DNA of 45,696 nucleotides from Klebsiella phage KP591P1: the sequence record NC_071147.1, one strand, 5' to 3'. Position numbers and translations under genes: made by a program. The notes under the pieces are model-generated. The model did no database searches, was not told where the DNA came from, and saw only the letters and a program-made list of their open reading frames with translations. Shown piece after piece: positions 1-45,696 of the stretch; positions within the stretch are counted from its first letter, which is position 1; each line of letters opens with the position of its first letter.

Positions 1-242
1 TGATTCCCGGAGATTCAGGTAAGGTTATCAGCAACAAAGACCTTACCGGCGGTGGTAGTGGTATCGTTATTTATAATAACGTCACCAATACCAGCAGCGG
101 GGCAACAACCTCATCAACCGCAAGAGATAATGGGGATGGGTCTGTTACAATTGAGACGATTGTGGCAGATATCGAGGCTGGCGGGCCGATATCAAACGCT
201 ATTACCAGTCACACCACTGCAACCAGAAGGGCAACAGAATAA
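1..242 (+). CDS. tail tape measure protein, C-terminal 80 codons (same reading frame continues from 42956..45696 across the window junction; stop TAA 240-242)
   Basis: nt 1-55 duplicate 45642-45696; frame of 42956 ORF continues ...GKVISNKDLTGGGSGIV... to TAA at 240; stop overlaps ATG of next gene (TAATG). Confidence 0.7.
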   Translation, partial: IPGDSGKVISNKDLTGGGSGIVIYNNVTNTSSGATTSSTARDNGDGSVTIETIVADIEAGGPISNAITSHTTATRRATE

Positions 243-712
243 TGGCTATAGCTTACCCATCATGGCTACCGCTTGCGCAGCGTGCCAGTAAAAACATGAC
301 CACTCAGACCCCATTCCGCAGCGATCAGCCTGCGGTTGGGGCGCCAATATTTCAAAAGTTAACTACCGATGTTGCAGTAACATGGAGTTTGACGTGGGTT
401 TTCACGCTCAGGCAGGAGCGGGCATTTATGCAGTGGTTGAGAAGCCCAAATTATCTCAACAAGTGCAATGAATGGTTCACGATGGATATCGATCTTGGTG
501 GTAGCGGATTACAGAATCAGACTTTGCACTTTACTGATTATCCCGTACAGACAAGTATCAATGGCGGCATCGTTACATGGACTGGAAATGTCATCTGTAA
601 AACTCTCAATAACTCCATGGATGAGTTTGATGATGTGCTTGTTGAGCTTGATGAGAGATGGTATTCATGGCTCGATGAAGTCGTTAACAGGGATTTGCCG
701 GAGTATCCATAA
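242..712 (+). CDS. minor tail protein (distal tail/tip module, gpM-like position); alternative start ATG 293
   Basis: 156-aa ORF directly after TMP, translationally coupled (TAATG at 242, ATAATG at 712); position in lambda-like tail tip gene order. Confidence 0.45.
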
Positions 713-1182
713 TGCCAACATTGCGTGAATACCAGTCAAAAAGACCAAACTGGAAGCTGTATGACACCATAACCTTTTATCATTCTTCATTTGGTTATGT
801 CCGGCTAGTTGGAAATGAGTTTTCTGATATTGTACTTGGCGGTCAGACTTACCAGCCAGTGCGTATGGATGTAACCAGAAGCCAGCAATCGAACACGCCG
901 GTAATAAATGCCACGCTGAAGTTTGCGAGACTGGCAAATGACTTCAAACAATATTTAAAGTTATGGTCAGGGTCTGGTCGTATTGAGCCTATCACCGCCC
1001 TATACCAACGCTTTGACGAGACTGACAAAGACACACCATTAAAACCATATACGCTTTATGTTAACGATGTGACGCTTGATCAGTCTGATGTAACTGTCTC
1101 TATCTCCATAAAAAACCCAATCAATGGCAACGTGGCAAAACTTTATGACATCACAGAATTCCCCGGACTGCGTACCGTTTGA
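712..1182 (+). CDS. minor tail protein (tail tip module)
   Basis: 156-aa ORF, start overlaps previous stop; between TMP and NlpC/P60 tail gene. Confidence 0.45.
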
Positions 1183-1198
1183 CGATTTTGAGCGGCTG

Positions 1199-1603
1199 AT
1201 GGCTGGAAAGCCATATGTTGACAGATGCTGTCACGTTGATGCAGTGGACTGCTGGGGTCTGGTGGTGCTGTTCTATCGCCTGTGCATGAATGTCAATGTT
1301 CATCACGATGATTCATATTCAAGCGGCGGCGATTTTGTCACTTGTTTCAATGGAGAGGTCTCATTCTGGAAAGATACCGACAAGCCCAAAATTGGCGATG
1401 TGGTGGTTGCCTATCGCGGGAGTCATCCGGTACATGTCGCGCTGTGGTGGGGTCGTGATAAAATACTGCATGCGCGAGAGAAAACGGCAGTCAAGACAGA
1501 CCGCCTTAAAACACTCGAAAAATTATCAACAAAATTAAGGTTCCTGACTTATGCCGGTTATTCACATTCAGAAGATGCCAGGAGTTCCAAAAGAGACGGG
1601 TAA
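1199..1603 (+). CDS. tail assembly/tip protein with NlpC/P60 cysteine-peptidase domain (lambda gpK-like)
   Basis: motif [13 protein letters not shown] (Cys) ... HVALWWG (His) typical of NlpC/P60; ORF frame opens 1124 but first ATG after upstream stop is 1199. Confidence 0.55.
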
Positions 1604-4031
1604 TGTTCCTGCTGGCACTAATCTGTGGAGATGGCTGGAGAATTCCGGCCTTCCATCTGATATCAGGATTGCACTGAATGGCTGCATTTTTGGCCCTGAT
1701 GATGAATTGTCGATATCGTTAAAGAAAAACGATATTGTTAACATTTACTGTCAGCCTCGCGGCGCCATTGGCGACCTTATCAGCACGATACTCAAGCCTG
1801 TAACTAAGGTTCTTTCTTTTCTGCTGCCAAAAGCATCAACACCATCGACCAGCACTGGCTCGACGGTTGAATCACCCAATAATAGCCTGAAATCGCAAAC
1901 CAATATTGCGCGTAACGGAGAGGCAAGACCTGACAACTTCGGACAGATAAGGGCATTCCCTGACCTGATTCAGGAATCGCTTTTTGAATACATTGACGAT
2001 CTGAAGTACGTCACTGAGTTCATGAACTTCGGCCTTGGGAAATACACCATTTCATCGGTTCGCTATGCGGAAACTAATCTTGGTTCTCTGCCAGGCGCCA
2101 CTCATGTCATCTATAATCCAGGCGATGTGATCGGGCAAATCATAGAGCCTTACCAGTTCGACGGGCTTGATGGTCAGGAGGTTCCAGGACTGAACGAATC
2201 AGAAGATACCCCGATAGAGACAGCGACCACAACATCTGTTACAAGTGGTGATTATGCTGGCGGACAGTTGTTAATGGTCATACCAAAAAATACTGATTTC
2301 GATTACTTTATGGGGTTGTCTTTACCTCACTCTGTATCATTAACAATAAATATTACCTACAACTCGACATCCGGGCCAGTCACTGAAAACATTCAGCTTA
2401 GTGGCAACATCATTTCGGCTGAGGAAACTGAAACTGGCGTCATTCCTGATATTCAGTATTTCTATAATTTCACCTTCAATAACCTGACAGGCGCAAATCT
2501 TGGCAACCTGACAGGCGCAACCATCAATAACACTTATTTCCAGATTGTGGATAATGAGGCGCTCGTTGTTGGCCCATATGTTGGAGCCGTGGAATCGACG
2601 CAGGTATGGGTTCACGTTCAGTCTGAGCTTGGGCCAACCAGTGGCACGGCAGATTATCTGATCAAGGTATGGGCGGTTGATGACAATGGGGATGCCATTC
2701 CTGGAACCGAGGAGCAGCTCGCAGACAGTATTGACAACCCATTTAATCAGACAACAAAAACCTATTATCGCACGTATAAGTTAACCCCTGCTTATGGGCT
2801 GGCTAAGTATGCTATTAGCATTGAAAGGACAAACAATTCAAACTCTGGCAACCGCGTAACGTTGCAGGCGGCGCACGCCATCAACATCCGCGAGAATGTG
2901 GTTTATCCTGATGACACCCTTGTTAAAGTCACGGTGAAGGCCACGCTTCAGCCCACATCAGTTACTGAGCGCAAATATAATGCGCTCATCACCCGATGGA
3001 CTATTGGATACAACAGAACAACCGGGACAGTCGACTATACGTTAACTCCATCAAGAAGTTTTGCAGATTCAGTGCTGCATAACTGGCTTATTACTGCTGG
3101 TCAGCCTGAAAGCACCATTGACATAGGCAGGCTCTATGAAATAGCTGATGCGCTTCCTGATGAGCGTCTTGGGTACTTTGATTACACCTTTGACGATGAG
3201 GATAAGTCAATTGGTGAGAGAATTCAGACCATCTGTGATGCAGCTCGCGTTACGGTGTTTTGGGATGATGGTGTTTTATCGTTTTCAAGAGATGAGCAAA
3301 AATCAACTCCTGAAACCGTGTTCAATACCAGAAATACGCAGGCCGACGGCTACAAAATGTCTTATGACATGACGCTCCCGGGGTCATATGATGGCGTAAG
3401 CGTTCAGTACCGAGACCCAAATACCAACAAACAGGCATATGTTTATTATAAAGTTGGAACATCTGGTATCGAACCGGGAGAGCCAACCAAACCGAAAAAA
3501 TTCGACATGCTATATATTCGGAATCTGTACCAGGCAACAGACCGGGCTATGCTTGAGTGCAATCGCCTCATGTACTCACGTCGTGGAATGGAGATAAAAG
3601 CGCTTGCTGATGGAGAGTGGGTGAACGTTGGCGATATGATTTCCGTTGTCGACATTTATGATTCAGTACAGCAGACTGGAGTTATCCGATCAAGGTCTGG
3701 AAACGTATTTACCACCAGTGAGCAGCTCACGGCAGGAGGCGGCCTGCTTGTGGTCATCACTGGCGCCAATGGGAATGTGTCAGAGCGTCTCGCTTGTACC
3801 ATTACTGGATTGAATACATTCGAGTGCGCATTACCATCTGACTTCGAGTTAAACATTTTTGATGGTGTTAATGTTCAGTCAGAATCAAGATATGCCATCT
3901 CAACAGAGGTTGAGCTTGACTCAACGTTATGGACAGTCAGCCAGAAAACTCCAGGTGCAGATGGCACAGTTTCTCTCACCGTAACTGAATATAACGATGC
4001 CATGTACGCCTACACCAACCCTGTTGCATGA
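1551..4031 (+). CDS. tail tip / central-fibre host-specificity protein (ubiquitin-like gpI-type N-terminus fused to large J-like body)
   Basis: 826-aa ORF after gpK-like gene; N-terminal ~90 aa resembles tail assembly protein I fold context; contains 24-bp tandem duplication ([16 protein letters not shown]). Confidence 0.5.
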
Positions 4032-4060
4032 TACAATAGGGCAATTAATGATTACGGAGA

Positions 4061-6199
4061 TTGCAGCCAATGGCTACTACCCCAACTAACAATCCAATCC
4101 CTTCTGAAGACCCGCGCGACCTGAAGTTTAATGCCGGTAAGATTGATGAAGAGGTCAATGGCAGCGCTGATTACTACACCGACCGATTTGGCGTGCAGAG
4201 GCTGACGAATGTCGGCAGGAATAACCAGTTTCAGGATGCGCAGACTCAGAGAGAGTCTGATTTTGTTGCATCTCAGTCAGATAAAGAAGCACGTTTTCAG
4301 CAATTCCTTCTGTCCTCCGGTTACGTTTTTCTTGGCGACTATGAGGATGGTCCATTTCAGTTCAGCGCCCGTAACCAGTACATCCGCTATAACAACCAGT
4401 ATTACCGTCTGAATGCTGCTACTGACGTCGGCTTTACGACCACCGGAACCGATGCAACCAGCTTTGCAAATGATGTTACTCATTTCGTTCTGATGGATGG
4501 TGACACTCTTCGCCAAAATTTGGGTTCAGGCGAAGGCTTTGCTTTGGTGGGGCAGGTATCATCATTTACTGCTCTGCGCTCTGTTGTTCCGTCATATGAA
4601 GGACAGCGGATCTTACTGGCGTCTCATTATGAAGGGTGGAACGCACTGGCTCATGCCCCCGGCGGGAGCGGCGAGTTTGTAGCTCGCGCAGGAACGGCTA
4701 CTGATGACGGTGGATATACATGCGTTCCAACCGGTCAAACGGCTTTTTACTGGCAACGAATCCCAAAAACTCCAGGCACGGTGTGTGCGGCAGAGTTCGG
4801 GTTGTATGATGGCGCTGCATTAGATAGCATACTAACTAACGCAATTAATTACTGCATCTCTAAAAGCATAGGGCGCCTTAGCATTCCAGCTCTTGGGCCA
4901 TCAGGGTATACGCTTTCTGGCGGGCTTGAGTTCGTCAATGGCACCAACGGGCTGGTTATTGAAGGCCCTGGAATGGCTACAAAAGGGACCAGCCCGGTAA
5001 TTACCCATACCGGTGCTAATATCGCCCTGACGTTTAAGCGGGCAGCACAAGCACAGAGCCTTTTTAATGCGGTAATTCTCAAAAATTTCACAGTAGTTGG
5101 GAATGCTCTTGCTACCGCTTTTGTCAGATTCTCAGATTTTTATGGCGGGTCAGTATTTGACTCCGTAGCTCGGGATTACACTGCTGGAACGATTATAGAT
5201 GTATACAACGACAAGGGCTGGACTGAGGTTATCAGGGTAGATAATGTCGTTGTAAGAACGTCCCAGCGTGGGATCTGGTTCCACTCAAACCCTGCATCTA
5301 CTGACGATCAGACGCTGTCTTTTTACGGCGCCAGCATTTCCAACTTTGGATTCCAGCACGGAATCACTGGGGCATCTTATGGTATCTATGTCGGTGACGG
5401 CTCACGCGCAGACAATCTGTATAACTGCGATATCGACATGATGGGATGGTGGGAGGTCGGCGGCAACAGCACAGCGCTTTATGTAGCTGATAAAGCGCGC
5501 GTTGATGGCTTTGCCAACTTCCGATACGATGGTTTTGCTGCAAATGCGATTACATCAAGCTCACAACCATGTCGTCTTGTAAGAAAGGCTGGATTGACTG
5601 GCTACGTTAAGCTGAACTGCAAAAACTATAAGCATGAGGCTGGACTCGGGCTAACTGCCGGGGTTACTTCGTTAACAATCCGTCCATGGTTAGCCATTGC
5701 AGAGGCAGTTGCAGGGGTGGCAACCCCACACCCGACTCTTCCTGGCGAAAGCATAGTCAGTGTCCCTGGAATGAAGTGTAAACTAACTGGTACTCTGTTT
5801 AAGGGCCAGAACTCAGTTATCTCTGTTGTCGGGTTGCCCCCATTCCACCGATACAAGGTAACTACACGCTGCGGATTGTCGAGTACCGCCCAGCAGCAAT
5901 ACATCGTAAATATACCGAATGGGTCTAACGGCGGCATCACCGCCCGTACTGATTCGGTGCCAGCTATCAATACCAGCACCTCCACGACAATAAACGGTAC
6001 CACCGCAACAAGTACATCAACCTCAACGGCGAAGAATAAGAATTTTGAGCCAGTTTATATCTCTAATGCTGGCAGCCTGGCTGACAACACTTACAGCGAT
6101 ACGAACAAGCAAGGTTTTGATATTCACCTTGATGGCACACAGTCTAATGTCGTTAATGCTGAGTATCCTGTATCCATTGAAATCGAAGCTATCGATTGA
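4061..6199 (+). CDS. tailspike / tail fibre with right-handed beta-helix (pectate-lyase-like depolymerase) domain
   Basis: 712 aa; Gly/Asn/Thr-rich repeats (GTNGLVIEGPG, NAVILKNFTVVGN, NCDIDMMGW) typical of beta-helix glycosidases; last large gene of tail module. Confidence 0.55.
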   Translation: MQPMATTPTNNPIPSEDPRDLKFNAGKIDEEVNGSADYYTDRFGVQRLTNVGRNNQFQDAQTQRESDFVASQSDKEARFQQFLLSSGYVFLGDYEDGPFQFSARNQYIRYNNQYYRLNAATDVGFTTTGTDATSFANDVTHFVLMDGDTLRQNLGSGEGFALVGQVSSFTALRSVVPSYEGQRILLASHYEGWNALAHAPGGSGEFVARAGTATDDGGYTCVPTGQTAFYWQRIPKTPGTVCAAEFGLYDGAALDSILTNAINYCISKSIGRLSIPALGPSGYTLSGGLEFVNGTNGLVIEGPGMATKGTSPVITHTGANIALTFKRAAQAQSLFNAVILKNFTVVGNALATAFVRFSDFYGGSVFDSVARDYTAGTIIDVYNDKGWTEVIRVDNVVVRTSQRGIWFHSNPASTDDQTLSFYGASISNFGFQHGITGASYGIYVGDGSRADNLYNCDIDMMGWWEVGGNSTALYVADKARVDGFANFRYDGFAANAITSSSQPCRLVRKAGLTGYVKLNCKNYKHEAGLGLTAGVTSLTIRPWLAIAEAVAGVATPHPTLPGESIVSVPGMKCKLTGTLFKGQNSVISVVGLPPFHRYKVTTRCGLSSTAQQQYIVNIPNGSNGGITARTDSVPAINTSTSTTINGTTATSTSTSTAKNKNFEPVYISNAGSLADNTYSDTNKQGFDIHLDGTQSNVVNAEYPVSIEIEAID

Positions 6200-6262
6200 A
6201 CTATCTATTAAAACGTTAAGATATCGCAGAATTAATTATGAAAAAAAATCATGAGGTGAAAA

Positions 6263-6406
6263 ATGGTTATCTGGAAGTGGGGTAATTTTATATATCTATA
6301 CGTAATGCTTAGTTGGGGCACTGTAGTGCATCAGGTTTTTGCTTCTGAAGCATGGATTATAGTTCTGATTACTTCGATTATCCTGGCGTTCAGATTACAT
6401 AAGTAA
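6263..6406 (+). CDS. small hydrophobic membrane protein (47 aa)
   Basis: ATG 6263 preceded by GAGGTGA RBS; MVIWKWGNFIYLYVMLSWGTVV...IIVLITSIILAF two hydrophobic segments; not in ORF track (<60 aa). Confidence 0.3.
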   Translation: MVIWKWGNFIYLYVMLSWGTVVHQVFASEAWIIVLITSIILAFRLHK

Positions 6407-6412
6407 CGCGAT

Positions 6413-6439
6413 TAAAAAAGGGCCGCAAGGCCCTTTTTT
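6413..6439. terminator. bidirectional rho-independent terminator between tailspike operon and SSB gene
   Basis: AAAAAAG GGCC GCAA GGCC C TTTTTT; A-run upstream and T-run downstream. Confidence 0.75.
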
Positions 6440-6441
6440 CA

Positions 6442-6939
6442 TCAAAACGGAATATCATCATCCATCGGCGGCTCGTTTGCCGGTGGTTTTGGCGTGTTTG
6501 ATGGCTGCTGAGGTTTACCCCATCCTGATTGCTGATTACTTCCTGACTGTTGCCGTTGTTGTGATTGTTGGTTCCCATTATCACTTGATTTACCACCGAT
6601 CATTTGCATAACACCGTTCATCGGCTGCAAAACGATTTCAGTAGTATATTTTTCAACACCGCTTTGATCTGTCCATTTTCGAGTGCGTAATTTACCCTCT
6701 ACATACACCTGAGAGCCTTTGCGTAGGTATTCGACAGCTACCTCTGCCATCTTTCCGAAGATAACCACGCGATGCCATTCAGTTTGCTCTTTCTTCTCAC
6801 CTGTCGCCTTGTCATTCCACTGTTCTGATGTTGCCAGAGAAATGTTGCACACAGCGCCGCCAGATGGCATATATTTAACTTCCGGGTCTTGTCCGAGAGT
6901 GCCTAAAATGATTACTTTGTTGATTCCGCGAGATGCCAT
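6442..6939 (-). CDS. ssb: single-stranded DNA-binding protein
   Basis: OB-fold SSB N-terminus [20 protein letters not shown]..., Gly/Gln-rich linker and acidic tail ...DDDIPF. Confidence 0.9.
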
Positions 6940-6948
6940 AATTTACCC

Positions 6949-7989
6949 CTAAAAGTTTTCGATGTTCTGTTGAGATGTTGATGGCTTCTCTTCTGTTGCA
7001 GATGGCGTAGGCGCCTCTGCTTTCTGGAGTTTGGCCGGGTTGAAATCGTCCTGCGGTGTGATAGTTACCGCTGCTGGCGATTCATCATTAATGAATGATT
7101 CAATGCGCTCATACTCTTCTGCTGATGCCTTCAATGTAGGCCAGATTGCACGAATTTTTGCTTTCACTGAATCAGGCAAGTTAACTGCCTCGGCAGTTAG
7201 CGCAGCAACGCCTTTCGACGCCGTCATTTGAAGTTTAGAGCGCCAGTGCTCAAACTCTTCGTCTACCTTGACTCCTGAATCCACCCATTTAATTAAACCT
7301 CGCCCATGAGCCTCACCTAAATATCCTTCATGTACACTATCACGGCCTGAATCAAAGAAAATTGGGCGCAACTCTTCTGGTAGCTTGGTAAATTCCTGAA
7401 TTTTTCCATTATCATACATCATCATGCTTACTGTCATTTCAAACATAAAATCTTTTTCGCATACAGCATGCAATCCGAGGGATTCAGGTTTCTTGGGGTT
7501 TTTAAAGCTCGTTTTCTCTCTGGCGCGTAAACATACAATGATATGCATATTGCTCTGCAAAAGAGCGCTCATGAATTTTTTATGCTCAGACTTGGCTCGC
7601 TTCCAGTCTGCCATTGCCTTACCCTGCAATAGTGGTTGCTCTGCAATATCATTGCATCCGCCTTCACCTTCCCATTCATGCGATCCTGAATCAATAACCA
7701 GAACCTTAACGCCTGCCTCCTGAAATTCCTCGATAGCCTGGCGGTAACGGGCAGGGCTAAATGGCGCATAAAGATCAGCGTGCATAAATGGACCGTCAAG
7801 CTCTCCAGAATAAAGCCTGCCACGACCATTTTCAGAGTCAAGAAATCCAATTTCTTCTGGTTTATCGACCATACCTCGCGCCATCTTTAGTGCCGTAAGC
7901 GTCTTACCGCTACCAGACTGACCTGAAATGCCAATCACTACGCGTGAACCAGAGCGCTCTGCTGGCTTAATGTTTAAAATACCCATCAC
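6949..7989 (-). CDS. RecA-like AAA ATPase (Sak4-like phage recombination protein) with C-terminal extension
   Basis: Walker A GISGQSGSGKT, Walker B VLVIDSGSHEW; adjacent to SSB and exonuclease. Confidence 0.55.
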   Translation of the reverse strand: MMGILNIKPAERSGSRVVIGISGQSGSGKTLTALKMARGMVDKPEEIGFLDSENGRGRLYSGELDGPFMHADLYAPFSPARYRQAIEEFQEAGVKVLVIDSGSHEWEGEGGCNDIAEQPLLQGKAMADWKRAKSEHKKFMSALLQSNMHIIVCLRAREKTSFKNPKKPESLGLHAVCEKDFMFEMTVSMMMYDNGKIQEFTKLPEELRPIFFDSGRDSVHEGYLGEAHGRGLIKWVDSGVKVDEEFEHWRSKLQMTASKGVAALTAEAVNLPDSVKAKIRAIWPTLKASAEEYERIESFINDESPAAVTITPQDDFNPAKLQKAEAPTPSATEEKPSTSQQNIENF

Positions 7990-8009
7990 TTCACCTCATT
8001 TATTATAAA

Positions 8010-8948
8010 TTACAGGTTAAATTGCTTTTTGAACCATTCTGGCGTTTCCATTTCGATGACCGGATTGCCCATTGAGTAACCGGGCCATGAATTGGCTTTT
8101 TTGCATGCCTTATAGATTTCCATCGCGCTGCGCAGTTGAATGCGACCAATGCGTAACTGTTCATCCGCCAGGCGAATTAACGCAGGGATGAATGGCGATT
8201 TTTTCTCCTGCACCAGAAGATTTACCGAGCGAGGCGCATGCCCATAAGCCTCGACAAACATATCGTGCTGCATTGTCATTTTCATGAAGTAGCCGAGTCG
8301 TGCTGCATGGCGGAAAAACTCATCAGGCTTGGCGCTCACCGCTGTTTTGTAGTCAATGATGTCGCCACCGCGAGTAAGGCAGTCAAAGCGTACTTTTGAT
8401 GGCTCGCCAAGCAGCTCACCGAGAATTGACACCTCGGAATAAGCACCAGAAAGCAGGCTGCTGTAATAGCTGTTTGCATGGATTACGGCGCGCATCTGCA
8501 TGATGGCATCGTAGTCATCTCCCTCCAGCAAAATTCTGCCTTTCGCATTGAGTTCAGCAAACAGGCGCTCTTCATCATAGATTCTAACTGGCTCTCCAGT
8601 TGAGCGGATGATTTTAATCACCTCAGCCTTTGTCTTGCCAGAAAGACCTTTGATGCCGCGCTCTTTAGCCCATGAGTTCATATCGTTCACAGTAACAAGC
8701 AGTTCCGCGCCAAAATCCTCTTTCGTCGGCATGCGGGCATATTCTGCTTCGAAACGCTCAGGCTCAAGCAGAGCGGTATGGCTACCGGTGCCGAAAACAA
8801 GCGCCTTTGACTGCTCGTCTTCTTCGTCTTTATAGCGCCATGCTGCCGGGCAGCGGTCATAGATGTTCCACAGGCCAGAGCCGTTGATGTGCTCTGTGTC
8901 AGCATGATATTGGTCATTACTGAGTTCGTTGTTTAAATAAACTTTCAT
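8010..8948 (-). CDS. PD-(D/E)XK family exonuclease (Cas4/RecB-like)
   Basis: motif ...RFDCLTRGGDIIDYKT... (D-x-K core); recombination module context. Confidence 0.5.
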   Translation of the reverse strand: MKVYLNNELSNDQYHADTEHINGSGLWNIYDRCPAAWRYKDEEDEQSKALVFGTGSHTALLEPERFEAEYARMPTKEDFGAELLVTVNDMNSWAKERGIKGLSGKTKAEVIKIIRSTGEPVRIYDEERLFAELNAKGRILLEGDDYDAIMQMRAVIHANSYYSSLLSGAYSEVSILGELLGEPSKVRFDCLTRGGDIIDYKTAVSAKPDEFFRHAARLGYFMKMTMQHDMFVEAYGHAPRSVNLLVQEKKSPFIPALIRLADEQLRIGRIQLRSAMEIYKACKKANSWPGYSMGNPVIEMETPEWFKKQFNL

Positions 8949-8992
8949 CCATCACCTCTTTTTATTGTTAAATCAATCTACATCAAACCACG

Positions 8993-9421
8993 TCATTCAT
9001 CAAGCCCAAAATAGAATAACGTCGCCTTTTTTATCTCGTTAAGACCATAAGCAATGGCGCCAAAGTGACCTTCTGCAATGGCGCACTCAAGAACCTCAAT
9101 CTGCGATGGCGATACTTTTGATTTTGTCTTATCGCGCCTCTTCAGCTCAATCAGGCCGCATTTATGATTAATGCCGTGAGTTAGTATCACGTTGTCGCTT
9201 ACGCCGCTCCTGACGCCCATTTTTCGGCGTTTTTCGATGAATTGCGGGCCACTCTTTGTTCCAGTCTCGTTAGGCACATGAAACCACAGGACTTCAGGGA
9301 ATCGGTATTGCATCCAAAGACCATAGGCCATCTGGTCAGTCTCTTCTTTAGGGCATTCTCCACGATAACCACTGTCGAATACCCATATCCCGCTATCAAG
9401 CTGCTTCAATTTGTTCTCCAA
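8993..9421 (-). CDS. VRR-NUC domain nuclease
   Basis: 142 aa; ...KCGLIELKRRDKTKSKVSPSQ... pattern of VRR-NUC PD-(D/E)XK fold. Confidence 0.45.
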   Translation of the reverse strand: MENKLKQLDSGIWVFDSGYRGECPKEETDQMAYGLWMQYRFPEVLWFHVPNETGTKSGPQFIEKRRKMGVRSGVSDNVILTHGINHKCGLIELKRRDKTKSKVSPSQIEVLECAIAEGHFGAIAYGLNEIKKATLFYFGLDE

Positions 9422-11393
9422 TGAAATCCTTGCGGTGGATGATATCGCGGCCTTTATCGTTAAAACGATGCGTGATGCGCTTAGGCGCGCGAATAAGGCC
9501 AGTGAACGCCATGAATGCTTTTGCGTTGTGGCAATTCATGAGGTTATCAATCAGATTCCTGTCTGATACGTGGTTTAGTAATCCTTTAATCTTAAACTGA
9601 TTTTTAAGGTACTTCTCCTGCCTGCCAAATGGATAGAACACCTCACTGGCCCAGCCATCTTTGCCGTTTTCTTTCTTGATGAAGTAACGATAAACAACGC
9701 CCTTCTCATCTTTCGTTAGCTCAATCTTGAAATCCTTGACTTCAGTCCATTCATTATCCGTATAAGCACGCTCATTGAGCGCCGCGTTAGGGTCGCGCAA
9801 AACGTGATCGCATTGACGGCAATAACGAGCTGTCGGGTCGTTCTTTGTGCCGCAACCATCATCAAAAATACGGATGCCGTGCTTGTCGAAACCGCAGCGA
9901 ATGAAGCTGAAAAACTCTTCACAACGGCCATCTGGAGACGTTGAATCTTTACCGATGCAGCGCCTTGCATATGGGCTGTTCATAGTCTGGCATTTAGGGC
10001 ATGGCACCTGCTCTCCGCTGCGCTTGGCGCGCTGCGCTTCTGCTTCCTCAAGAATAGGGTCTTCGTACAGACCTCCAAGCTCGAACATGGTTCCGGTGAA
10101 GTCAAGGCAAAGGTGGTTTTCTTTCACCAGACCTGCGGCAATCTGGTCAGGCTTCAACAGGCGCATTGGTCGGCCAAGCAACTGTGTCAGAAGAGTCAGG
10201 GACATGATTTTTCTCAGAATGACAGACGTATCCCAATATGGGATGTTGACGCCAGTAGTGAGGCAACCGATTTGCAGCGTGTATTTTTTACGCCCGGTTG
10301 CCGCATCTTTCAGCGCTTTCCGTCTGGATTTCTGTCCCATATCCTCGGTAACAATGGAATAACTGCCTTCTGGTAAGTATTTTGCAGCCTCCTTACAGTG
10401 TTTTTTACCGGCGCAGGTAATGAGCACACCAAGCCTGTCGCGCGTAAGCTCCATGACTTTGAGCATTATTTTTTGCGTCAATGTACCCTGCTTGAGGATT
10501 TCTTCCTGCATCTCTTTTAGCTGGCTATCAGTGAAGTCCTGCACGCCGTCAACTTCACTACTGGCAAACTCATGCAGATCGTATTGCAAGCCCTCGATAT
10601 CCTGCCCGCCAAAGATGGTAGGGACAAGAAACCCAAGATCGACAAGGTATTTAGTGCTGATGTTGACGATTTCATGTTTCCAGTAAGCCCCTTTTATCGA
10701 CTCAACGCCGCGAAATGGGCTGCCGGTGTAGCCAATGACAATCACCTCATGCCCATACTTCGCTTTACAGCGCCGGTTAAGCTCGGTCATGATTATGCCG
10801 TATTGCGTTTCTGGCTTGTCGGCGAGTATATCCTGCCAATTAACCTGGTGACATTCGTCGACCAAAATATACCGCGGGGTAAAATCCGATAATGGAGATT
10901 TTATGACCTCACCATCAGGCCCATGTTTATCGAAAAGTCCATTTATTATTGTGCCTTCCGTTCCACAAATTATTGGGTATGCGGTTGATTTCCTGTTTAG
11001 GGATGCGCTAAACAAAGAATTTTTAACCTGCATGTTCCACATTTCCTCAGCATCCTGATCGGCTATTTCGCCTTGTCGCGCGATAACCATTCCATACCAG
11101 TCTAATTCTTCACCAGGCTCAAGCTCTTCTGGCCTTTTGTTCATGGCCTGAAAGCGCGCGGCAATCATGGCTATCATGATGGTCTTACCGGCGCCAACTG
11201 ACGCGGTAACATAACTTGGCTTTGGTTGCTTACCAAACTTGCGGATAACCTCCGCTGTCTTTTCATATACCAGCCACTGATAGGGGCGCGGTTCAATTTC
11301 CCCGGTATGGATGCTGGCCCGCAGCTTATCCATATCCAACTCAGCAATCATTGCATCAATTTTTTGCACTTCATCCACCTTTGTGTTGCTCAA
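9396..11393 (-). CDS. SF2 DEAD/DEAH-box DNA helicase with C-terminal Cys-rich zinc ribbons (start codon uncertain: track start is TTG at 11393)
   Basis: Walker A ASVGAGKT, DEAH-like ILVDECHQ, C-terminal CPKCQ...CRQCDH; start overlaps promoter motif. Confidence 0.7.
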   Translation of the reverse strand: MSNTKVDEVQKIDAMIAELDMDKLRASIHTGEIEPRPYQWLVYEKTAEVIRKFGKQPKPSYVTASVGAGKTIMIAMIAARFQAMNKRPEELEPGEELDWYGMVIARQGEIADQDAEEMWNMQVKNSLFSASLNRKSTAYPIICGTEGTIINGLFDKHGPDGEVIKSPLSDFTPRYILVDECHQVNWQDILADKPETQYGIIMTELNRRCKAKYGHEVIVIGYTGSPFRGVESIKGAYWKHEIVNISTKYLVDLGFLVPTIFGGQDIEGLQYDLHEFASSEVDGVQDFTDSQLKEMQEEILKQGTLTQKIMLKVMELTRDRLGVLITCAGKKHCKEAAKYLPEGSYSIVTEDMGQKSRRKALKDAATGRKKYTLQIGCLTTGVNIPYWDTSVILRKIMSLTLLTQLLGRPMRLLKPDQIAAGLVKENHLCLDFTGTMFELGGLYEDPILEEAEAQRAKRSGEQVPCPKCQTMNSPYARRCIGKDSTSPDGRCEEFFSFIRCGFDKHGIRIFDDGCGTKNDPTARYCRQCDHVLRDPNAALNERAYTDNEWTEVKDFKIELTKDEKGVVYRYFIKKENGKDGWASEVFYPFGRQEKYLKNQFKIKGLLNHVSDRNLIDNLMNCHNAKAFMAFTGLIRAPKRITHRFNDKGRDIIHRKDFIGEQIEAA

Positions 11394-11426
11394 TCTACGT
11401 CACAATAGTAGACTGAATCTACGGCA
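11392..11426. promoter_or_regulatory. two copies of conserved motif AATCTACGTCA / AATCTACGGCA (24-bp spacing) in divergent helicase/primase control region
   Basis: direct sequence match to motif family listed in findings. Confidence 0.5.
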
Positions 11427-11443
11427 ATAATCAAGGTAAAATT

Positions 11444-12337
11444 ATGCGATACGACTGGAAGGATATAGAGCCTTTAATGGTGGGAAACTGGCAGGCTGCA
11501 ATCATGTCGATAGTTAATGTCGACATGAGAATTTTCAACGGTAAGCATCAGCCATGCCCAAGTTGCTCTGGCAAGGACAGGTTTAGATTCGATGACCACT
11601 TAGACTACAAAGGTGACGGCGGCGCCATCTGCAACCAGTGCGGAAACGGCAGCGGAATCACCTGGCTAATGAAGCTGTCTGGAATGACGTTTCCGGAGTC
11701 AATGGAGGCACTGGCCGGATTTCTGAATATGCACCCACGCGAAAAACTTGAGGCGATTAGAAAACAATTGCCAAAAGTCAATGGTGCATCGGACTGCCTT
11801 ACTCCAGAAGAAGTAGAGGCGATAATGAAAAAAGCAGGCAATAACACCATAACAGGTAAAACCGGTGAGCGTGTGGCGATACAGCTCTATATGGCTGGAA
11901 ACATGACGCCATGCAATGTGGCATTCATTGCTGACGATGAAAGCGTGTCATTTCGCGCGGGTTTCAGCCATGAGTACACTCGCGGAAGACTTACGCGCGG
12001 CGCAGTGACACCGATTGGTGAAAAAACAGAGTGGACATACCTTGTGTCCAATTACTTTGACGCATGGCGAGCGCATCGGATTACCGGTGCTCATGTCTGG
12101 TGTTGCTGGTCGCCGGAAAACATGTGGGAAGTTGTGCGCAATGTGAGCGATGAACAGCGAGCTAAACTTCGCTGCATCATTAATAATAATTTCGACGAGG
12201 TATGCGCCGCCGAGAATGCTGGCCTGCCGATACTGATTACTGATGATGGTCATGATATCCGTTACAGCGGCGCCATCAGAAAAAGACTATATAAACCAGA
12301 AGAGCTATTTGAAGCACTAAAAAATAAACCCTCCTGA
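11444..12337 (+). CDS. DNA primase (zinc-binding CHC2-type finger plus TOPRIM-like domain)
   Basis: CPSCSGKDRFRFDD...CNQCGNG zinc finger near N-terminus; replication module. Confidence 0.7.
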   Translation: MRYDWKDIEPLMVGNWQAAIMSIVNVDMRIFNGKHQPCPSCSGKDRFRFDDHLDYKGDGGAICNQCGNGSGITWLMKLSGMTFPESMEALAGFLNMHPREKLEAIRKQLPKVNGASDCLTPEEVEAIMKKAGNNTITGKTGERVAIQLYMAGNMTPCNVAFIADDESVSFRAGFSHEYTRGRLTRGAVTPIGEKTEWTYLVSNYFDAWRAHRITGAHVWCCWSPENMWEVVRNVSDEQRAKLRCIINNNFDEVCAAENAGLPILITDDGHDIRYSGAIRKRLYKPEELFEALKNKPS

Positions 12338-12355
12338 TGGAGGGTTTATTTGTTT
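12329..12355. terminator. bidirectional rho-independent terminator; primase stop codon TGA lies in the hairpin loop
   Basis: AAAATAAA CCCTCC TGAT GGAGGG TTTATTTGTTT. Confidence 0.7.
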
Positions 12356-12575
12356 ATGGTTTTTCTGGAACTGGCATCCAGTGAGTAACACTAATTGTTA
12401 CCATGTTATCAAGAACTCCATCAGAGTCTATGCTGCACCAAGATACATCCTGAAACCAGTGTCCTTGAAGATAAACTCCATGTAGTGGCTCATCATCTTT
12501 TGGATAAAAAATTACTTTTGTATTTTCCTCTGGTAATTTTTCACTACATTTAATCCATTTGTTTTTCATCTCCAC
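12354..12575 (-). CDS. DUF551 domain protein
   Basis: C-terminal ...VTHWMPVPEKP signature of DUF551. Confidence 0.5.
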   Translation of the reverse strand: MEMKNKWIKCSEKLPEENTKVIFYPKDDEPLHGVYLQGHWFQDVSWCSIDSDGVLDNMVTISVTHWMPVPEKP

Positions 12576-14056
12576 CCTCTCTGCGCCGCCATATTCATGC
12601 CGACACCCTCAACAATCTGAGAGAATTTGATGCTCATTTTTGTCGACTCAAACTTGCTCGCGTCGTTAATCCAGTAACCGCAACCGACAGCATCAATAGC
12701 TCTTGACTCCATTAATGCCTGCATTACTGGCGTGATAAGTGTTTTTGCGCCGAAATTAAAATCCTCTCCATTGGTACGAGCAATAGCTTCTGCCAGTCCT
12801 TTTAGCGACTTTGTTTTAACAACTCGCTGAATAATGCTTGACTGAGGCATTGAATCATCGCGTGTTCTACCAGACAGCACGTTTTCAATGCGGTTTTTAA
12901 TCTCGTTCCATCGCGCCATAGTACCAAGTTCCTCCTGGCTCTCATTCACCTTAAGCATGCTCATCACGTCAGTAAGGCTTTCGCATACAAAGCAAAAAGC
13001 CCACATCAGCATAGCTTCTGTAATGACTCCTTTATTGCCAGCTGAAAGAGCTGTTGCAACCTTTTCCACTTGCTCAAATGAACGTGATATTACAGCCCCT
13101 AGCGCAACATCATTCCGCAACTCCTCAAAACGATCATCAAGAGATTCAGCAAGTTGCTCAACCATTGTATCTTCGTACCTCGCCACGGTTGGTGCTGATT
13201 TCTCTATCTGTTTCATCTTCTCGATAAGCGATGGTGGCGTCTTGTGACCGAATTTTTTTGCTTTCCTTGCTCGACCATCTTTTCCTTTGATGAATATCGC
13301 ACGACCGATAAGGCCAGTGCCAATGTTTTCAGAGCAGATGATGCTTGCCAGCTTTTCAGGCGTTGAGAAGCACATCATTGAAAATATAGGGTCTTCTATC
13401 CCGTTCTGGATAGGCCATAATATTTCTTTTTCGAGCTGCATTTCGCGGCGACGATACTCAGTTTCAACAATGCCTTTATCCTTAACTTCTGCTCGCAGTT
13501 TTTTTAGTTCCTTTTCCAGTAACTCCTTCGCATTAATGGCGTCAAGGTCAGAGAATTTTTTCAGGCGGTCTGAGTAGATTGAGAGAATTTCAGAGCCAAG
13601 CTCTGCCATATAGGTGGCGCCATTCTTTTGTGACATCACGCCAAAAAGACCATGGCATTCATCAATAATAAATGTTGCCACGCCTTCGTGGTTTATTAGT
13701 GTGCGCCCGATATCTTTTGATGATGCTATGCGGCCAAAAACGTGCTGGCCTTTATCGATATCGCGGGCGATCATCTTGAAGTGACTTTGAGAACGGTCTT
13801 TACCACCGGCAGAATCAGCAATGCAGATGGTCAGCAAGTTTCCTTTCATGCCGCTTGGAGTTTTAATTTTCCCCTTGCTGGCAATGACCAGCTCATGCAT
13901 GGCTGCAACAGCGCGCAACCTTGGCTGTTCTCGTACTTCACCAGCGGCGATATCTTCAGCTATCTCGCCGGCAAGGCCTGGCGGCTTGGTGATGTCGTAC
14001 CAGGAATCTTTTTTGATGTCTGCTGTAAGGTCGTAAATGGTCTTTATTGCCATCAT
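12566..14056 (-). CDS. replication-associated protein (possible DUF3987-like helicase loader/ATPase)
   Basis: 496 aa; Walker-B-like TFIIDECHGLF; in primase/helicase operon. Confidence 0.35.
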   Translation of the reverse strand: MMAIKTIYDLTADIKKDSWYDITKPPGLAGEIAEDIAAGEVREQPRLRAVAAMHELVIASKGKIKTPSGMKGNLLTICIADSAGGKDRSQSHFKMIARDIDKGQHVFGRIASSKDIGRTLINHEGVATFIIDECHGLFGVMSQKNGATYMAELGSEILSIYSDRLKKFSDLDAINAKELLEKELKKLRAEVKDKGIVETEYRRREMQLEKEILWPIQNGIEDPIFSMMCFSTPEKLASIICSENIGTGLIGRAIFIKGKDGRARKAKKFGHKTPPSLIEKMKQIEKSAPTVARYEDTMVEQLAESLDDRFEELRNDVALGAVISRSFEQVEKVATALSAGNKGVITEAMLMWAFCFVCESLTDVMSMLKVNESQEELGTMARWNEIKNRIENVLSGRTRDDSMPQSSIIQRVVKTKSLKGLAEAIARTNGEDFNFGAKTLITPVMQALMESRAIDAVGCGYWINDASKFESTKMSIKFSQIVEGVGMNMAAQRGWR

Positions 14057-14268
14057 GAAATCCTTCTGATGGTGAGTATTTCTTTATGGCTGTCAAAACG
14101 TGTGATGAACATCATGCCAGCATCCTTTGAAACTTTGGAAAGGTTCATCCTGAATCTTGCTATGTCCATGCCAACTATCTCGCTTGACGGCAAGAGCTTA
14201 ACTTCATTGACATTAATGACAGATACGTGATGGTAAACGTGAGCCAAATCGCTGCCAGGTCTGTACAT
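14053..14268 (-). CDS. hypothetical protein, first gene of leftward replication operon
   Basis: strong RBS AAGGAGGAGTT-ATG; stop overlaps next start. Confidence 0.5.
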   Translation of the reverse strand: MYRPGSDLAHVYHHVSVINVNEVKLLPSSEIVGMDIARFRMNLSKVSKDAGMMFITRFDSHKEILTIRRIS

Positions 14269-14289
14269 AACTCCTCCTTATTTTTTGTG

Positions 14290-14320
14290 ATTATAAAATA
14301 TTAAATAAATCGGCGCAATA
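14290..14320 (-). promoter_or_regulatory. putative leftward sigma70 promoter of replication operon (TTGCGC-17-TATAAT)
   Basis: rc of 14292-14297 is TATAAT; 17 bp upstream TTGCGC. Confidence 0.3.
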
Positions 14321-14354
14321 CCTTACCTTCTTGTTCGCTGGTCGTGATTCGGGT

Positions 14355-14460
14355 TGAAATGGATAAAGTTGGATAAGCGTTTGGATAAGTGTTTTTACAT
14401 ACTATGTATATGTATTTACTACTATTATTATCAATAGATAGTAGTATTTATCCAATTCAA
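14355..14460. promoter_or_regulatory. candidate replication origin: three direct TGGATAA (DnaA-box-like) repeats plus one inverted copy flanking a ~55-bp AT-rich block
   Basis: TGGATAA at 14360, 14370, 14382; TTATCCA at 14448; AT-rich 14391-14447. Confidence 0.35.
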
Positions 14461-14595
14461 CCCATTTTTAGCTTTGCGAAAATTTTAGCAAAAAAATGCA
14501 TCAAAAATTTTCTACTTTTCTCTCATGGTGAAGGTTTAAGTGATAAATGGTTGAGAACTACATAAGTTAATGAAATTACATGGTTATTTATGGTT

Positions 14596-14642
14596 AAACC
14601 CAAAAAAATCTTGGGTTAAATTGGTTGAGCGTGGTATATAAA
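14596..14642. promoter_or_regulatory. operator-like elements: inverted repeat AACCCAA-N7-TTGGGTT, TGGTTGAG direct repeats (14547, 14621), TATATAAAT
   Basis: seen directly in sequence. Confidence 0.25.
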
Positions 14643-14710
14643 TATCAATGACTTATGAAATTGATAACTGAAAGTGACTACTAACCAAATTTTATTTTCA
14701 CCATCATATT

Positions 14711-14739
14711 GACGTAGATTGAGCGCCATCGTATAGTTA
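14711..14739 (+). promoter_or_regulatory. rightward sigma70-like promoter TTGACG-17-TATAGT (motif TTGACGTAGATTGAG) driving early operon
   Basis: near-consensus -35/-10 with 17-bp spacer, 30 bp upstream of RBS AAAGAGGTGA. Confidence 0.6.
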
Positions 14740-14768
14740 CCACACCAAAAACAAAGAGGTGATGAAGA

Positions 14769-14990
14769 ATGAAAAAAGGACAAATTGTTACAGCAACAGA
14801 AGTAAAACTTGGCTCAGGCGGCTATCTGACAGAGGGTAAGTCTTATGAGATTGTTTCTGCTATTGGTGATGAATGCCAGTACGGAAAAATAAAAACAGAA
14901 TTTGGATTCGAAATCGTAAATGATATGGGTACGAAAAGCTTCTGCCTGTACCCAGAATGCCTTCACGCCAAATGGAGTATCTCAGAATGA
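14769..14990 (+). CDS. hypothetical early protein (73 aa)
   Basis: RBS AAGAGGTGA; first gene after promoter. Confidence 0.5.
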   Translation: MKKGQIVTATEVKLGSGGYLTEGKSYEIVSAIGDECQYGKIKTEFGFEIVNDMGTKSFCLYPECLHAKWSISE

Positions 14991-15172
14991 CCAAAGCAAT
15001 CTACACGCGCACTCAACTGGAACCAGAAATGGGCGCTGTGAAAGCGCAAAACTTTATGATGGCGCAGGCAATGCATGCATACAGCAACGGCAAGCGCGTC
15101 TGTCGCGTTTTTACTGGCGAAGGCAAGCAGAGAGTGCTTGAGCAGGTTATCGTGTCATCTTGTGGAAACTAA
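14987..15172 (+). CDS. hypothetical early protein (61 aa)
   Basis: ATGA start/stop overlap with upstream gene. Confidence 0.4.
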   Translation: MTKAIYTRTQLEPEMGAVKAQNFMMAQAMHAYSNGKRVCRVFTGEGKQRVLEQVIVSSCGN

Positions 15173-15187
15173 ACCGTTTTAGCAACG

Positions 15188-15466
15188 ATGAATAAATTAC
15201 TGGCAGTGGTTTTACTGGTTATCGCTAACGCGGCATGCGCTGAGACTATATGGGTCACAAAGTATGCATTGACCCGTGGCATTCAGAAGTACGAAAGCGC
15301 ACAGCTGTTTGCCGATGGTCAGGTGGCTGTGGTTGGCGATGTTTACTTTAAACGTGGTGAATACTGGCTTGATGAACAACAGGCAAAAGAGCATGCAGAG
15401 ACTTTGCGGCAACGCCGCGTATCTGCACTGATGCGTGAGCTTGAACGTTTACAGGCGGTTAAGTGA
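15188..15466 (+). CDS. small secreted/periplasmic protein with signal peptide
   Basis: MNKLLAVVLLVIANAACAE signal peptide. Confidence 0.5.
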   Translation: MNKLLAVVLLVIANAACAETIWVTKYALTRGIQKYESAQLFADGQVAVVGDVYFKRGEYWLDEQQAKEHAETLRQRRVSALMRELERLQAVK

Positions 15467-15478
15467 GGATGGGAAAGA

Positions 15479-15943
15479 ATGAATAACGAAATCGAACAGA
15501 TTGCACTACAAAACGATATGAGCATTGAATTCGTAACCTGGTTCTTTAACGAGAAGAAAGCGGGTTGCGGAAATGCCTGGTTCATGATGATGGCTGCAAT
15601 GTGGGAAGGTTGGCAAGGCCGTAGCATCGAAATGGATAAGCTGGCTACGGAGAATGTGGCGCTGAAGGCGTTTGGCGACAAGCTGAGTGAAATGCATAAC
15701 GCACTGAATGGAGAAGGGACAGGCATTCAAGGACGTGCAGAAGTGGCTTGCCAGCAGGTCGCACTGGAAGCGGCAATGGAAGAGTTATACGCTATCGAAA
15801 CCCCCGCCACCGATCGCATCGTAGCCGGGATTAAGGCTGATGGGGTGGAGGAGTTTGCAAAGTACATCTCACTCTACAGTAGCAACTCGGAACGGCATGC
15901 TGATGACTTCGCCAAGCAGCTGCGCGAGGGGGCCGACAAATGA
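15479..15943 (+). CDS. hypothetical early protein (154 aa)
   Basis: ORF with ATGA overlap to next gene. Confidence 0.45.
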   Translation: MNNEIEQIALQNDMSIEFVTWFFNEKKAGCGNAWFMMMAAMWEGWQGRSIEMDKLATENVALKAFGDKLSEMHNALNGEGTGIQGRAEVACQQVALEAAMEELYAIETPATDRIVAGIKADGVEEFAKYISLYSSNSERHADDFAKQLREGADK

Positions 15944-16338
15944 GCAACTTTGATACTTCATCGCAAGTTAAGGCTCGCAAGTTACATCGTTGCTGTGAAT
16001 GTTATGGCGCTATCAATCCAGGCGATACCTACGAGAAAGTTTTTGTCGTCCAGGATGGCGATGCCAGCAACTTCAAGACATGCCAGAAATGCACAGAAGC
16101 ACGTGACTGGCTGCTTAACGAAACTGATTGGCCTGACGATATCGACGGAGATGGCCATTCGTTTTTCTTCACGATGCTGCGTGCCCACCTCCGTGAGCAA
16201 GGCCGTGAAGGCGACCGAAAATACGCATTTCGAGCGTATCGACTTGTCGTCCTGATGGATAAGCGCCGCATGGCTTATGCCAACGCATACAACGCGGAGA
16301 CCGTGAAAATCCGCGATTCTCTTGCTCAAGGAGTCTAA
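15940..16338 (+). CDS. hypothetical Cys-rich (zinc-binding) early protein
   Basis: HRCCECYG...CQKC motif. Confidence 0.45.
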   Translation: MSNFDTSSQVKARKLHRCCECYGAINPGDTYEKVFVVQDGDASNFKTCQKCTEARDWLLNETDWPDDIDGDGHSFFFTMLRAHLREQGREGDRKYAFRAYRLVVLMDKRRMAYANAYNAETVKIRDSLAQGV

Positions 16339-16340
16339 GC

Positions 16341-16607
16341 ATGACAACTGATATCACCGAACTGGCGCTGATTGCCAAAATCAAAAAACAGACCGAAAAC
16401 TTTGACACTGTAGTGCTGAAAGAGTGGGAAGCCCTCGCGCTGGTAGACGCGCTGGAGAAGGCGCAGCAGCGCATCGCCGAGCTGGAGTCCCGCACCGTGA
16501 AGCTGCCGCCATGTGTTGACGATCTGCATGGCATTGGGATGGTCATGTCTGCTGACGCAGTGGTAGAGGCGCTTACCTCATATGGCATCAAGGTGGAGGC
16601 TGAGTGA
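16341..16607 (+). CDS. hypothetical early protein (88 aa)
   Basis: ORF in operon, coupled to next gene. Confidence 0.45.
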   Translation: MTTDITELALIAKIKKQTENFDTVVLKEWEALALVDALEKAQQRIAELESRTVKLPPCVDDLHGIGMVMSADAVVEALTSYGIKVEAE

Positions 16608-16783
16608 TGGCGGAACGTTGGAAAATTTATCTCACTATTGCATTCATCGGATTGGGAGCTACGCCTATAAGCATGGTAGCGGCAAAGATTGACGTTCCTG
16701 TTTGGGCGCTTATTGCCGGGCACTGCGGCGCGATTATAGCAGGATTTATTTGCGCAGAACTTGGACGGGGAGCCAACCAATGA
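16607..16783 (+). CDS. small membrane protein (58 aa, two TM segments)
   Basis: MAERWKIYLTIAFIGLGATP...WALIAGHCGAIIAGFICAEL; ATG overlaps upstream stop; not in ORF track. Confidence 0.35.
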   Translation: MAERWKIYLTIAFIGLGATPISMVAAKIDVPVWALIAGHCGAIIAGFICAELGRGANQ

Positions 16784-17553
16784 CCAAATCAACCATAACC
16801 AGAGAACAGTTACTCGAAATTATTGAAACCGATCACGTGCAGTGTGGTGAGGCATCGTATCTCGCCAGCATGGCTTTGGCCGCAATGGACAGCGAGCCGG
16901 TGGCGTGGCTTCGTAATCCTGACCAGGGGTTTCATCTGCCAATGCTTCGGCTGGGTTCTAAAGACCCAAACCCAAACTTCGTTAACGAAGAGTTTTACCC
17001 TGTGTACGCAGCCCCGCAGCCAGAGCCGGTAGTGCCGGATGAAAACACTTTGCGCATTCAAGGTATTGAGGCCCTGGAAGAATTCTTGACAGCAACTACC
17101 GTAGAACCTGAAATGCTGGGTGGTATCAAGCTAACCCTCGCATGTTGCAGGGCATTGAAGGCTATCATTAAAAATAAAGGTTGGGCTGATTTCAACGACG
17201 GAAAGCCTGAGAAAGTAAAAGCAGAGACTATTATTACCGCTTTGCGCGAACCCCACCCGGACGCCTGCCGCGCCGCCATGCTGCATGCTGGCAACTCTCC
17301 GGCCAAAAACGGCGTCGCTCCGGCGCAAAGCGGCAACTCTCCGGTTATTCCGGATGGTTGGATTCCGGTAAGCGAGCGGATGCCGGAAATTGGCGATATC
17401 GTGCTTACCGCAATGGGAGGGGTAGTTAACGTTGGCGAAATGGAGTGCTCTGCTGCAAATTATCGTTTCTTCACGTCAGTTATTTCCGGTAGCGAGTTGC
17501 CGGCGACTCACTGGATGCCGCTGCCATCCGCACCAAAGGAAGGAAAACCATGA
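16780..17553 (+). CDS. DUF551 domain protein (257 aa)
   Basis: C-terminal ...THWMPLPSAPKEGKP; first in-frame ATG after upstream stop at 16780. Confidence 0.5.
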   Translation: MTKSTITREQLLEIIETDHVQCGEASYLASMALAAMDSEPVAWLRNPDQGFHLPMLRLGSKDPNPNFVNEEFYPVYAAPQPEPVVPDENTLRIQGIEALEEFLTATTVEPEMLGGIKLTLACCRALKAIIKNKGWADFNDGKPEKVKAETIITALREPHPDACRAAMLHAGNSPAKNGVAPAQSGNSPVIPDGWIPVSERMPEIGDIVLTAMGGVVNVGEMECSAANYRFFTSVISGSELPATHWMPLPSAPKEGKP

Positions 17554-17642
17554 AACCCTACATCATCCGAAGACTGATTGCCGTAGCCTGCATTGCATTC
17601 TGGATTGCTGTTGCACTGGCCGTCTACTTTATCTTGAGGTGA
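17550..17642 (+). CDS. putative small membrane peptide (30 aa)
   Basis: ATGA overlap; MKPYIIRRLIAVACIAFWIAVALAVYFILR. Confidence 0.25.
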   Translation: MKPYIIRRLIAVACIAFWIAVALAVYFILR

Positions 17643-17645
17643 TTT

Positions 17646-17804
17646 ATGCTGTGGAGCGACATTCAGGCTGCATGCGAAGAGGCTGACTTTCTTTATGAGG
17701 AGACCGGAAAGCATCATGCCGTCATTCAGGTCGGCAGCATGATGATGGTGGTTGAGCATAACAGCATGCTTCGGCATATGTACTCAACTACGAGGTATCA
17801 GTGA
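17646..17804 (+). CDS. hypothetical small protein (52 aa)
   Basis: coupled ORF chain. Confidence 0.25.
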   Translation: MLWSDIQAACEEADFLYEETGKHHAVIQVGSMMMVVEHNSMLRHMYSTTRYQ

Positions 17805-17941
17805 TGCCGCAAAAATCAAAGCAGGAGGTGTGGCAGAAGGCTCAACTCGAAGGCGTCGACCACTTCATAGCGGCAATCGCCAAAGCCTTCCCTGATGCTA
17901 TTGAGGTGGTTCACGTTCAAAGCAATAACTGTAATGTTTAG
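17804..17941 (+). CDS. hypothetical small protein (45 aa)
   Basis: TGATG overlap with previous ORF. Confidence 0.25.
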   Translation: MPQKSKQEVWQKAQLEGVDHFIAAIAKAFPDAIEVVHVQSNNCNV

Positions 17942-17997
17942 TGTTATGCGAAAACTGATGTACAATCATCTCATCAATCATCACCCACCACCCTTTA

Positions 17998-18022
17998 ACC
18001 CGCTTCGGCGGGTTCTTTTTTA
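17998..18022 (+). terminator. rho-independent terminator ending early operon
   Basis: ACCCGC TTCG GCGGGT TCTTTTTTAT. Confidence 0.7.
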
Positions 18023-18042
18023 TCTACGCCATGTGGTAAGAT
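18021..18042 (+). promoter_or_regulatory. motif copy TATCTACGCCA followed by extended -10 TGgTAAGAT upstream of terS
   Basis: sequence match. Confidence 0.35.
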
Positions 18043-18078
18043 ATGTCCTATGTGAGTTACTCAAAGGACACATATAAA

Positions 18079-18522
18079 ATGGCAAATCCGAACCCTAAGC
18101 ACAAATTTTCATCCAGCAATCAGCCGCCACCAAGAGGAAAAAGCTACAGAACTGTGCTTCTTGAAGCATTGCGTGCTGCAAATACGCCGATGAATGAGAT
18201 TGAATTCGTCACGTACTACATCAACAAGGCGATGACATGCGAAGACGCTCAGGCTACCGGCATGCTGCGTGAGATATTCCTGCGACTGAACCCAATTCCA
18301 AAGCCTGTAGCGCCCCCCGTTGAGTTTGATTTTCCTGCTGACGGCACACCTGTACAGAAGATGGATGCGATTATCAAGGGCGTCTCTACTGGCGTTGTTC
18401 CGGCCGACATTGGCAAGATGATGGCGGACATTCTGAAGGCAGGGCTTGACATCGAAGAAGTAACAGAGCTTGCGGCGCGCCTTGAGCGACTTGAGAAATT
18501 ACTGGAGCAGGAGAATGTTTAA
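18079..18522 (+). CDS. putative terminase small subunit
   Basis: immediately upstream of terL; N-terminus MANPNPKHKFSSSNQPPPRGKS resembles terS N-terminal motif; RBS AAAGGA. Confidence 0.45.
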   Translation: MANPNPKHKFSSSNQPPPRGKSYRTVLLEALRAANTPMNEIEFVTYYINKAMTCEDAQATGMLREIFLRLNPIPKPVAPPVEFDFPADGTPVQKMDAIIKGVSTGVVPADIGKMMADILKAGLDIEEVTELAARLERLEKLLEQENV

Positions 18523-18670
18523 ACTATCAATGTCATTAATGGTCTGCGCAATGCTTATGTTTGCTATGGGCGATAAGTCAAACGAGATTGCATTTGCGAT
18601 ATGGGGCATCATGTTCATGATGGCAGCAACAATAATTACTATTGTGGGAACATCCCGCCATGGCTCGTAA
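18515..18670 (+). CDS. small membrane protein (51 aa) between terS and terL
   Basis: MFKLSMSLMVCAMLMFAMG...IMFMMAATIITIVG; overlaps both neighbours. Confidence 0.3.
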   Translation: MFKLSMSLMVCAMLMFAMGDKSNEIAFAIWGIMFMMAATIITIVGTSRHGS

Positions 18671-20090
18671 ACGCCTCTCTGCACTGGCAATCGAAAAGCT
18701 GGAGGCGCAGGTGGATGATGTGCTTACGGAGGTCGCAGAGTCCGCCATTTTCGGCATCTGCGATATGCAGAAGAACGTCATCAAGCGCCTCAGAATGACC
18801 GCTACGGGCGTGGAGGATGTTACCCATGCAACCACTCAAGCAGACCACTTAATCCCCGCAAAACTCGAAAGGCTGCTCTATCCGAAGCGTAATAAGATTG
18901 CTTTCGGAGGGCGAGGGTCATCGAAGACCAGAACTGTAACAACCATACTCACCGAGCGAGCCAGGTTCCGCCCTGAGCGCATTGCTTGCTTCCGCGAGAT
19001 TCAGCAATCCATCGAGGATAGCTCATATCAGGAGCTGAAGGACGAAATTGATCGCAAGGGAGAAACCAAAGAGTTTCGCGTTATCAACAATGAGATAACC
19101 CACAAAGGCACGAAGGCAAAGTTCCGCTTTAAAGGTCTGTATCGCAACCAGACCACAGTAAAAGGCTTCGCTGGCATTACAGTCGCCTGGGTCGAAGAGG
19201 CGGAGAACGTCAGCCAGACCAGCTGGGAAATACTCACACCAACAGTCCGCGCCGAAGGTTCAGAGATATGGGTGACTTTTAACCCAAACAAAGAACATGA
19301 CCCAACGTGGAAAATATGGGTTGAGCCTTTTTATAATAAATTGCGCGAAAATGGCGGCATCTACGAGGACGATGAGAACCTGATTATCGAGTGTAATTAC
19401 TCAGATAATCCGTGGTTCTGGGATACTCCGCTTCCAAGCCAAATGCAGCGCATGAAAGAGACTGACTTCGACCGCTATCAATGGGTGTGGGGTGGTCGCT
19501 TTAATAAGCGCAATGATGAGCAGGTATTTGGTGGTAAGTGGCGAGTTGCTGATTTCGAAATTAAACCGGAGTGGCACGGCCCTTACTTTGGCATAGACTT
19601 CGGATTCTCGCAGGACGCAACAGCGATGGTTGAGGTTTACATTGAGCAACTTCCTGATGACCGCCGCAACCTGTACATCGCGCGCGAGTACGGCCGCGTG
19701 GGCCTTGAGATTACCGACACGCCTACAGCGATGGAGCAATCATTCCCACTCTCCAGGAAGGCAAGATGGTATGGGGACTGCTCTCGTCCAGAAACAATCA
19801 GCCACATCAAACGCGCAGGATTTGATATCCACCCATGCAATAAGTGGCCAGGAAGCGTGGAGGAGGGTGTGACATGGCTCAGGGGTTGCGACAACATCAT
19901 CATTCACGACCGCTGTACGCAGACGCAAGAAGAGTTCACTATGTACAGTTACAAGGTGGACAAGCTGACAGGTAACGTGCTCACAAATATTGTGGATGCG
20001 TGGAACCACTTCATTGACGCAATCAGGTACGCATGCAACGATCACATCGTACAGCGCGGCTCTGGATGGATTAGAAGGAGCAGGAGATAA
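18660..20090 (+). CDS. terL: terminase large subunit
   Basis: ATPase motif FGGRGSSKT, Walker B, C-terminal nuclease domain; 476 aa. Confidence 0.85.
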   Translation: MARKRLSALAIEKLEAQVDDVLTEVAESAIFGICDMQKNVIKRLRMTATGVEDVTHATTQADHLIPAKLERLLYPKRNKIAFGGRGSSKTRTVTTILTERARFRPERIACFREIQQSIEDSSYQELKDEIDRKGETKEFRVINNEITHKGTKAKFRFKGLYRNQTTVKGFAGITVAWVEEAENVSQTSWEILTPTVRAEGSEIWVTFNPNKEHDPTWKIWVEPFYNKLRENGGIYEDDENLIIECNYSDNPWFWDTPLPSQMQRMKETDFDRYQWVWGGRFNKRNDEQVFGGKWRVADFEIKPEWHGPYFGIDFGFSQDATAMVEVYIEQLPDDRRNLYIAREYGRVGLEITDTPTAMEQSFPLSRKARWYGDCSRPETISHIKRAGFDIHPCNKWPGSVEEGVTWLRGCDNIIIHDRCTQTQEEFTMYSYKVDKLTGNVLTNIVDAWNHFIDAIRYACNDHIVQRGSGWIRRSRR

Positions 20091-20095
20091 GAAAA

Positions 20096-20118
20096 AGCCC
20101 CGTTGCCGGGGCTGTTTG
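20096..20118. terminator. bidirectional rho-independent terminator
   Basis: AGCCCCG TTGC CGGGGCT GTTTGGTT with A-run upstream. Confidence 0.7.
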
Positions 20119-20119
20119 G

Positions 20120-20443
20120 TTATGCGTTGATGATAAAATTAAACGCGCCAGTTTTTCCTGTTCTCTCAACGTATTCAGCATATTTCTGATTGATGCCACC
20201 TTTAAAACTGGCAGCCATCGGCGCAAGGATTTCATACATTGCAGCAGCAAAGGTGGAGCGCTTATCTTCATCAAATGCCAGGTATTCATTGGTCATCTGC
20301 TGCTGCCTCTGAAAGAAGTTCACAATTTCTTCATGGATGACCACCATAACTTCTTCGTCAGTAATTTCAGCAGTAACACGCGCTTTAACACTCTCAACGA
20401 TGAGCGGTGCTACTTTTTTGAACTGGCTCAGGATGTTTTCCAT
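20120..20443 (-). CDS. hypothetical protein (107 aa; start moved to internal ATG with RBS)
   Basis: RBS AAGGAAATCAAA-ATG; upstream ATG of track ORF lies inside promoter elements. Confidence 0.4.
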   Translation of the reverse strand: MENILSQFKKVAPLIVESVKARVTAEITDEEVMVVIHEEIVNFFQRQQQMTNEYLAFDEDKRSTFAAAMYEILAPMAASFKGGINQKYAEYVERTGKTGAFNFIINA

Positions 20444-20490
20444 TTTGATTTCCTTGCTTATCTTCGGCCCCACGCCGACCCAATGATTAC

Positions 20491-20519
20491 AATCTACATC
20501 AACCATGAATCCACGTCAA
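20491..20519 (-). promoter_or_regulatory. leftward promoter built from two motif copies 17 bp apart (TTGACG-17-TAGATT)
   Basis: AATCTACATCA (20491) and AATCCACGTCA (20508) on plus strand. Confidence 0.45.
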
Positions 20520-20532
20520 TATTTATAATAAA

Positions 20533-20823
20533 TTATTTGTAAAGCCAGCAATGAATCCCCGCATTGCGCATGGCGGCATAAATCACATCATCAGACACTA
20601 CCGCCATTGCCACCCTGTCAGCGTCAATCTGTTGGTGCGAAGCCATGATGTCATCATAGAAAATATCGTTAGCATGCAGCCACTCATACGCATGCTTTGC
20701 TCTCATGATAAGCACATCGTGACCGGCAGAGTAGGGCGACTTAGCCAGCGCAACGTTGCCAGCAATAGCATTTCCCTCAGCATCACGCAGCACGCCATCA
20801 AGCTCGAAAATGACACATTTCAT
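20533..20823 (-). CDS. small protein with HAD-like motifs (FELDGVL, VVSDDVIY)
   Basis: 96 aa; N-terminal VIFELDGVL resembles HAD motif I with Glu at nucleophile position. Confidence 0.35.
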   Translation of the reverse strand: MKCVIFELDGVLRDAEGNAIAGNVALAKSPYSAGHDVLIMRAKHAYEWLHANDIFYDDIMASHQQIDADRVAMAVVSDDVIYAAMRNAGIHCWLYK

Positions 20824-20849
20824 AAGATTTCTCCGAGAGGTTTCATTTT

Positions 20850-20877
20850 AATCTACGCCATGCTAGAATCTACGTCA
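20850..20877 (-). promoter_or_regulatory. leftward promoter built from two motif copies 17 bp apart (TTGACG-17-TAGATT)
   Basis: AATCTACGCCA (20850) and AATCTACGTCA (20867). Confidence 0.45.
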
Positions 20878-20911
20878 AGGCGCATTGACATAACTACATC
20901 ACCGGGGCATC

Positions 20912-21205
20912 ATGAAGGCATATTCATCTTTTTCGTGGGAGCAGAAGGAAAAAATATACTCACTCGCAAGAGCTGGTGTGTCGGATGAGGCGCTGTGCGA
21001 AAGGTACGATGTTGATGAGGCCATTCTGCTGCGCATGTATGATGAAGTGCTGTGTGAGTTGCAGCGGCGACGTGGTTATAGTGGCCTGAAGACGATTAAT
21101 GATTTCTTTCGGAATGTTGAATTGACTGGTGATGGTGATGATAAAGAAAAAGCTGCAAATGAAGATGCGCAAAGCTGCAATGGAGAAGTACACGGAAAAA
21201 ATTGA
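20912..21205 (+). CDS. hypothetical protein (97 aa)
   Basis: ORF after promoter region. Confidence 0.4.
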   Translation: MKAYSSFSWEQKEKIYSLARAGVSDEALCERYDVDEAILLRMYDEVLCELQRRRGYSGLKTINDFFRNVELTGDGDDKEKAANEDAQSCNGEVHGKN

Positions 21206-21545
21206 TATTAGTTTTATTGATGGCGTTGGCATGTACAATCACGCATGCCATCTGAATGCAGTGAATCGCGCAAGGTCAGGAAACAGCGCAGCCGTGGTTG
21301 AGGTTGTTATGATTAATGATGACTCTGTGACAGCGCATTACATCAACATGCAGGCTGATGGTAAATTTGTTGATTACACTCTTGGGTGGCACTGGTCAGG
21401 GGCTGATTACCGATTTGTGCGATACGTTCCTTTCACTGAATGGAGTGATATAACCAGCTCTCTTGAGCGTCTCAAGGCAGAACTTTGCAAGCCAGTCAGC
21501 AAATGGGTGCGCGCCTTTATGTTAACCAATAACGAAATGTGTTGA
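21129..21545 (+). CDS. hypothetical protein (138 aa; overlaps upstream ORF by 77 nt in another frame, alternative start 21180)
   Basis: GGTGATGG RBS-like before 21129. Confidence 0.35.
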   Translation: MMVMIKKKLQMKMRKAAMEKYTEKIDISFIDGVGMYNHACHLNAVNRARSGNSAAVVEVVMINDDSVTAHYINMQADGKFVDYTLGWHWSGADYRFVRYVPFTEWSDITSSLERLKAELCKPVSKWVRAFMLTNNEMC

Positions 21546-21553
21546 GGTGATTT

Positions 21554-21736
21554 ATGATTATTGAAGGTGAATATTTTCACGATGTTAAGTTGTTTCTAAG
21601 CGACAGCGGAGCGCTGCATTGTTCGCAGCAAAATGATGGGACCGGAAGAGATGACAAGTTAATCATCGACAAACACCAGGCTGCGCAGCTTATCGAAGTC
21701 CTGCAACGCTGGGTTGATGGCGAGGAGATTGAGTGA
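21554..21736 (+). CDS. hypothetical protein (60 aa)
   Basis: coupled ORF chain. Confidence 0.35.
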   Translation: MIIEGEYFHDVKLFLSDSGALHCSQQNDGTGRDDKLIIDKHQAAQLIEVLQRWVDGEEIE

Positions 21737-21921
21737 TGAGCATTTACTTTATTCACGCGGAAGTTCTGAGTGGAGGGAAGGTAGTGGCGAAGGCTTGCGC
21801 CATTGCGTACTCCGACTCTGCCGATGATGCTTTTGATTGGTTTATGGGCAGCGAGGAGGTGGCAAGATATAAGAATGGCGGGAGAGATGTAGTAATTGAT
21901 AAACTAGAAAAGGTGGAATGA
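21733..21921 (+). CDS. hypothetical protein (62 aa)
   Basis: ATGA overlap. Confidence 0.35.
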   Translation: MMSIYFIHAEVLSGGKVVAKACAIAYSDSADDAFDWFMGSEEVARYKNGGRDVVIDKLEKVE

Positions 21922-22121
21922 TGAAACGATTCATTTTGGCATGGGTATATCTCTTTGCAGTGTATATGGCATGCCTTGCACTGGCCTTCCCGGTATGCTG
22001 GTTCATCAAATGGCAGCCGCCGATGCTGAGTGATATCATGAATATCGGCGTGCTGCGCATTACTGTATTTCTGCTGGTTGCGTCTATGGTTGGCGCGTTG
22101 TTTCTTAGTAAAATTGATTGA
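21918..22121 (+). CDS. small membrane protein with two TM segments (holin-like topology)
   Basis: FILAWVYLFAVYMACLALAF and VLRITVFLLVASMVGALFL. Confidence 0.35.
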   Translation: MMKRFILAWVYLFAVYMACLALAFPVCWFIKWQPPMLSDIMNIGVLRITVFLLVASMVGALFLSKID

Positions 22122-22127
22122 GGTGAA

Positions 22128-22427
22128 GTGATGAGTTTGTTCCAATGTGAGAATTGTGGGTGCGTAGAGAATACTGCGTTATCGTCTCAGGGTTTTAATG
22201 GCTTCTTTGAAGAGATGTATGACTGGTCGTATGCGCCAGAGAGGAAGGGTAAGCGATTATGTTCAGCGTGCGGACCAGTTAAATACAGCGATGGCGAAGA
22301 TACTGAATATGGCAAGTGGCACAATGTTTTTACGAGAGAATACTTACCAAAAGGAATGTTTGTAACCAATGGCGTAGGTAATCTATCGCACCGCGAACTG
22401 GCGATGATGATTATCATAAATATGTGA
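22128..22427 (+). CDS. Cys-rich zinc-binding protein (99 aa)
   Basis: CENCGC...CSACGP. Confidence 0.4.
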   Translation: MMSLFQCENCGCVENTALSSQGFNGFFEEMYDWSYAPERKGKRLCSACGPVKYSDGEDTEYGKWHNVFTREYLPKGMFVTNGVGNLSHRELAMMIIINM

Positions 22428-22500
22428 TAAAGATTGAAAATGAGAGACCAAACCAACCATTCTTCGATTAGTACATCGCACCACCCCGCCGTGCTATAAT

Positions 22501-22526
22501 CCCATCCATGCGATGGGATTTTTTAT
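22501..22526 (+). terminator. hairpin plus T-run immediately after a TATAAT hexamer, 10 nt upstream of portal gene
   Basis: CCCATC CATGC GATGGG ATTTTTTAT. Confidence 0.45.
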
Positions 22527-22535
22527 GGTGACGAA

Positions 22536-23978
22536 ATGTCAAATTTAGAGGCGGTAAACGCCTATATTCAGCAGCGAGTGGCGAACAATAACAGGCTCAT
22601 CGAGCGGCAGCGCCGGGAGTTTGGCGGTGTAAACATAGACCAAAAGCATACCAGGCTGTATGTCGAATGTGGCTACCCTGAAGAAATCACCGCTGAGATG
22701 TTCCGCTATGCCTATGAGCGCTATGCACCGGCAGCCGCTGGCGTCAATCGCGTACTCGATAAGTGCTGGCAGACTCCGCCGCAAATCCTTCAGGAAGGCG
22801 CCGATGATAAAGCAAGCACCCCGTGGGAGAAAGCAGCCAATAAGCTGTTCAAGCGCGCTGCTCCGTTCATCAAGGATGCTGACCGCCGCAACCTCATCAA
22901 CCGCTATTCCGGCCTCATACTGCAAATCCGTGACGGAAAGCAGTGGAATGAGCCGGTAGATACCACGAAAACAAAACGCATCAAGGATGCCGCCATTGTC
23001 CGTTATATTCCGGCATGGGAAGAGCAGCTTCGTGTTAGCGAGTGGGAAAATGACGAATCCAGCGAGGACTATGGTCAGCCGAAGATGTACGAATATCAGG
23101 AGTCGGTAGTCGGCGCCTGCAACAGCGATGGAAAACCAACGCGCTCCCTGAGCATTCATCCTGACCGCGTCATCGTATTTGCCGAGGGTGCGATGGATGG
23201 CTCCATTTACTCTGGCGTTCCGCTTCTGCGTGCAGGGTATAACCACCTCATCGATATGGCGAAAGTCACCGGCTCAAGCGCCGAGGGCTTCCTGAAGAAT
23301 GCGAGCCGACAGCTCAACGTTAATTATAATAAAGACAACGTTTCCGCGCAGTCTCTGGCGCAGCAAATGGGCGTGCCGCTGGAAGAACTGGCGGACGTGC
23401 TCAATGAGGATGTGGCGCGCCTGAATGAGGCGATTGACGCAGCGATGTTCACGATGGGCGCCGATGTCAAAGTGCTCTCAGTGACACCAGCAGACCCAGG
23501 GCCAACATGGACTATTGCAGCCAACCAGTTTGCGGCGTCCATCAAAAAGCCATTCACCATCCTGTTTGGTCAGCAGACTGGCCGCCTTGCGTCCGATGAG
23601 GATAAAACCGACGACGCCATGAGCGCTAAACAGCGCCGTGAGGACTGGCTGGACTACATCATCTCGGTATTCATTGACCGGATGATTTCCTTCGGCATTC
23701 TGGATAAGGCGCCAGAGAGCGGTTATTACTGCAAATGGGATGACCTGCTTGCACCTTCCGAGCTGAACAAGGCTGAGCTGCTGGTTAAACTTGCCACCGC
23801 AAACAAATCCGTATTCGACGCAGGCCAGATGGCCTTGATGACAGCAGATGAGATGCGTGGCATTGTTGGTATGGAGCCTCTGGAAGAGCAGCTTCCTGAC
23901 GGATTGCAGGAAGGTCAGCAGCAAGACCAGACAGACGACCAACAGCAGGGCCAGACCGATGCGCCTCCTCAAAATTAA
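22536..23978 (+). CDS. portal protein
   Basis: 480 aa, first large gene after terL, acidic Gln-rich C-terminus; followed by head morphogenesis gene. Confidence 0.7.
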
Positions 23979-24903
23979 TGCCCGGCTTCCGCAGCCAAAA
24001 TTAAGCATGAGTCTGACAGACCCACTCGGCGCAGTGGGTCGCGTCAATAAGATGGTACGCGATGTTGACGCCAGATATGTGACGCTAAAATCCAAGACTG
24101 CCGAACTGTTCCGCACCATTCCTGTAGCAACCGGCAATGCTGAGGCTGGAAATTATTATTATGATTTCTCCGTCTACCGCGCATCGACATTCTTTGATGA
24201 GCTTCAGCGCATTCTTGATGGTCAGTTGCTGGAAGGCGATGATTTCACGCATGGAAGGCTATGGGCCTCATCTTATATCAGTGATGCCATGTATGCTGGT
24301 ACACAGAAGGCTAACTCAGACCTGAGCGACCTGTCGTCGGCATACAAAGACAGCAGGCCGCTTGCTGAAATACTGTACTCTCAGCCGTATCTAGACAGAC
24401 TTCAGCTTGCGTACACGCGCACGTATAACGATTGGGGTGGCCTTTCAGATTACACGCGGCAGCAGGTGGCTGAAGTCATCACTGCTGGCATTGCAAATGG
24501 CGACGCTCCGGGAGTGGTTGAGCAAAACATCGTTAATCGCATGGACGTATCAAGGAGCTATGCGCGATCAATTGCTCAGACTGAAATCACCAACACCCTG
24601 CGTGAGGCTAACAGGCGCGAAGTGAAAGAGGCGCAGGTCACGCTGGGTATGGATACCATCATGCTCTGGCAGTCGGCGCTTATGAAAACCACCCGCGTCA
24701 CTCATGCTGCGCGTCATGGGAAGTATTACACCCCGGAAGAGATTGATGAGTTCTATAGCGAGGGCGCAAACCGCCGTAACTGTCACTGCGCACAGACTCC
24801 AGCCCTGGTGATGGATGGCAAGCCAGTTATACTTGAGAAGACGCAAGAGAGACTCGATAAGCAGCGTGAAGCATGGCAGGATACACACAAGAAAGCCGCC
24901 TGA
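23959..24903 (+). CDS. head morphogenesis / minor capsid protein (SPP1 gp7 / Mu F-like); alternative start 24013
   Basis: position after portal; ~300 aa with basic C-terminus typical of the family. Confidence 0.5.
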
Positions 24904-24927
24904 TGGCGGCCTCTGTTAACGTTTTTT
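24895..24927. terminator. bidirectional terminator; stop codon TGA of head morphogenesis gene lies in hairpin loop
   Basis: GCCGCC TGAT GGCGGC ... GTTTTTT. Confidence 0.5.
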
Positions 24928-25038
24928 AATGAACCCTCCGCAACCACACTTTGGGCACATCGTATATCGAATGCCTGGCTTTTCAAGTCTGTCGCGGTTG
25001 TGATGTTCGTGCTTGCATGCCACGCAGATGATAATCAT
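24916..25038 (-). CDS. small zinc-ribbon protein (40 aa)
   Basis: MIIICVACKHEHHNRDRLEKPGIRYTMCPKCGCGGF; GGAGGA RBS; TAATG overlap. Confidence 0.3.
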   Translation of the reverse strand: MIIICVACKHEHHNRDRLEKPGIRYTMCPKCGCGGFIKKR

Positions 25039-25901
25039 TAATCCTCCAGCTTCACGCCTGGAATTTTACCTGCTGCGATGGCGTCGTAGATGTCTGCTGC
25101 GTCCTGCTTTGTTGATGTGCCAGCATCCAGAATTTCATAAATAACTCTCAGTGACTCATCGCGCTTCCGATCGGCTTCTGAGCGGATGGGACGGAAAACT
25201 TGCTTTTCAGATGGTGTTATTCCGTAATAAGTTTCTCCAGACGGTTTAATCACAACCTTGTCGCCATCCACCCCAATAACTACTACAGACCCCCAAGATG
25301 TATCGTTACTGATAAACTCACACTCACAACCAACAGGCGGCAAGCCTTCGCCATTCCAAACCGGCGCAGCATCCTGGCCGATACACTCATTCAGGTCGGC
25401 TTCGTCATCCGCTTCTGCCTGCTCTGTTTCCAGCGGCTTGTGCAGGCGGTAGGCGATTATGTCATTATCTTGTGCGCTATCTCGCCAGAAAGCGAATGAG
25501 GCATCACGACTGCTTGGTGCTAAATCATCCGCAGGAAGCGAAAATAGCTCCTCCCCGTCACGGTAACGCACATCAACCAGAGTTCCCCTCGGCACCGGGC
25601 ATTCACCGCCACCCCACTCAATCCAGCCGTCATTTTTGGCAGCCAGCGCGGCTTCGTACTGTTCGCGGGTGATGATAGCGGTGTCGTAGTCTGATGCCAG
25701 ACGAAGAGAATCGCTGGCCGGAAACGAGTAGCCTTCCCATGCTGATGAATATCGCCAAGTTCCATGCTCGTTAGTTTCCAGTCCGTCCGCAGTTTTATAG
25801 TTATTGGTCGCCTTGTCTGAGTCCTGCGTGATAGCCACTACGCCTTCCGGCCACCCGCCGCGCTTCGGCAATTCTTCAACCAAAATATCAATCAGCTTCA
25901 T
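25038..25901 (-). CDS. hypothetical acidic protein (287 aa)
   Basis: ORF in leftward operon, coupled to neighbours. Confidence 0.5.
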   Translation of the reverse strand: MKLIDILVEELPKRGGWPEGVVAITQDSDKATNNYKTADGLETNEHGTWRYSSAWEGYSFPASDSLRLASDYDTAIITREQYEAALAAKNDGWIEWGGGECPVPRGTLVDVRYRDGEELFSLPADDLAPSSRDASFAFWRDSAQDNDIIAYRLHKPLETEQAEADDEADLNECIGQDAAPVWNGEGLPPVGCECEFISNDTSWGSVVVIGVDGDKVVIKPSGETYYGITPSEKQVFRPIRSEADRKRDESLRVIYEILDAGTSTKQDAADIYDAIAAGKIPGVKLED

Positions 25902-26029
25902 TTCTTCTCTCCGTTATAAATGCTTTTCAGTTCACCCATCACACTCAGCCATGCCGTGTGCTCATCCATTCCGCGCATCACCAGCTTTACGTAGCGATTG
26001 CGGGCCTTAAACATCAGACGCGGGCACAT
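25898..26029 (-). CDS. hypothetical small protein (43 aa)
   Basis: TAATG and ATGA overlaps link it to both neighbours. Confidence 0.25.
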   Translation of the reverse strand: MCPRLMFKARNRYVKLVMRGMDEHTAWLSVMGELKSIYNGEKK

Positions 26030-26319
26030 TACAGGTCACCCATGCTTGATACGCAAAGCGCAATTGTGATTGCCTTGATTTCTTTCGGCGTTTTGTTAGG
26101 CATTGAGTAGGCCATATTCACTGTTGCGCCAAGCACCTTGTTGGCATCCACTCCGTACTCAGGACTTTGTGCTACCGCCATTGCTACGCTCTGTGGAACG
26201 CCAGAATCACGAGCGTCTGCCGCTGCGAATCCAACCTCACCAACCTTGTCGCACACCTCACCCGCAGATGCGCCAAAGGAAGACATTGCGATAATTGCTA
26301 CTGCGATTAATTTTTTCAT
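26029..26319 (-). CDS. small secreted protein with signal peptide
   Basis: MKKLIAVAIIAMSSFGASAGE; RBS CAGGAGAG. Confidence 0.5.
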   Translation of the reverse strand: MKKLIAVAIIAMSSFGASAGEVCDKVGEVGFAAADARDSGVPQSVAMAVAQSPEYGVDANKVLGATVNMAYSMPNKTPKEIKAITIALCVSSMGDL

Positions 26320-26340
26320 TTCTACTCTCCTGTGTTTGCG

Positions 26341-26393
26341 TATCTACATCATCGCCCATGATTTAATCTACGTCAATAGGATTATGATAAAAT
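26341..26393. promoter_or_regulatory. divergent control region: motif copies TATCTACATCA and AATCTACGTCAA (leftward TTGACG -35) plus rightward extended -10 TATGATAAAAT
   Basis: sequence match. Confidence 0.45.
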
Positions 26394-26417
26394 AATCCGC
26401 ATCACCGGAGGTAACAA

Positions 26418-26855
26418 ATGAAACTATCAACGCGCGGAAAGAATTTAATTAAATCTTATGAGGGACTGGTTCTCGCGGTCTACCCTGACCCGGCTACCGG
26501 CGGCGCTCCGTACACCGCAGGATATGGCCACACCGGGAGCGATGTTAAGCCGGGAATGAAGGTAACTCAGGCAATGGCTGACGCATGGTTTGATAAAGAC
26601 GTTGCGAAGTTTGAAAGTGGCGTCTCATCACTCATTACTGCGCCGACAACTCAGGGCCAGTTTGATGCAATGGTGTCGCTTGCCTACAACATCGGCCTTG
26701 GCAACTTCGGCAAATCAACGCTGCTGAAAAAGCATAACGCCCGCTGTTATACCTGTGCCGCTGACCAGTTCCGGGTATGGAATCGCGCCAATGGCAAGGT
26801 CATGAGCGGACTGACCAAGCGCAGGGCAGCAGAACGTCAGGTCTACATGTCATGA
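26418..26855 (+). CDS. endolysin (lysozyme, T4/lambda R-like glycoside hydrolase)
   Basis: YEGLVLAVYPDPATGG...TAGYGHTG motif block; no N-terminal TM (not SAR). Confidence 0.75.
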   Translation: MKLSTRGKNLIKSYEGLVLAVYPDPATGGAPYTAGYGHTGSDVKPGMKVTQAMADAWFDKDVAKFESGVSSLITAPTTQGQFDAMVSLAYNIGLGNFGKSTLLKKHNARCYTCAADQFRVWNRANGKVMSGLTKRRAAERQVYMS

Positions 26856-27097
26856 GGCGGCTAACTAACTGGTTCATCGGCGCGTGGATATCATTCTGCT
26901 CGCTGATTCAGTTCTGGCCTGATGCGATGGTTCACGTATGGGCCTTTATGCCAGAAGACCTCAAGTCTGCCATCCCGCCGGTTGCAGTGAAGGCAATCAG
27001 CTACAGTATTCTCGTAGCCTCCATGCTGGGCAAGATGCACGGCATGAGGAAGGAAAATAAGGCGCTGAAAAATGATTCTGCAAATCCTCAAGGCTAA
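26852..27097 (+). CDS. putative holin (81 aa, two TM segments)
   Basis: WFIGAWISFCSLIQFW and AIPPVAVKAISYSILVASML; ATGA overlap with endolysin. Confidence 0.45.
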   Translation: MRRLTNWFIGAWISFCSLIQFWPDAMVHVWAFMPEDLKSAIPPVAVKAISYSILVASMLGKMHGMRKENKALKNDSANPQG

Positions 27098-27566
27098 CTG
27101 GAAGGTTGTTGCGGCTATTATCGGCGCCGCACTTCTGGCGCTGATTATCTACGGAAAGTGGGTCAATTACGGGAAGGCGAAATATAATTCTGGATATCTG
27201 GCCGCCGTAGAGGCGCAGAAGGTCAAAGACAAAGAGGCAAGCGAACAACATGAGCAAGACAAAAAGACCATCGAGCAGGAAGCGCAAGGCCGCATTGATG
27301 CCGCGCGTGCTGATGCTTCCGCTGCTGCTGCTAAGTCTGGCAGGTTGCAGCAACAGCTCGCCACAATCAGAAAGCAGCTCCTCGATTATTCCCGCACTGA
27401 GTCCATTGGCAATCCAGCCTCAAACACCGGAGTTTTGCTTGCCGACGTGCTCAGCAAATCTGTCGAAAGAAACAGACAATTGGCAGAATATGCTGACTCA
27501 GCAAGAGAAGCGGGATTGACGTGCCAGGCGCAATACAACTCTTTGCGCAATAAAAAAGCCCCGTAA
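27072..27566 (+). CDS. i-spanin (Rz-like)
   Basis: N-terminal TM, long coiled coil; embedded lipoprotein ORF. Confidence 0.65.
   Translation: MILQILKANWKVVAAIIGAALLALIIYGKWVNYGKAKYNSGYLAAVEAQKVKDKEASEQHEQDKKTIEQEAQGRIDAARADASAAAAKSGRLQQQLATIRKQLLDYSRTESIGNPASNTGVLLADVLSKSVERNRQLAEYADSAREAGLTCQAQYNSLRNKKAP
27298..27519 (+). CDS. o-spanin (Rz1-like lipoprotein) embedded in +1 frame of Rz
   Basis: MPRVLMLPLLLLSLAGC lipobox LAGC. Confidence 0.6.
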   Translation: MPRVLMLPLLLLSLAGCSNSSPQSESSSSIIPALSPLAIQPQTPEFCLPTCSANLSKETDNWQNMLTQQEKRD

Positions 27567-27580
27567 AGGGGCTTTGCTTG
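27556..27580. terminator. bidirectional rho-independent terminator
   Basis: AAAAAA GCCCC GTAAA GGGGC TTTGCTT. Confidence 0.7.
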
Positions 27581-27590
27581 GCTTGGAAGA

Positions 27591-27806
27591 CTAAACAACG
27601 AAGCCGATATTTTCACCATCGAGTTTTGCGGCAATTTCAACCTCAATAATCATGGTGGCAATCTTTCCTCTCGATTGCGTGCTGGTGTCAGTTTTCACCA
27701 CGCCGCCAACAATTCTCCCATCCTGGTCCACCACTTGCAGGCGTCCTTCAATAATCTCCTGATGTAGCCAGATTTTCTCAGGGTCTTTCGCTGCTTGTAC
27801 TGTCAT
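27591..27806 (-). CDS. hypothetical protein (71 aa)
   Basis: leftward operon, coupled ORFs. Confidence 0.4.
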   Translation of the reverse strand: MTVQAAKDPEKIWLHQEIIEGRLQVVDQDGRIVGGVVKTDTSTQSRGKIATMIIEVEIAAKLDGENIGFVV

Positions 27807-28024
27807 TTTGAATCCTCATAGAGTGGTTTCATTTTATAGCCAAACATGGCCGCATTCTGATGCTCAACGCTACCGGCAAACGCCAGATAGCGTCGACCAC
27901 GATTGCTGGTGATGATGTAGGCTGCTGGTTCGCCAAATCTCGGGGCGTGATAATCTCGCCGGGCAGGCTCATGCAACTCTACCATGTCGATTTCGATGCG
28001 TAGCGCGGGGTCATGCGTTGCCAT
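27803..28024 (-). CDS. hypothetical protein (73 aa)
   Basis: ATGA overlap. Confidence 0.4.
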   Translation of the reverse strand: MATHDPALRIEIDMVELHEPARRDYHAPRFGEPAAYIITSNRGRRYLAFAGSVEHQNAAMFGYKMKPLYEDSK

Positions 28025-28545
28025 TATTTCACCTCCCCATTCAGTTCATTAACAATTAATGTTGCATAGCCAGCAATGTCTTTCCAGCTGTCGTCGTATG
28101 TCGGGTCGCCATTCAGGATTCGACCGATTTTATGCTGAATCATGTCGAGCGCTTCCTTCTGGCTCGCCGTCAGGTTGTTCCAGCCGTCAACATCGCGCAT
28201 GGTGTCCTTCAGTGACTGCATGATTTCTGCGCCGTCTTTGAATTTACCATAACGACTGCCGCGCTCGGTGATAAGGGCCTCTGTTGGGTCTGTGCATTCC
28301 TTGGTAGCCTGCTCCTCAATATCCACAATGTACCGCTTGGCCATGCATAAGAATTGACTGCGGTATACGCCCTCACCCCAAATTCCAGAGCCGCCATGCA
28401 CACCCCAATACCTGGCGCCGGGAGTTGGGGAGATTTCCACGAAATATTTTCGCTTGTTGTTGTCAATGACAAGCATTGTTGCTTCTTCAGGAGCGCCATA
28501 GAAATGACCCTCATTGCCTTTCGTGTATTTGTATTTCCTCATCAC
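28024..28545 (-). CDS. hypothetical protein (173 aa)
   Basis: largest gene of leftward operon. Confidence 0.45.
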   Translation of the reverse strand: MMRKYKYTKGNEGHFYGAPEEATMLVIDNNKRKYFVEISPTPGARYWGVHGGSGIWGEGVYRSQFLCMAKRYIVDIEEQATKECTDPTEALITERGSRYGKFKDGAEIMQSLKDTMRDVDGWNNLTASQKEALDMIQHKIGRILNGDPTYDDSWKDIAGYATLIVNELNGEVK

Positions 28546-28742
28546 TCCACCCTCAACGTAACTTTGTTTTTCTCATTCACGCTGAAGTGCTCACGCACAA
28601 ACGCATACATTTCTTCAGTGCTCCATTCCCGCATTGCTACATAGCAGTGCGCGTAATATCTGACATCTCGCAGGCTTAACGGCTGGCGCTTAGCGATAAT
28701 CTCAGTCAATACTTCCAGTGGTTCTTTGCGTTGTCTCGCCAT
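28542..28742 (-). CDS. hypothetical protein (66 aa)
   Basis: RBS ACAGGAGAG; first gene after promoter. Confidence 0.4.
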   Translation of the reverse strand: MARQRKEPLEVLTEIIAKRQPLSLRDVRYYAHCYVAMREWSTEEMYAFVREHFSVNEKNKVTLRVE

Positions 28743-28765
28743 TGTCGCTCTCCTGTGAAAATCAT

Positions 28766-28783
28766 CTTGACGAATCTACGTCA
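28766..28783. promoter_or_regulatory. 18-bp palindrome TTGACGAATCTACGTCAA containing the conserved motif; divergent promoter/operator
   Basis: perfect inverted repeat TTGACG/CGTCAA around AATCTA. Confidence 0.45.
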
Positions 28784-28832
28784 ATTAGTCAATACTCTGT
28801 GTTGTAGATTATAACATCTTAATGCGAGTGAT

Positions 28833-29354
28833 GTGGATATGAACTTTATTGACTTGTTTGTTTACGAAAACGGCAAGCTTTACTGGAAGGTTAAGCCGTC
28901 AAACAACGTAAAGGCTGGCGCAAGGATTGGGTGCCTGGAGCCAACGACAGGTTATCGAAAGGTAAAAGTAAAATACACCCAGACATATGAGCACAGGATT
29001 GTTTGGGAGCTATTTAACGGACCAATACCGGAAGACATGGAAATTGATCACATCAACCACATCAGGGATGACAACCGAATAGAGAATCTGAGGCTTGTTA
29101 ACAGGAGAGAAAACACGAGAAACAGTTCAATCAGGAGCGACAACACCAGTGGTGTTGTTGGTGTTTGTTTTGATAAAAAGTGCGGCAAGTGGTACGCGCA
29201 AATAGTCTTAAACGGAACAAGGCTGCACTTAGGTCGCTTTTCAGAAAAGAGCGAAGCAATAAAGGCCAGACTTGAAGCTAAAATGAAATATGGTTTCCAT
29301 GAAAACCATGGAATCAATAGGCCAAAAAGAATGATGAAAGGTGGTGTGGAATGA
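28833..29354 (+). CDS. HNH homing endonuclease with AP2-like DNA-binding domain
   Basis: EIDHINHIRDDNRIENLR (HNH) and GVCFDKKCGKWYAQIVLNGTRLHLGRF (AP2-like). Confidence 0.65.
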   Translation: MDMNFIDLFVYENGKLYWKVKPSNNVKAGARIGCLEPTTGYRKVKVKYTQTYEHRIVWELFNGPIPEDMEIDHINHIRDDNRIENLRLVNRRENTRNSSIRSDNTSGVVGVCFDKKCGKWYAQIVLNGTRLHLGRFSEKSEAIKARLEAKMKYGFHENHGINRPKRMMKGGVE

Positions 29355-29566
29355 AAAAGTGGCAGGAGGTGACAGAGGTTCATAAGCGCGATTGCCGGGA
29401 GACTCTGCAAATGCTTAATGTACCGGAGTCAATCATTAAATCTATCGAGCAGCGCATTGACCTGGCTGCTATGGAGGCCGCCCATGAAGCCGAGGAAGCG
29501 CAAATGTTGTCATGGATGGACAGAACTCTACCGGGCGTTTTACATCGTGGTAAGACTACCGATTGA
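29351..29566 (+). CDS. hypothetical protein (71 aa)
   Basis: ATGA overlap. Confidence 0.4.
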   Translation: MKKWQEVTEVHKRDCRETLQMLNVPESIIKSIEQRIDLAAMEAAHEAEEAQMLSWMDRTLPGVLHRGKTTD

Positions 29567-29649
29567 AGATGATGACGGGTATCTGCATAACCATAGTCAG
29601 GTACTCAAATATTATGGCGTTCACTATAAAGTGCTGATGGAGAGAAAAA

Positions 29650-29841
29650 ATGACTACTGATCAGGTGTATGAAAAAGAGTTGCTGAACAAGCTGGAAGAA
29701 CTCGACCGCACTCGCGCTTGGGTTGAAAGCGAATTGCGCGAGGTTCGCAACCGCATGCAACGGCAGGTTAACCGCGAAATTATCGAATGGCGCGAGGGGC
29801 GCCCACATTTCAGCAATATTGGTGAATGGGTGGCGAAATGA
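29650..29841 (+). CDS. hypothetical coiled-coil protein (63 aa)
   Basis: RBS GGAGAGAAAAA. Confidence 0.4.
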   Translation: MTTDQVYEKELLNKLEELDRTRAWVESELREVRNRMQRQVNREIIEWREGRPHFSNIGEWVAK

Positions 29842-30077
29842 GCAAGGCCAGCACGCTGCATGAATTAATCATGGCTGATATCAGGGAAAACAACGCAAGG
29901 GCCAGATGGCAGCGAAACCAGCCTGACCGCCGAACATTAAAGCAGAAGCTACATCCAAAGCGCAGGCGCCCAAACAGAAAGCGGGACTATCGCAGGGATA
30001 AGGTGTTGCTTAAACTATGTGATATTCAGATGAAATTTATGATTAAGGAGGCGATGAATGAAACCAATGATGAATGA
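29838..30077 (+). CDS. small highly basic protein
   Basis: KRRRPNRKRDYRRDK; ATGA overlap. Confidence 0.35.
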   Translation: MSKASTLHELIMADIRENNARARWQRNQPDRRTLKQKLHPKRRRPNRKRDYRRDKVLLKLCDIQMKFMIKEAMNETNDE

Positions 30078-30294
30078 TGAAGGGTTGCTGGAGTGTCCTT
30101 TTTGCGGTAGCAATGATGCTTACAGCGACAGTCAGGGAGACGATTTTTTCGTTGCCTGTGCAGAGTGTGGTAATGGAACTGACTACTGGCTATTGCTGGA
30201 TGACGCCGTAAAGAAATGGAACACCCGCAACGGCCACCTCTACACCGCTGACGACTACAAACAAGATGCACTGGAGCGTGAGCATGGACTTTAA
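30058..30294 (+). CDS. Lar-family restriction-alleviation-like zinc-finger protein
   Basis: LLECPFCGSNDAY...VACAECGNG...KKWNTRN matches Lar family pattern. Confidence 0.5.
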   Translation: MKPMMNDEGLLECPFCGSNDAYSDSQGDDFFVACAECGNGTDYWLLLDDAVKKWNTRNGHLYTADDYKQDALEREHGL

Positions 30295-30754
30295 AACGCA
30301 AATACTCACGGTGATAGAGCGCTGTGGTGGCGCAACCAATGCCATGACACGCAAGCAGACTGGCATGACAAACCGTGCCAGCGTTACCGGCTATCTGATT
30401 GAGCTGGAGGGTATGGGATTTATTATTAAAGAGGAAAGCGTAAGTCATGGTCGGCGATGCTTTAAGTATTTCCTCAATCCCGATAATACCGCGCTTGACC
30501 TGGCAATTCAGACCTATCTTGAGGCGAATCCAGGGCGCAAGAGCAAGCAGATAGCAGAGGCTGTCGGCGTCAACTACACCATCCTCAAGGCACGCATGCG
30601 CTATCTGGCAAGCATTGGTCAGGTTGACCGTGAAATGCTTCCCGGCGGCGCATGGAAATATTACTGGCAGGAGATTATCCCGTTTGGCATGAGCCGTGAC
30701 AGGATGATGTTTGAAAAACTGCTTGCCGGGGCGCGCCAGTCATGTGGGCGGTAA
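30284..30754 (+). CDS. winged-helix DNA-binding protein
   Basis: two HTH-like segments (TGMTNRASVTGYLIELEGMG; QIAEAVGVNYTILKARMRYL). Confidence 0.4.
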   Translation: MDFKTQILTVIERCGGATNAMTRKQTGMTNRASVTGYLIELEGMGFIIKEESVSHGRRCFKYFLNPDNTALDLAIQTYLEANPGRKSKQIAEAVGVNYTILKARMRYLASIGQVDREMLPGGAWKYYWQEIIPFGMSRDRMMFEKLLAGARQSCGR

Positions 30755-31116
30755 AGCATAAATCAGGAACCGTGCTGTTTGTCACCAGTTGTGAGCGCAC
30801 GGCCAATAATCGCAGGGAGATGGGGTGGATAGTGGAGGAAGCAAAGATGACAAGTAGAGAGCAGTTTGAATCGTGGTATTTCAAGCGTTATGGCGTAAAG
30901 GATTTGACGGTAGTTAGAAATCACGCTGAATTTTGTGACGCGTTGGAGGTATGGCAAGCATCACGCGCAGCAATTGAGATTGAGCAAATGAAAGCTCTAA
31001 CAACCAGAGATGCATTGGCTGCTGGTTATACAGCGGATTATGCAACTGGCGTGGAGCATGGAATTCAGGTTATGGAAAACGCAATAGAATTGGCTGGATT
31101 AAAGGTGAAGGCATGA
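30742..31116 (+). CDS. hypothetical protein (124 aa)
   Basis: coupled ORF. Confidence 0.4.
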   Translation: MWAVKHKSGTVLFVTSCERTANNRREMGWIVEEAKMTSREQFESWYFKRYGVKDLTVVRNHAEFCDALEVWQASRAAIEIEQMKALTTRDALAAGYTADYATGVEHGIQVMENAIELAGLKVKA

Positions 31117-31457
31117 AACTACAACTTAACGAAATCATGGAAGCAACAATCAGCGAACTGGATGACATTGATATGACACTTGCCTTTGAGATTGAGGCTA
31201 TCGAGCGCCAGCTTTCTGGAAACCATGATGCAGACAGAGTATGGAAGGAGAAGGCAATGAAAGCTCGAGACCATATGAAGCGCACCCGCGCGCTGGTTCG
31301 CACTCGCCTTGATAAGCTCTACTACGGCGAAGAAAGAATGTTGCATGGCGCCATTCTGGCTGAAATCCGCAAAACGATGCCAATCGGGAAATTCATGGAT
31401 GCAGTAAACCGCGCAAAAATTAACTGCGGAATGTTAAATAAGAATAGTCCTCAATAA
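31113..31457 (+). CDS. hypothetical protein (114 aa)
   Basis: ATGA overlap. Confidence 0.4.
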   Translation: MKLQLNEIMEATISELDDIDMTLAFEIEAIERQLSGNHDADRVWKEKAMKARDHMKRTRALVRTRLDKLYYGEERMLHGAILAEIRKTMPIGKFMDAVNRAKINCGMLNKNSPQ

Positions 31458-31501
31458 ATTCTCTCCCGTGGCTGTTACCTTGCATTCAGGAGGTAGCAGC
31501 C

Positions 31502-31624
31502 ATGCCAATCATACTGATATCATTCTTTGCTACTCTTTTCGCTTTTACCGCATCTCCGCTTTACCTTCTCGCGTCCGTTTCGTGGTGCATATTCATGGTG
31601 TGTTATAATCAGGGCATAAAGTAA
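31502..31624 (+). CDS. small membrane peptide (40 aa)
   Basis: strong RBS AGGAGG; MPIILISFFATLFAFTASPLYLLASVSWCIFMV. Confidence 0.35.
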   Translation: MPIILISFFATLFAFTASPLYLLASVSWCIFMVCYNQGIK

Positions 31625-31639
31625 GCGCGGAGAAAGGTC

Positions 31640-33040
31640 ATGATTGTCAAAATTGGCGACAAGTGGGTCGTTAAATCTAAGGATGGCTCGCACCAGTTTG
31701 GCGAGTACGACACCGAAGAGGCGGCGAAAAAGCGTCTTGCTGAGGTGGAGGCATTCAAGCACATGAATAATAAATTACAGGTTAACATCCTGTATACCAT
31801 CAACTCAGCCAGCAATATCGGTGAAAAAATCATTGATGGCGAACCGCACTATGTCATCAAGAATGTCGTGCCGGTGGTGGATGATATTGTCATGAACGGC
31901 GGCCTGTACCCTGGCGATGAGATTAAAAAATCATTCCATGGTCTTGATGGAAAACCGGCGCCATATGACCACCCGAAGATTGACGGCAAATACGTATCGG
32001 CCAACATGACGCGGGCAGCCAATCAGTTCGGCGTTGGTGCATGGATTGAGAACTCATCCCATGACGGCAGTAAGGTGCTGGTAGACCTTTATATTAATAA
32101 GGTGGTAGCCGAGCGATCTGATAAGGGCCGGGAGTTGCTTTCGAGAATTGATGGCCTCAAAGTTAACAGCGCTGACGCTGAGCCTGTTCAGGTGTCTACC
32201 GGCCTGTTACTCAACCGTGAGCAGGCATCAGGAACTTCCAAGGGTAAAAAATATTCCTGGATTGCCCGGAATATGGAATGGGATCACCTCGCTATTCTTC
32301 CGCCTGGCATTCCCGGTGCTGGCGGTCCTGCTGATGGTGTCGGTATCTTTGCTGCTAACGGCGAAGACATTGAGCGCGTTGTAGTCAACCTTGAGGAATC
32401 GGCAATGACCGACGAAAGTGCAAACAAAATCAAATGGTGGCAGCGTGCCATCAATCGCCTGACTGGAAATCAACTGTCATTCACCGATATTACTGAGCAG
32501 CTCCGCAATATCATCAAGGCCGAGACTCAGGCTGATGTATGGCCTTACATCGTAGCCGTTTATGATAATTACTTCGGCGTTGAGATTGACGGCACCATTT
32601 ATATGCAGTCCTACATCGTCCGCGAGGATATGGTAGAATTAGTCGGTGAACGGGTTAAGGCTGTTTATAAGACAGAGCTTGAACCGGTAAAATCAAACGA
32701 AGGGGAAATCTCAATGACTAACGAGGAATTACAGGCTGTATTGGCCGATGCCCTCAAACCGGTTCAGGAATCGTTGACCGCAGTCAACCAGAAACTGGCC
32801 GATGTGGAGGCGCAAAACAAAACCCTGCGCGACCAGCTGCAAGCCAATGCCGCACAGGAAGAAACCGCAATGCGCGCCGCCATTATGGCTGAGCTGAAGT
32901 TGCCGGAATCTGCTGTTAATGCGCTGACTGGCGAAGCACTGCGTGAAACCTATGCGCTCACCAGTAAAGCGGCTCCGATTTCCGGCGGGTTCCAGCCGAA
33001 CCGTGCCGAAGAAGATTTTGATATGGAGGCACCTGAATAA
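31640..33040 (+). CDS. putative scaffold / head maturation protein (possible protease-scaffold fusion)
   Basis: 466 aa upstream of capsid gene; C-terminal coiled coil [38 protein letters not shown]. Confidence 0.4.
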
Positions 33041-33504
33041 TGGCTACTATCCGTTATGGCACCATCATCGGCGGCCCGGCCCGCAAAAATGACCCGCAGT
33101 TGCGCGAAGGCCTGATGAACGTCGCCCTGCAACCGGGCGCACTGGTCGACTTCAACTCCTCTGACAAAATCATCGCGCATGCGACTGCTGGCGGTCAGGG
33201 TTTCCCCTACGTTCTGCAACACAACTATGTTGGTGGCGGTGACGTGAGCGAAGCTGTACCGGCGAATGCTACCGGCATGGCAGTGCAGTGCGAATTTGGC
33301 GTAACGTATCACGCTCTGGTTGCGGCATCCTCCGCGCTGGTAAAAGGTACTCCGCTGGCAAGCAATGGCTCCGGCGCGTTAAAGGTTGCAGAAGCAGGCG
33401 AAAACATCCTGTTTTATGCGTATGAAGCCTACACCGTAGCATCTGATGGCGCTGAACTCGTTGCAGTTCGTCGTGCTGGCAATGCTGCAATGCCTGCGGC
33501 GTAA
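33040..33504 (+). CDS. head-associated structural protein (154 aa, Ala/Gly-rich; decoration or scaffold-like)
   Basis: TAATG coupling, immediately upstream of major capsid gene. Confidence 0.35.
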
Positions 33505-33515
33505 GGAGCCGAACA

Positions 33516-34604
33516 ATGGAAAAGATTATCTTTACGAAAGGCTTAATCACCAACTCGCAGGTGGTTAAAGAGCAATGGCGCCACCTGACTGTTGACCGCA
33601 AGGTTTTCATCAATGGTGAAAACGCTCTGGCGAAAGAATACGGCGTGAACGCCACCGCACTGGTAACGAAAGACTACTGGCGCGAAGTGGATGACGTGAC
33701 CACCCGTGTATTCCGCAACGAGTCAGGTATGGACATGATGGCCGACCTGATGACGCTGGCGACCAACATCAACATCGGTAAGACCGTGGCAATTAGCCGC
33801 ATGGCCTCCGATGCTGGCAAGGTTGTGCGCACCATCTCCGGGCAGGAGCCTGAAGACCTGGATAAAACCCGCTATTCCTACAGCGGAGATGTAATCCCGA
33901 TCTTCAAAACCGGTTATGGCCGCGAGTGGCGCGAGCTGATGGGTATGCAGTCTGAAGGTTTCGACCCGCTGATTGATGACCAGGAAAGCACCACCTTCAA
34001 CCTGCGCGCAGACATGGCTGATTATCTGCTGGTCGGCGACGCAAGCCTGAACGTGAATGGCGTTTATACCGCCTACGGCATCACCAACCACCCTAACACC
34101 GTGCAGCTTAACCTGAGTGCCTCTGGTACTGGCGCGCTGAACATCGACCTGCAAACTGCAACCCCTGATGAAATCGTTGAGTTCTTCAACCAGGATTTCC
34201 AGGCGGTTCTCGATGCGCAAAACGTGTTCGAGCCGGTTACTCTGTGGGTTTCTCCGTCTGTGCGTCGCTCCTTCAGCCGTCCGTACTCCAACGCGGCAGG
34301 CTTCAAAGGCGGCACCATTGAGGATTATATCCTCGCATTCGGAAAAACCGGCAACGTTGGCCGCATCGCGTCTATCGGCACCAACTTCAAGCTGACCGGG
34401 AACCATTTCGTCGGCTATGTGAAGAATGCACTGTATATTCGCCCTCGCGTCGCTCAGCCGGTATCTACCTATGCAGAGCCGCGTACCACGCCGCATGCTA
34501 ACTTTAACTTCCTGACCTGGGCTGCTATGGGCCTGCAAATCCGTAAGGATTTCAATGGTCGAAGCAAAGTTTTCAACGGCTACGGCACGCAAACCGCGCT
34601 GTAA
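33516..34604 (+). CDS. major capsid protein
   Basis: 362 aa; follows scaffold-like genes; strong terminator hairpin directly downstream. Confidence 0.6.
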   Translation: MEKIIFTKGLITNSQVVKEQWRHLTVDRKVFINGENALAKEYGVNATALVTKDYWREVDDVTTRVFRNESGMDMMADLMTLATNINIGKTVAISRMASDAGKVVRTISGQEPEDLDKTRYSYSGDVIPIFKTGYGREWRELMGMQSEGFDPLIDDQESTTFNLRADMADYLLVGDASLNVNGVYTAYGITNHPNTVQLNLSASGTGALNIDLQTATPDEIVEFFNQDFQAVLDAQNVFEPVTLWVSPSVRRSFSRPYSNAAGFKGGTIEDYILAFGKTGNVGRIASIGTNFKLTGNHFVGYVKNALYIRPRVAQPVSTYAEPRTTPHANFNFLTWAAMGLQIRKDFNGRSKVFNGYGTQTAL

Positions 34605-34608
34605 AAAC

Positions 34609-34630
34609 AAAGGGGCGAGTAGCCCCTTTT
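34609..34630 (+). terminator. rho-independent terminator/attenuator after capsid gene
   Basis: AAAGGGGC GAGTA GCCCC TTTT. Confidence 0.65.
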
Positions 34631-34647
34631 AACTATCAGAGGTTATC

Positions 34648-34842
34648 ATGGCTAAATATGAAGTAATCGCCAGCGGAATCTTTGTCAAGGATAAAGACGG
34701 TCGTCTGCGCGAGCTTGCCATTGGCGACGTGATTGACGAATCCACTCCGCACATTGAGTCAAAACTTCGCCAGGTTAGTGATAAAATTCTGGAAGTTGCA
34801 ACTCCGCAAGAATCGCAGCCAAAGACAAAGAAAACCAAGTAA
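34648..34842 (+). CDS. hypothetical small protein (64 aa)
   Basis: TIR GAGGTTATCATGGCT. Confidence 0.4.
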   Translation: MAKYEVIASGIFVKDKDGRLRELAIGDVIDESTPHIESKLRQVSDKILEVATPQESQPKTKKTK

Positions 34843-34847
34843 AATAA

Positions 34848-34870
34848 ACCCGCAAACAAGCGGGTTTTTT
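34848..34870 (+). terminator. rho-independent terminator
   Basis: ACCCGC AAACAA GCGGGT TTTTTT. Confidence 0.65.
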
Positions 34871-34883
34871 ATTGGGGGTTATC

Positions 34884-35702
34884 ATGGCTGTCAGGTACGA
34901 AATAAACACAACTCCGGCTGACGGAGAGGTTTTGCTTAGCGAAACCATGTCAGCAGACTGGACTGCATTGCAGGTGCAGATTGTGCCATTAAACTCTTCC
35001 GGAGGTCATGCACCATTAACAAGCGGCTCTGTTTCCGTAATGGTATCGCCGTTTGCATCTGGTGACTTCTGGATTGACGTCAACAATAATAATTATTATG
35101 GCGTGGCGCTGCGACTGAAAGTGATCAAGTCACAACTCCCTGCTGGCGTTGCGTCCCTGAAAGTCCTGGTATGGCGAGCTGACACCTCAGTGCCATCAAG
35201 TCAGGTTGTCGCTCAGTCCTACTCGGAGCTTGCCAACAAGCAAGGTAAGTTATTCACAGCATCGCGTCGCGTGACTGATGTTGCTGGCGGGGCTAATCTT
35301 GACAGCATTTTTATTACCGGCTCAAAACAGGTCGTGTTCAATCAGCGCATCATTGGCTACACTGGGAAAGGTGTCGTAGCGTCAATCTACCGTGGAGCCG
35401 TAGCCACTGGCGGCACCGCTGCCGAGATTAATAACCCAAATGACATAGCACCGCATACTGCAACGGCGCAGCTTCTTACTGGCTCTACAGTTACAAGTAT
35501 CGGTCAGCTGACGGTGGCTGCAACGTATAGTGAAGGGAACGCATCTAATCAGGGGCAGGGCAATTCTCAGGCAAAACTTGGTGAGCAGGTCATCATGGCC
35601 CCTAATACTACCTACCTGTTACACATCACATCGCTGGATACTGCGGCGCAAAACATCAATGCTTACGTTTCGTGGTTTGAGGATGACGCTTATCTTCCGT
35701 GA
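34884..35702 (+). CDS. putative virion structural protein (272 aa)
   Basis: TIR GGGGTTATCATGGCT identical to previous gene; track start 34872 is TTG. Confidence 0.4.
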   Translation: MAVRYEINTTPADGEVLLSETMSADWTALQVQIVPLNSSGGHAPLTSGSVSVMVSPFASGDFWIDVNNNNYYGVALRLKVIKSQLPAGVASLKVLVWRADTSVPSSQVVAQSYSELANKQGKLFTASRRVTDVAGGANLDSIFITGSKQVVFNQRIIGYTGKGVVASIYRGAVATGGTAAEINNPNDIAPHTATAQLLTGSTVTSIGQLTVAATYSEGNASNQGQGNSQAKLGEQVIMAPNTTYLLHITSLDTAAQNINAYVSWFEDDAYLP

Positions 35703-35704
35703 CA

Positions 35705-35735
35705 AAAGAAAAGCCCCAGAAGGGGCTTTGTTTAC
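35705..35735. terminator. bidirectional rho-independent terminator
   Basis: AAAAGAAA AGCCCC AGAA GGGGCT TTGTTT. Confidence 0.7.
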
Positions 35736-35983
35736 TTATGGTCGCGAAGTTGAATGAGATTATCAATCAGCCTCTGAATTGAGGCGTTGTCTTTGAATGT
35801 GATATAAATTTCCGCCTCATCAATATCATCAACTTCATCGCCCGGCACCCCTCGATTTGTGCTATTCGCAATAGCTATTAACTTTTCACCATGGAAAGAG
35901 CCAAATTTAATGCCAACGTAACCATAACCAAGACTGGCAACTTTTGAGCCGTCCTTCTGAGTAAAAACGCCATTCTTTTTCAT
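35732..35983 (-). CDS. hypothetical protein (83 aa; internal start with RBS GAGGA)
   Basis: MKKNGVFTQKDGSKVASLGYGY... Confidence 0.35.
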   Translation of the reverse strand: MKKNGVFTQKDGSKVASLGYGYVGIKFGSFHGEKLIAIANSTNRGVPGDEVDDIDEAEIYITFKDNASIQRLIDNLIQLRDHK

Positions 35984-36005
35984 CACTAAATCCTCGTTGG
36001 CATAA

Positions 36006-36182
36006 CTGTTATTTTTTGTTCTTGATGTAATGCTGCTTTGCGATATACAGCATCTCATCAAATGATTTTCCGGTAACGCTTCGGCATTGTCGAAAGTGCT
36101 GCAATGCGGCCTCTATGGCCGCGTTGTCGATGCCTGGCAGTTTTTCGCGCAGGTTTTTCTCTATGAATTGTTCGGTGTTCAT
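36006..36182 (-). CDS. hypothetical small protein (58 aa)
   Basis: ATGA overlap with upstream gene; not in ORF track. Confidence 0.3.
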
Positions 36183-36439
36183 CTTTGCCGCCTAAATGAA
36201 ATATTACCACCACCTATTGCAACATAACGGAATTTTCCGCAACCTTTTTTAACCCTGCACTTTCTGTATCTGTAGCGTCGAATTTCATGGTATGCCTTTT
36301 CTGTTAAAAGGAATGTAAATCCTTTATCAATGGCGCCAGCAACCTCAATAACAGCTTTAGACATTTGATCAATAATGTCTTTAGTGCTCATCGAAGACCA
36401 ATCCACGCTATGACCACTATTTATTAACCCTTTCATCAC
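36179..36439 (-). CDS. hypothetical protein with basic Cys-containing C-terminus (86 aa)
   Basis: ATGA overlap with ParB-like gene. Confidence 0.4.
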   Translation of the reverse strand: MMKGLINSGHSVDWSSMSTKDIIDQMSKAVIEVAGAIDKGFTFLLTEKAYHEIRRYRYRKCRVKKGCGKFRYVAIGGGNISFRRQR

Positions 36440-37251
36440 AACTTCTCCAGAATCGCCAGCACTTCATTCAACTCCGCAGAAGGAAGGCGCAAAAATTCTT
36501 CTGTTTCCTGTGCCACGTGCCCCTCAGCAACAACCATGTGATCTGCTTCTTTCAGCAACTGAATCAGGCGGTCAATCGGCTTAACTTTTTTGGCCTTGAG
36601 CGTTTTCGCCGTCACCTTATCCTTGCCCTGCGATTTCGCTTCCTCAACGGCAGCATCAATAACGTTAACGGCATCATCGCCATGCTCGCGCGCCACCGCA
36701 ACGGCGTTGGCATAGCTGATTTGGCCTGCATTGATGCGTTGCTTGATAGCATCAGGTACATCACCAAGTGACAGGTGCATCTGCACATCAGAAACCGAGC
36801 GGCCTACTTTTTTGGCGATTTCTTCATTCGTCCATCCGAACCCTTTGAGGCGCACATAAGCCTTTGCACGCTCAAGCGGGTCAAGCTGTTTGCCCTGACT
36901 GGATGACACCATGAAGGCGATTTTATCCGCTTCATCGCCGGTGAAGTCTTTGCACTCAATGCGCGCAATTGGCACGCCGCGCTCAATGGCACGCAGTGCG
37001 CCAAGATAACGATGCTGGCCGTCAAGAATCTTGATGCGCTTTCCGTCGGCATCAGGAATAACAGTTAACGCTGGGATTGGCTGTCCTGATTCCCAGCACT
37101 GCGCGAAGTATTCAACGTGCTGATCATCGGCTTCGCGGATGTTGTAGCCTGGCTCAAGGTAAAGCTGATCGACAGGAACCTGATAACCTTTGTTGACCAC
37201 GATTCCGCCGCGAGTTTCTTTGTCTGAGTAAATTTTTCCGAGAGATGTCAT
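36436..37251 (-). CDS. ParB/Srx-like nuclease-domain DNA-binding protein
   Basis: KILDGQHRYLGA (ParB box), HTH EEIAKKVGRSVSDVQMHL; RBS GAGGAAAAG before ATG 37251. Confidence 0.6.
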   Translation of the reverse strand: MTSLGKIYSDKETRGGIVVNKGYQVPVDQLYLEPGYNIREADDQHVEYFAQCWESGQPIPALTVIPDADGKRIKILDGQHRYLGALRAIERGVPIARIECKDFTGDEADKIAFMVSSSQGKQLDPLERAKAYVRLKGFGWTNEEIAKKVGRSVSDVQMHLSLGDVPDAIKQRINAGQISYANAVAVAREHGDDAVNVIDAAVEEAKSQGKDKVTAKTLKAKKVKPIDRLIQLLKEADHMVVAEGHVAQETEEFLRLPSAELNEVLAILEKL

Positions 37252-37258
37252 CTTTTCC

Positions 37259-37375
37259 TCACTTTGATAAACAGATTGCGCTGGCAATGGCAAATCCGAT
37301 AACGATTAATGTCAGCTTGATTTTGAAATTGCGCCATGCCTTCAGGTCTTCTTTGCGGATTTCGTGGCGGATCAT
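37259..37375 (-). CDS. small membrane peptide (38 aa)
   Basis: RBS GGAGAA; ...KIKLTLIVIGFAIASAICL; ATGA overlap. Confidence 0.3.
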   Translation of the reverse strand: MIRHEIRKEDLKAWRNFKIKLTLIVIGFAIASAICLSK

Positions 37376-37692
37376 TTTGATTCTCCGAGTGCTTTGGTGA
37401 TGGCGGAATCTATCTTTTTTTTAAGGTCTGGTTTCTGTTGTGATAACCAATGCCCTATTTCATCGAGTGTTGTAGTCAACGCTTCCAGAAGTTCCGGAGC
37501 GGCAGCGATGAGACGTGCATTTGCGCGAGTTTCGTCGGCTTCACGATGATGAACACCGTCATAATCCGGGGACAAAACGTTTGCAACTTTGAATCGTCCG
37601 CCCAATCGTGTTCCGCGAATTCGAATATATGGTCTGTCAACTTCTTCCGGTTTAATTTCCCACGGACCCGGCGTACCTTTGAACTTATTCAT
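37372..37692 (-). CDS. phage protein with conserved PGPW ... ANARLIAAAPELLEAL motif (Ead/Ea22-like)
   Basis: RBS AGAGG 8 nt before ATG 37692; motif seen in many enterobacterial prophage proteins. Confidence 0.4.
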   Translation of the reverse strand: MNKFKGTPGPWEIKPEEVDRPYIRIRGTRLGGRFKVANVLSPDYDGVHHREADETRANARLIAAAPELLEALTTTLDEIGHWLSQQKPDLKKKIDSAITKALGESK

Positions 37693-37719
37693 CTTCATCA
37701 CCTCTAACATTTATTGTTG

Positions 37720-37777
37720 TTTCTACGTCATCACTATAACGACACCCTCAATCTACGTCAACACTTTATGATAAAAT
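37720..37777. promoter_or_regulatory. divergent control region: leftward TTGACG-17-TATAGT promoter (motif TTGACGTAGATTGAG), extra motif copy TTCTACGTCA, rightward extended -10 TATGATAAAAT
   Basis: rc 37756-37761 TTGACG, rc 37733-37738 TATAGT, 17-bp spacer. Confidence 0.55.
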
Positions 37778-37922
37778 TAAACCAACAACACTCACCCCGC
37801 GCTGTTCCGTCCTGAAAAACGTAAGGCGGCGAAATTGGATATAGCAATCGGCGTTATCGTCATGGCGTTTTCGCTGGTTCAGGTGTACAGATGCTGGAAG
37901 TTCATCATTCGGAGAATAATTA

Positions 37923-38210
37923 ATGAGAGACGCGCTTCAGCACGCCGCAAACCAGATAATTAGTGGCACTGTCGGCCAGGTAATCGACAAAGCCGGTTAT
38001 ACATCCATCGGCACGGGTCTTGGCCTGAAGGTGGCAGAGCAGACGCCGGTCGCACAATCATACATTGCCTCAATGATCCCCCATTCGATTACTGAGTGGG
38101 CGGCGGTAGCCTCTATACTTGGCGCGCTGTCACTGGTGGCAAAAAACCTTTTTGAGATGTGGTGGAAGATTCGGGAGAGCAAAAAGAATGGCAGCACCGA
38201 CAGCAAGTGA
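37923..38210 (+). CDS. hypothetical membrane-associated protein (95 aa)
   Basis: RBS GGAGAA. Confidence 0.4.
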   Translation: MRDALQHAANQIISGTVGQVIDKAGYTSIGTGLGLKVAEQTPVAQSYIASMIPHSITEWAAVASILGALSLVAKNLFEMWWKIRESKKNGSTDSK

Positions 38211-38580
38211 ACTTGTCGCCGCCATGGCGTCAAGAGGCGTAACTATCACCACGGCAGACGCAACTGGCATTCTGTGTCTGGTAGCGAGCATCACAGAGTG
38301 CCTTGAGCTTAATTACCCTGAAGATACATGCAGGCAGGATGCAATTCTGCTATGGGCATCTATCCTGATCGCCTCAAATACAGCCGGAAGATACATCACC
38401 AGCCACCGGGCGCCATCTGGTGCGTCGCAGTCATTTGGCTATGGCAGCAAGCCGTGGATGGCCCTTTACAATCAGATGAAACTACTCGATACGGCAGACT
38501 GCACAGGCGACCTTGTGGAGGAGCCTGATGGGGCAGCAAAGCCGTGGTTTCGGGTTGTTACCGGGAGTAAGTGCAGATGA
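38188..38580 (+). CDS. hypothetical protein (130 aa; possible connector/neck component)
   Basis: RBS GGGAGAG before ATG 38188. Confidence 0.35.
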   Translation: MAAPTASELVAAMASRGVTITTADATGILCLVASITECLELNYPEDTCRQDAILLWASILIASNTAGRYITSHRAPSGASQSFGYGSKPWMALYNQMKLLDTADCTGDLVEEPDGAAKPWFRVVTGSKCR

Positions 38581-38698
38581 AAACGTCAACATTAACTGTA
38601 AATATCGCAATCCGTAAATGGTGCATGCCGTTGCTGGTTATTCTGGTATTGCTGCGCCTTCCTGTTCCGCGCTGGATTTATACTCTTGAGGCCGCACC

Positions 38699-39043
38699 AT
38701 GTCAGCAATAGCGAGATGGAGCTATACGCAGCCATGCACAATCTGGCGTCTTACTGGCAAGGATAAGTATGGCAAGCCAACATTCGCCGCGCCAGAGTCT
38801 ATCCTGTGCGATTATGGCTTCGATAAGAATCTGACCACCGGCACAGCTGGCAATGAGATTGCACAGAAAAACACATTCTGGACGGAATATCAGGATGCGT
38901 CTGTTGGCGACTTCATCATGCTTGGCACCATTACCAGTGCTGACCCACTGGCCGCCGGAGCTGACCAGATTAGAAACGTCGTAAATTACGGCAATACGTT
39001 AGACCGCAACGAACTGCCTGATTTTGCGCTGGTAACGGGGTAA
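38699..39043 (+). CDS. putative head-tail connector protein (114 aa)
   Basis: position between capsid and tail genes. Confidence 0.3.
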   Translation: MSAIARWSYTQPCTIWRLTGKDKYGKPTFAAPESILCDYGFDKNLTTGTAGNEIAQKNTFWTEYQDASVGDFIMLGTITSADPLAAGADQIRNVVNYGNTLDRNELPDFALVTG

Positions 39044-39046
39044 TGT

Positions 39047-39514
39047 ATGGCCGCCAAAATGCGAGGTATCCAGCAGGCGATTAAGCGCACTCAGCAGATA
39101 GTCGGCGAGATTACTGGTGAAAAGGCTGTGCGGGCCATAAAGAGCGCCAACTTTATTATCCGTACTGAAGCAGCCAGCATGACGCCTGTTGATACATCCA
39201 ATCTCATAAACAGTCAATATGATACTGTTGAGGTGAATGGCACCCGTATAACCGGGAAGATAGGGTATACAGCAAAATACGCCCTGTACGTACACAATGC
39301 GCCAGGCACGCTAAAGGGACAGCCTCGCGCCCACTTTGGCAAGACAAGTAACCGCTCTGAATTCGGGCCGCAGCAGGTCAGGGAGTTTGGTGGTGGCTCA
39401 TTACAGGGAAACTATTGGGACCCGAGCGGCGAGCCTAAATTCCTTCTCAAGGCTGGCGAAAATACACGCGAGCTTGTCGAACAGGTAATCAAAAAAGAGA
39501 TGACACTAAAATGA
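39047..39514 (+). CDS. putative head-tail joining / virion morphogenesis protein (HK97 gp10-like position)
   Basis: 155 aa, coupled to neighbours. Confidence 0.35.
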   Translation: MAAKMRGIQQAIKRTQQIVGEITGEKAVRAIKSANFIIRTEAASMTPVDTSNLINSQYDTVEVNGTRITGKIGYTAKYALYVHNAPGTLKGQPRAHFGKTSNRSEFGPQQVREFGGGSLQGNYWDPSGEPKFLLKAGENTRELVEQVIKKEMTLK

Positions 39515-39894
39515 GAGATATGCTTGAGCTTGTTGACCAGTACCTCAGCGATGCCGGTCTTTATGATGGGTGGACTTCTCAGCTTGAGTTCTGGAACGAT
39601 ACCGAAGTTGGCACCGACCGGTTTATGGTGCTGCAATCCAATGGCGGGACGAACGTAAGCAAAGACCTTGGCAATGATTATTATTTTTCGCTCTATGTTG
39701 TCGGCCAGCAGGGTCAGTACAATATCGAGGAAACAAAAGCAAAAGCGCTTGATGTCATCTCATACATCAAAGAGCATCCCGTTGATAGTTGCATTGGCAT
39801 GATTCAGTTACAGGCGCCGCTTGGCAGGCCAACACTCACTACAGAGCAACGGCCTGTTTATGAATTGTTGCTGAGGGTTGTTTTTGGTGAGTGA
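39511..39894 (+). CDS. putative tail completion / neck protein (127 aa)
   Basis: ATGA coupling; last gene before tRNA cluster. Confidence 0.3.
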   Translation: MRDMLELVDQYLSDAGLYDGWTSQLEFWNDTEVGTDRFMVLQSNGGTNVSKDLGNDYYFSLYVVGQQGQYNIEETKAKALDVISYIKEHPVDSCIGMIQLQAPLGRPTLTTEQRPVYELLLRVVFGE

Positions 39895-39971
39895 TGGTTC
39901 CCGCGACAGGATTCGAACCTGTAATCATCCGATTATGAGTCGGGTGCTTTAACCAGTTAAGCTAAACGGTA
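39895..39971 (-). tRNA. tRNA with anticodon CAU (Met or Ile2/lysidine type); imperfect acceptor stem, possibly pseudo
   Basis: D-arm GCTT-AACTGGTTA-AAGC, anticodon loop CTCATAA, T-arm ACAGG-TTCGAAT-CCTGT, CCA encoded; acceptor pairs only 5/7. Confidence 0.5.
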
Positions 39972-39974
39972 ATT

Positions 39975-40051
39975 TGGTGCACCATACTGGATTCGAACCA
40001 GTAACCGATTGCTTAGAAGGCAATTGCTCTATCCTGATGAGCTAGTGGTGC
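39975..40051 (-). tRNA. tRNA-Arg (anticodon UCU)
   Basis: acceptor GCACCAC/ATGGTGC, D-arm GCTC...GAGC, anticodon stem ATTGC/GCAAT loop CTTCTAA, T-arm ACTGG-TTCGAAT-CCAGT, CCA encoded. Confidence 0.85.
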
Positions 40052-40057
40052 TGAATG

Positions 40058-40145
40058 TGGCGGATAGTACAGGATTCGAACCTGTGAACCGTTTCCGGTT
40101 TATCGGTTAGCAACCGACTGCTTTCGGCCTCTCAGCCAACTATCC
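40058..40145 (-). tRNA. tRNA-Ser (anticodon GCU), class II with long variable arm
   Basis: acceptor GGATAGT/ACTATCC, D-arm GCT-GAGAGGCCGAA-AGC, anticodon loop TTGCTAA, variable arm AAACCGGAAACGGTTC, T-arm ACAGG-TTCGAAT-CCTGT, G-CCA. Confidence 0.85.
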
Positions 40146-40273
40146 GTGGTGTTGTGGTGGCCGGTGCTGATCTCCGGCTTGATGGTGAGCACCTCGTCTT
40201 AGGAGGCTATCTGTAACGTTGCCATCGCGTATCCTCTTTGCGCATCAGCCTGCGCATTCACCACAACGGAAAG

Positions 40274-40350
40274 AGCACTACAAGGGACTCGAACCCTCAC
40301 CAGGTCACCAACCCGGCTTCCCGACTGGTTAGGTCATAAGATGAGAATGC
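40274..40350 (-). ncRNA. degenerate tRNA-like element (canonical T-arm and acceptor pairing, D/anticodon arms do not fold canonically)
   Basis: T-arm GAGGG-TTCGAGT-CCCTT, acceptor GCATTCT/GTAGTGC pairs 6/7; possible CCGGG-TTGGTGA-CCTGG (GGU) stem-loop misplaced. Confidence 0.3.
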
Positions 40351-40558
40351 CTCTCTCAACACATGCAATGCTCTTACCTGTTGTGTGCCCATTATTAATC
40401 ACACCGGGCCAGTGCGCCGAATTCATTGACAAGGAGTCGGAAGACCTTGCTGGTGTTTAGCCGTTAGGCTACTGCCAGATACATTTCTTCGTTTGCATTT
40501 ATCTTTGTGGTCAGTTTCTAAAAACCCGCAAATTCGCCACGAAAACCATCTGCCATTT

Positions 40559-40598
40559 AATCTACACCACCAATCAAAACCTGTCAACATGATATAAT
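40559..40598. promoter_or_regulatory. divergent promoters: leftward TTGACA-17-TAGATT (drives tRNA cluster) sharing CTGTCAA with rightward extended -10 TGaTATAAT (drives major tail gene)
   Basis: motif variant AATCTACACCA 40559-40569; CTGTCAA 40581-40587; TATAAT 40593-40598. Confidence 0.5.
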
Positions 40599-40632
40599 GC
40601 GATTGTTTAGCTAAACACAGAGGATTCTAAAC

Positions 40633-41388
40633 ATGGCTATTTGTGCAAATGATAACGGCATCATCACAGGTCGCCAGTCGCTCATCGAGCTGGCTGATGG
40701 CTGCTGGGATGCTGTGCCAGCAGAGGAAGACTGGAAGTTTTTTGCTCCCATGACCTCAAAAGGCGTCGACTTCAGCCCAAGCACTACCACTTCTGAGGCT
40801 GATGATGGCGATGGCTTTGTCGCAACGCTGGTCACTACCGCAGACCTCACCATTTCTGGTGATTTCGAAGTTCGCAAGGCCGACAAGGCTGATGAGTATG
40901 GCGTGCATAACCTCATCAAATACTTTGTCACCGAAGTAAAAGCGCGTCGCCAGCCGTCACTGTGGGTTCGCCAGACCACCGGAAATACCGTTGTCGTGGC
41001 CTACTGCAACATCACCGCGCTGAGCTATGATGGCGGCACCAACGACATCATCACCGGCTCGGTTGAATTTAAGCCGTATGATGGCTCTACCGTTGACGTG
41101 TCCAGCATCGAAGATTTGACGCTGACCACTGATATCAGTGCAACCAAAAGCGTTGCCACTGGCGCTACTCTGACGCTAGGTCCGGTAGTTGCGGCTGGCG
41201 GTGTAGAGCCTTATACCTATCAGTGGTATAAAGGCACCACGCCGATCAGCGGTGCTACTACCGACACGTTCACCAAGGCCACTGCCGCCGCAGGTGATGC
41301 TGGTACGTACTTCTGCCGCGTGACTGACTCGGCAACAAGTCCTGATTACGTTGACTCCACCAAGTGTGTTGTTACCGTTACGGCATAA
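40633..41388 (+). CDS. major tail protein with C-terminal Ig-like (Big_2-type) domain
   Basis: YTYQWYKGTTPISGATTDTF...AGDAGTYFCRVTDS Ig-like signature; followed by strong terminator. Confidence 0.7.
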   Translation: MAICANDNGIITGRQSLIELADGCWDAVPAEEDWKFFAPMTSKGVDFSPSTTTSEADDGDGFVATLVTTADLTISGDFEVRKADKADEYGVHNLIKYFVTEVKARRQPSLWVRQTTGNTVVVAYCNITALSYDGGTNDIITGSVEFKPYDGSTVDVSSIEDLTLTTDISATKSVATGATLTLGPVVAAGGVEPYTYQWYKGTTPISGATTDTFTKATAAAGDAGTYFCRVTDSATSPDYVDSTKCVVTVTA

Positions 41389-41390
41389 AG

Positions 41391-41418
41391 AAAACCCCCG
41401 AAAGGGGGTTTATTTTTT
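41391..41418. terminator. bidirectional rho-independent terminator
   Basis: AAAGAAAA CCCCC GAAA GGGGG TTTATTTTTT. Confidence 0.75.
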
Positions 41419-41451
41419 AGCAATGAAGGTGCGCAGACTATTGAGATGGCA

Positions 41452-41730
41452 TCAATGGTCATCATCCTCCTCGCTAATTGCAGCATCCAGTTGTCGGCGC
41501 AACATGCACAGCGCGCCATGAGGCATAATCTGATTAACCATGCCATCGAATATCTGGCGGTTTAATTTATTATCAATGCGCGGCCTGATTGCTGACCAGC
41601 ATGACCTGATTGCACGATTTACCGGGCGGTGTTCCAGTATTGCGAGCCGCGCAGCTAACTCGATGGTAACGATCGCATCGAGATACTGCTCGCAGGAGTA
41701 GCGGCTTTCGTCGCCTTTGCTATCTGACAT
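41452..41730 (-). CDS. hypothetical protein (92 aa)
   Basis: RBS GGAGGA; coupled to upstream 42-aa ORF. Confidence 0.4.
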   Translation of the reverse strand: MSDSKGDESRYSCEQYLDAIVTIELAARLAILEHRPVNRAIRSCWSAIRPRIDNKLNRQIFDGMVNQIMPHGALCMLRRQLDAAISEEDDDH

Positions 41731-41732
41731 CT

Positions 41733-41859
41733 AATCCTCCACCACTATGCCAATCTTAGCCAGCAACAAAATCGCCTTTACGCGGGCCTCTTCATAGGTG
41801 TAACCCTGATCGATGTAAAGGTCGATGTAAAATCTCAAATCAGCATCAGTCTCGTTCAT
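41733..41859 (-). CDS. hypothetical small protein (42 aa)
   Basis: ATGA overlap; not in ORF track. Confidence 0.3.
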
Positions 41860-42155
41860 TTTTTATCACCCACATTAATCAAAGACCAAACCAGACAACC
41901 AACAAACCCCAACAGAGTCCATCCAAAGAAAAGGTTAAGCACCGCTATTGCCATGGTGTTTCTATGTCGCCTTGATGCGGCGACACATGTTGGAATCATG
42001 TAAATAAAGCACGCAGCAACCACCGATAGTGATACGATAATCATATCAGTAGCATATGAGTAACTAAACGAAAATACCGGCTTTACAAAGCCCATCATAA
42101 CCATTGCCTGCGCAATAATCCCAGCCACCAGAACCAAAACAATAAACTTTTTCAT
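41856..42155 (-). CDS. integral membrane protein (99 aa, 3 predicted TM segments)
   Basis: IVLVLVAGIIAQAMVMMGF, IIVSLSVVAACFIYM, AVLNLFFGWTLLGFVGCLVW; RBS GGAGGG. Confidence 0.45.
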   Translation of the reverse strand: MKKFIVLVLVAGIIAQAMVMMGFVKPVFSFSYSYATDMIIVSLSVVAACFIYMIPTCVAASRRHRNTMAIAVLNLFFGWTLLGFVGCLVWSLINVGDKK

Positions 42156-42183
42156 GTGAACACCCTCCGTTTCGATAACTCAA

Positions 42184-42222
42184 TCTACGTCAGTTTTGCG
42201 CCCCCTGTCAATGGTATAATTA
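42184..42222. promoter_or_regulatory. divergent promoters: leftward TTGACA-18-TAGATT (motif AATCTACGTCA supplies -10) and rightward extended -10 TGgTATAAT
   Basis: same CTGTCAA-N-TATAAT layout as 40581-40598. Confidence 0.5.
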
Positions 42223-42248
42223 CGTCATTATGAAAACAGGATTTAGAC

Positions 42249-42956
42249 ATGAGACAACGCACACCGCTAACAGAAATCGGAGAGATGCGCATCTCCCTGG
42301 CTGACAAGTCTTTTTTCTTCAAACCATCATTTGCGGCGATGAATGAGCTTGGCTCACCGAAAGAGATTGTCGAGCTGTACGCTACGCTTAATGGCTATGA
42401 ATACGCGGCCATACTCGGCGCCATTCAGTCGATGCCGTATGGTGCGCAGATTCAGGTGGCAAAAATCCTGTCACGCCCTGCCTATGGCAAGAAAGTGCTC
42501 AGCGCCGCCTGTCTCATCATGCAGTCATGTTGCGATGATGATATCTCGGTGCTCATTGGGTCATGGAAGCCAACTCCGCGCGGTGTGAAGTACGTCACCG
42601 GAAGAATGCCAGTAAATGACATTATTATTATTGCTCGCAACCTGATGGAGCATGGCATCATCGGCAAGTCTCCGCTCAAGGTTCCTCAGCGCTCGGAAAA
42701 CCAAAAGCGCACAACCAGCGAATTGAGAATGTCGGATTACATCATCTCAGCTCGCACTCATTTCGGAATCACCCGCGAGGAAGCCGAAGACCTGACCATG
42801 ACCGAGTATCAGCAGATGATAAAATCAAAATACCCGGAACCGGAAGGCATGACGCGCGAGCAGTATGATGCGTCCTATGAGCGGGCCAAGTTGAATAAAC
42901 AGAAACTGAAAGAGAAAGCCGCCAGAAAGGCCGCTAAAAACAAAGGAGCAAAATAA
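42249..42956 (+). CDS. tail assembly chaperone (gpG/GT position; no obvious frameshift site)
   Basis: between major tail and tape measure genes; RBS AACAGGA. Confidence 0.45.
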   Translation: MRQRTPLTEIGEMRISLADKSFFFKPSFAAMNELGSPKEIVELYATLNGYEYAAILGAIQSMPYGAQIQVAKILSRPAYGKKVLSAACLIMQSCCDDDISVLIGSWKPTPRGVKYVTGRMPVNDIIIIARNLMEHGIIGKSPLKVPQRSENQKRTTSELRMSDYIISARTHFGITREEAEDLTMTEYQQMIKSKYPEPEGMTREQYDASYERAKLNKQKLKEKAARKAAKNKGAK

Positions 42957-45696
42957 TGGCAGAAGAAGTTGGCGGCATTGTCTATGAGGTTGGCATGGAG
43001 GTCTCGGGCCTCACTGCTGGCGCTAAACAGGCAGAGGATGCACTTGACAGCATCGACAAGTCAGCGCAGAACTCATCAAAAAGTATGGATAAGCTGGATG
43101 GTGCGGCATCATCATCTGGTAAAGAGCTTTCAGCTCTGGCAAAAATTGTAAGCTCCATTGATGCAACGCTGAAGGATATGGCCTCATCGTCGAAGACTGC
43201 CGCCAGCTCAGTAGAGGCTACAACCTCCAGTGTCACCGGTGCCGAGCAGGTTATTGCAGCCCTAAACCAACAGCTCGCACAGATGCAGCAGGCGCAGGTG
43301 TCCGCGAACGCAACCGGCCTTGCACTTCAAAACTCAGTCAATCAGGTCACTCAGGCAATTCGTGCGCTTGGCGCTCAGTCAACTGAAACAGGTGGCTCAA
43401 TCTCTGGCATTGACAGAATGATTGAGAGTCTTGGAAACCAGATCGCAATCCTCGACGAACAAGCGGAAAAAGGCGCAAGAAGTGCGGCGATACTGGCTGC
43501 GCAGCTTCGTGCAGGAGATAGCGCCACTGATGCGCAGAAAGCAAAAATAGCTGAGCTTACTGGCCGTCTGTATGACATGAAAAACAGCACCGAGGTGGCT
43601 GGGAAATCAACTGGTAATTTTAAGAACGCTTTACAGCAAAGTGGCTATCAGATTCAGGACTTTGTCGTACAGGTTCAGGGCGGACAATCGGCACTAGTGG
43701 CGCTAAGCCAGCAAGGTTCTCAGCTAATCAGCGTTTTTGGGGCCGGAGGCGCAATAGCTGGCGCATTATTGACTGTGAGCACAGTTATTGCTGGTTCATT
43801 AATAGCATCTTTGGGTAACGGTAAAAATGCCATTGACGCCCTGAAAGAAGCCATAGCGACCATGGATAGCGTCGTGTCGGTTTCATCTTCTGGTGTCGCT
43901 GTCTATACCGACAAATTCGCACGGCTTGCAAAAGTCAATTCAGAGGTAGCTACCCTAATGCGCCAACAGGCGCAGCTTGAGTTACAGGCAGCCCTGTCTA
44001 AAGTATCAGCGGAAGTCACAAAGGCATCAAGTGACTTTATCGGATTTGGCGATTCGCTTGTTTCATCGCTTGGTGGTGGCTATGCCAGCGTGAAACTTTT
44101 CAATGACTACATGTCGCAGCTTAATATCACAACGAATAGCTGGACGGAAGCCATTAAACAAGCGTCAGCAGCAGGTCAGGCCGGTCAGACGTCAATGAAT
44201 GGCATGATTGCCACGGTAGGCGCGTTAGCTGGTAAATTCCAGCTCTCCGACCAGCAGGCCTTCGAATTTGCAAAACAGCTTTCTGATATTGCAAAAAACC
44301 CATCTGATGAGAAGCTAAAGGCACTTATTTCCACTCTGCAAAGAGTCGGCGAGGGAACATCCAGCGGTGCGGCAACGGCGCGGGAGTATGCAAACAGACT
44401 GCTTGAGATTGCAACCAGCAGCGCTGATGCGTCACTGCGTCTTAAGCTGCTGAGGCAAATGACGGATGAGTTAACTGACTCTCAGGATAAAGCGTTGCAG
44501 CAGGCAAGGCAGACGCTTTTCATCGAGCGCCAGACTGGCGTAGAGAAACAGAAGGCGCTCGCATGGCGTGATGCTGAGAATCAGGGGCTAAAAGCCGGGA
44601 CTCAGGCATTTCGTGACTATTACAATGTTCGCCTACAAACCTATCAGCAACAGGAGAAAAATGCACAAGCCCTGAAGGATGAGCGTAGCGCGCAAAGTGC
44701 AGCAAACTCAGAGGCAAAAAAAGCAGCCACAGAGCAGGAGAATATCGCCAATAAACTTGAGCAGCTTCGCCAGAAGTCACTGCTTACCGCTGAAAGCACA
44801 AGAGAGCTTAGCCGTGAACAGTCAATACTGGCTGCTCAGCAATCCCTTGGCAAGGGAGCTACTCAGGAGCAAATTAACCTTGCCGGGCAATATGCGGCTA
44901 AGGCATGGGATAATGCCAACGCGCTCAAGGCTCAGGCGGAGGCAGAGAAGCAAAGGGTCGAAGCTGTCAAGGGATTCGCTGCATTAAAATCGCAGACATC
45001 CCCAATGTTTGCTGTTGAAACAAATTATCAGAAAGATTTAGCAGCGCTCAATGCTTACGCAGTAGCCTACCCGCAAAAGATAGCGGAGGTTGAGCAGGCC
45101 AGAGCAGCTATTGAGGAACAATACCGCCAGCAGCGCCTTGATGCCATGTGGCAGGAGTGGAGCCAGCAGAATGCGGCCACACAAGCGGCCGCTGCTGCAT
45201 TTGATGCTTTCGGGCAAACCGCAAGCAACGCCTTGACTGGTGTTCTTACTGGCTCAATGTCTGTTAGCGAGGCTCTACAGTCAATAGGGAGCAATGTGTT
45301 AAATGCGGTTATTAACTCTTTCGTTCAGATGGGTGTGGAGTGGCTTAAATCGGTGATCATGGGACAGGCAGGAATGGCAGCAGCATCTGCCGCAACCGCC
45401 GCTCAGGCAGCAGGAATAGCAGCGGCTATGGCGCCAGCGGCAGCGATGACATCACTTGCTACTGGCGGTGCTAACGCAGTACCTGCACAGGCTGGTATTG
45501 CTTCCACTGTTGGCGTAGCTAAAGCAATGTCTGTTGCTGGAGCATTGAAAAATGGTGGCCCTGCGCAGGCTGGCTCAATGTATCAGGTCGGTGAGAATAA
45601 CCTCCCTGAAATCTTCCAGGCCAGCACAGGTAAGCAGTATATGATTCCCGGAGATTCAGGTAAGGTTATCAGCAACAAAGACCTTACCGGCGGTGG
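42956..45696 (+). CDS. tail tape measure protein (N-terminal 913 codons; ORF continues through window end into nt 1-242)
   Basis: ATG 42956 overlaps upstream TAA; long Ala/Gln-rich coiled-coil with no stop to window end; ~975 aa total. Confidence 0.75.
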   Translation, partial: MAEEVGGIVYEVGMEVSGLTAGAKQAEDALDSIDKSAQNSSKSMDKLDGAASSSGKELSALAKIVSSIDATLKDMASSSKTAASSVEATTSSVTGAEQVIAALNQQLAQMQQAQVSANATGLALQNSVNQVTQAIRALGAQSTETGGSISGIDRMIESLGNQIAILDEQAEKGARSAAILAAQLRAGDSATDAQKAKIAELTGRLYDMKNSTEVAGKSTGNFKNALQQSGYQIQDFVVQVQGGQSALVALSQQGSQLISVFGAGGAIAGALLTVSTVIAGSLIASLGNGKNAIDALKEAIATMDSVVSVSSSGVAVYTDKFARLAKVNSEVATLMRQQAQLELQAALSKVSAEVTKASSDFIGFGDSLVSSLGGGYASVKLFNDYMSQLNITTNSWTEAIKQASAAGQAGQTSMNGMIATVGALAGKFQLSDQQAFEFAKQLSDIAKNPSDEKLKALISTLQRVGEGTSSGAATAREYANRLLEIATSSADASLRLKLLRQMTDELTDSQDKALQQARQTLFIERQTGVEKQKALAWRDAENQGLKAGTQAFRDYYNVRLQTYQQQEKNAQALKDERSAQSAANSEAKKAATEQENIANKLEQLRQKSLLTAESTRELSREQSILAAQQSLGKGATQEQINLAGQYAAKAWDNANALKAQAEAEKQRVEAVKGFAALKSQTSPMFAVETNYQKDLAALNAYAVAYPQKIAEVEQARAAIEEQYRQQRLDAMWQEWSQQNAATQAAAAAFDAFGQTASNALTGVLTGSMSVSEALQSIGSNVLNAVINSFVQMGVEWLKSVIMGQAGMAAASAATAAQAAGIAAAMAPAAAMTSLATGGANAVPAQAGIASTVGVAKAMSVAGALKNGGPAQAGSMYQVGENNLPEIFQASTGKQYMIPGDSGKVISNKDLTGG

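Follow-up and report, generated by a model that had tools for sequence, protein, structure and literature searches.

A leftward operon of six genes in Klebsiella phage KP591P1 was found to carry an orphan ParB-family protein (g3) that is close to core in its clade and whose nucleotide pocket, as judged from aligned sequences, is altered yet strictly conserved. The operon promoter belongs to a family that is shared across the phage genome. It is tentatively proposed, at a probability somewhat short of even, that the operon is an early, non-structural unit read by the host RNA polymerase and that a dimer of the ParB-like protein would bind phage DNA in a regulatory or organising role. The window analysed (45,696 nucleotides, NC_071147.1) is the complete genome of this lytic, Roufvirus-like siphophage. 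The lifestyle of the phage group is lytic (PMC11769527), as found by experiment for one relative, and no integrase has been reported.

Genomic organization of the operon

The features of the operon and its flanks are as follows.

33516..34604, major capsid protein gene, flank
35732..35983, minus strand, g6, 83 aa, pI 6.05, orphan confined to the phage group
36009..36182, minus strand, g5, 57 aa, phrog_4439, pI 9.25
36179..36439, minus strand, g4, 85-86 aa (start at 36439 or 36436), pI 10.2, orphan
36436..37251, minus strand, g3, 271 aa, orphan ParB-family protein with predicted ParB/Srx N-domain, helix-turn-helix (HTH) and C-terminal alpha-beta-beta-alpha domain
37259..37375, minus strand, g2, 38 aa, one predicted membrane helix, hydrophobic stretch LTLIVIGFAIASAICL
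37372..37692, minus strand, g1, 106 aa, PF27050/phrog_1273 family, related to P22 Orf78
39047..39514, Neck1/tail-completion protein gene, flank

A preliminary description of this DNA had proposed a six-gene leftward operon between capsid and connector genes, and both its anatomy and its placement were borne out, with six tightly packed minus-strand ORFs running from promoter to terminator (37692 to 35732) and flanked by the major capsid gene and the neck genes. The g1/g2 and g4/g5 junctions are ATGA overlaps and the g3/g4 junction is a GTGATG overlap, while g2 and g3 are separated by a gap of 7 nt that holds GAGGAAAAG, and g5 and g6 by one of 23 nt that holds GAGGA. The interruption of the rightward structural genes, which had also been pointed out, is real but not peculiar to this locus, as leftward units break into the rightward genes at several further places and represent a general architecture of the genome. 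The position of the operon, with head genes on one side and neck genes on the other, is conserved, and the ParB-like gene occupies it in Akiravirus and Deseoctovirus as well. The GC content of g3 resembles that of the backbone, and that of g4-g6 is low (41-43%). An Rfam search returned three tRNAs and nothing else.

Transcription signals and the shared box family

The signals that delimit the operon are listed below.

37733..37761, minus strand, sigma-70-type promoter TTGACG-17-TATAGT, 10/12 matches
37750..37760, minus strand, Box 1, TGACGTAGATT, fused to the -35 hexamer, member of a genome-wide box family
37720..37730, minus strand, Box 2, TGACGTAGAAA, at the predicted transcription start, kept in VLCpiS13d, Akira and S192
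35710..35729, both strands, bidirectional intrinsic terminator hairpin (8 bp, 5 GC pairs), common to the operon and a converging 276-aa gene

Four promoter-like sites were found in the region against 5.1 expected, so the match to the promoter pattern alone is not above chance. The operon promoter and leader were found to be kept in VLCpiS13d, Akira and S192, other genera included; Box 2 was not present at the more distant locus L015. The Box 1 family comprises 12 genome sites with at most one mismatch against ∼0.7 expected, an estimate of our own that assumes equal base frequencies; besides the operon promoter (37720-37761), the fragments 20850-20877 and 11392-11426 bear TGACGTAGATT. The box, TGA(C/T)GTAGATT, is common to about a dozen promoters, including that of the operon itself, and the box-bearing promoters serve the helicase, the exonuclease/recombinase/SSB genes, other leftward units and one rightward unit. 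The operon promoter is a member of this shared family driving replication and accessory units. The over-represented box is non-palindromic and its copies are mostly readable as promoter elements. At the other end of the operon, T-rich tails follow the terminator hairpin on either strand, and its free energy is strongly negative in both readings (minus strand, -13.8 kcal/mol, z -3.55; plus strand, -16.1 kcal/mol, z -3.2). Hairpins resembling it occur at 27552 and 41388.

Fold and conserved residues of the ParB-like protein

The earlier assignment of a ParB/Srx fold and an HTH to g3 was upheld by Pfam, by the AF2 model and by Foldseek. The Pfam profiles HTH_ParB (PF17762; 43.7 bits, cut-off 22.6, residues 122-204) and KorB (28.3 bits, cut-off 22.3) matched above their cut-offs; PF02195 gave no match at E≤1, and the NCBIfam models TIGR00180 parB_part (43.2 bits, cut-off 58.45) and TIGR04285 scored under theirs. 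The AF2 model (pLDDT 85) was closest in the PDB to Caulobacter ParB (6t1f; E 7.6e-9, TM 0.74) and KorB (8qa9; E 1.2e-8, TM 0.70), followed by Noc and Spo0J, and sulfiredoxin was matched at E 8e-3. The N-domain of the model has the ParB/Srx fold, and the predicted C-terminal helix-strand-strand-helix shows the order of elements of the canonical ParB dimerisation domain. Membership of g3 in the DGQHR/DndB-like family was considered and rejected, as TIGR03187 matched only residues 61-106, at 18 bits (cut-off 58.85). The analysis identified no nuclease motif in the protein.

The protein motif Box II reads GQHRYLG in g3 where chromosomal ParB has GERRxRA and is thereby reduced to G..R; relative to GERRFRA of 6sdk, G78 and R81 are kept and the remaining positions are changed (E to Q/H, R to H, R to L, and A to G). 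Box III, ENxxR (ENLQR), is replaced by SSSQG, of which S117, S118, Q119 and G120 are invariant in 23/23 aligned family members. Residues N37, R39, D77, G78, H80, R81, S117, S118, Q119, and G120 of the N-domain pocket are invariant down to 42% identity, as are R151, S152, D155, H159, L160, and L162 of the recognition helix. The pocket appears remodelled, and a CTP-gated clamp mechanism cannot be assumed for g3.

Comparison with characterized ParB-family proteins

Chromosomal ParB/Spo0J and Noc are the best sequence and structure matches of g3 (1vz0, 6t1f, 6sdk, and 7nfu), with the same domain order and the same order of secondary structure in the C-domain. In contrast to them, g3 has no ParA, no N-terminal ParA-activating motif and no parS or NBS palindromes. 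The absence of a ParA partner had already been remarked and was confirmed, since the deviant Walker A motif KGGxxK[ST] is absent from every frame of the window and no ParA is annotated in the relatives. The ParA-activating motif LG[KR]GL was not found in g3; its N-terminus, MTSLGKIY, misfits, and positions 5-6 vary across the family. The genome-wide check for parS-like inverted repeats suggested in the preliminary description was carried out as an exhaustive search (arms of 6-8 bp, gaps of 0-4) together with a repeat search, and no recurrent palindrome family was detected.

Orphan ParB-family regulators are known from other mobile elements, e.g., KorB (PMC11790492), VirB (PMC10770331), BisD (PMC12409273) and HerB (PMC13370423). 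KorB of plasmid RK2, a global transcriptional repressor of the ParB family that functions as a CTP-dependent sliding clamp, shares with g3 the ParB N-domain and the HTH, in agreement with the Pfam and structural matches above, and g3 likewise lies on a mobile element whose promoters often share a short motif. However, KorB has canonical CTP motifs and a 13-bp palindromic operator, whereas in g3 Box III is replaced and there is no palindromic operator; KorB also has the partners KorA, TrbA and the ParA-type IncC, whereas no ParA-type partner was found for g3. The C-domain fold of KorB is SH3-like, unlike that of g3. HerB (YfjB) and VirB of Shigella are, like g3, orphan ParB-like proteins that possess an HTH, belong to a mobile element and have no role in partition; they are expressed at the entry or early stage, as g3 would be. 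VirB depends on CTP, and its binding site is an inverted repeat. In HerB (652 aa), the CTP pocket is canonical and two further dimerisation domains, D3 and D4, are present (PMC13370423). Membership of g3 in the HerB group was rejected, g3 being 271 aa long and without D3/D4, with a BLASTP E value of 0.18 against F-plasmid YfjB; hhalign gave a probability of 71% for this pair, over the N-domain and HTH only. ParT, a DNA-binding ParB-like protein of the Streptomyces plasmid SCP2, is described as CTP-independent; its nucleotide motifs are degenerate, as are those of g3, but it acts with ParA in plasmid partition, whereas g3 is without ParA (PMC12260392).

The genes accompanying g3

The label "Ead/Ea22-like" that had been given to g1 did not hold. 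The g1 family profile scored 2.6 bits against P22 EaD and -0.7 against lambda Ea22, with no NCBIfam match, and 22.9 bits against P22 Orf78. The protein identical to g1 (P0082) and all listed homologues carry PF27050, Phage_P22_Y8K6. Both g1 and P22 Orf78 have a C-terminal helical hairpin, AAPELLEAL...AAIxKALG. Orf78 is encoded in an early phage operon, PL, with ral and gene 17 on either side, and the operon of g1 would likewise be early. The N-terminal module TPGPW...YIRIRGT is conserved in the g1 family and lacking in Orf78. Within the family, g1 is laid out as a conserved N-terminal part of 72 aa, a hypervariable stretch of ∼25 aa and a conserved C-terminal tail. Its AF2 model reached a pLDDT of only 70, with a best PDB match at E 1.8. 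A PF27050 protein repeatedly precedes the ParB-like gene, and in distant relatives a g1-like gene stands immediately ahead of it.

Four relatives retain the 38-codon ORF of g2, with 66-95% of the amino acids identical, and g5 recurs 3' of the ParB-like gene in relatives. By sequence comparison, g4 and g6 are clade-restricted orphans. An exhaustive HMMER search with g4 returned 6 representative clusters among 1.84 billion proteins, its two long remote hits bearing only spurious Pfam matches, and the gene is present in 3 phages. For g6, found in ∼8 phages, 41 homologues were collected, of which 40 are full length at ≥76% identity, on contigs of up to ∼51 kb, and no Pfam domain was found in them. 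Of the "three small basic proteins" described earlier, g4 and g5 are basic (pI 10.2 and 9.25), but g6 is not (pI 6.05).

Distribution of the ParB-like gene in related phages

Annotations of the ParB-like gene family already exist for related phages. Phage records carrying g3 at ≥60% identity number 192, against 199 with the capsid protein of the clade, which places the ParB-like gene close to the core. The term "accessory" previously applied to the operon thus suits its small ORFs, in view of the limited occurrence of g4 and g6 and their low GC content, but not the nearly universal ParB-like gene. Exchange by recombination of the small genes around a ParB-like core is the best reading of this pattern. 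Directly downstream of the ParB-like gene lie DNA methylases in BUCT541, VLCpiS13e, KlebP_265 and S192, RusA-like resolvases in Tbat1_6, Akira and ZC2, or, again in relatives, endonuclease VII. In temperate relatives, the homologue is found amid early replication/recombination genes, e.g., as cro/cII-like, ParB-like and O/DnaB in succession or with Rad52, exonuclease and SSB. Among plasmid relatives, those closest to g3 (∼31% identity) are orphan ParB-like genes located beside ssb or a DNA methyltransferase; the plasmids in question bear a separate partition locus as well.

Klebsiella phage VLCpiS13d, as deposited, is missing the ParB-like gene from codon 26 on, together with g4-g6. It is a viable isolate and keeps every box; therefore, any regulation by the ParB-like protein is dispensable in the laboratory.

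Possible roles of the ParB-like protein

The literature on the phage group consists of genome announcements and therapy papers, in which nothing was found on the ParB-like protein or the promoters, and the earlier caution that function is not readable from the sequence was upheld. In the reading tentatively favoured here, the operon would be transcribed early by the host RNA polymerase, and the ParB-like protein, acting as a dimer, would bind specific sites on phage DNA via its HTH. The remodelled N-terminal pocket may govern its self-association, and the protein would regulate or organise early replication and accessory promoters in the manner of KorB or VirB, and not as a partition protein.

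Host targeting and anti-defence had both been raised in the preliminary description. The former, on the unlikely side, would have the ParB-like protein bind the host chromosome early and alter transcription or the nucleoid, as do HerB or Noc. HerB/YfjB, an orphan ParB-like protein of the leading regions of conjugative plasmids, binds sites on the chromosome and reshapes transcription in the host (PMC13370423). The closest relatives of g3 on plasmids are likewise orphans, and its recognition helix, invariant across Klebsiella, Salmonella and Escherichia phages, would fit a conserved host site. However, the kinship of g3 with HerB is remote (BLASTP E 0.18; hhalign 71%), and D3/D4 are lacking (271 vs 652 aa).

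The ParB-like protein may instead load on DNA and recruit or activate a methyltransferase or a RusA-like or endonuclease VII resolvase, a role considered improbable. The enzyme genes directly following it in relatives point this way, and this neighbouring cargo fits such a helper equally well as it fits a regulator. Phage ParB folds are often fused to methyltransferases (PMC12704722), and a phage ParB activates its cognate thymine dioxygenase on double-stranded DNA without need of the NTP residues (PMC13229309). Against it, the KP591P1 operon holds small orphans (g4-g6) and no such enzymes, and in the relatives the enzyme partner changes from phage to phage while the ParB-like protein stays constant.

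Similarly improbable is a phage-wide master regulator, whose RSVSDVxxHLSL helix would bind the GTAGATT or TGA(C/T)GTAGATT boxes of the dozen or so early promoters, its own included, with the non-canonical pocket switching them. The GTAGATT boxes are arranged both directly and inverted, and P1 ParB tolerates both arrangements of its box A heptamers. VLCpiS13d is uninformative as to whether the boxes depend on the ParB-like protein, since its deletion arose recently and it still has every box. The distant ParB-like carriers ECO1230-10 and two lambdoid contigs are without boxes; the correlation is confounded by phylogeny because their recognition helices differ too.

A role in anti-defence, in which the ParB/Srx-type domain would be catalytic or would shield phage DNA from restriction or other defences, with g1 as a second counter-defence factor, has a rather low probability. 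The operon is located in a cargo hot spot, its gene set is dispensable in one isolate, g1 is strongly conserved save for its hypervariable stretch, and the position of its P22 relative next to ral is consistent with such a role. However, none of the six operon proteins matched the PADLOC defence library, no nuclease motif was identified, the HTH and dimerisation-type architecture suggests site-specific binding rather than catalysis, and counter-defence cargo is seldom as nearly universal as g3. Lastly, the notion of a true centromere-binding protein, a relic of or serving a plasmid-like state, follows the database name "ParB-like partition protein" (phrog_1033; RefSeq annotations) and is effectively refuted by the lack of ParA, of LG[KR]GL and of a repeated palindrome, by the TIGR00180 score below cut-off and by the lytic lifestyle with no integrase reported.

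For phage therapy, the annotation "partition protein" does not signal a plasmid or lysogenic lifestyle. To our knowledge, phages and plasmids commonly carry orphan ParB-family proteins, and a job is known only for a few, namely, KorB, VirB, BisD, HerB and Noc. The g3 protein is a compact 271-aa form that nearly all members share in a clade of Klebsiella, Salmonella and E. coli phages that are candidates for therapy. Should it prove a minor accessory that binds DNA, the finding would be an ordinary one; if the master-regulator reading were true, it would silence or activate promoters globally, in the manner of KorB, in a phage family that is strictly lytic, and the PF27050 protein would possibly act with it. 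The compact size, the altered yet strictly conserved pocket, the natural deletion mutant and the candidate regulon of box-bearing promoters together provide a clean experimental system, in which the function of ParB folds in lytic phages and their need for CTP could be addressed.

Organization of the Leftward Operon

Bases 1–55 of the window are an exact duplicate of bases 45642–45696 at its other end, and the window thus represents a complete, circularly permuted genome of ∼45.6 kb (∼45,641 bp), assembled with its ends overlapping. It showed mosaic identity of 88–95% to the Klebsiella siphophages vB_Kpn_F14, MK54, and SCNJ1-C, and to Flyfo siphovirus Tbat1_6, Vibrio pYD38-A, and Aeromonas pIS4-A. 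The phage group has been proposed as the subfamily "Roufvirinae," one member of which is strictly lytic by experiment and without an integrase (PMC11769527). The ORFs, promoter, and hairpin confirmed the six-gene leftward operon (g1–g6) that the preliminary description had placed between promoter and terminator, with capsid and neck flanks:

33516–34604, major capsid protein, upstream flank of the operon
34872–35702, rightward, 276-aa gene (phrog_5335), adjoining the capsid gene
35710–35729, both strands, terminator hairpin with T-rich tails on either side
35983–35732, minus strand, g6, 83 aa
36182–36009, minus strand, g5, 57 aa
36439–36179, minus strand, g4, 86 aa
37251–36436, minus strand, g3 (ParB-like), 271 aa
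37375–37259, minus strand, g2, 38 aa
37692–37372, minus strand, g1, 106 aa
37761–37733, minus strand, operon promoter TTGACG-17-TATAGT
39047–39514, Neck1/tail-completion protein, downstream flank of the operon

Stop and start codons overlap at g1/g2, g3/g4, and g4/g5, and the gaps at g2/g3 (7 nt) and g5/g6 (23 nt) both contain Shine-Dalgarno sequences. An alternative ATG at 36436 would give g4 85 aa, in agreement with its homologue P0243. The description of the last three products as small basic proteins did not hold for g6 (pI 6.05). The operon does interrupt the rightward genes, as had been stated, but not as a local peculiarity: leftward units lie at several other places of the genome, and the interruption is therefore a feature of its general architecture.

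Folding of the terminator hairpin gave −13.8 kcal/mol (z −3.55) for the minus strand, compared with −16.1 kcal/mol for the plus strand. Near-identical bidirectional hairpins of the AAAAGCCCC...GGGGCTTT type were found at three transcription-unit ends (27552–27579, 35706–35733, and 41388–41415). Together with the common promoter boxes described below, these hairpins may serve as recombination linkers for cargo exchange.

Sequence and Structural Analysis of g3

The g3 protein was recognized by the Pfam models HTH_ParB (43.7 bits, cut-off 22.6) and KorB (28.3 bits, cut-off 22.3) and matched phrog_1033, "ParB-like partition protein," at 3e-86; PF02195 gave no match in the Pfam sequence search, and the scores for TIGR00180 and the Noc model each fell short of the model's own cut-off. 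Among solved structures, the best relatives were Spo0J (1vz0; 2e-11, or 1.8e-15 using the family profile), Bacillus subtilis ParB (6sdk), Myxococcus ParB, Noc, and KorB. An AF2 model built from 23 family members (pLDDT 85) superposed on Caulobacter ParB (E 7.6e-9, TM 0.74) and KorB (1.2e-8, TM 0.70), which, with the HTH_ParB score, bears out the earlier identification of a ParB-like protein carrying an HTH. Past the HTH, the model continued as a long helix leading into a domain of helix-strand-strand-helix type (residues 225–270), a putative dimerisation region whose elements come in the order of the canonical ParB dimerisation domain.

The pocket of g3 was aligned residue by residue to CDP- and CTP-bound ParBs. 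Box II of the nucleotide pocket (GERRFRA) corresponded to G78-Q-H-R81-Y-L-G84 and Box III (ENLQR) to S116-S-S-Q119-G120. D77, G78, H80, R81, S117, S118, Q119, and G120 were invariant in the family down to 42% identity, as were N37 and R39 of Box I. Since these substitutions do not vary within the family, the pocket is under selection, yet it is not a canonical CTPase pocket. A survey of ParB folds reported binding of CTP, ATP, or GTP, with some members binding none (PMC12704722).

The stated lack of a ParA partner was upheld, no deviant Walker A motif of the ParA type being present in any reading frame of the window. The motif LG[KR]GL had no match at the g3 N-terminus, and a genome-wide search for parS-like sites revealed no recurring palindrome. 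Lacking all three, g3 is effectively excluded from a role in partition.

Distribution of g3 and Exchange of Its Neighbors

A large protein database contained 81 homologues of g3 (E ≤ 1e-5), with identity down to 44%. At ≥60% identity for both proteins, the ParB-like protein was found in 192 phage records vs. 199 for the clade capsid protein, and Akira (Akiravirus, infecting Salmonella) and S192 (Deseoctovirus, infecting E. coli) likewise have it between head and neck genes; these counts and the kept position place it close to a core gene. Members of the family had prior annotations in related phages, and orphan phage ParBs have already been surveyed. The surroundings vary among relatives: a g1-like gene, EaC, or a 50-codon ORF comes first, and downstream lie a RusA-like resolvase, endonuclease VII, cytosine/adenine methylases, or small orphans. 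Only three distinct phages carried g4 and ∼8 carried g6, while g5 (phrog_4439) recurs downstream of the ParB-like gene in Akira, S192, and the distant locus L015. The g4–g6 segment (35732–36439) has 41–43% GC vs. 50–54% in g3 and the backbone and up to 57% in flanking backbone, consistent with recent acquisition.

The related Klebsiella phage VLCpiS13d, as deposited, carries a natural deletion of ∼2.1 kb (14977–15230 of its locus, equivalent to ∼35058–37176 here), by which g4–g6 are lost and the 276-aa gene runs from its codon 62 straight into codon 25 of the ParB-like gene. The block is therefore dispensable for propagation, as is the 276-aa protein, which is probably not an essential virion component.

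The g1 protein has a counterpart of 100% identity in Klebsiella phage KP591P3 and belongs to phrog_1273 and PF27050 ("Phage_P22_Y8K6"), a family of 857 members at E ≤ 1e-3. The family profile matched P22 Orf78 through the C-terminal helical hairpin (22.9 bits); in the PL operon of P22, ral and gene 17 flank the Orf78 gene. The profile matched neither P22 EaD nor lambda Ea22, so the label "Ead/Ea22-like" was wrong. Across the family, the N-terminal 72 residues are very conserved, as is the tail A..AI.KALGE, and a hypervariable segment of ∼25 residues (73–96 in g1) differs in both length and sequence. Over its N-terminal 58 residues, g1 shared 95% identity with a protein that unrelated myophages of Klebsiella (KpV52, FZ14, and KB2) encode, which indicates recombination inside g1. 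Its AF2 model (pLDDT 70) consisted of a beta hairpin and a helical hairpin and matched no PDB structure. In L015 and another distant locus, L019 (55 and 51% ParB identity, respectively), the gene immediately before the ParB-like one is g1-like, an adjacency that hints at a functional link.

Promoter Boxes and Expression Class

The 9-mer TGACGTAGA occurred at 18 sites vs. 5.6 expected and the 11-mer TGACGTAGATT at 12 vs. ∼0.7 by our own estimate (≤1 mismatch each); over-representation in the window, and likewise in Akira, is highest for the latter. The core GTAGATT was present at 16 sites vs. 2.7 expected, 13 of them in promoter positions. Sites of the TGA(C/T)GTAGATT box family and the tRNA cluster are:

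8975–8985, box
11392–11426, box
14710–14720, box
20491–20518, box
20850–20877, box
26341–26375, box
28773–28810, box
37720–37760, box
40559–40565, box
42182–42192, box
39895–40145, minus strand, tRNA cluster Met-CAT, Arg-TCT, Ser-GCT, between the neck genes and the major tail gene

Units driven by box-bearing promoters are those of the helicase and of exonuclease/recombinase/SSB, the tRNA cluster (apparently by TTGACA-17-TAGATT at ∼40587–40559), and five small leftward units including g1–g6. Almost every leftward non-structural unit carries the boxes, as does a single rightward unit (start 14710). Conservation of the boxes extends to Akira, VLCpiS13d, and three distant relatives; unrelated phages lack them. 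The promoter of g1–g6 is thus of the phage's non-structural class, grouping the operon with replication and accessory units rather than structural genes; from this co-classing, the operon may be expressed early.

In some box promoters, TAGATT forms the −10 element (TTGACA/G-17/18-TAGATT). In others, that of g1–g6 among them, the −35 and the complete box run together as TTGACGTAGATT; TAGATT then serves no sigma-70 function, and the −10 or the transcription start carries a second box. In one relative, the ParB-like gene (67% identity, identical recognition helix) stands at a solitary position with three GTAGAT boxes filling the 71 bp ahead of its start codon, two as the inverted repeat GGTAGATATTAATCTACC and the third abutting the ATG; at another locus of this relative, GTAGATTAAA-N12-TTTAATCTAC brackets a −10 element. 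Owing to these arrangements, the boxes look like operators of a clade-specific DNA-binding protein.

ParB-like proteins with the helix RSVSD(V/I)xxHLSL occur in box-rich genomes, and those with a different helix (Escherichia phage ECO1230-10 and two lambdoid contigs) in genomes not rich in boxes, a correlation confounded by phylogeny and by how the loci were collected. In ECO1230-10, the top over-represented word is a different one, TGGGACTATCT (5–6 copies vs. ∼0.05 expected). VLCpiS13d, without ParB, has kept all its boxes. A link of the ParB-like protein to the boxes is consequently a lead and not a result, and a doubtful one.

Putative Mode of Action of g3

The more distant homologues (44–47% identity) include an early gene in two lambdoid-type metagenomic contigs, lying between cro/cII-like genes and replication O/DnaB in one and amid Rad52, exonuclease, CsrA, SSB, and Dam in the other, with a CI-type repressor close by. 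In the unrelated myophage ECO1230-10 (Jilinvirus), the homologue (44%) ends a long run of tail genes and is annotated as a putative transcriptional regulator. By analogy with KorB or VirB, g3 would bind phage DNA site-specifically as a regulator or organiser, which we tentatively consider its most likely mode of action. Host-directed action is unlikely; its model would be HerB/YfjB, a ParB-like protein by which plasmids reprogram transcription of the host (PMC13370423), and g3 is only marginally related to HerB/YfjB. The nearest plasmid relatives of g3 (∼31%) are orphan ParB-like genes adjoining ssb or a methyltransferase, on plasmids whose partition locus is separate. A role of g3 as a helper of DNA-processing enzymes is somewhat less probable again. 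An anti-defence role is improbable.

At the core of this feature stands g3, an orphan DNA-binding protein of the ParB family that is well conserved and whose nucleotide pocket is non-canonical; its gene sits within a hot spot of recombination for small cargo genes.

Follow-up and report, generated by a model that had tools for sequence, protein, structure and literature searches.

The closest functional analogue of the sequence element described here appears to be the operator and "stoperator" system of mycobacteriophage L5 gp71, which was reportedly described by Brown et al. in 1997 in EMBO J. Both systems have an asymmetric site (13 bp in L5) that is present in many genomic copies and in one orientation relative to transcription; in both, an early-promoter copy overlaps and contains the -35, and one factor would serve many sites, the factor being putative in our case. 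However, L5 is a temperate phage in which the binder is known, namely the immunity repressor, whereas the clade studied here is virulent by annotation. Most L5 sites lie in transcribed regions and stop elongation, whereas all clear copies of the present box lie in core promoters, where the box provides not only the -35 but also the -10. A second group of comparable sites comprises OB, the KorB site of IncP plasmids, and the SopB/ParB sites in promoters of the plasmid-prophage N15. The present genome resembles these systems in that it encodes a ParB-family HTH protein, has two sites in the operon of that protein and spreads its sites over numerous promoters; unlike the asymmetric box, OB and parS are palindromic (13-16 bp), and here protein and site fail to co-vary, as seen in phages ep3 and VLCpiS13d.

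Three further systems share parts of the arrangement. T4 middle promoters combine a phage box near -30 with a host -10, as do two TTGACGTAGATT...TATAGT promoters of the present phage, but the MotA box takes the place of the -35, always in one register, and is activating; here, the -35 is intact, and the position of the box within the promoter changes, in some cases covering the -10. A scan of 34 window proteins revealed no homologue of MotA or AsiA. In the lytic mycobacteriophage D29, the small repressor Gp36 tunes early and late genes via repeated DNA sites; that system belongs to another phage and host and has GC-rich repeats and a MerR-like binder with experimental binding (PMC12266134), whereas ours is predicted from sequence. 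Finally, E. coli sigma-70 and extended -10 (TGnTATAAT) promoters share their hexamers, 17-18 bp spacers, position and orientation with the promoters described below. The promoter part of the box is ordinary sigma-70 biology; what differs is the extra invariant sequence at -17 to -13 and -29 to -25, and the use of one 11-mer as either hexamer.

The window, by which we mean the whole stretch of 45,696 nucleotides of Klebsiella phage KP591P1 (NC_071147.1), has its first 55 bp repeated at its end and therefore represents a complete, circularly assembled genome of 45,641 bp, that of a Roufvirus-like siphophage (~45.6 kb). Its rightward genes are mainly structural and lysis modules, between which leftward replication, recombination and accessory operons are inserted. 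Klebsiella siphophages such as vB_KpnS_MK54 and vB_KpS_GP-1 and the Aeromonas phage pIS4-A (Roufvirus) are 92-94% identical at the DNA level over most of 30000-45696 (15.7 kb). At ~70-75% DNA identity follow the Salmonella phages LPST10 (Skatevirus), Vi II-E1 (Macdonaldcampvirus) and Akira (Akiravirus), the Shigella phage DS8 (Deseoctovirus) and the E. coli phage ASO78B, which is without genus assignment. Vibrio phage LP.1 proved to be unrelated. The annotations of the window phage and its relatives contain no RNA polymerase gene. Full-text literature searches with the box and its reverse complement returned unrelated primers only, searches on the genera and Vi II-E1 returned no promoter analysis, and the ASO78B paper annotates five consensus promoters only. 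In the searchable literature, we found neither an earlier description of the box nor, for any phage of the clade, data on transcription starts, expression timing or binding.

One short box is present in nearly every early promoter of KP591P1 and of its relatives, which represent no fewer than five further genera or lineages. Its consensus over six genomes is TGAYGTAGATT, and the core shared by all registers in which it occurs is TGAYGTAGA. The box is asymmetric, with only the central ACGT being self-complementary. A T precedes it in about half of the copies, and the next base after it is G, C or A, never T. An earlier, sequence-only reading of this genome had given the box as TTGACGTAGATT and the conserved unit as TTGACGTAGATTGAG, with a general GAG extension. 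The latter does not hold, since GAG follows only 4 of about 16 window copies and the base after the box varies across genomes; the unit is TGAYGTAGA(TT) with a sporadic GAG tail. The final TT is strictly kept only where it serves as the last bases of a -10.

That the motif is enriched, as had been proposed, is borne out by the counts. With up to two mismatches, TTGACGTAGATT has 15 matches where 3.15 +/- 1.8 are expected, 15 being attained in 0 of 100 shuffles, and the top over-represented 10-mers of the genome are TGACGTAGAT and GACGTAGATT, with 7 copies each against 0.09 expected. All 15 copies with at most one mismatch to TGAYGTAGATT fall in non-coding DNA, which makes up at most 22.7% of the genome (P <= 2e-10), and all 15 are co-oriented with a downstream gene or tRNA cluster. 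From TAGATT to the start codon, which is preceded by a Shine-Dalgarno sequence, the distance is 12-77 nt, and none of the window copies with zero or one mismatch is internal to an operon, be it within a gene or between two genes. The copies previously listed all exist within a few bases (8975/8985 for 8968/8980, and also 14709, 28773 and 42182), of which the one at 18021 is dubious, having three mismatches to the 12-mer and no credible downstream gene; degenerate copies at 20891, 26394 and 28799 (+) can be added. An iterative weight-matrix refinement of the box was dropped because it drifted into the periodicity of coding sequence (TGnTGnTG).

Comparison with related phage genomes, a check suggested in the sequence-only reading, recovered the same element. 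LPST10, ASO78B, DS8 and Vi II-E1 carry 8-12 copies each against less than one expected (at most one mismatch), about 15-16 are present in each of Akira and Klebsiella phage VLCpiS13d, and the copies of the relatives occupy orthologous promoters. Over five genomes, same-strand copies are clustered, with 91 pairs within 60 bp compared to 1.75 in shuffles, and the preferred copy-to-copy spacings are 10, 17, 23-24, 29-31 and 46 bp. Since these spacings are off helical phasing, cooperative binding is not evident. The copies in the window are listed in Table 1 together with the predicted promoters and candidate binders.

Table 1. Box copies, predicted promoter elements and candidate DNA-binding proteins in the KP591P1 window.
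Position	Strand	Feature	Context
8975..9003	-	TTGATG-17-TAGATT, box TGATGTAGATT at -10	for exonuclease VIII / annealing protein / SSB operon
11392..11427	-	two boxes 24 bp apart, TTGCCGTAGATT, GTGACGTAGATT	ahead of helicase operon; no good partner hexamers
14709..14737	+	predicted early promoter TTGACGTAGATT...TATAGT	for rightward small-ORF operon 14769-17941
18021..18032	-	dubious copy ATGGCGTAGATA	overlaps T-run of + strand terminator
20491..20519	-	two boxes TTGACGTGGATT, TTGATGTAGATT, 17 bp apart	TTGACG-17-TAGATT ahead of 20120..20443
20850..20902	-	three boxes GTGATGTAGTTA, TTGACGTAGATT, ATGGCGTAGATT	24 and 17 bp spacing; ahead of 20533..20823
26341..26376	-	box pair TTGACGTAGATT and ATGATGTAGATA, 24 bp spacing	ahead of 26029..26319
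26385..26393	+	extended -10 TGATAAAAT	endolysin/lysis module 26418 onward
26394-26404		third, degenerate box	near the 26341..26376 pair
28773..28784	-	box TTGACGTAGATT in palindrome TTGACG-N6-CGTCAA	ahead of 66-aa gene 28542..28742
28799..28810	+	box GTGTTGTAGATT	ahead of rightward early operon (HNH-AP2, Lar-like, winged-helix gene)
30284..30754	+	"MarR-like" tandem winged-helix protein, candidate binder	restricted to clade
36436..37251	-	ParB/KorB-like HTH protein, candidate binder	own operon promoter with two box copies
37720..37731	-	second box ATGACGTAGAAA	about -5 to +7 of ParB-operon promoter
37733..37738	-	-10 hexamer TATAGT of ParB-operon promoter	10/12 consensus match; invariant in alignments
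37750..37761	-	box TTGACGTAGATT	-35 of ParB-operon promoter TTGACG-17-TATAGT
37769..37777	+	extended -10 TGATAAAAT	head-tail module 37923 onward; 7 bp upstream of leftward -35
40559..40587	-	TTGACA-17-TAGATT promoter, box GTGGTGTAGATT	ahead of tRNA-Ser/Arg/Met cluster 40145-39895
40590..40598	+	extended -10 TGATATAAT	major tail gene 40633 onward; 2 bp from leftward -35
42182..42211	-	TTGACA-18-TAGATT promoter, box CTGACGTAGATT at -10	for 41856..42155 (Imm-like) and downstream genes
42212..42220	+	extended -10 TGGTATAAT	tail module 42249 onward; directly abuts leftward TTGACA

The box has the geometry of sigma-70 promoter elements, its left half, (T)TGAYG, doubling as a -35 and its right half, TAGATT, as a -10. 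Three uses can be distinguished, and the spacings earlier reported for them were verified at each site. At 14709 (+) and 37761 (-) the box serves at the -35 only (TTGACG-17-TATAGT, 14709-14737 and 37761-37733). At 40587-40559 and 42211-42182 it serves at the -10 only, where a TTGACA that is not part of the motif lies 17 and 18 bp, respectively, from TAGATT. Two copies 17 bp apart provide both hexamers at 20519/20491 and 20878/20850 (TTGACG-17-TAGATT), and TTGATG-17-TAGATT at 9003 belongs to the same class. No sigma-70 spacing of -35 and -10 is found at 11392/11416, and the spacing is ambiguous at 28773. The -35 hexamers are of two kinds, TTGACA followed by free sequence and TTGACG followed by TAGA. 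Wherever the box supplies the -10, the non-consensus TAGATT is fixed; where the box serves at the -35 alone, as in two promoters, the -10 is the better TATAGT. A generic sigma-70 consensus scan has no power alone (24-25 matches compared to 22-27 expected); the three best matches between 26 and 45.7 kb (at least 10/12, with TTGACA or TTGACG as -35) are all box promoters. This geometry supports the prediction that the box copies are sigma-70-type promoters, presumably active ones, of early and non-structural units.

The units concerned are more diverse than the leftward accessory operons to which control had originally been assigned. Box promoters also precede the recombination and helicase operons, the tRNA cluster and the rightward operons at 14709 and 28799; in addition, they are found at two short leftward units near the terminase gene and at the leftward operons at 26319, 28742, 37710 and 42155. 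The promoter of the leftward primase operon, which adjoins the probable origin, is TTGCGC-17-TATAAT and contains no box.

Individual sites show how the box is combined with other elements. At the ParB-operon promoter, the -35 box is invariant in five of six lineages, Vi II-E1 having TTGACGTGGATT. The second copy (37731-37720, TGACGTAGAAA) begins ~4 bp ahead of the position where transcription is expected to start. Without the terminal TT, this copy is unable to act as a -10; its TGACGTAGAAAC and the following 5'UTR are invariant in six lineages. The 14709 promoter contains TTGACGTAGA, which is invariant in six lineages and is the sole conserved block there, the upstream flank being unalignable; in other lineages its -10 is a second box copy, TGATGTAGATT. 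At 42182..42211, TTGACA and TGAYGTAGATT are invariant and all 13 spacer columns are variable. The copy at 28773 lies downstream of an extended -10 promoter, TGTTATAAT, at 28816-28808, and the palindrome that had been noticed near 28766 is present as TTGACGTAGATTCGTCAA at 28767-28784; the ASO78B orthologue of this copy is situated within the spacer of an annotated TTGACT-18-AATAAT promoter. The neighbouring rightward box shares the bases of its 3' end with the minus-strand TGTTATAAT. A degenerate copy, TGACGTGGTTT, overlaps the 8975 box 10 bp upstream, and one copy in each of LPST10, DS8 and Vi II-E1 follows TTGACG by a single base. Altogether, the box is found at registers -34, -17, about -4, -27 and -41, and inside the spacer of the annotated ASO78B promoter.

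In each of five orthologous promoters, aligned across five or six lineages, little or no variation occurs in the hexamers and the box, whereas the remaining spacer and the upstream flank diverge freely. Among box bases outside the hexamer in use, 22 of 25 columns are invariant, compared to 18 of 61 other spacer columns (Fisher p = 7e-7); the hexamer columns (54 of 60 invariant) do not differ from the box columns. Judged from these alignments, the box is under purifying selection across lineages. The bases that are constrained without a hexamer role are TGAYG at -17 to -13 and GTAGA at -29 to -25. Sigma-70 has no known base-specific requirement at either interval, and the TG of extended -10 promoters occupies -15/-14, not -17/-16. 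Constancy outside the hexamers together with the occurrence in several registers suggests that something other than RNA polymerase reads the box. The proposal of an operator laid over the promoters is supported by the constraint beyond the hexamers, but not in its GAG part. As in the operator class, the box overlaps the core promoter and is conserved beyond the need of RNA polymerase.

On balance, we favour the interpretation that the box is a cis-regulatory element within sigma-70 early promoters and, at the same time, the operator of one sequence-specific factor. The box would form part of the host sigma-70 promoters that serve early and non-structural units, a pair of copies at 17-bp spacing making up a complete promoter. 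Since it is conserved beyond what host RNA polymerase needs, it is probably also the docking site of a regulator, which would sit on the core promoter via the box and block RNA polymerase. A factor bound over the -35, the -10 or +1 is expected to repress; it would thus probably be a separate, sequence-specific repressor of early promoters, and could act as a common off-switch or throttle for all of them.

The organization of the opposite strand suggests a further consequence. TGNTAWAAT occurs 13 times in the genome, compared to 3.9 expected, and six or seven of these copies are directly upstream of rightward late modules, with clear cases before structural or lysis modules at 1456, 26385, 31601, 37769, 40590 and 42212. 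The opposite-strand partners proposed from the sequence are indeed there, TATGATAAAAT on the + strand and TGATAAAAT at 26385-26393 and 37769-37777, the element at 37769..37777 being conserved as TGnTAAAAT in other lineages. From their sequence, these divergent partners are of the extended -10 type, a TGn followed by a TATAAT-like hexamer, for which no -35 is needed. Four of them (26385, 37769, 40590 and 42212) adjoin a leftward box promoter, at a distance of 0-7 bp from its -35, and at 28799-28816 the -10 elements of both strands share bases; therefore, the two polymerase-binding sites of such back-to-back promoters must overlap. Box occupancy could thus also free the abutting late extended -10 promoters, and the arrangement suggests an early/late switch. 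We infer that such a factor exists, that its sign is repressive and that it could operate this switch. In a bolder version, some twelve early promoters would contain one asymmetric operator, placed in both of their hexamers, to which a single unannotated factor, a small core phage protein or a host protein, binds. As most of these promoters would overlap back to back with late extended -10 promoters, binding would flip the entire genome from early to late in one step by relieving promoter occlusion; to this version as a whole we would assign only a small chance. If it is true, these virulent siphophages, which include many therapeutic Klebsiella, Salmonella and E. coli phages, would possess a genetic switch distributed over the whole genome.

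The clade, which consists of Roufvirus, Skatevirus and relatives, comprises hundreds of isolates, many of them proposed for therapy or biocontrol. For these phages, the box provides a ready map of the early promoters, a bait sequence for finding the regulator, and a precise, mutable target for studying how a virulent phage without its own polymerase times its genes. It should be useful for annotating and engineering clade genomes, where accessory genes could be silenced or re-timed with the coding sequence untouched. Moreover, it offers a clean natural example of one short word that acts as -35, as -10 and, putatively, as an operator.

Several observations count against an operator and fit a module read by RNA polymerase only, a favoured E-sigma70 element with context effects that was spread by duplication and kept uniform through selection for strength and recombination, with no separate factor. 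The copies are strictly co-oriented with transcription, as would be the case for a pure RNA polymerase element, and lie at a fixed distance from start codons, and each half of the box corresponds to a sigma-70 hexamer. Phages of four host genera, whose RNA polymerase is nearly the same, carry an identical box, and the invariance of the box across Klebsiella, Salmonella, E. coli and Shigella phages fits the conserved host transcription machinery. Furthermore, the box outlives the loss or replacement of both annotated DNA-binding proteins, which are the two candidate binders, and recombination at conserved promoter/UTR blocks is visible in VLCpiS13d. However, the bases at -29 to -25 and the TG at -17/-16 are as invariant as the hexamers and have no known base-specific sigma-70 contacts, and the 9-mer recurs as a conserved sequence around +1 of the ParB-operon promoter and within spacers. 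If promoter strength alone were selected, the -10 should approach TATAAT instead of being fixed as TAGATT, and homogenisation within a genome leaves the identity across lineages with diverged spacers unexplained. We therefore consider an explanation by RNA polymerase alone doubtful, though it deserves to be taken seriously.

The invariance in phages of different enterobacterial genera is also compatible with a box to which a host protein, either a transcription factor or a nucleoid protein, binds and is thereby exploited by the phage, as is the fact that no phage binder was identified among the proteins scanned. On the other hand, the probable origin uses proper TTATCCA DnaA-type boxes, unlike this box, and a scan for TTGACA-N12-TGAYGTAGATT in one genome per bacterial species looks like chance, with at least 120 matches compared to ~140 expected by a hand estimate; among the matches listed were unrelated phyla and no enterobacterial genome. 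To our knowledge, the box bears no likeness to the sites of CRP, FNR, DnaA, IHF, MetJ, CpxR, PhoB, NarL or the other E. coli regulators considered, and we know of no alternative sigma factor that fits it. A host-factor site thus seems improbable.

Slightly less probable still is a model in which a phage factor re-programs host RNA polymerase, as in sigma appropriation by T4 MotA/AsiA or with a gp55-like small sigma, and in which each copy of the box by itself constitutes a promoter, tandem copies being tandem promoters. The 11-mer lacks symmetry, has a set orientation and is located 12-77 nt from a start codon in every case, and the copies at 11392/11416 and at 663 in LPST10 are without good partner hexamers, as this explanation would have it. 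But a perfect TTGACA 17-18 bp upstream of the -10 boxes is invariant across lineages, which points to ordinary recognition by sigma-70 region 4; early genes have to be expressed at a time when no phage factor is yet present; the copy at +1 lacks T-7; and no sigma-, MotA- or AsiA-like domain was detected among the 34 window proteins scanned. The least likely of these alternatives is a mainly recombinational role, in which promoter/UTR cassettes are linkers for swaps of accessory modules and regulation is secondary: gene content downstream of the conserved box promoters is highly variable between lineages, and VLCpiS13d has an extra ParB-like gene with a conserved UTR/ribosome-binding block on both sides, but at 11 bp the box falls short of the length that efficient homologous recombination requires, and purifying selection per base with freely diverging flanks argues for sequence-specific recognition and not for homology length, although such a role is compatible with an operator in sigma-70 early promoters.

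If the box is an operator, as we favour, its binder could be one of the small core proteins (66, 61, 45, 97 and 114 aa) or a host factor. Among the former, the 66-aa protein is encoded at 28542..28742, the 61-aa protein (DUF7540) at 14987..15172, the 97-aa protein at 20912..21205 and the 114-aa protein at 31113..31457. Pfam and PHROG scans of 34 early or core window proteins and three from related phages revealed no DNA-binding domain beyond those of the two candidates that had been suggested, the ParB-like and the winged-helix protein. Neither of these is supported as the binder, although recent gene loss need not erase the sites. ParB/KorB-type and MarR-type dimers usually bind palindromes, whereas the box is asymmetric. 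The structure model of the winged-helix protein has two tandem winged helices, the second recognition helix of which is conserved despite 32-37% overall identity, and a Foldseek search with this model gave generic MarR/PadR/SelB matches only (TM about 0.4). As binder of the box it is disfavoured, since in Akira only the first 23 codons of the gene remain while the box copies are kept.

The ParB-like protein (Pfam HTH_ParB 3.3e-11, KorB 1.7e-6; phrog_1033) is ~80% identical across lineages, and ParB-type palindromes (AACAAT...ATTGTT or CAACAAT) are not enriched in the window. Its candidacy is unsupported, as the box is non-palindromic and VLCpiS13d has lost the orthologue yet keeps its box copies. 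The same operon of VLCpiS13d encodes a 216-aa paralogue that is 20% identical and has an unrelated recognition helix. Furthermore, the E. coli myophage ep3 encodes a homologue that is 47-50% identical, depending on the alignment, and its genome is without the box; instead, ep3 carries the palindrome AACAATSATTGTT, one copy of which lies 88 bp upstream of its ParB-like gene.

The extended -10 element TGNTAWAAT occurs 13 times in the window, compared with 3.9 occurrences expected, and is found upstream of the rightward structural and lysis modules (see table). This enrichment, together with the position before the rightward modules, suggests a second, putative promoter class for the late genes, which carries an extended -10 element and is free of the box (TGAYGTAGATT) of the early promoters. 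Among these copies, the one at 22492 (+) is uncertain; it overlaps with a terminator-like hairpin. In the region 17997-18032, the dubious box copy at 18021 on the minus strand overlaps a terminator on the plus strand. At the equivalent place in the box-carrying Klebsiella phage VLCpiS13d (L011 44690-44731), a plus-strand box copy, AGACGTAGATT, is located immediately 5' of the small terminase gene.

The ParB operon has a 5'UTR, GAAACAACAATAAATGTTAGAGGTGATGAA (37693-37731, minus strand), that shows no variation across six lineages. In VLCpiS13d, the ParB-like gene is replaced by a paralogue of 20% identity (L011 15149-15223 and 15979-16629), and the 3' part of this 5'UTR is duplicated and flanks the inserted paralogue on both sides (L011 15950-16700), an arrangement that points to recombination at conserved translation-initiation blocks. 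The tandem winged-helix gene has been lost naturally in Salmonella phage Akira (L009 31225-31293). Furthermore, the genome of Escherichia coli phage ep3 (L007), which encodes a ParB-like homologue and lacks the box, contains four to six copies of the palindrome AACAATSATTGTT, including those at 1468, 33461, 37339 and 39277. One copy lies 88 bp 5' of the ep3 ParB-like gene, and AACAATSATTGTT is a plausible parS-like site for this homologue.

Bases 1-55 of the window are identical to bases 45642-45696. The window is therefore a complete genome, assembled in circular form, with 45,641 unique bp. A non-coding block of 29% G+C which adjoins the primase/helicase operon (14269-14708) is probably the replication origin. 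The leader between the tRNA promoter and tRNA-Ser spans about 400 nt (40146-40558, minus strand) and includes a tRNA T-arm-like sequence, GGTTCGAGTCC, at approximately 40283-40300; neither ARAGORN nor Rfam made a call for this sequence, which may represent a decayed tRNA.

Sequence elements in the window and their positions
Element	Position	Strand	Location
Extended -10, TGNTAWAAT	1456, 22492, 26385, 31601, 37769, 40590, 42212	+	
Extended -10, TGNTAWAAT	28808-28816	-	
Ribosome-binding block AAAGAGGTGATGAAnATG	8950-8965, 11372-11390, 14752-14771, 37693-37708		before early genes
DnaA-box-like repeat TTATCCA, 3 copies	14360-66, 14370-76, 14382-88	-	within 14269-14708 block
Inverted repeat TACTACTAT/ATAGTAGTA	14417-25 / 14438-46		within 14269-14708 block

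Several early genes of the window share the near-identical ribosome-binding block AAAGAGGTGATGAAnATG. Two palindromes, CTGATATCAG (three sites) and TGGCGCCA (seven sites), are over-represented genome-wide.
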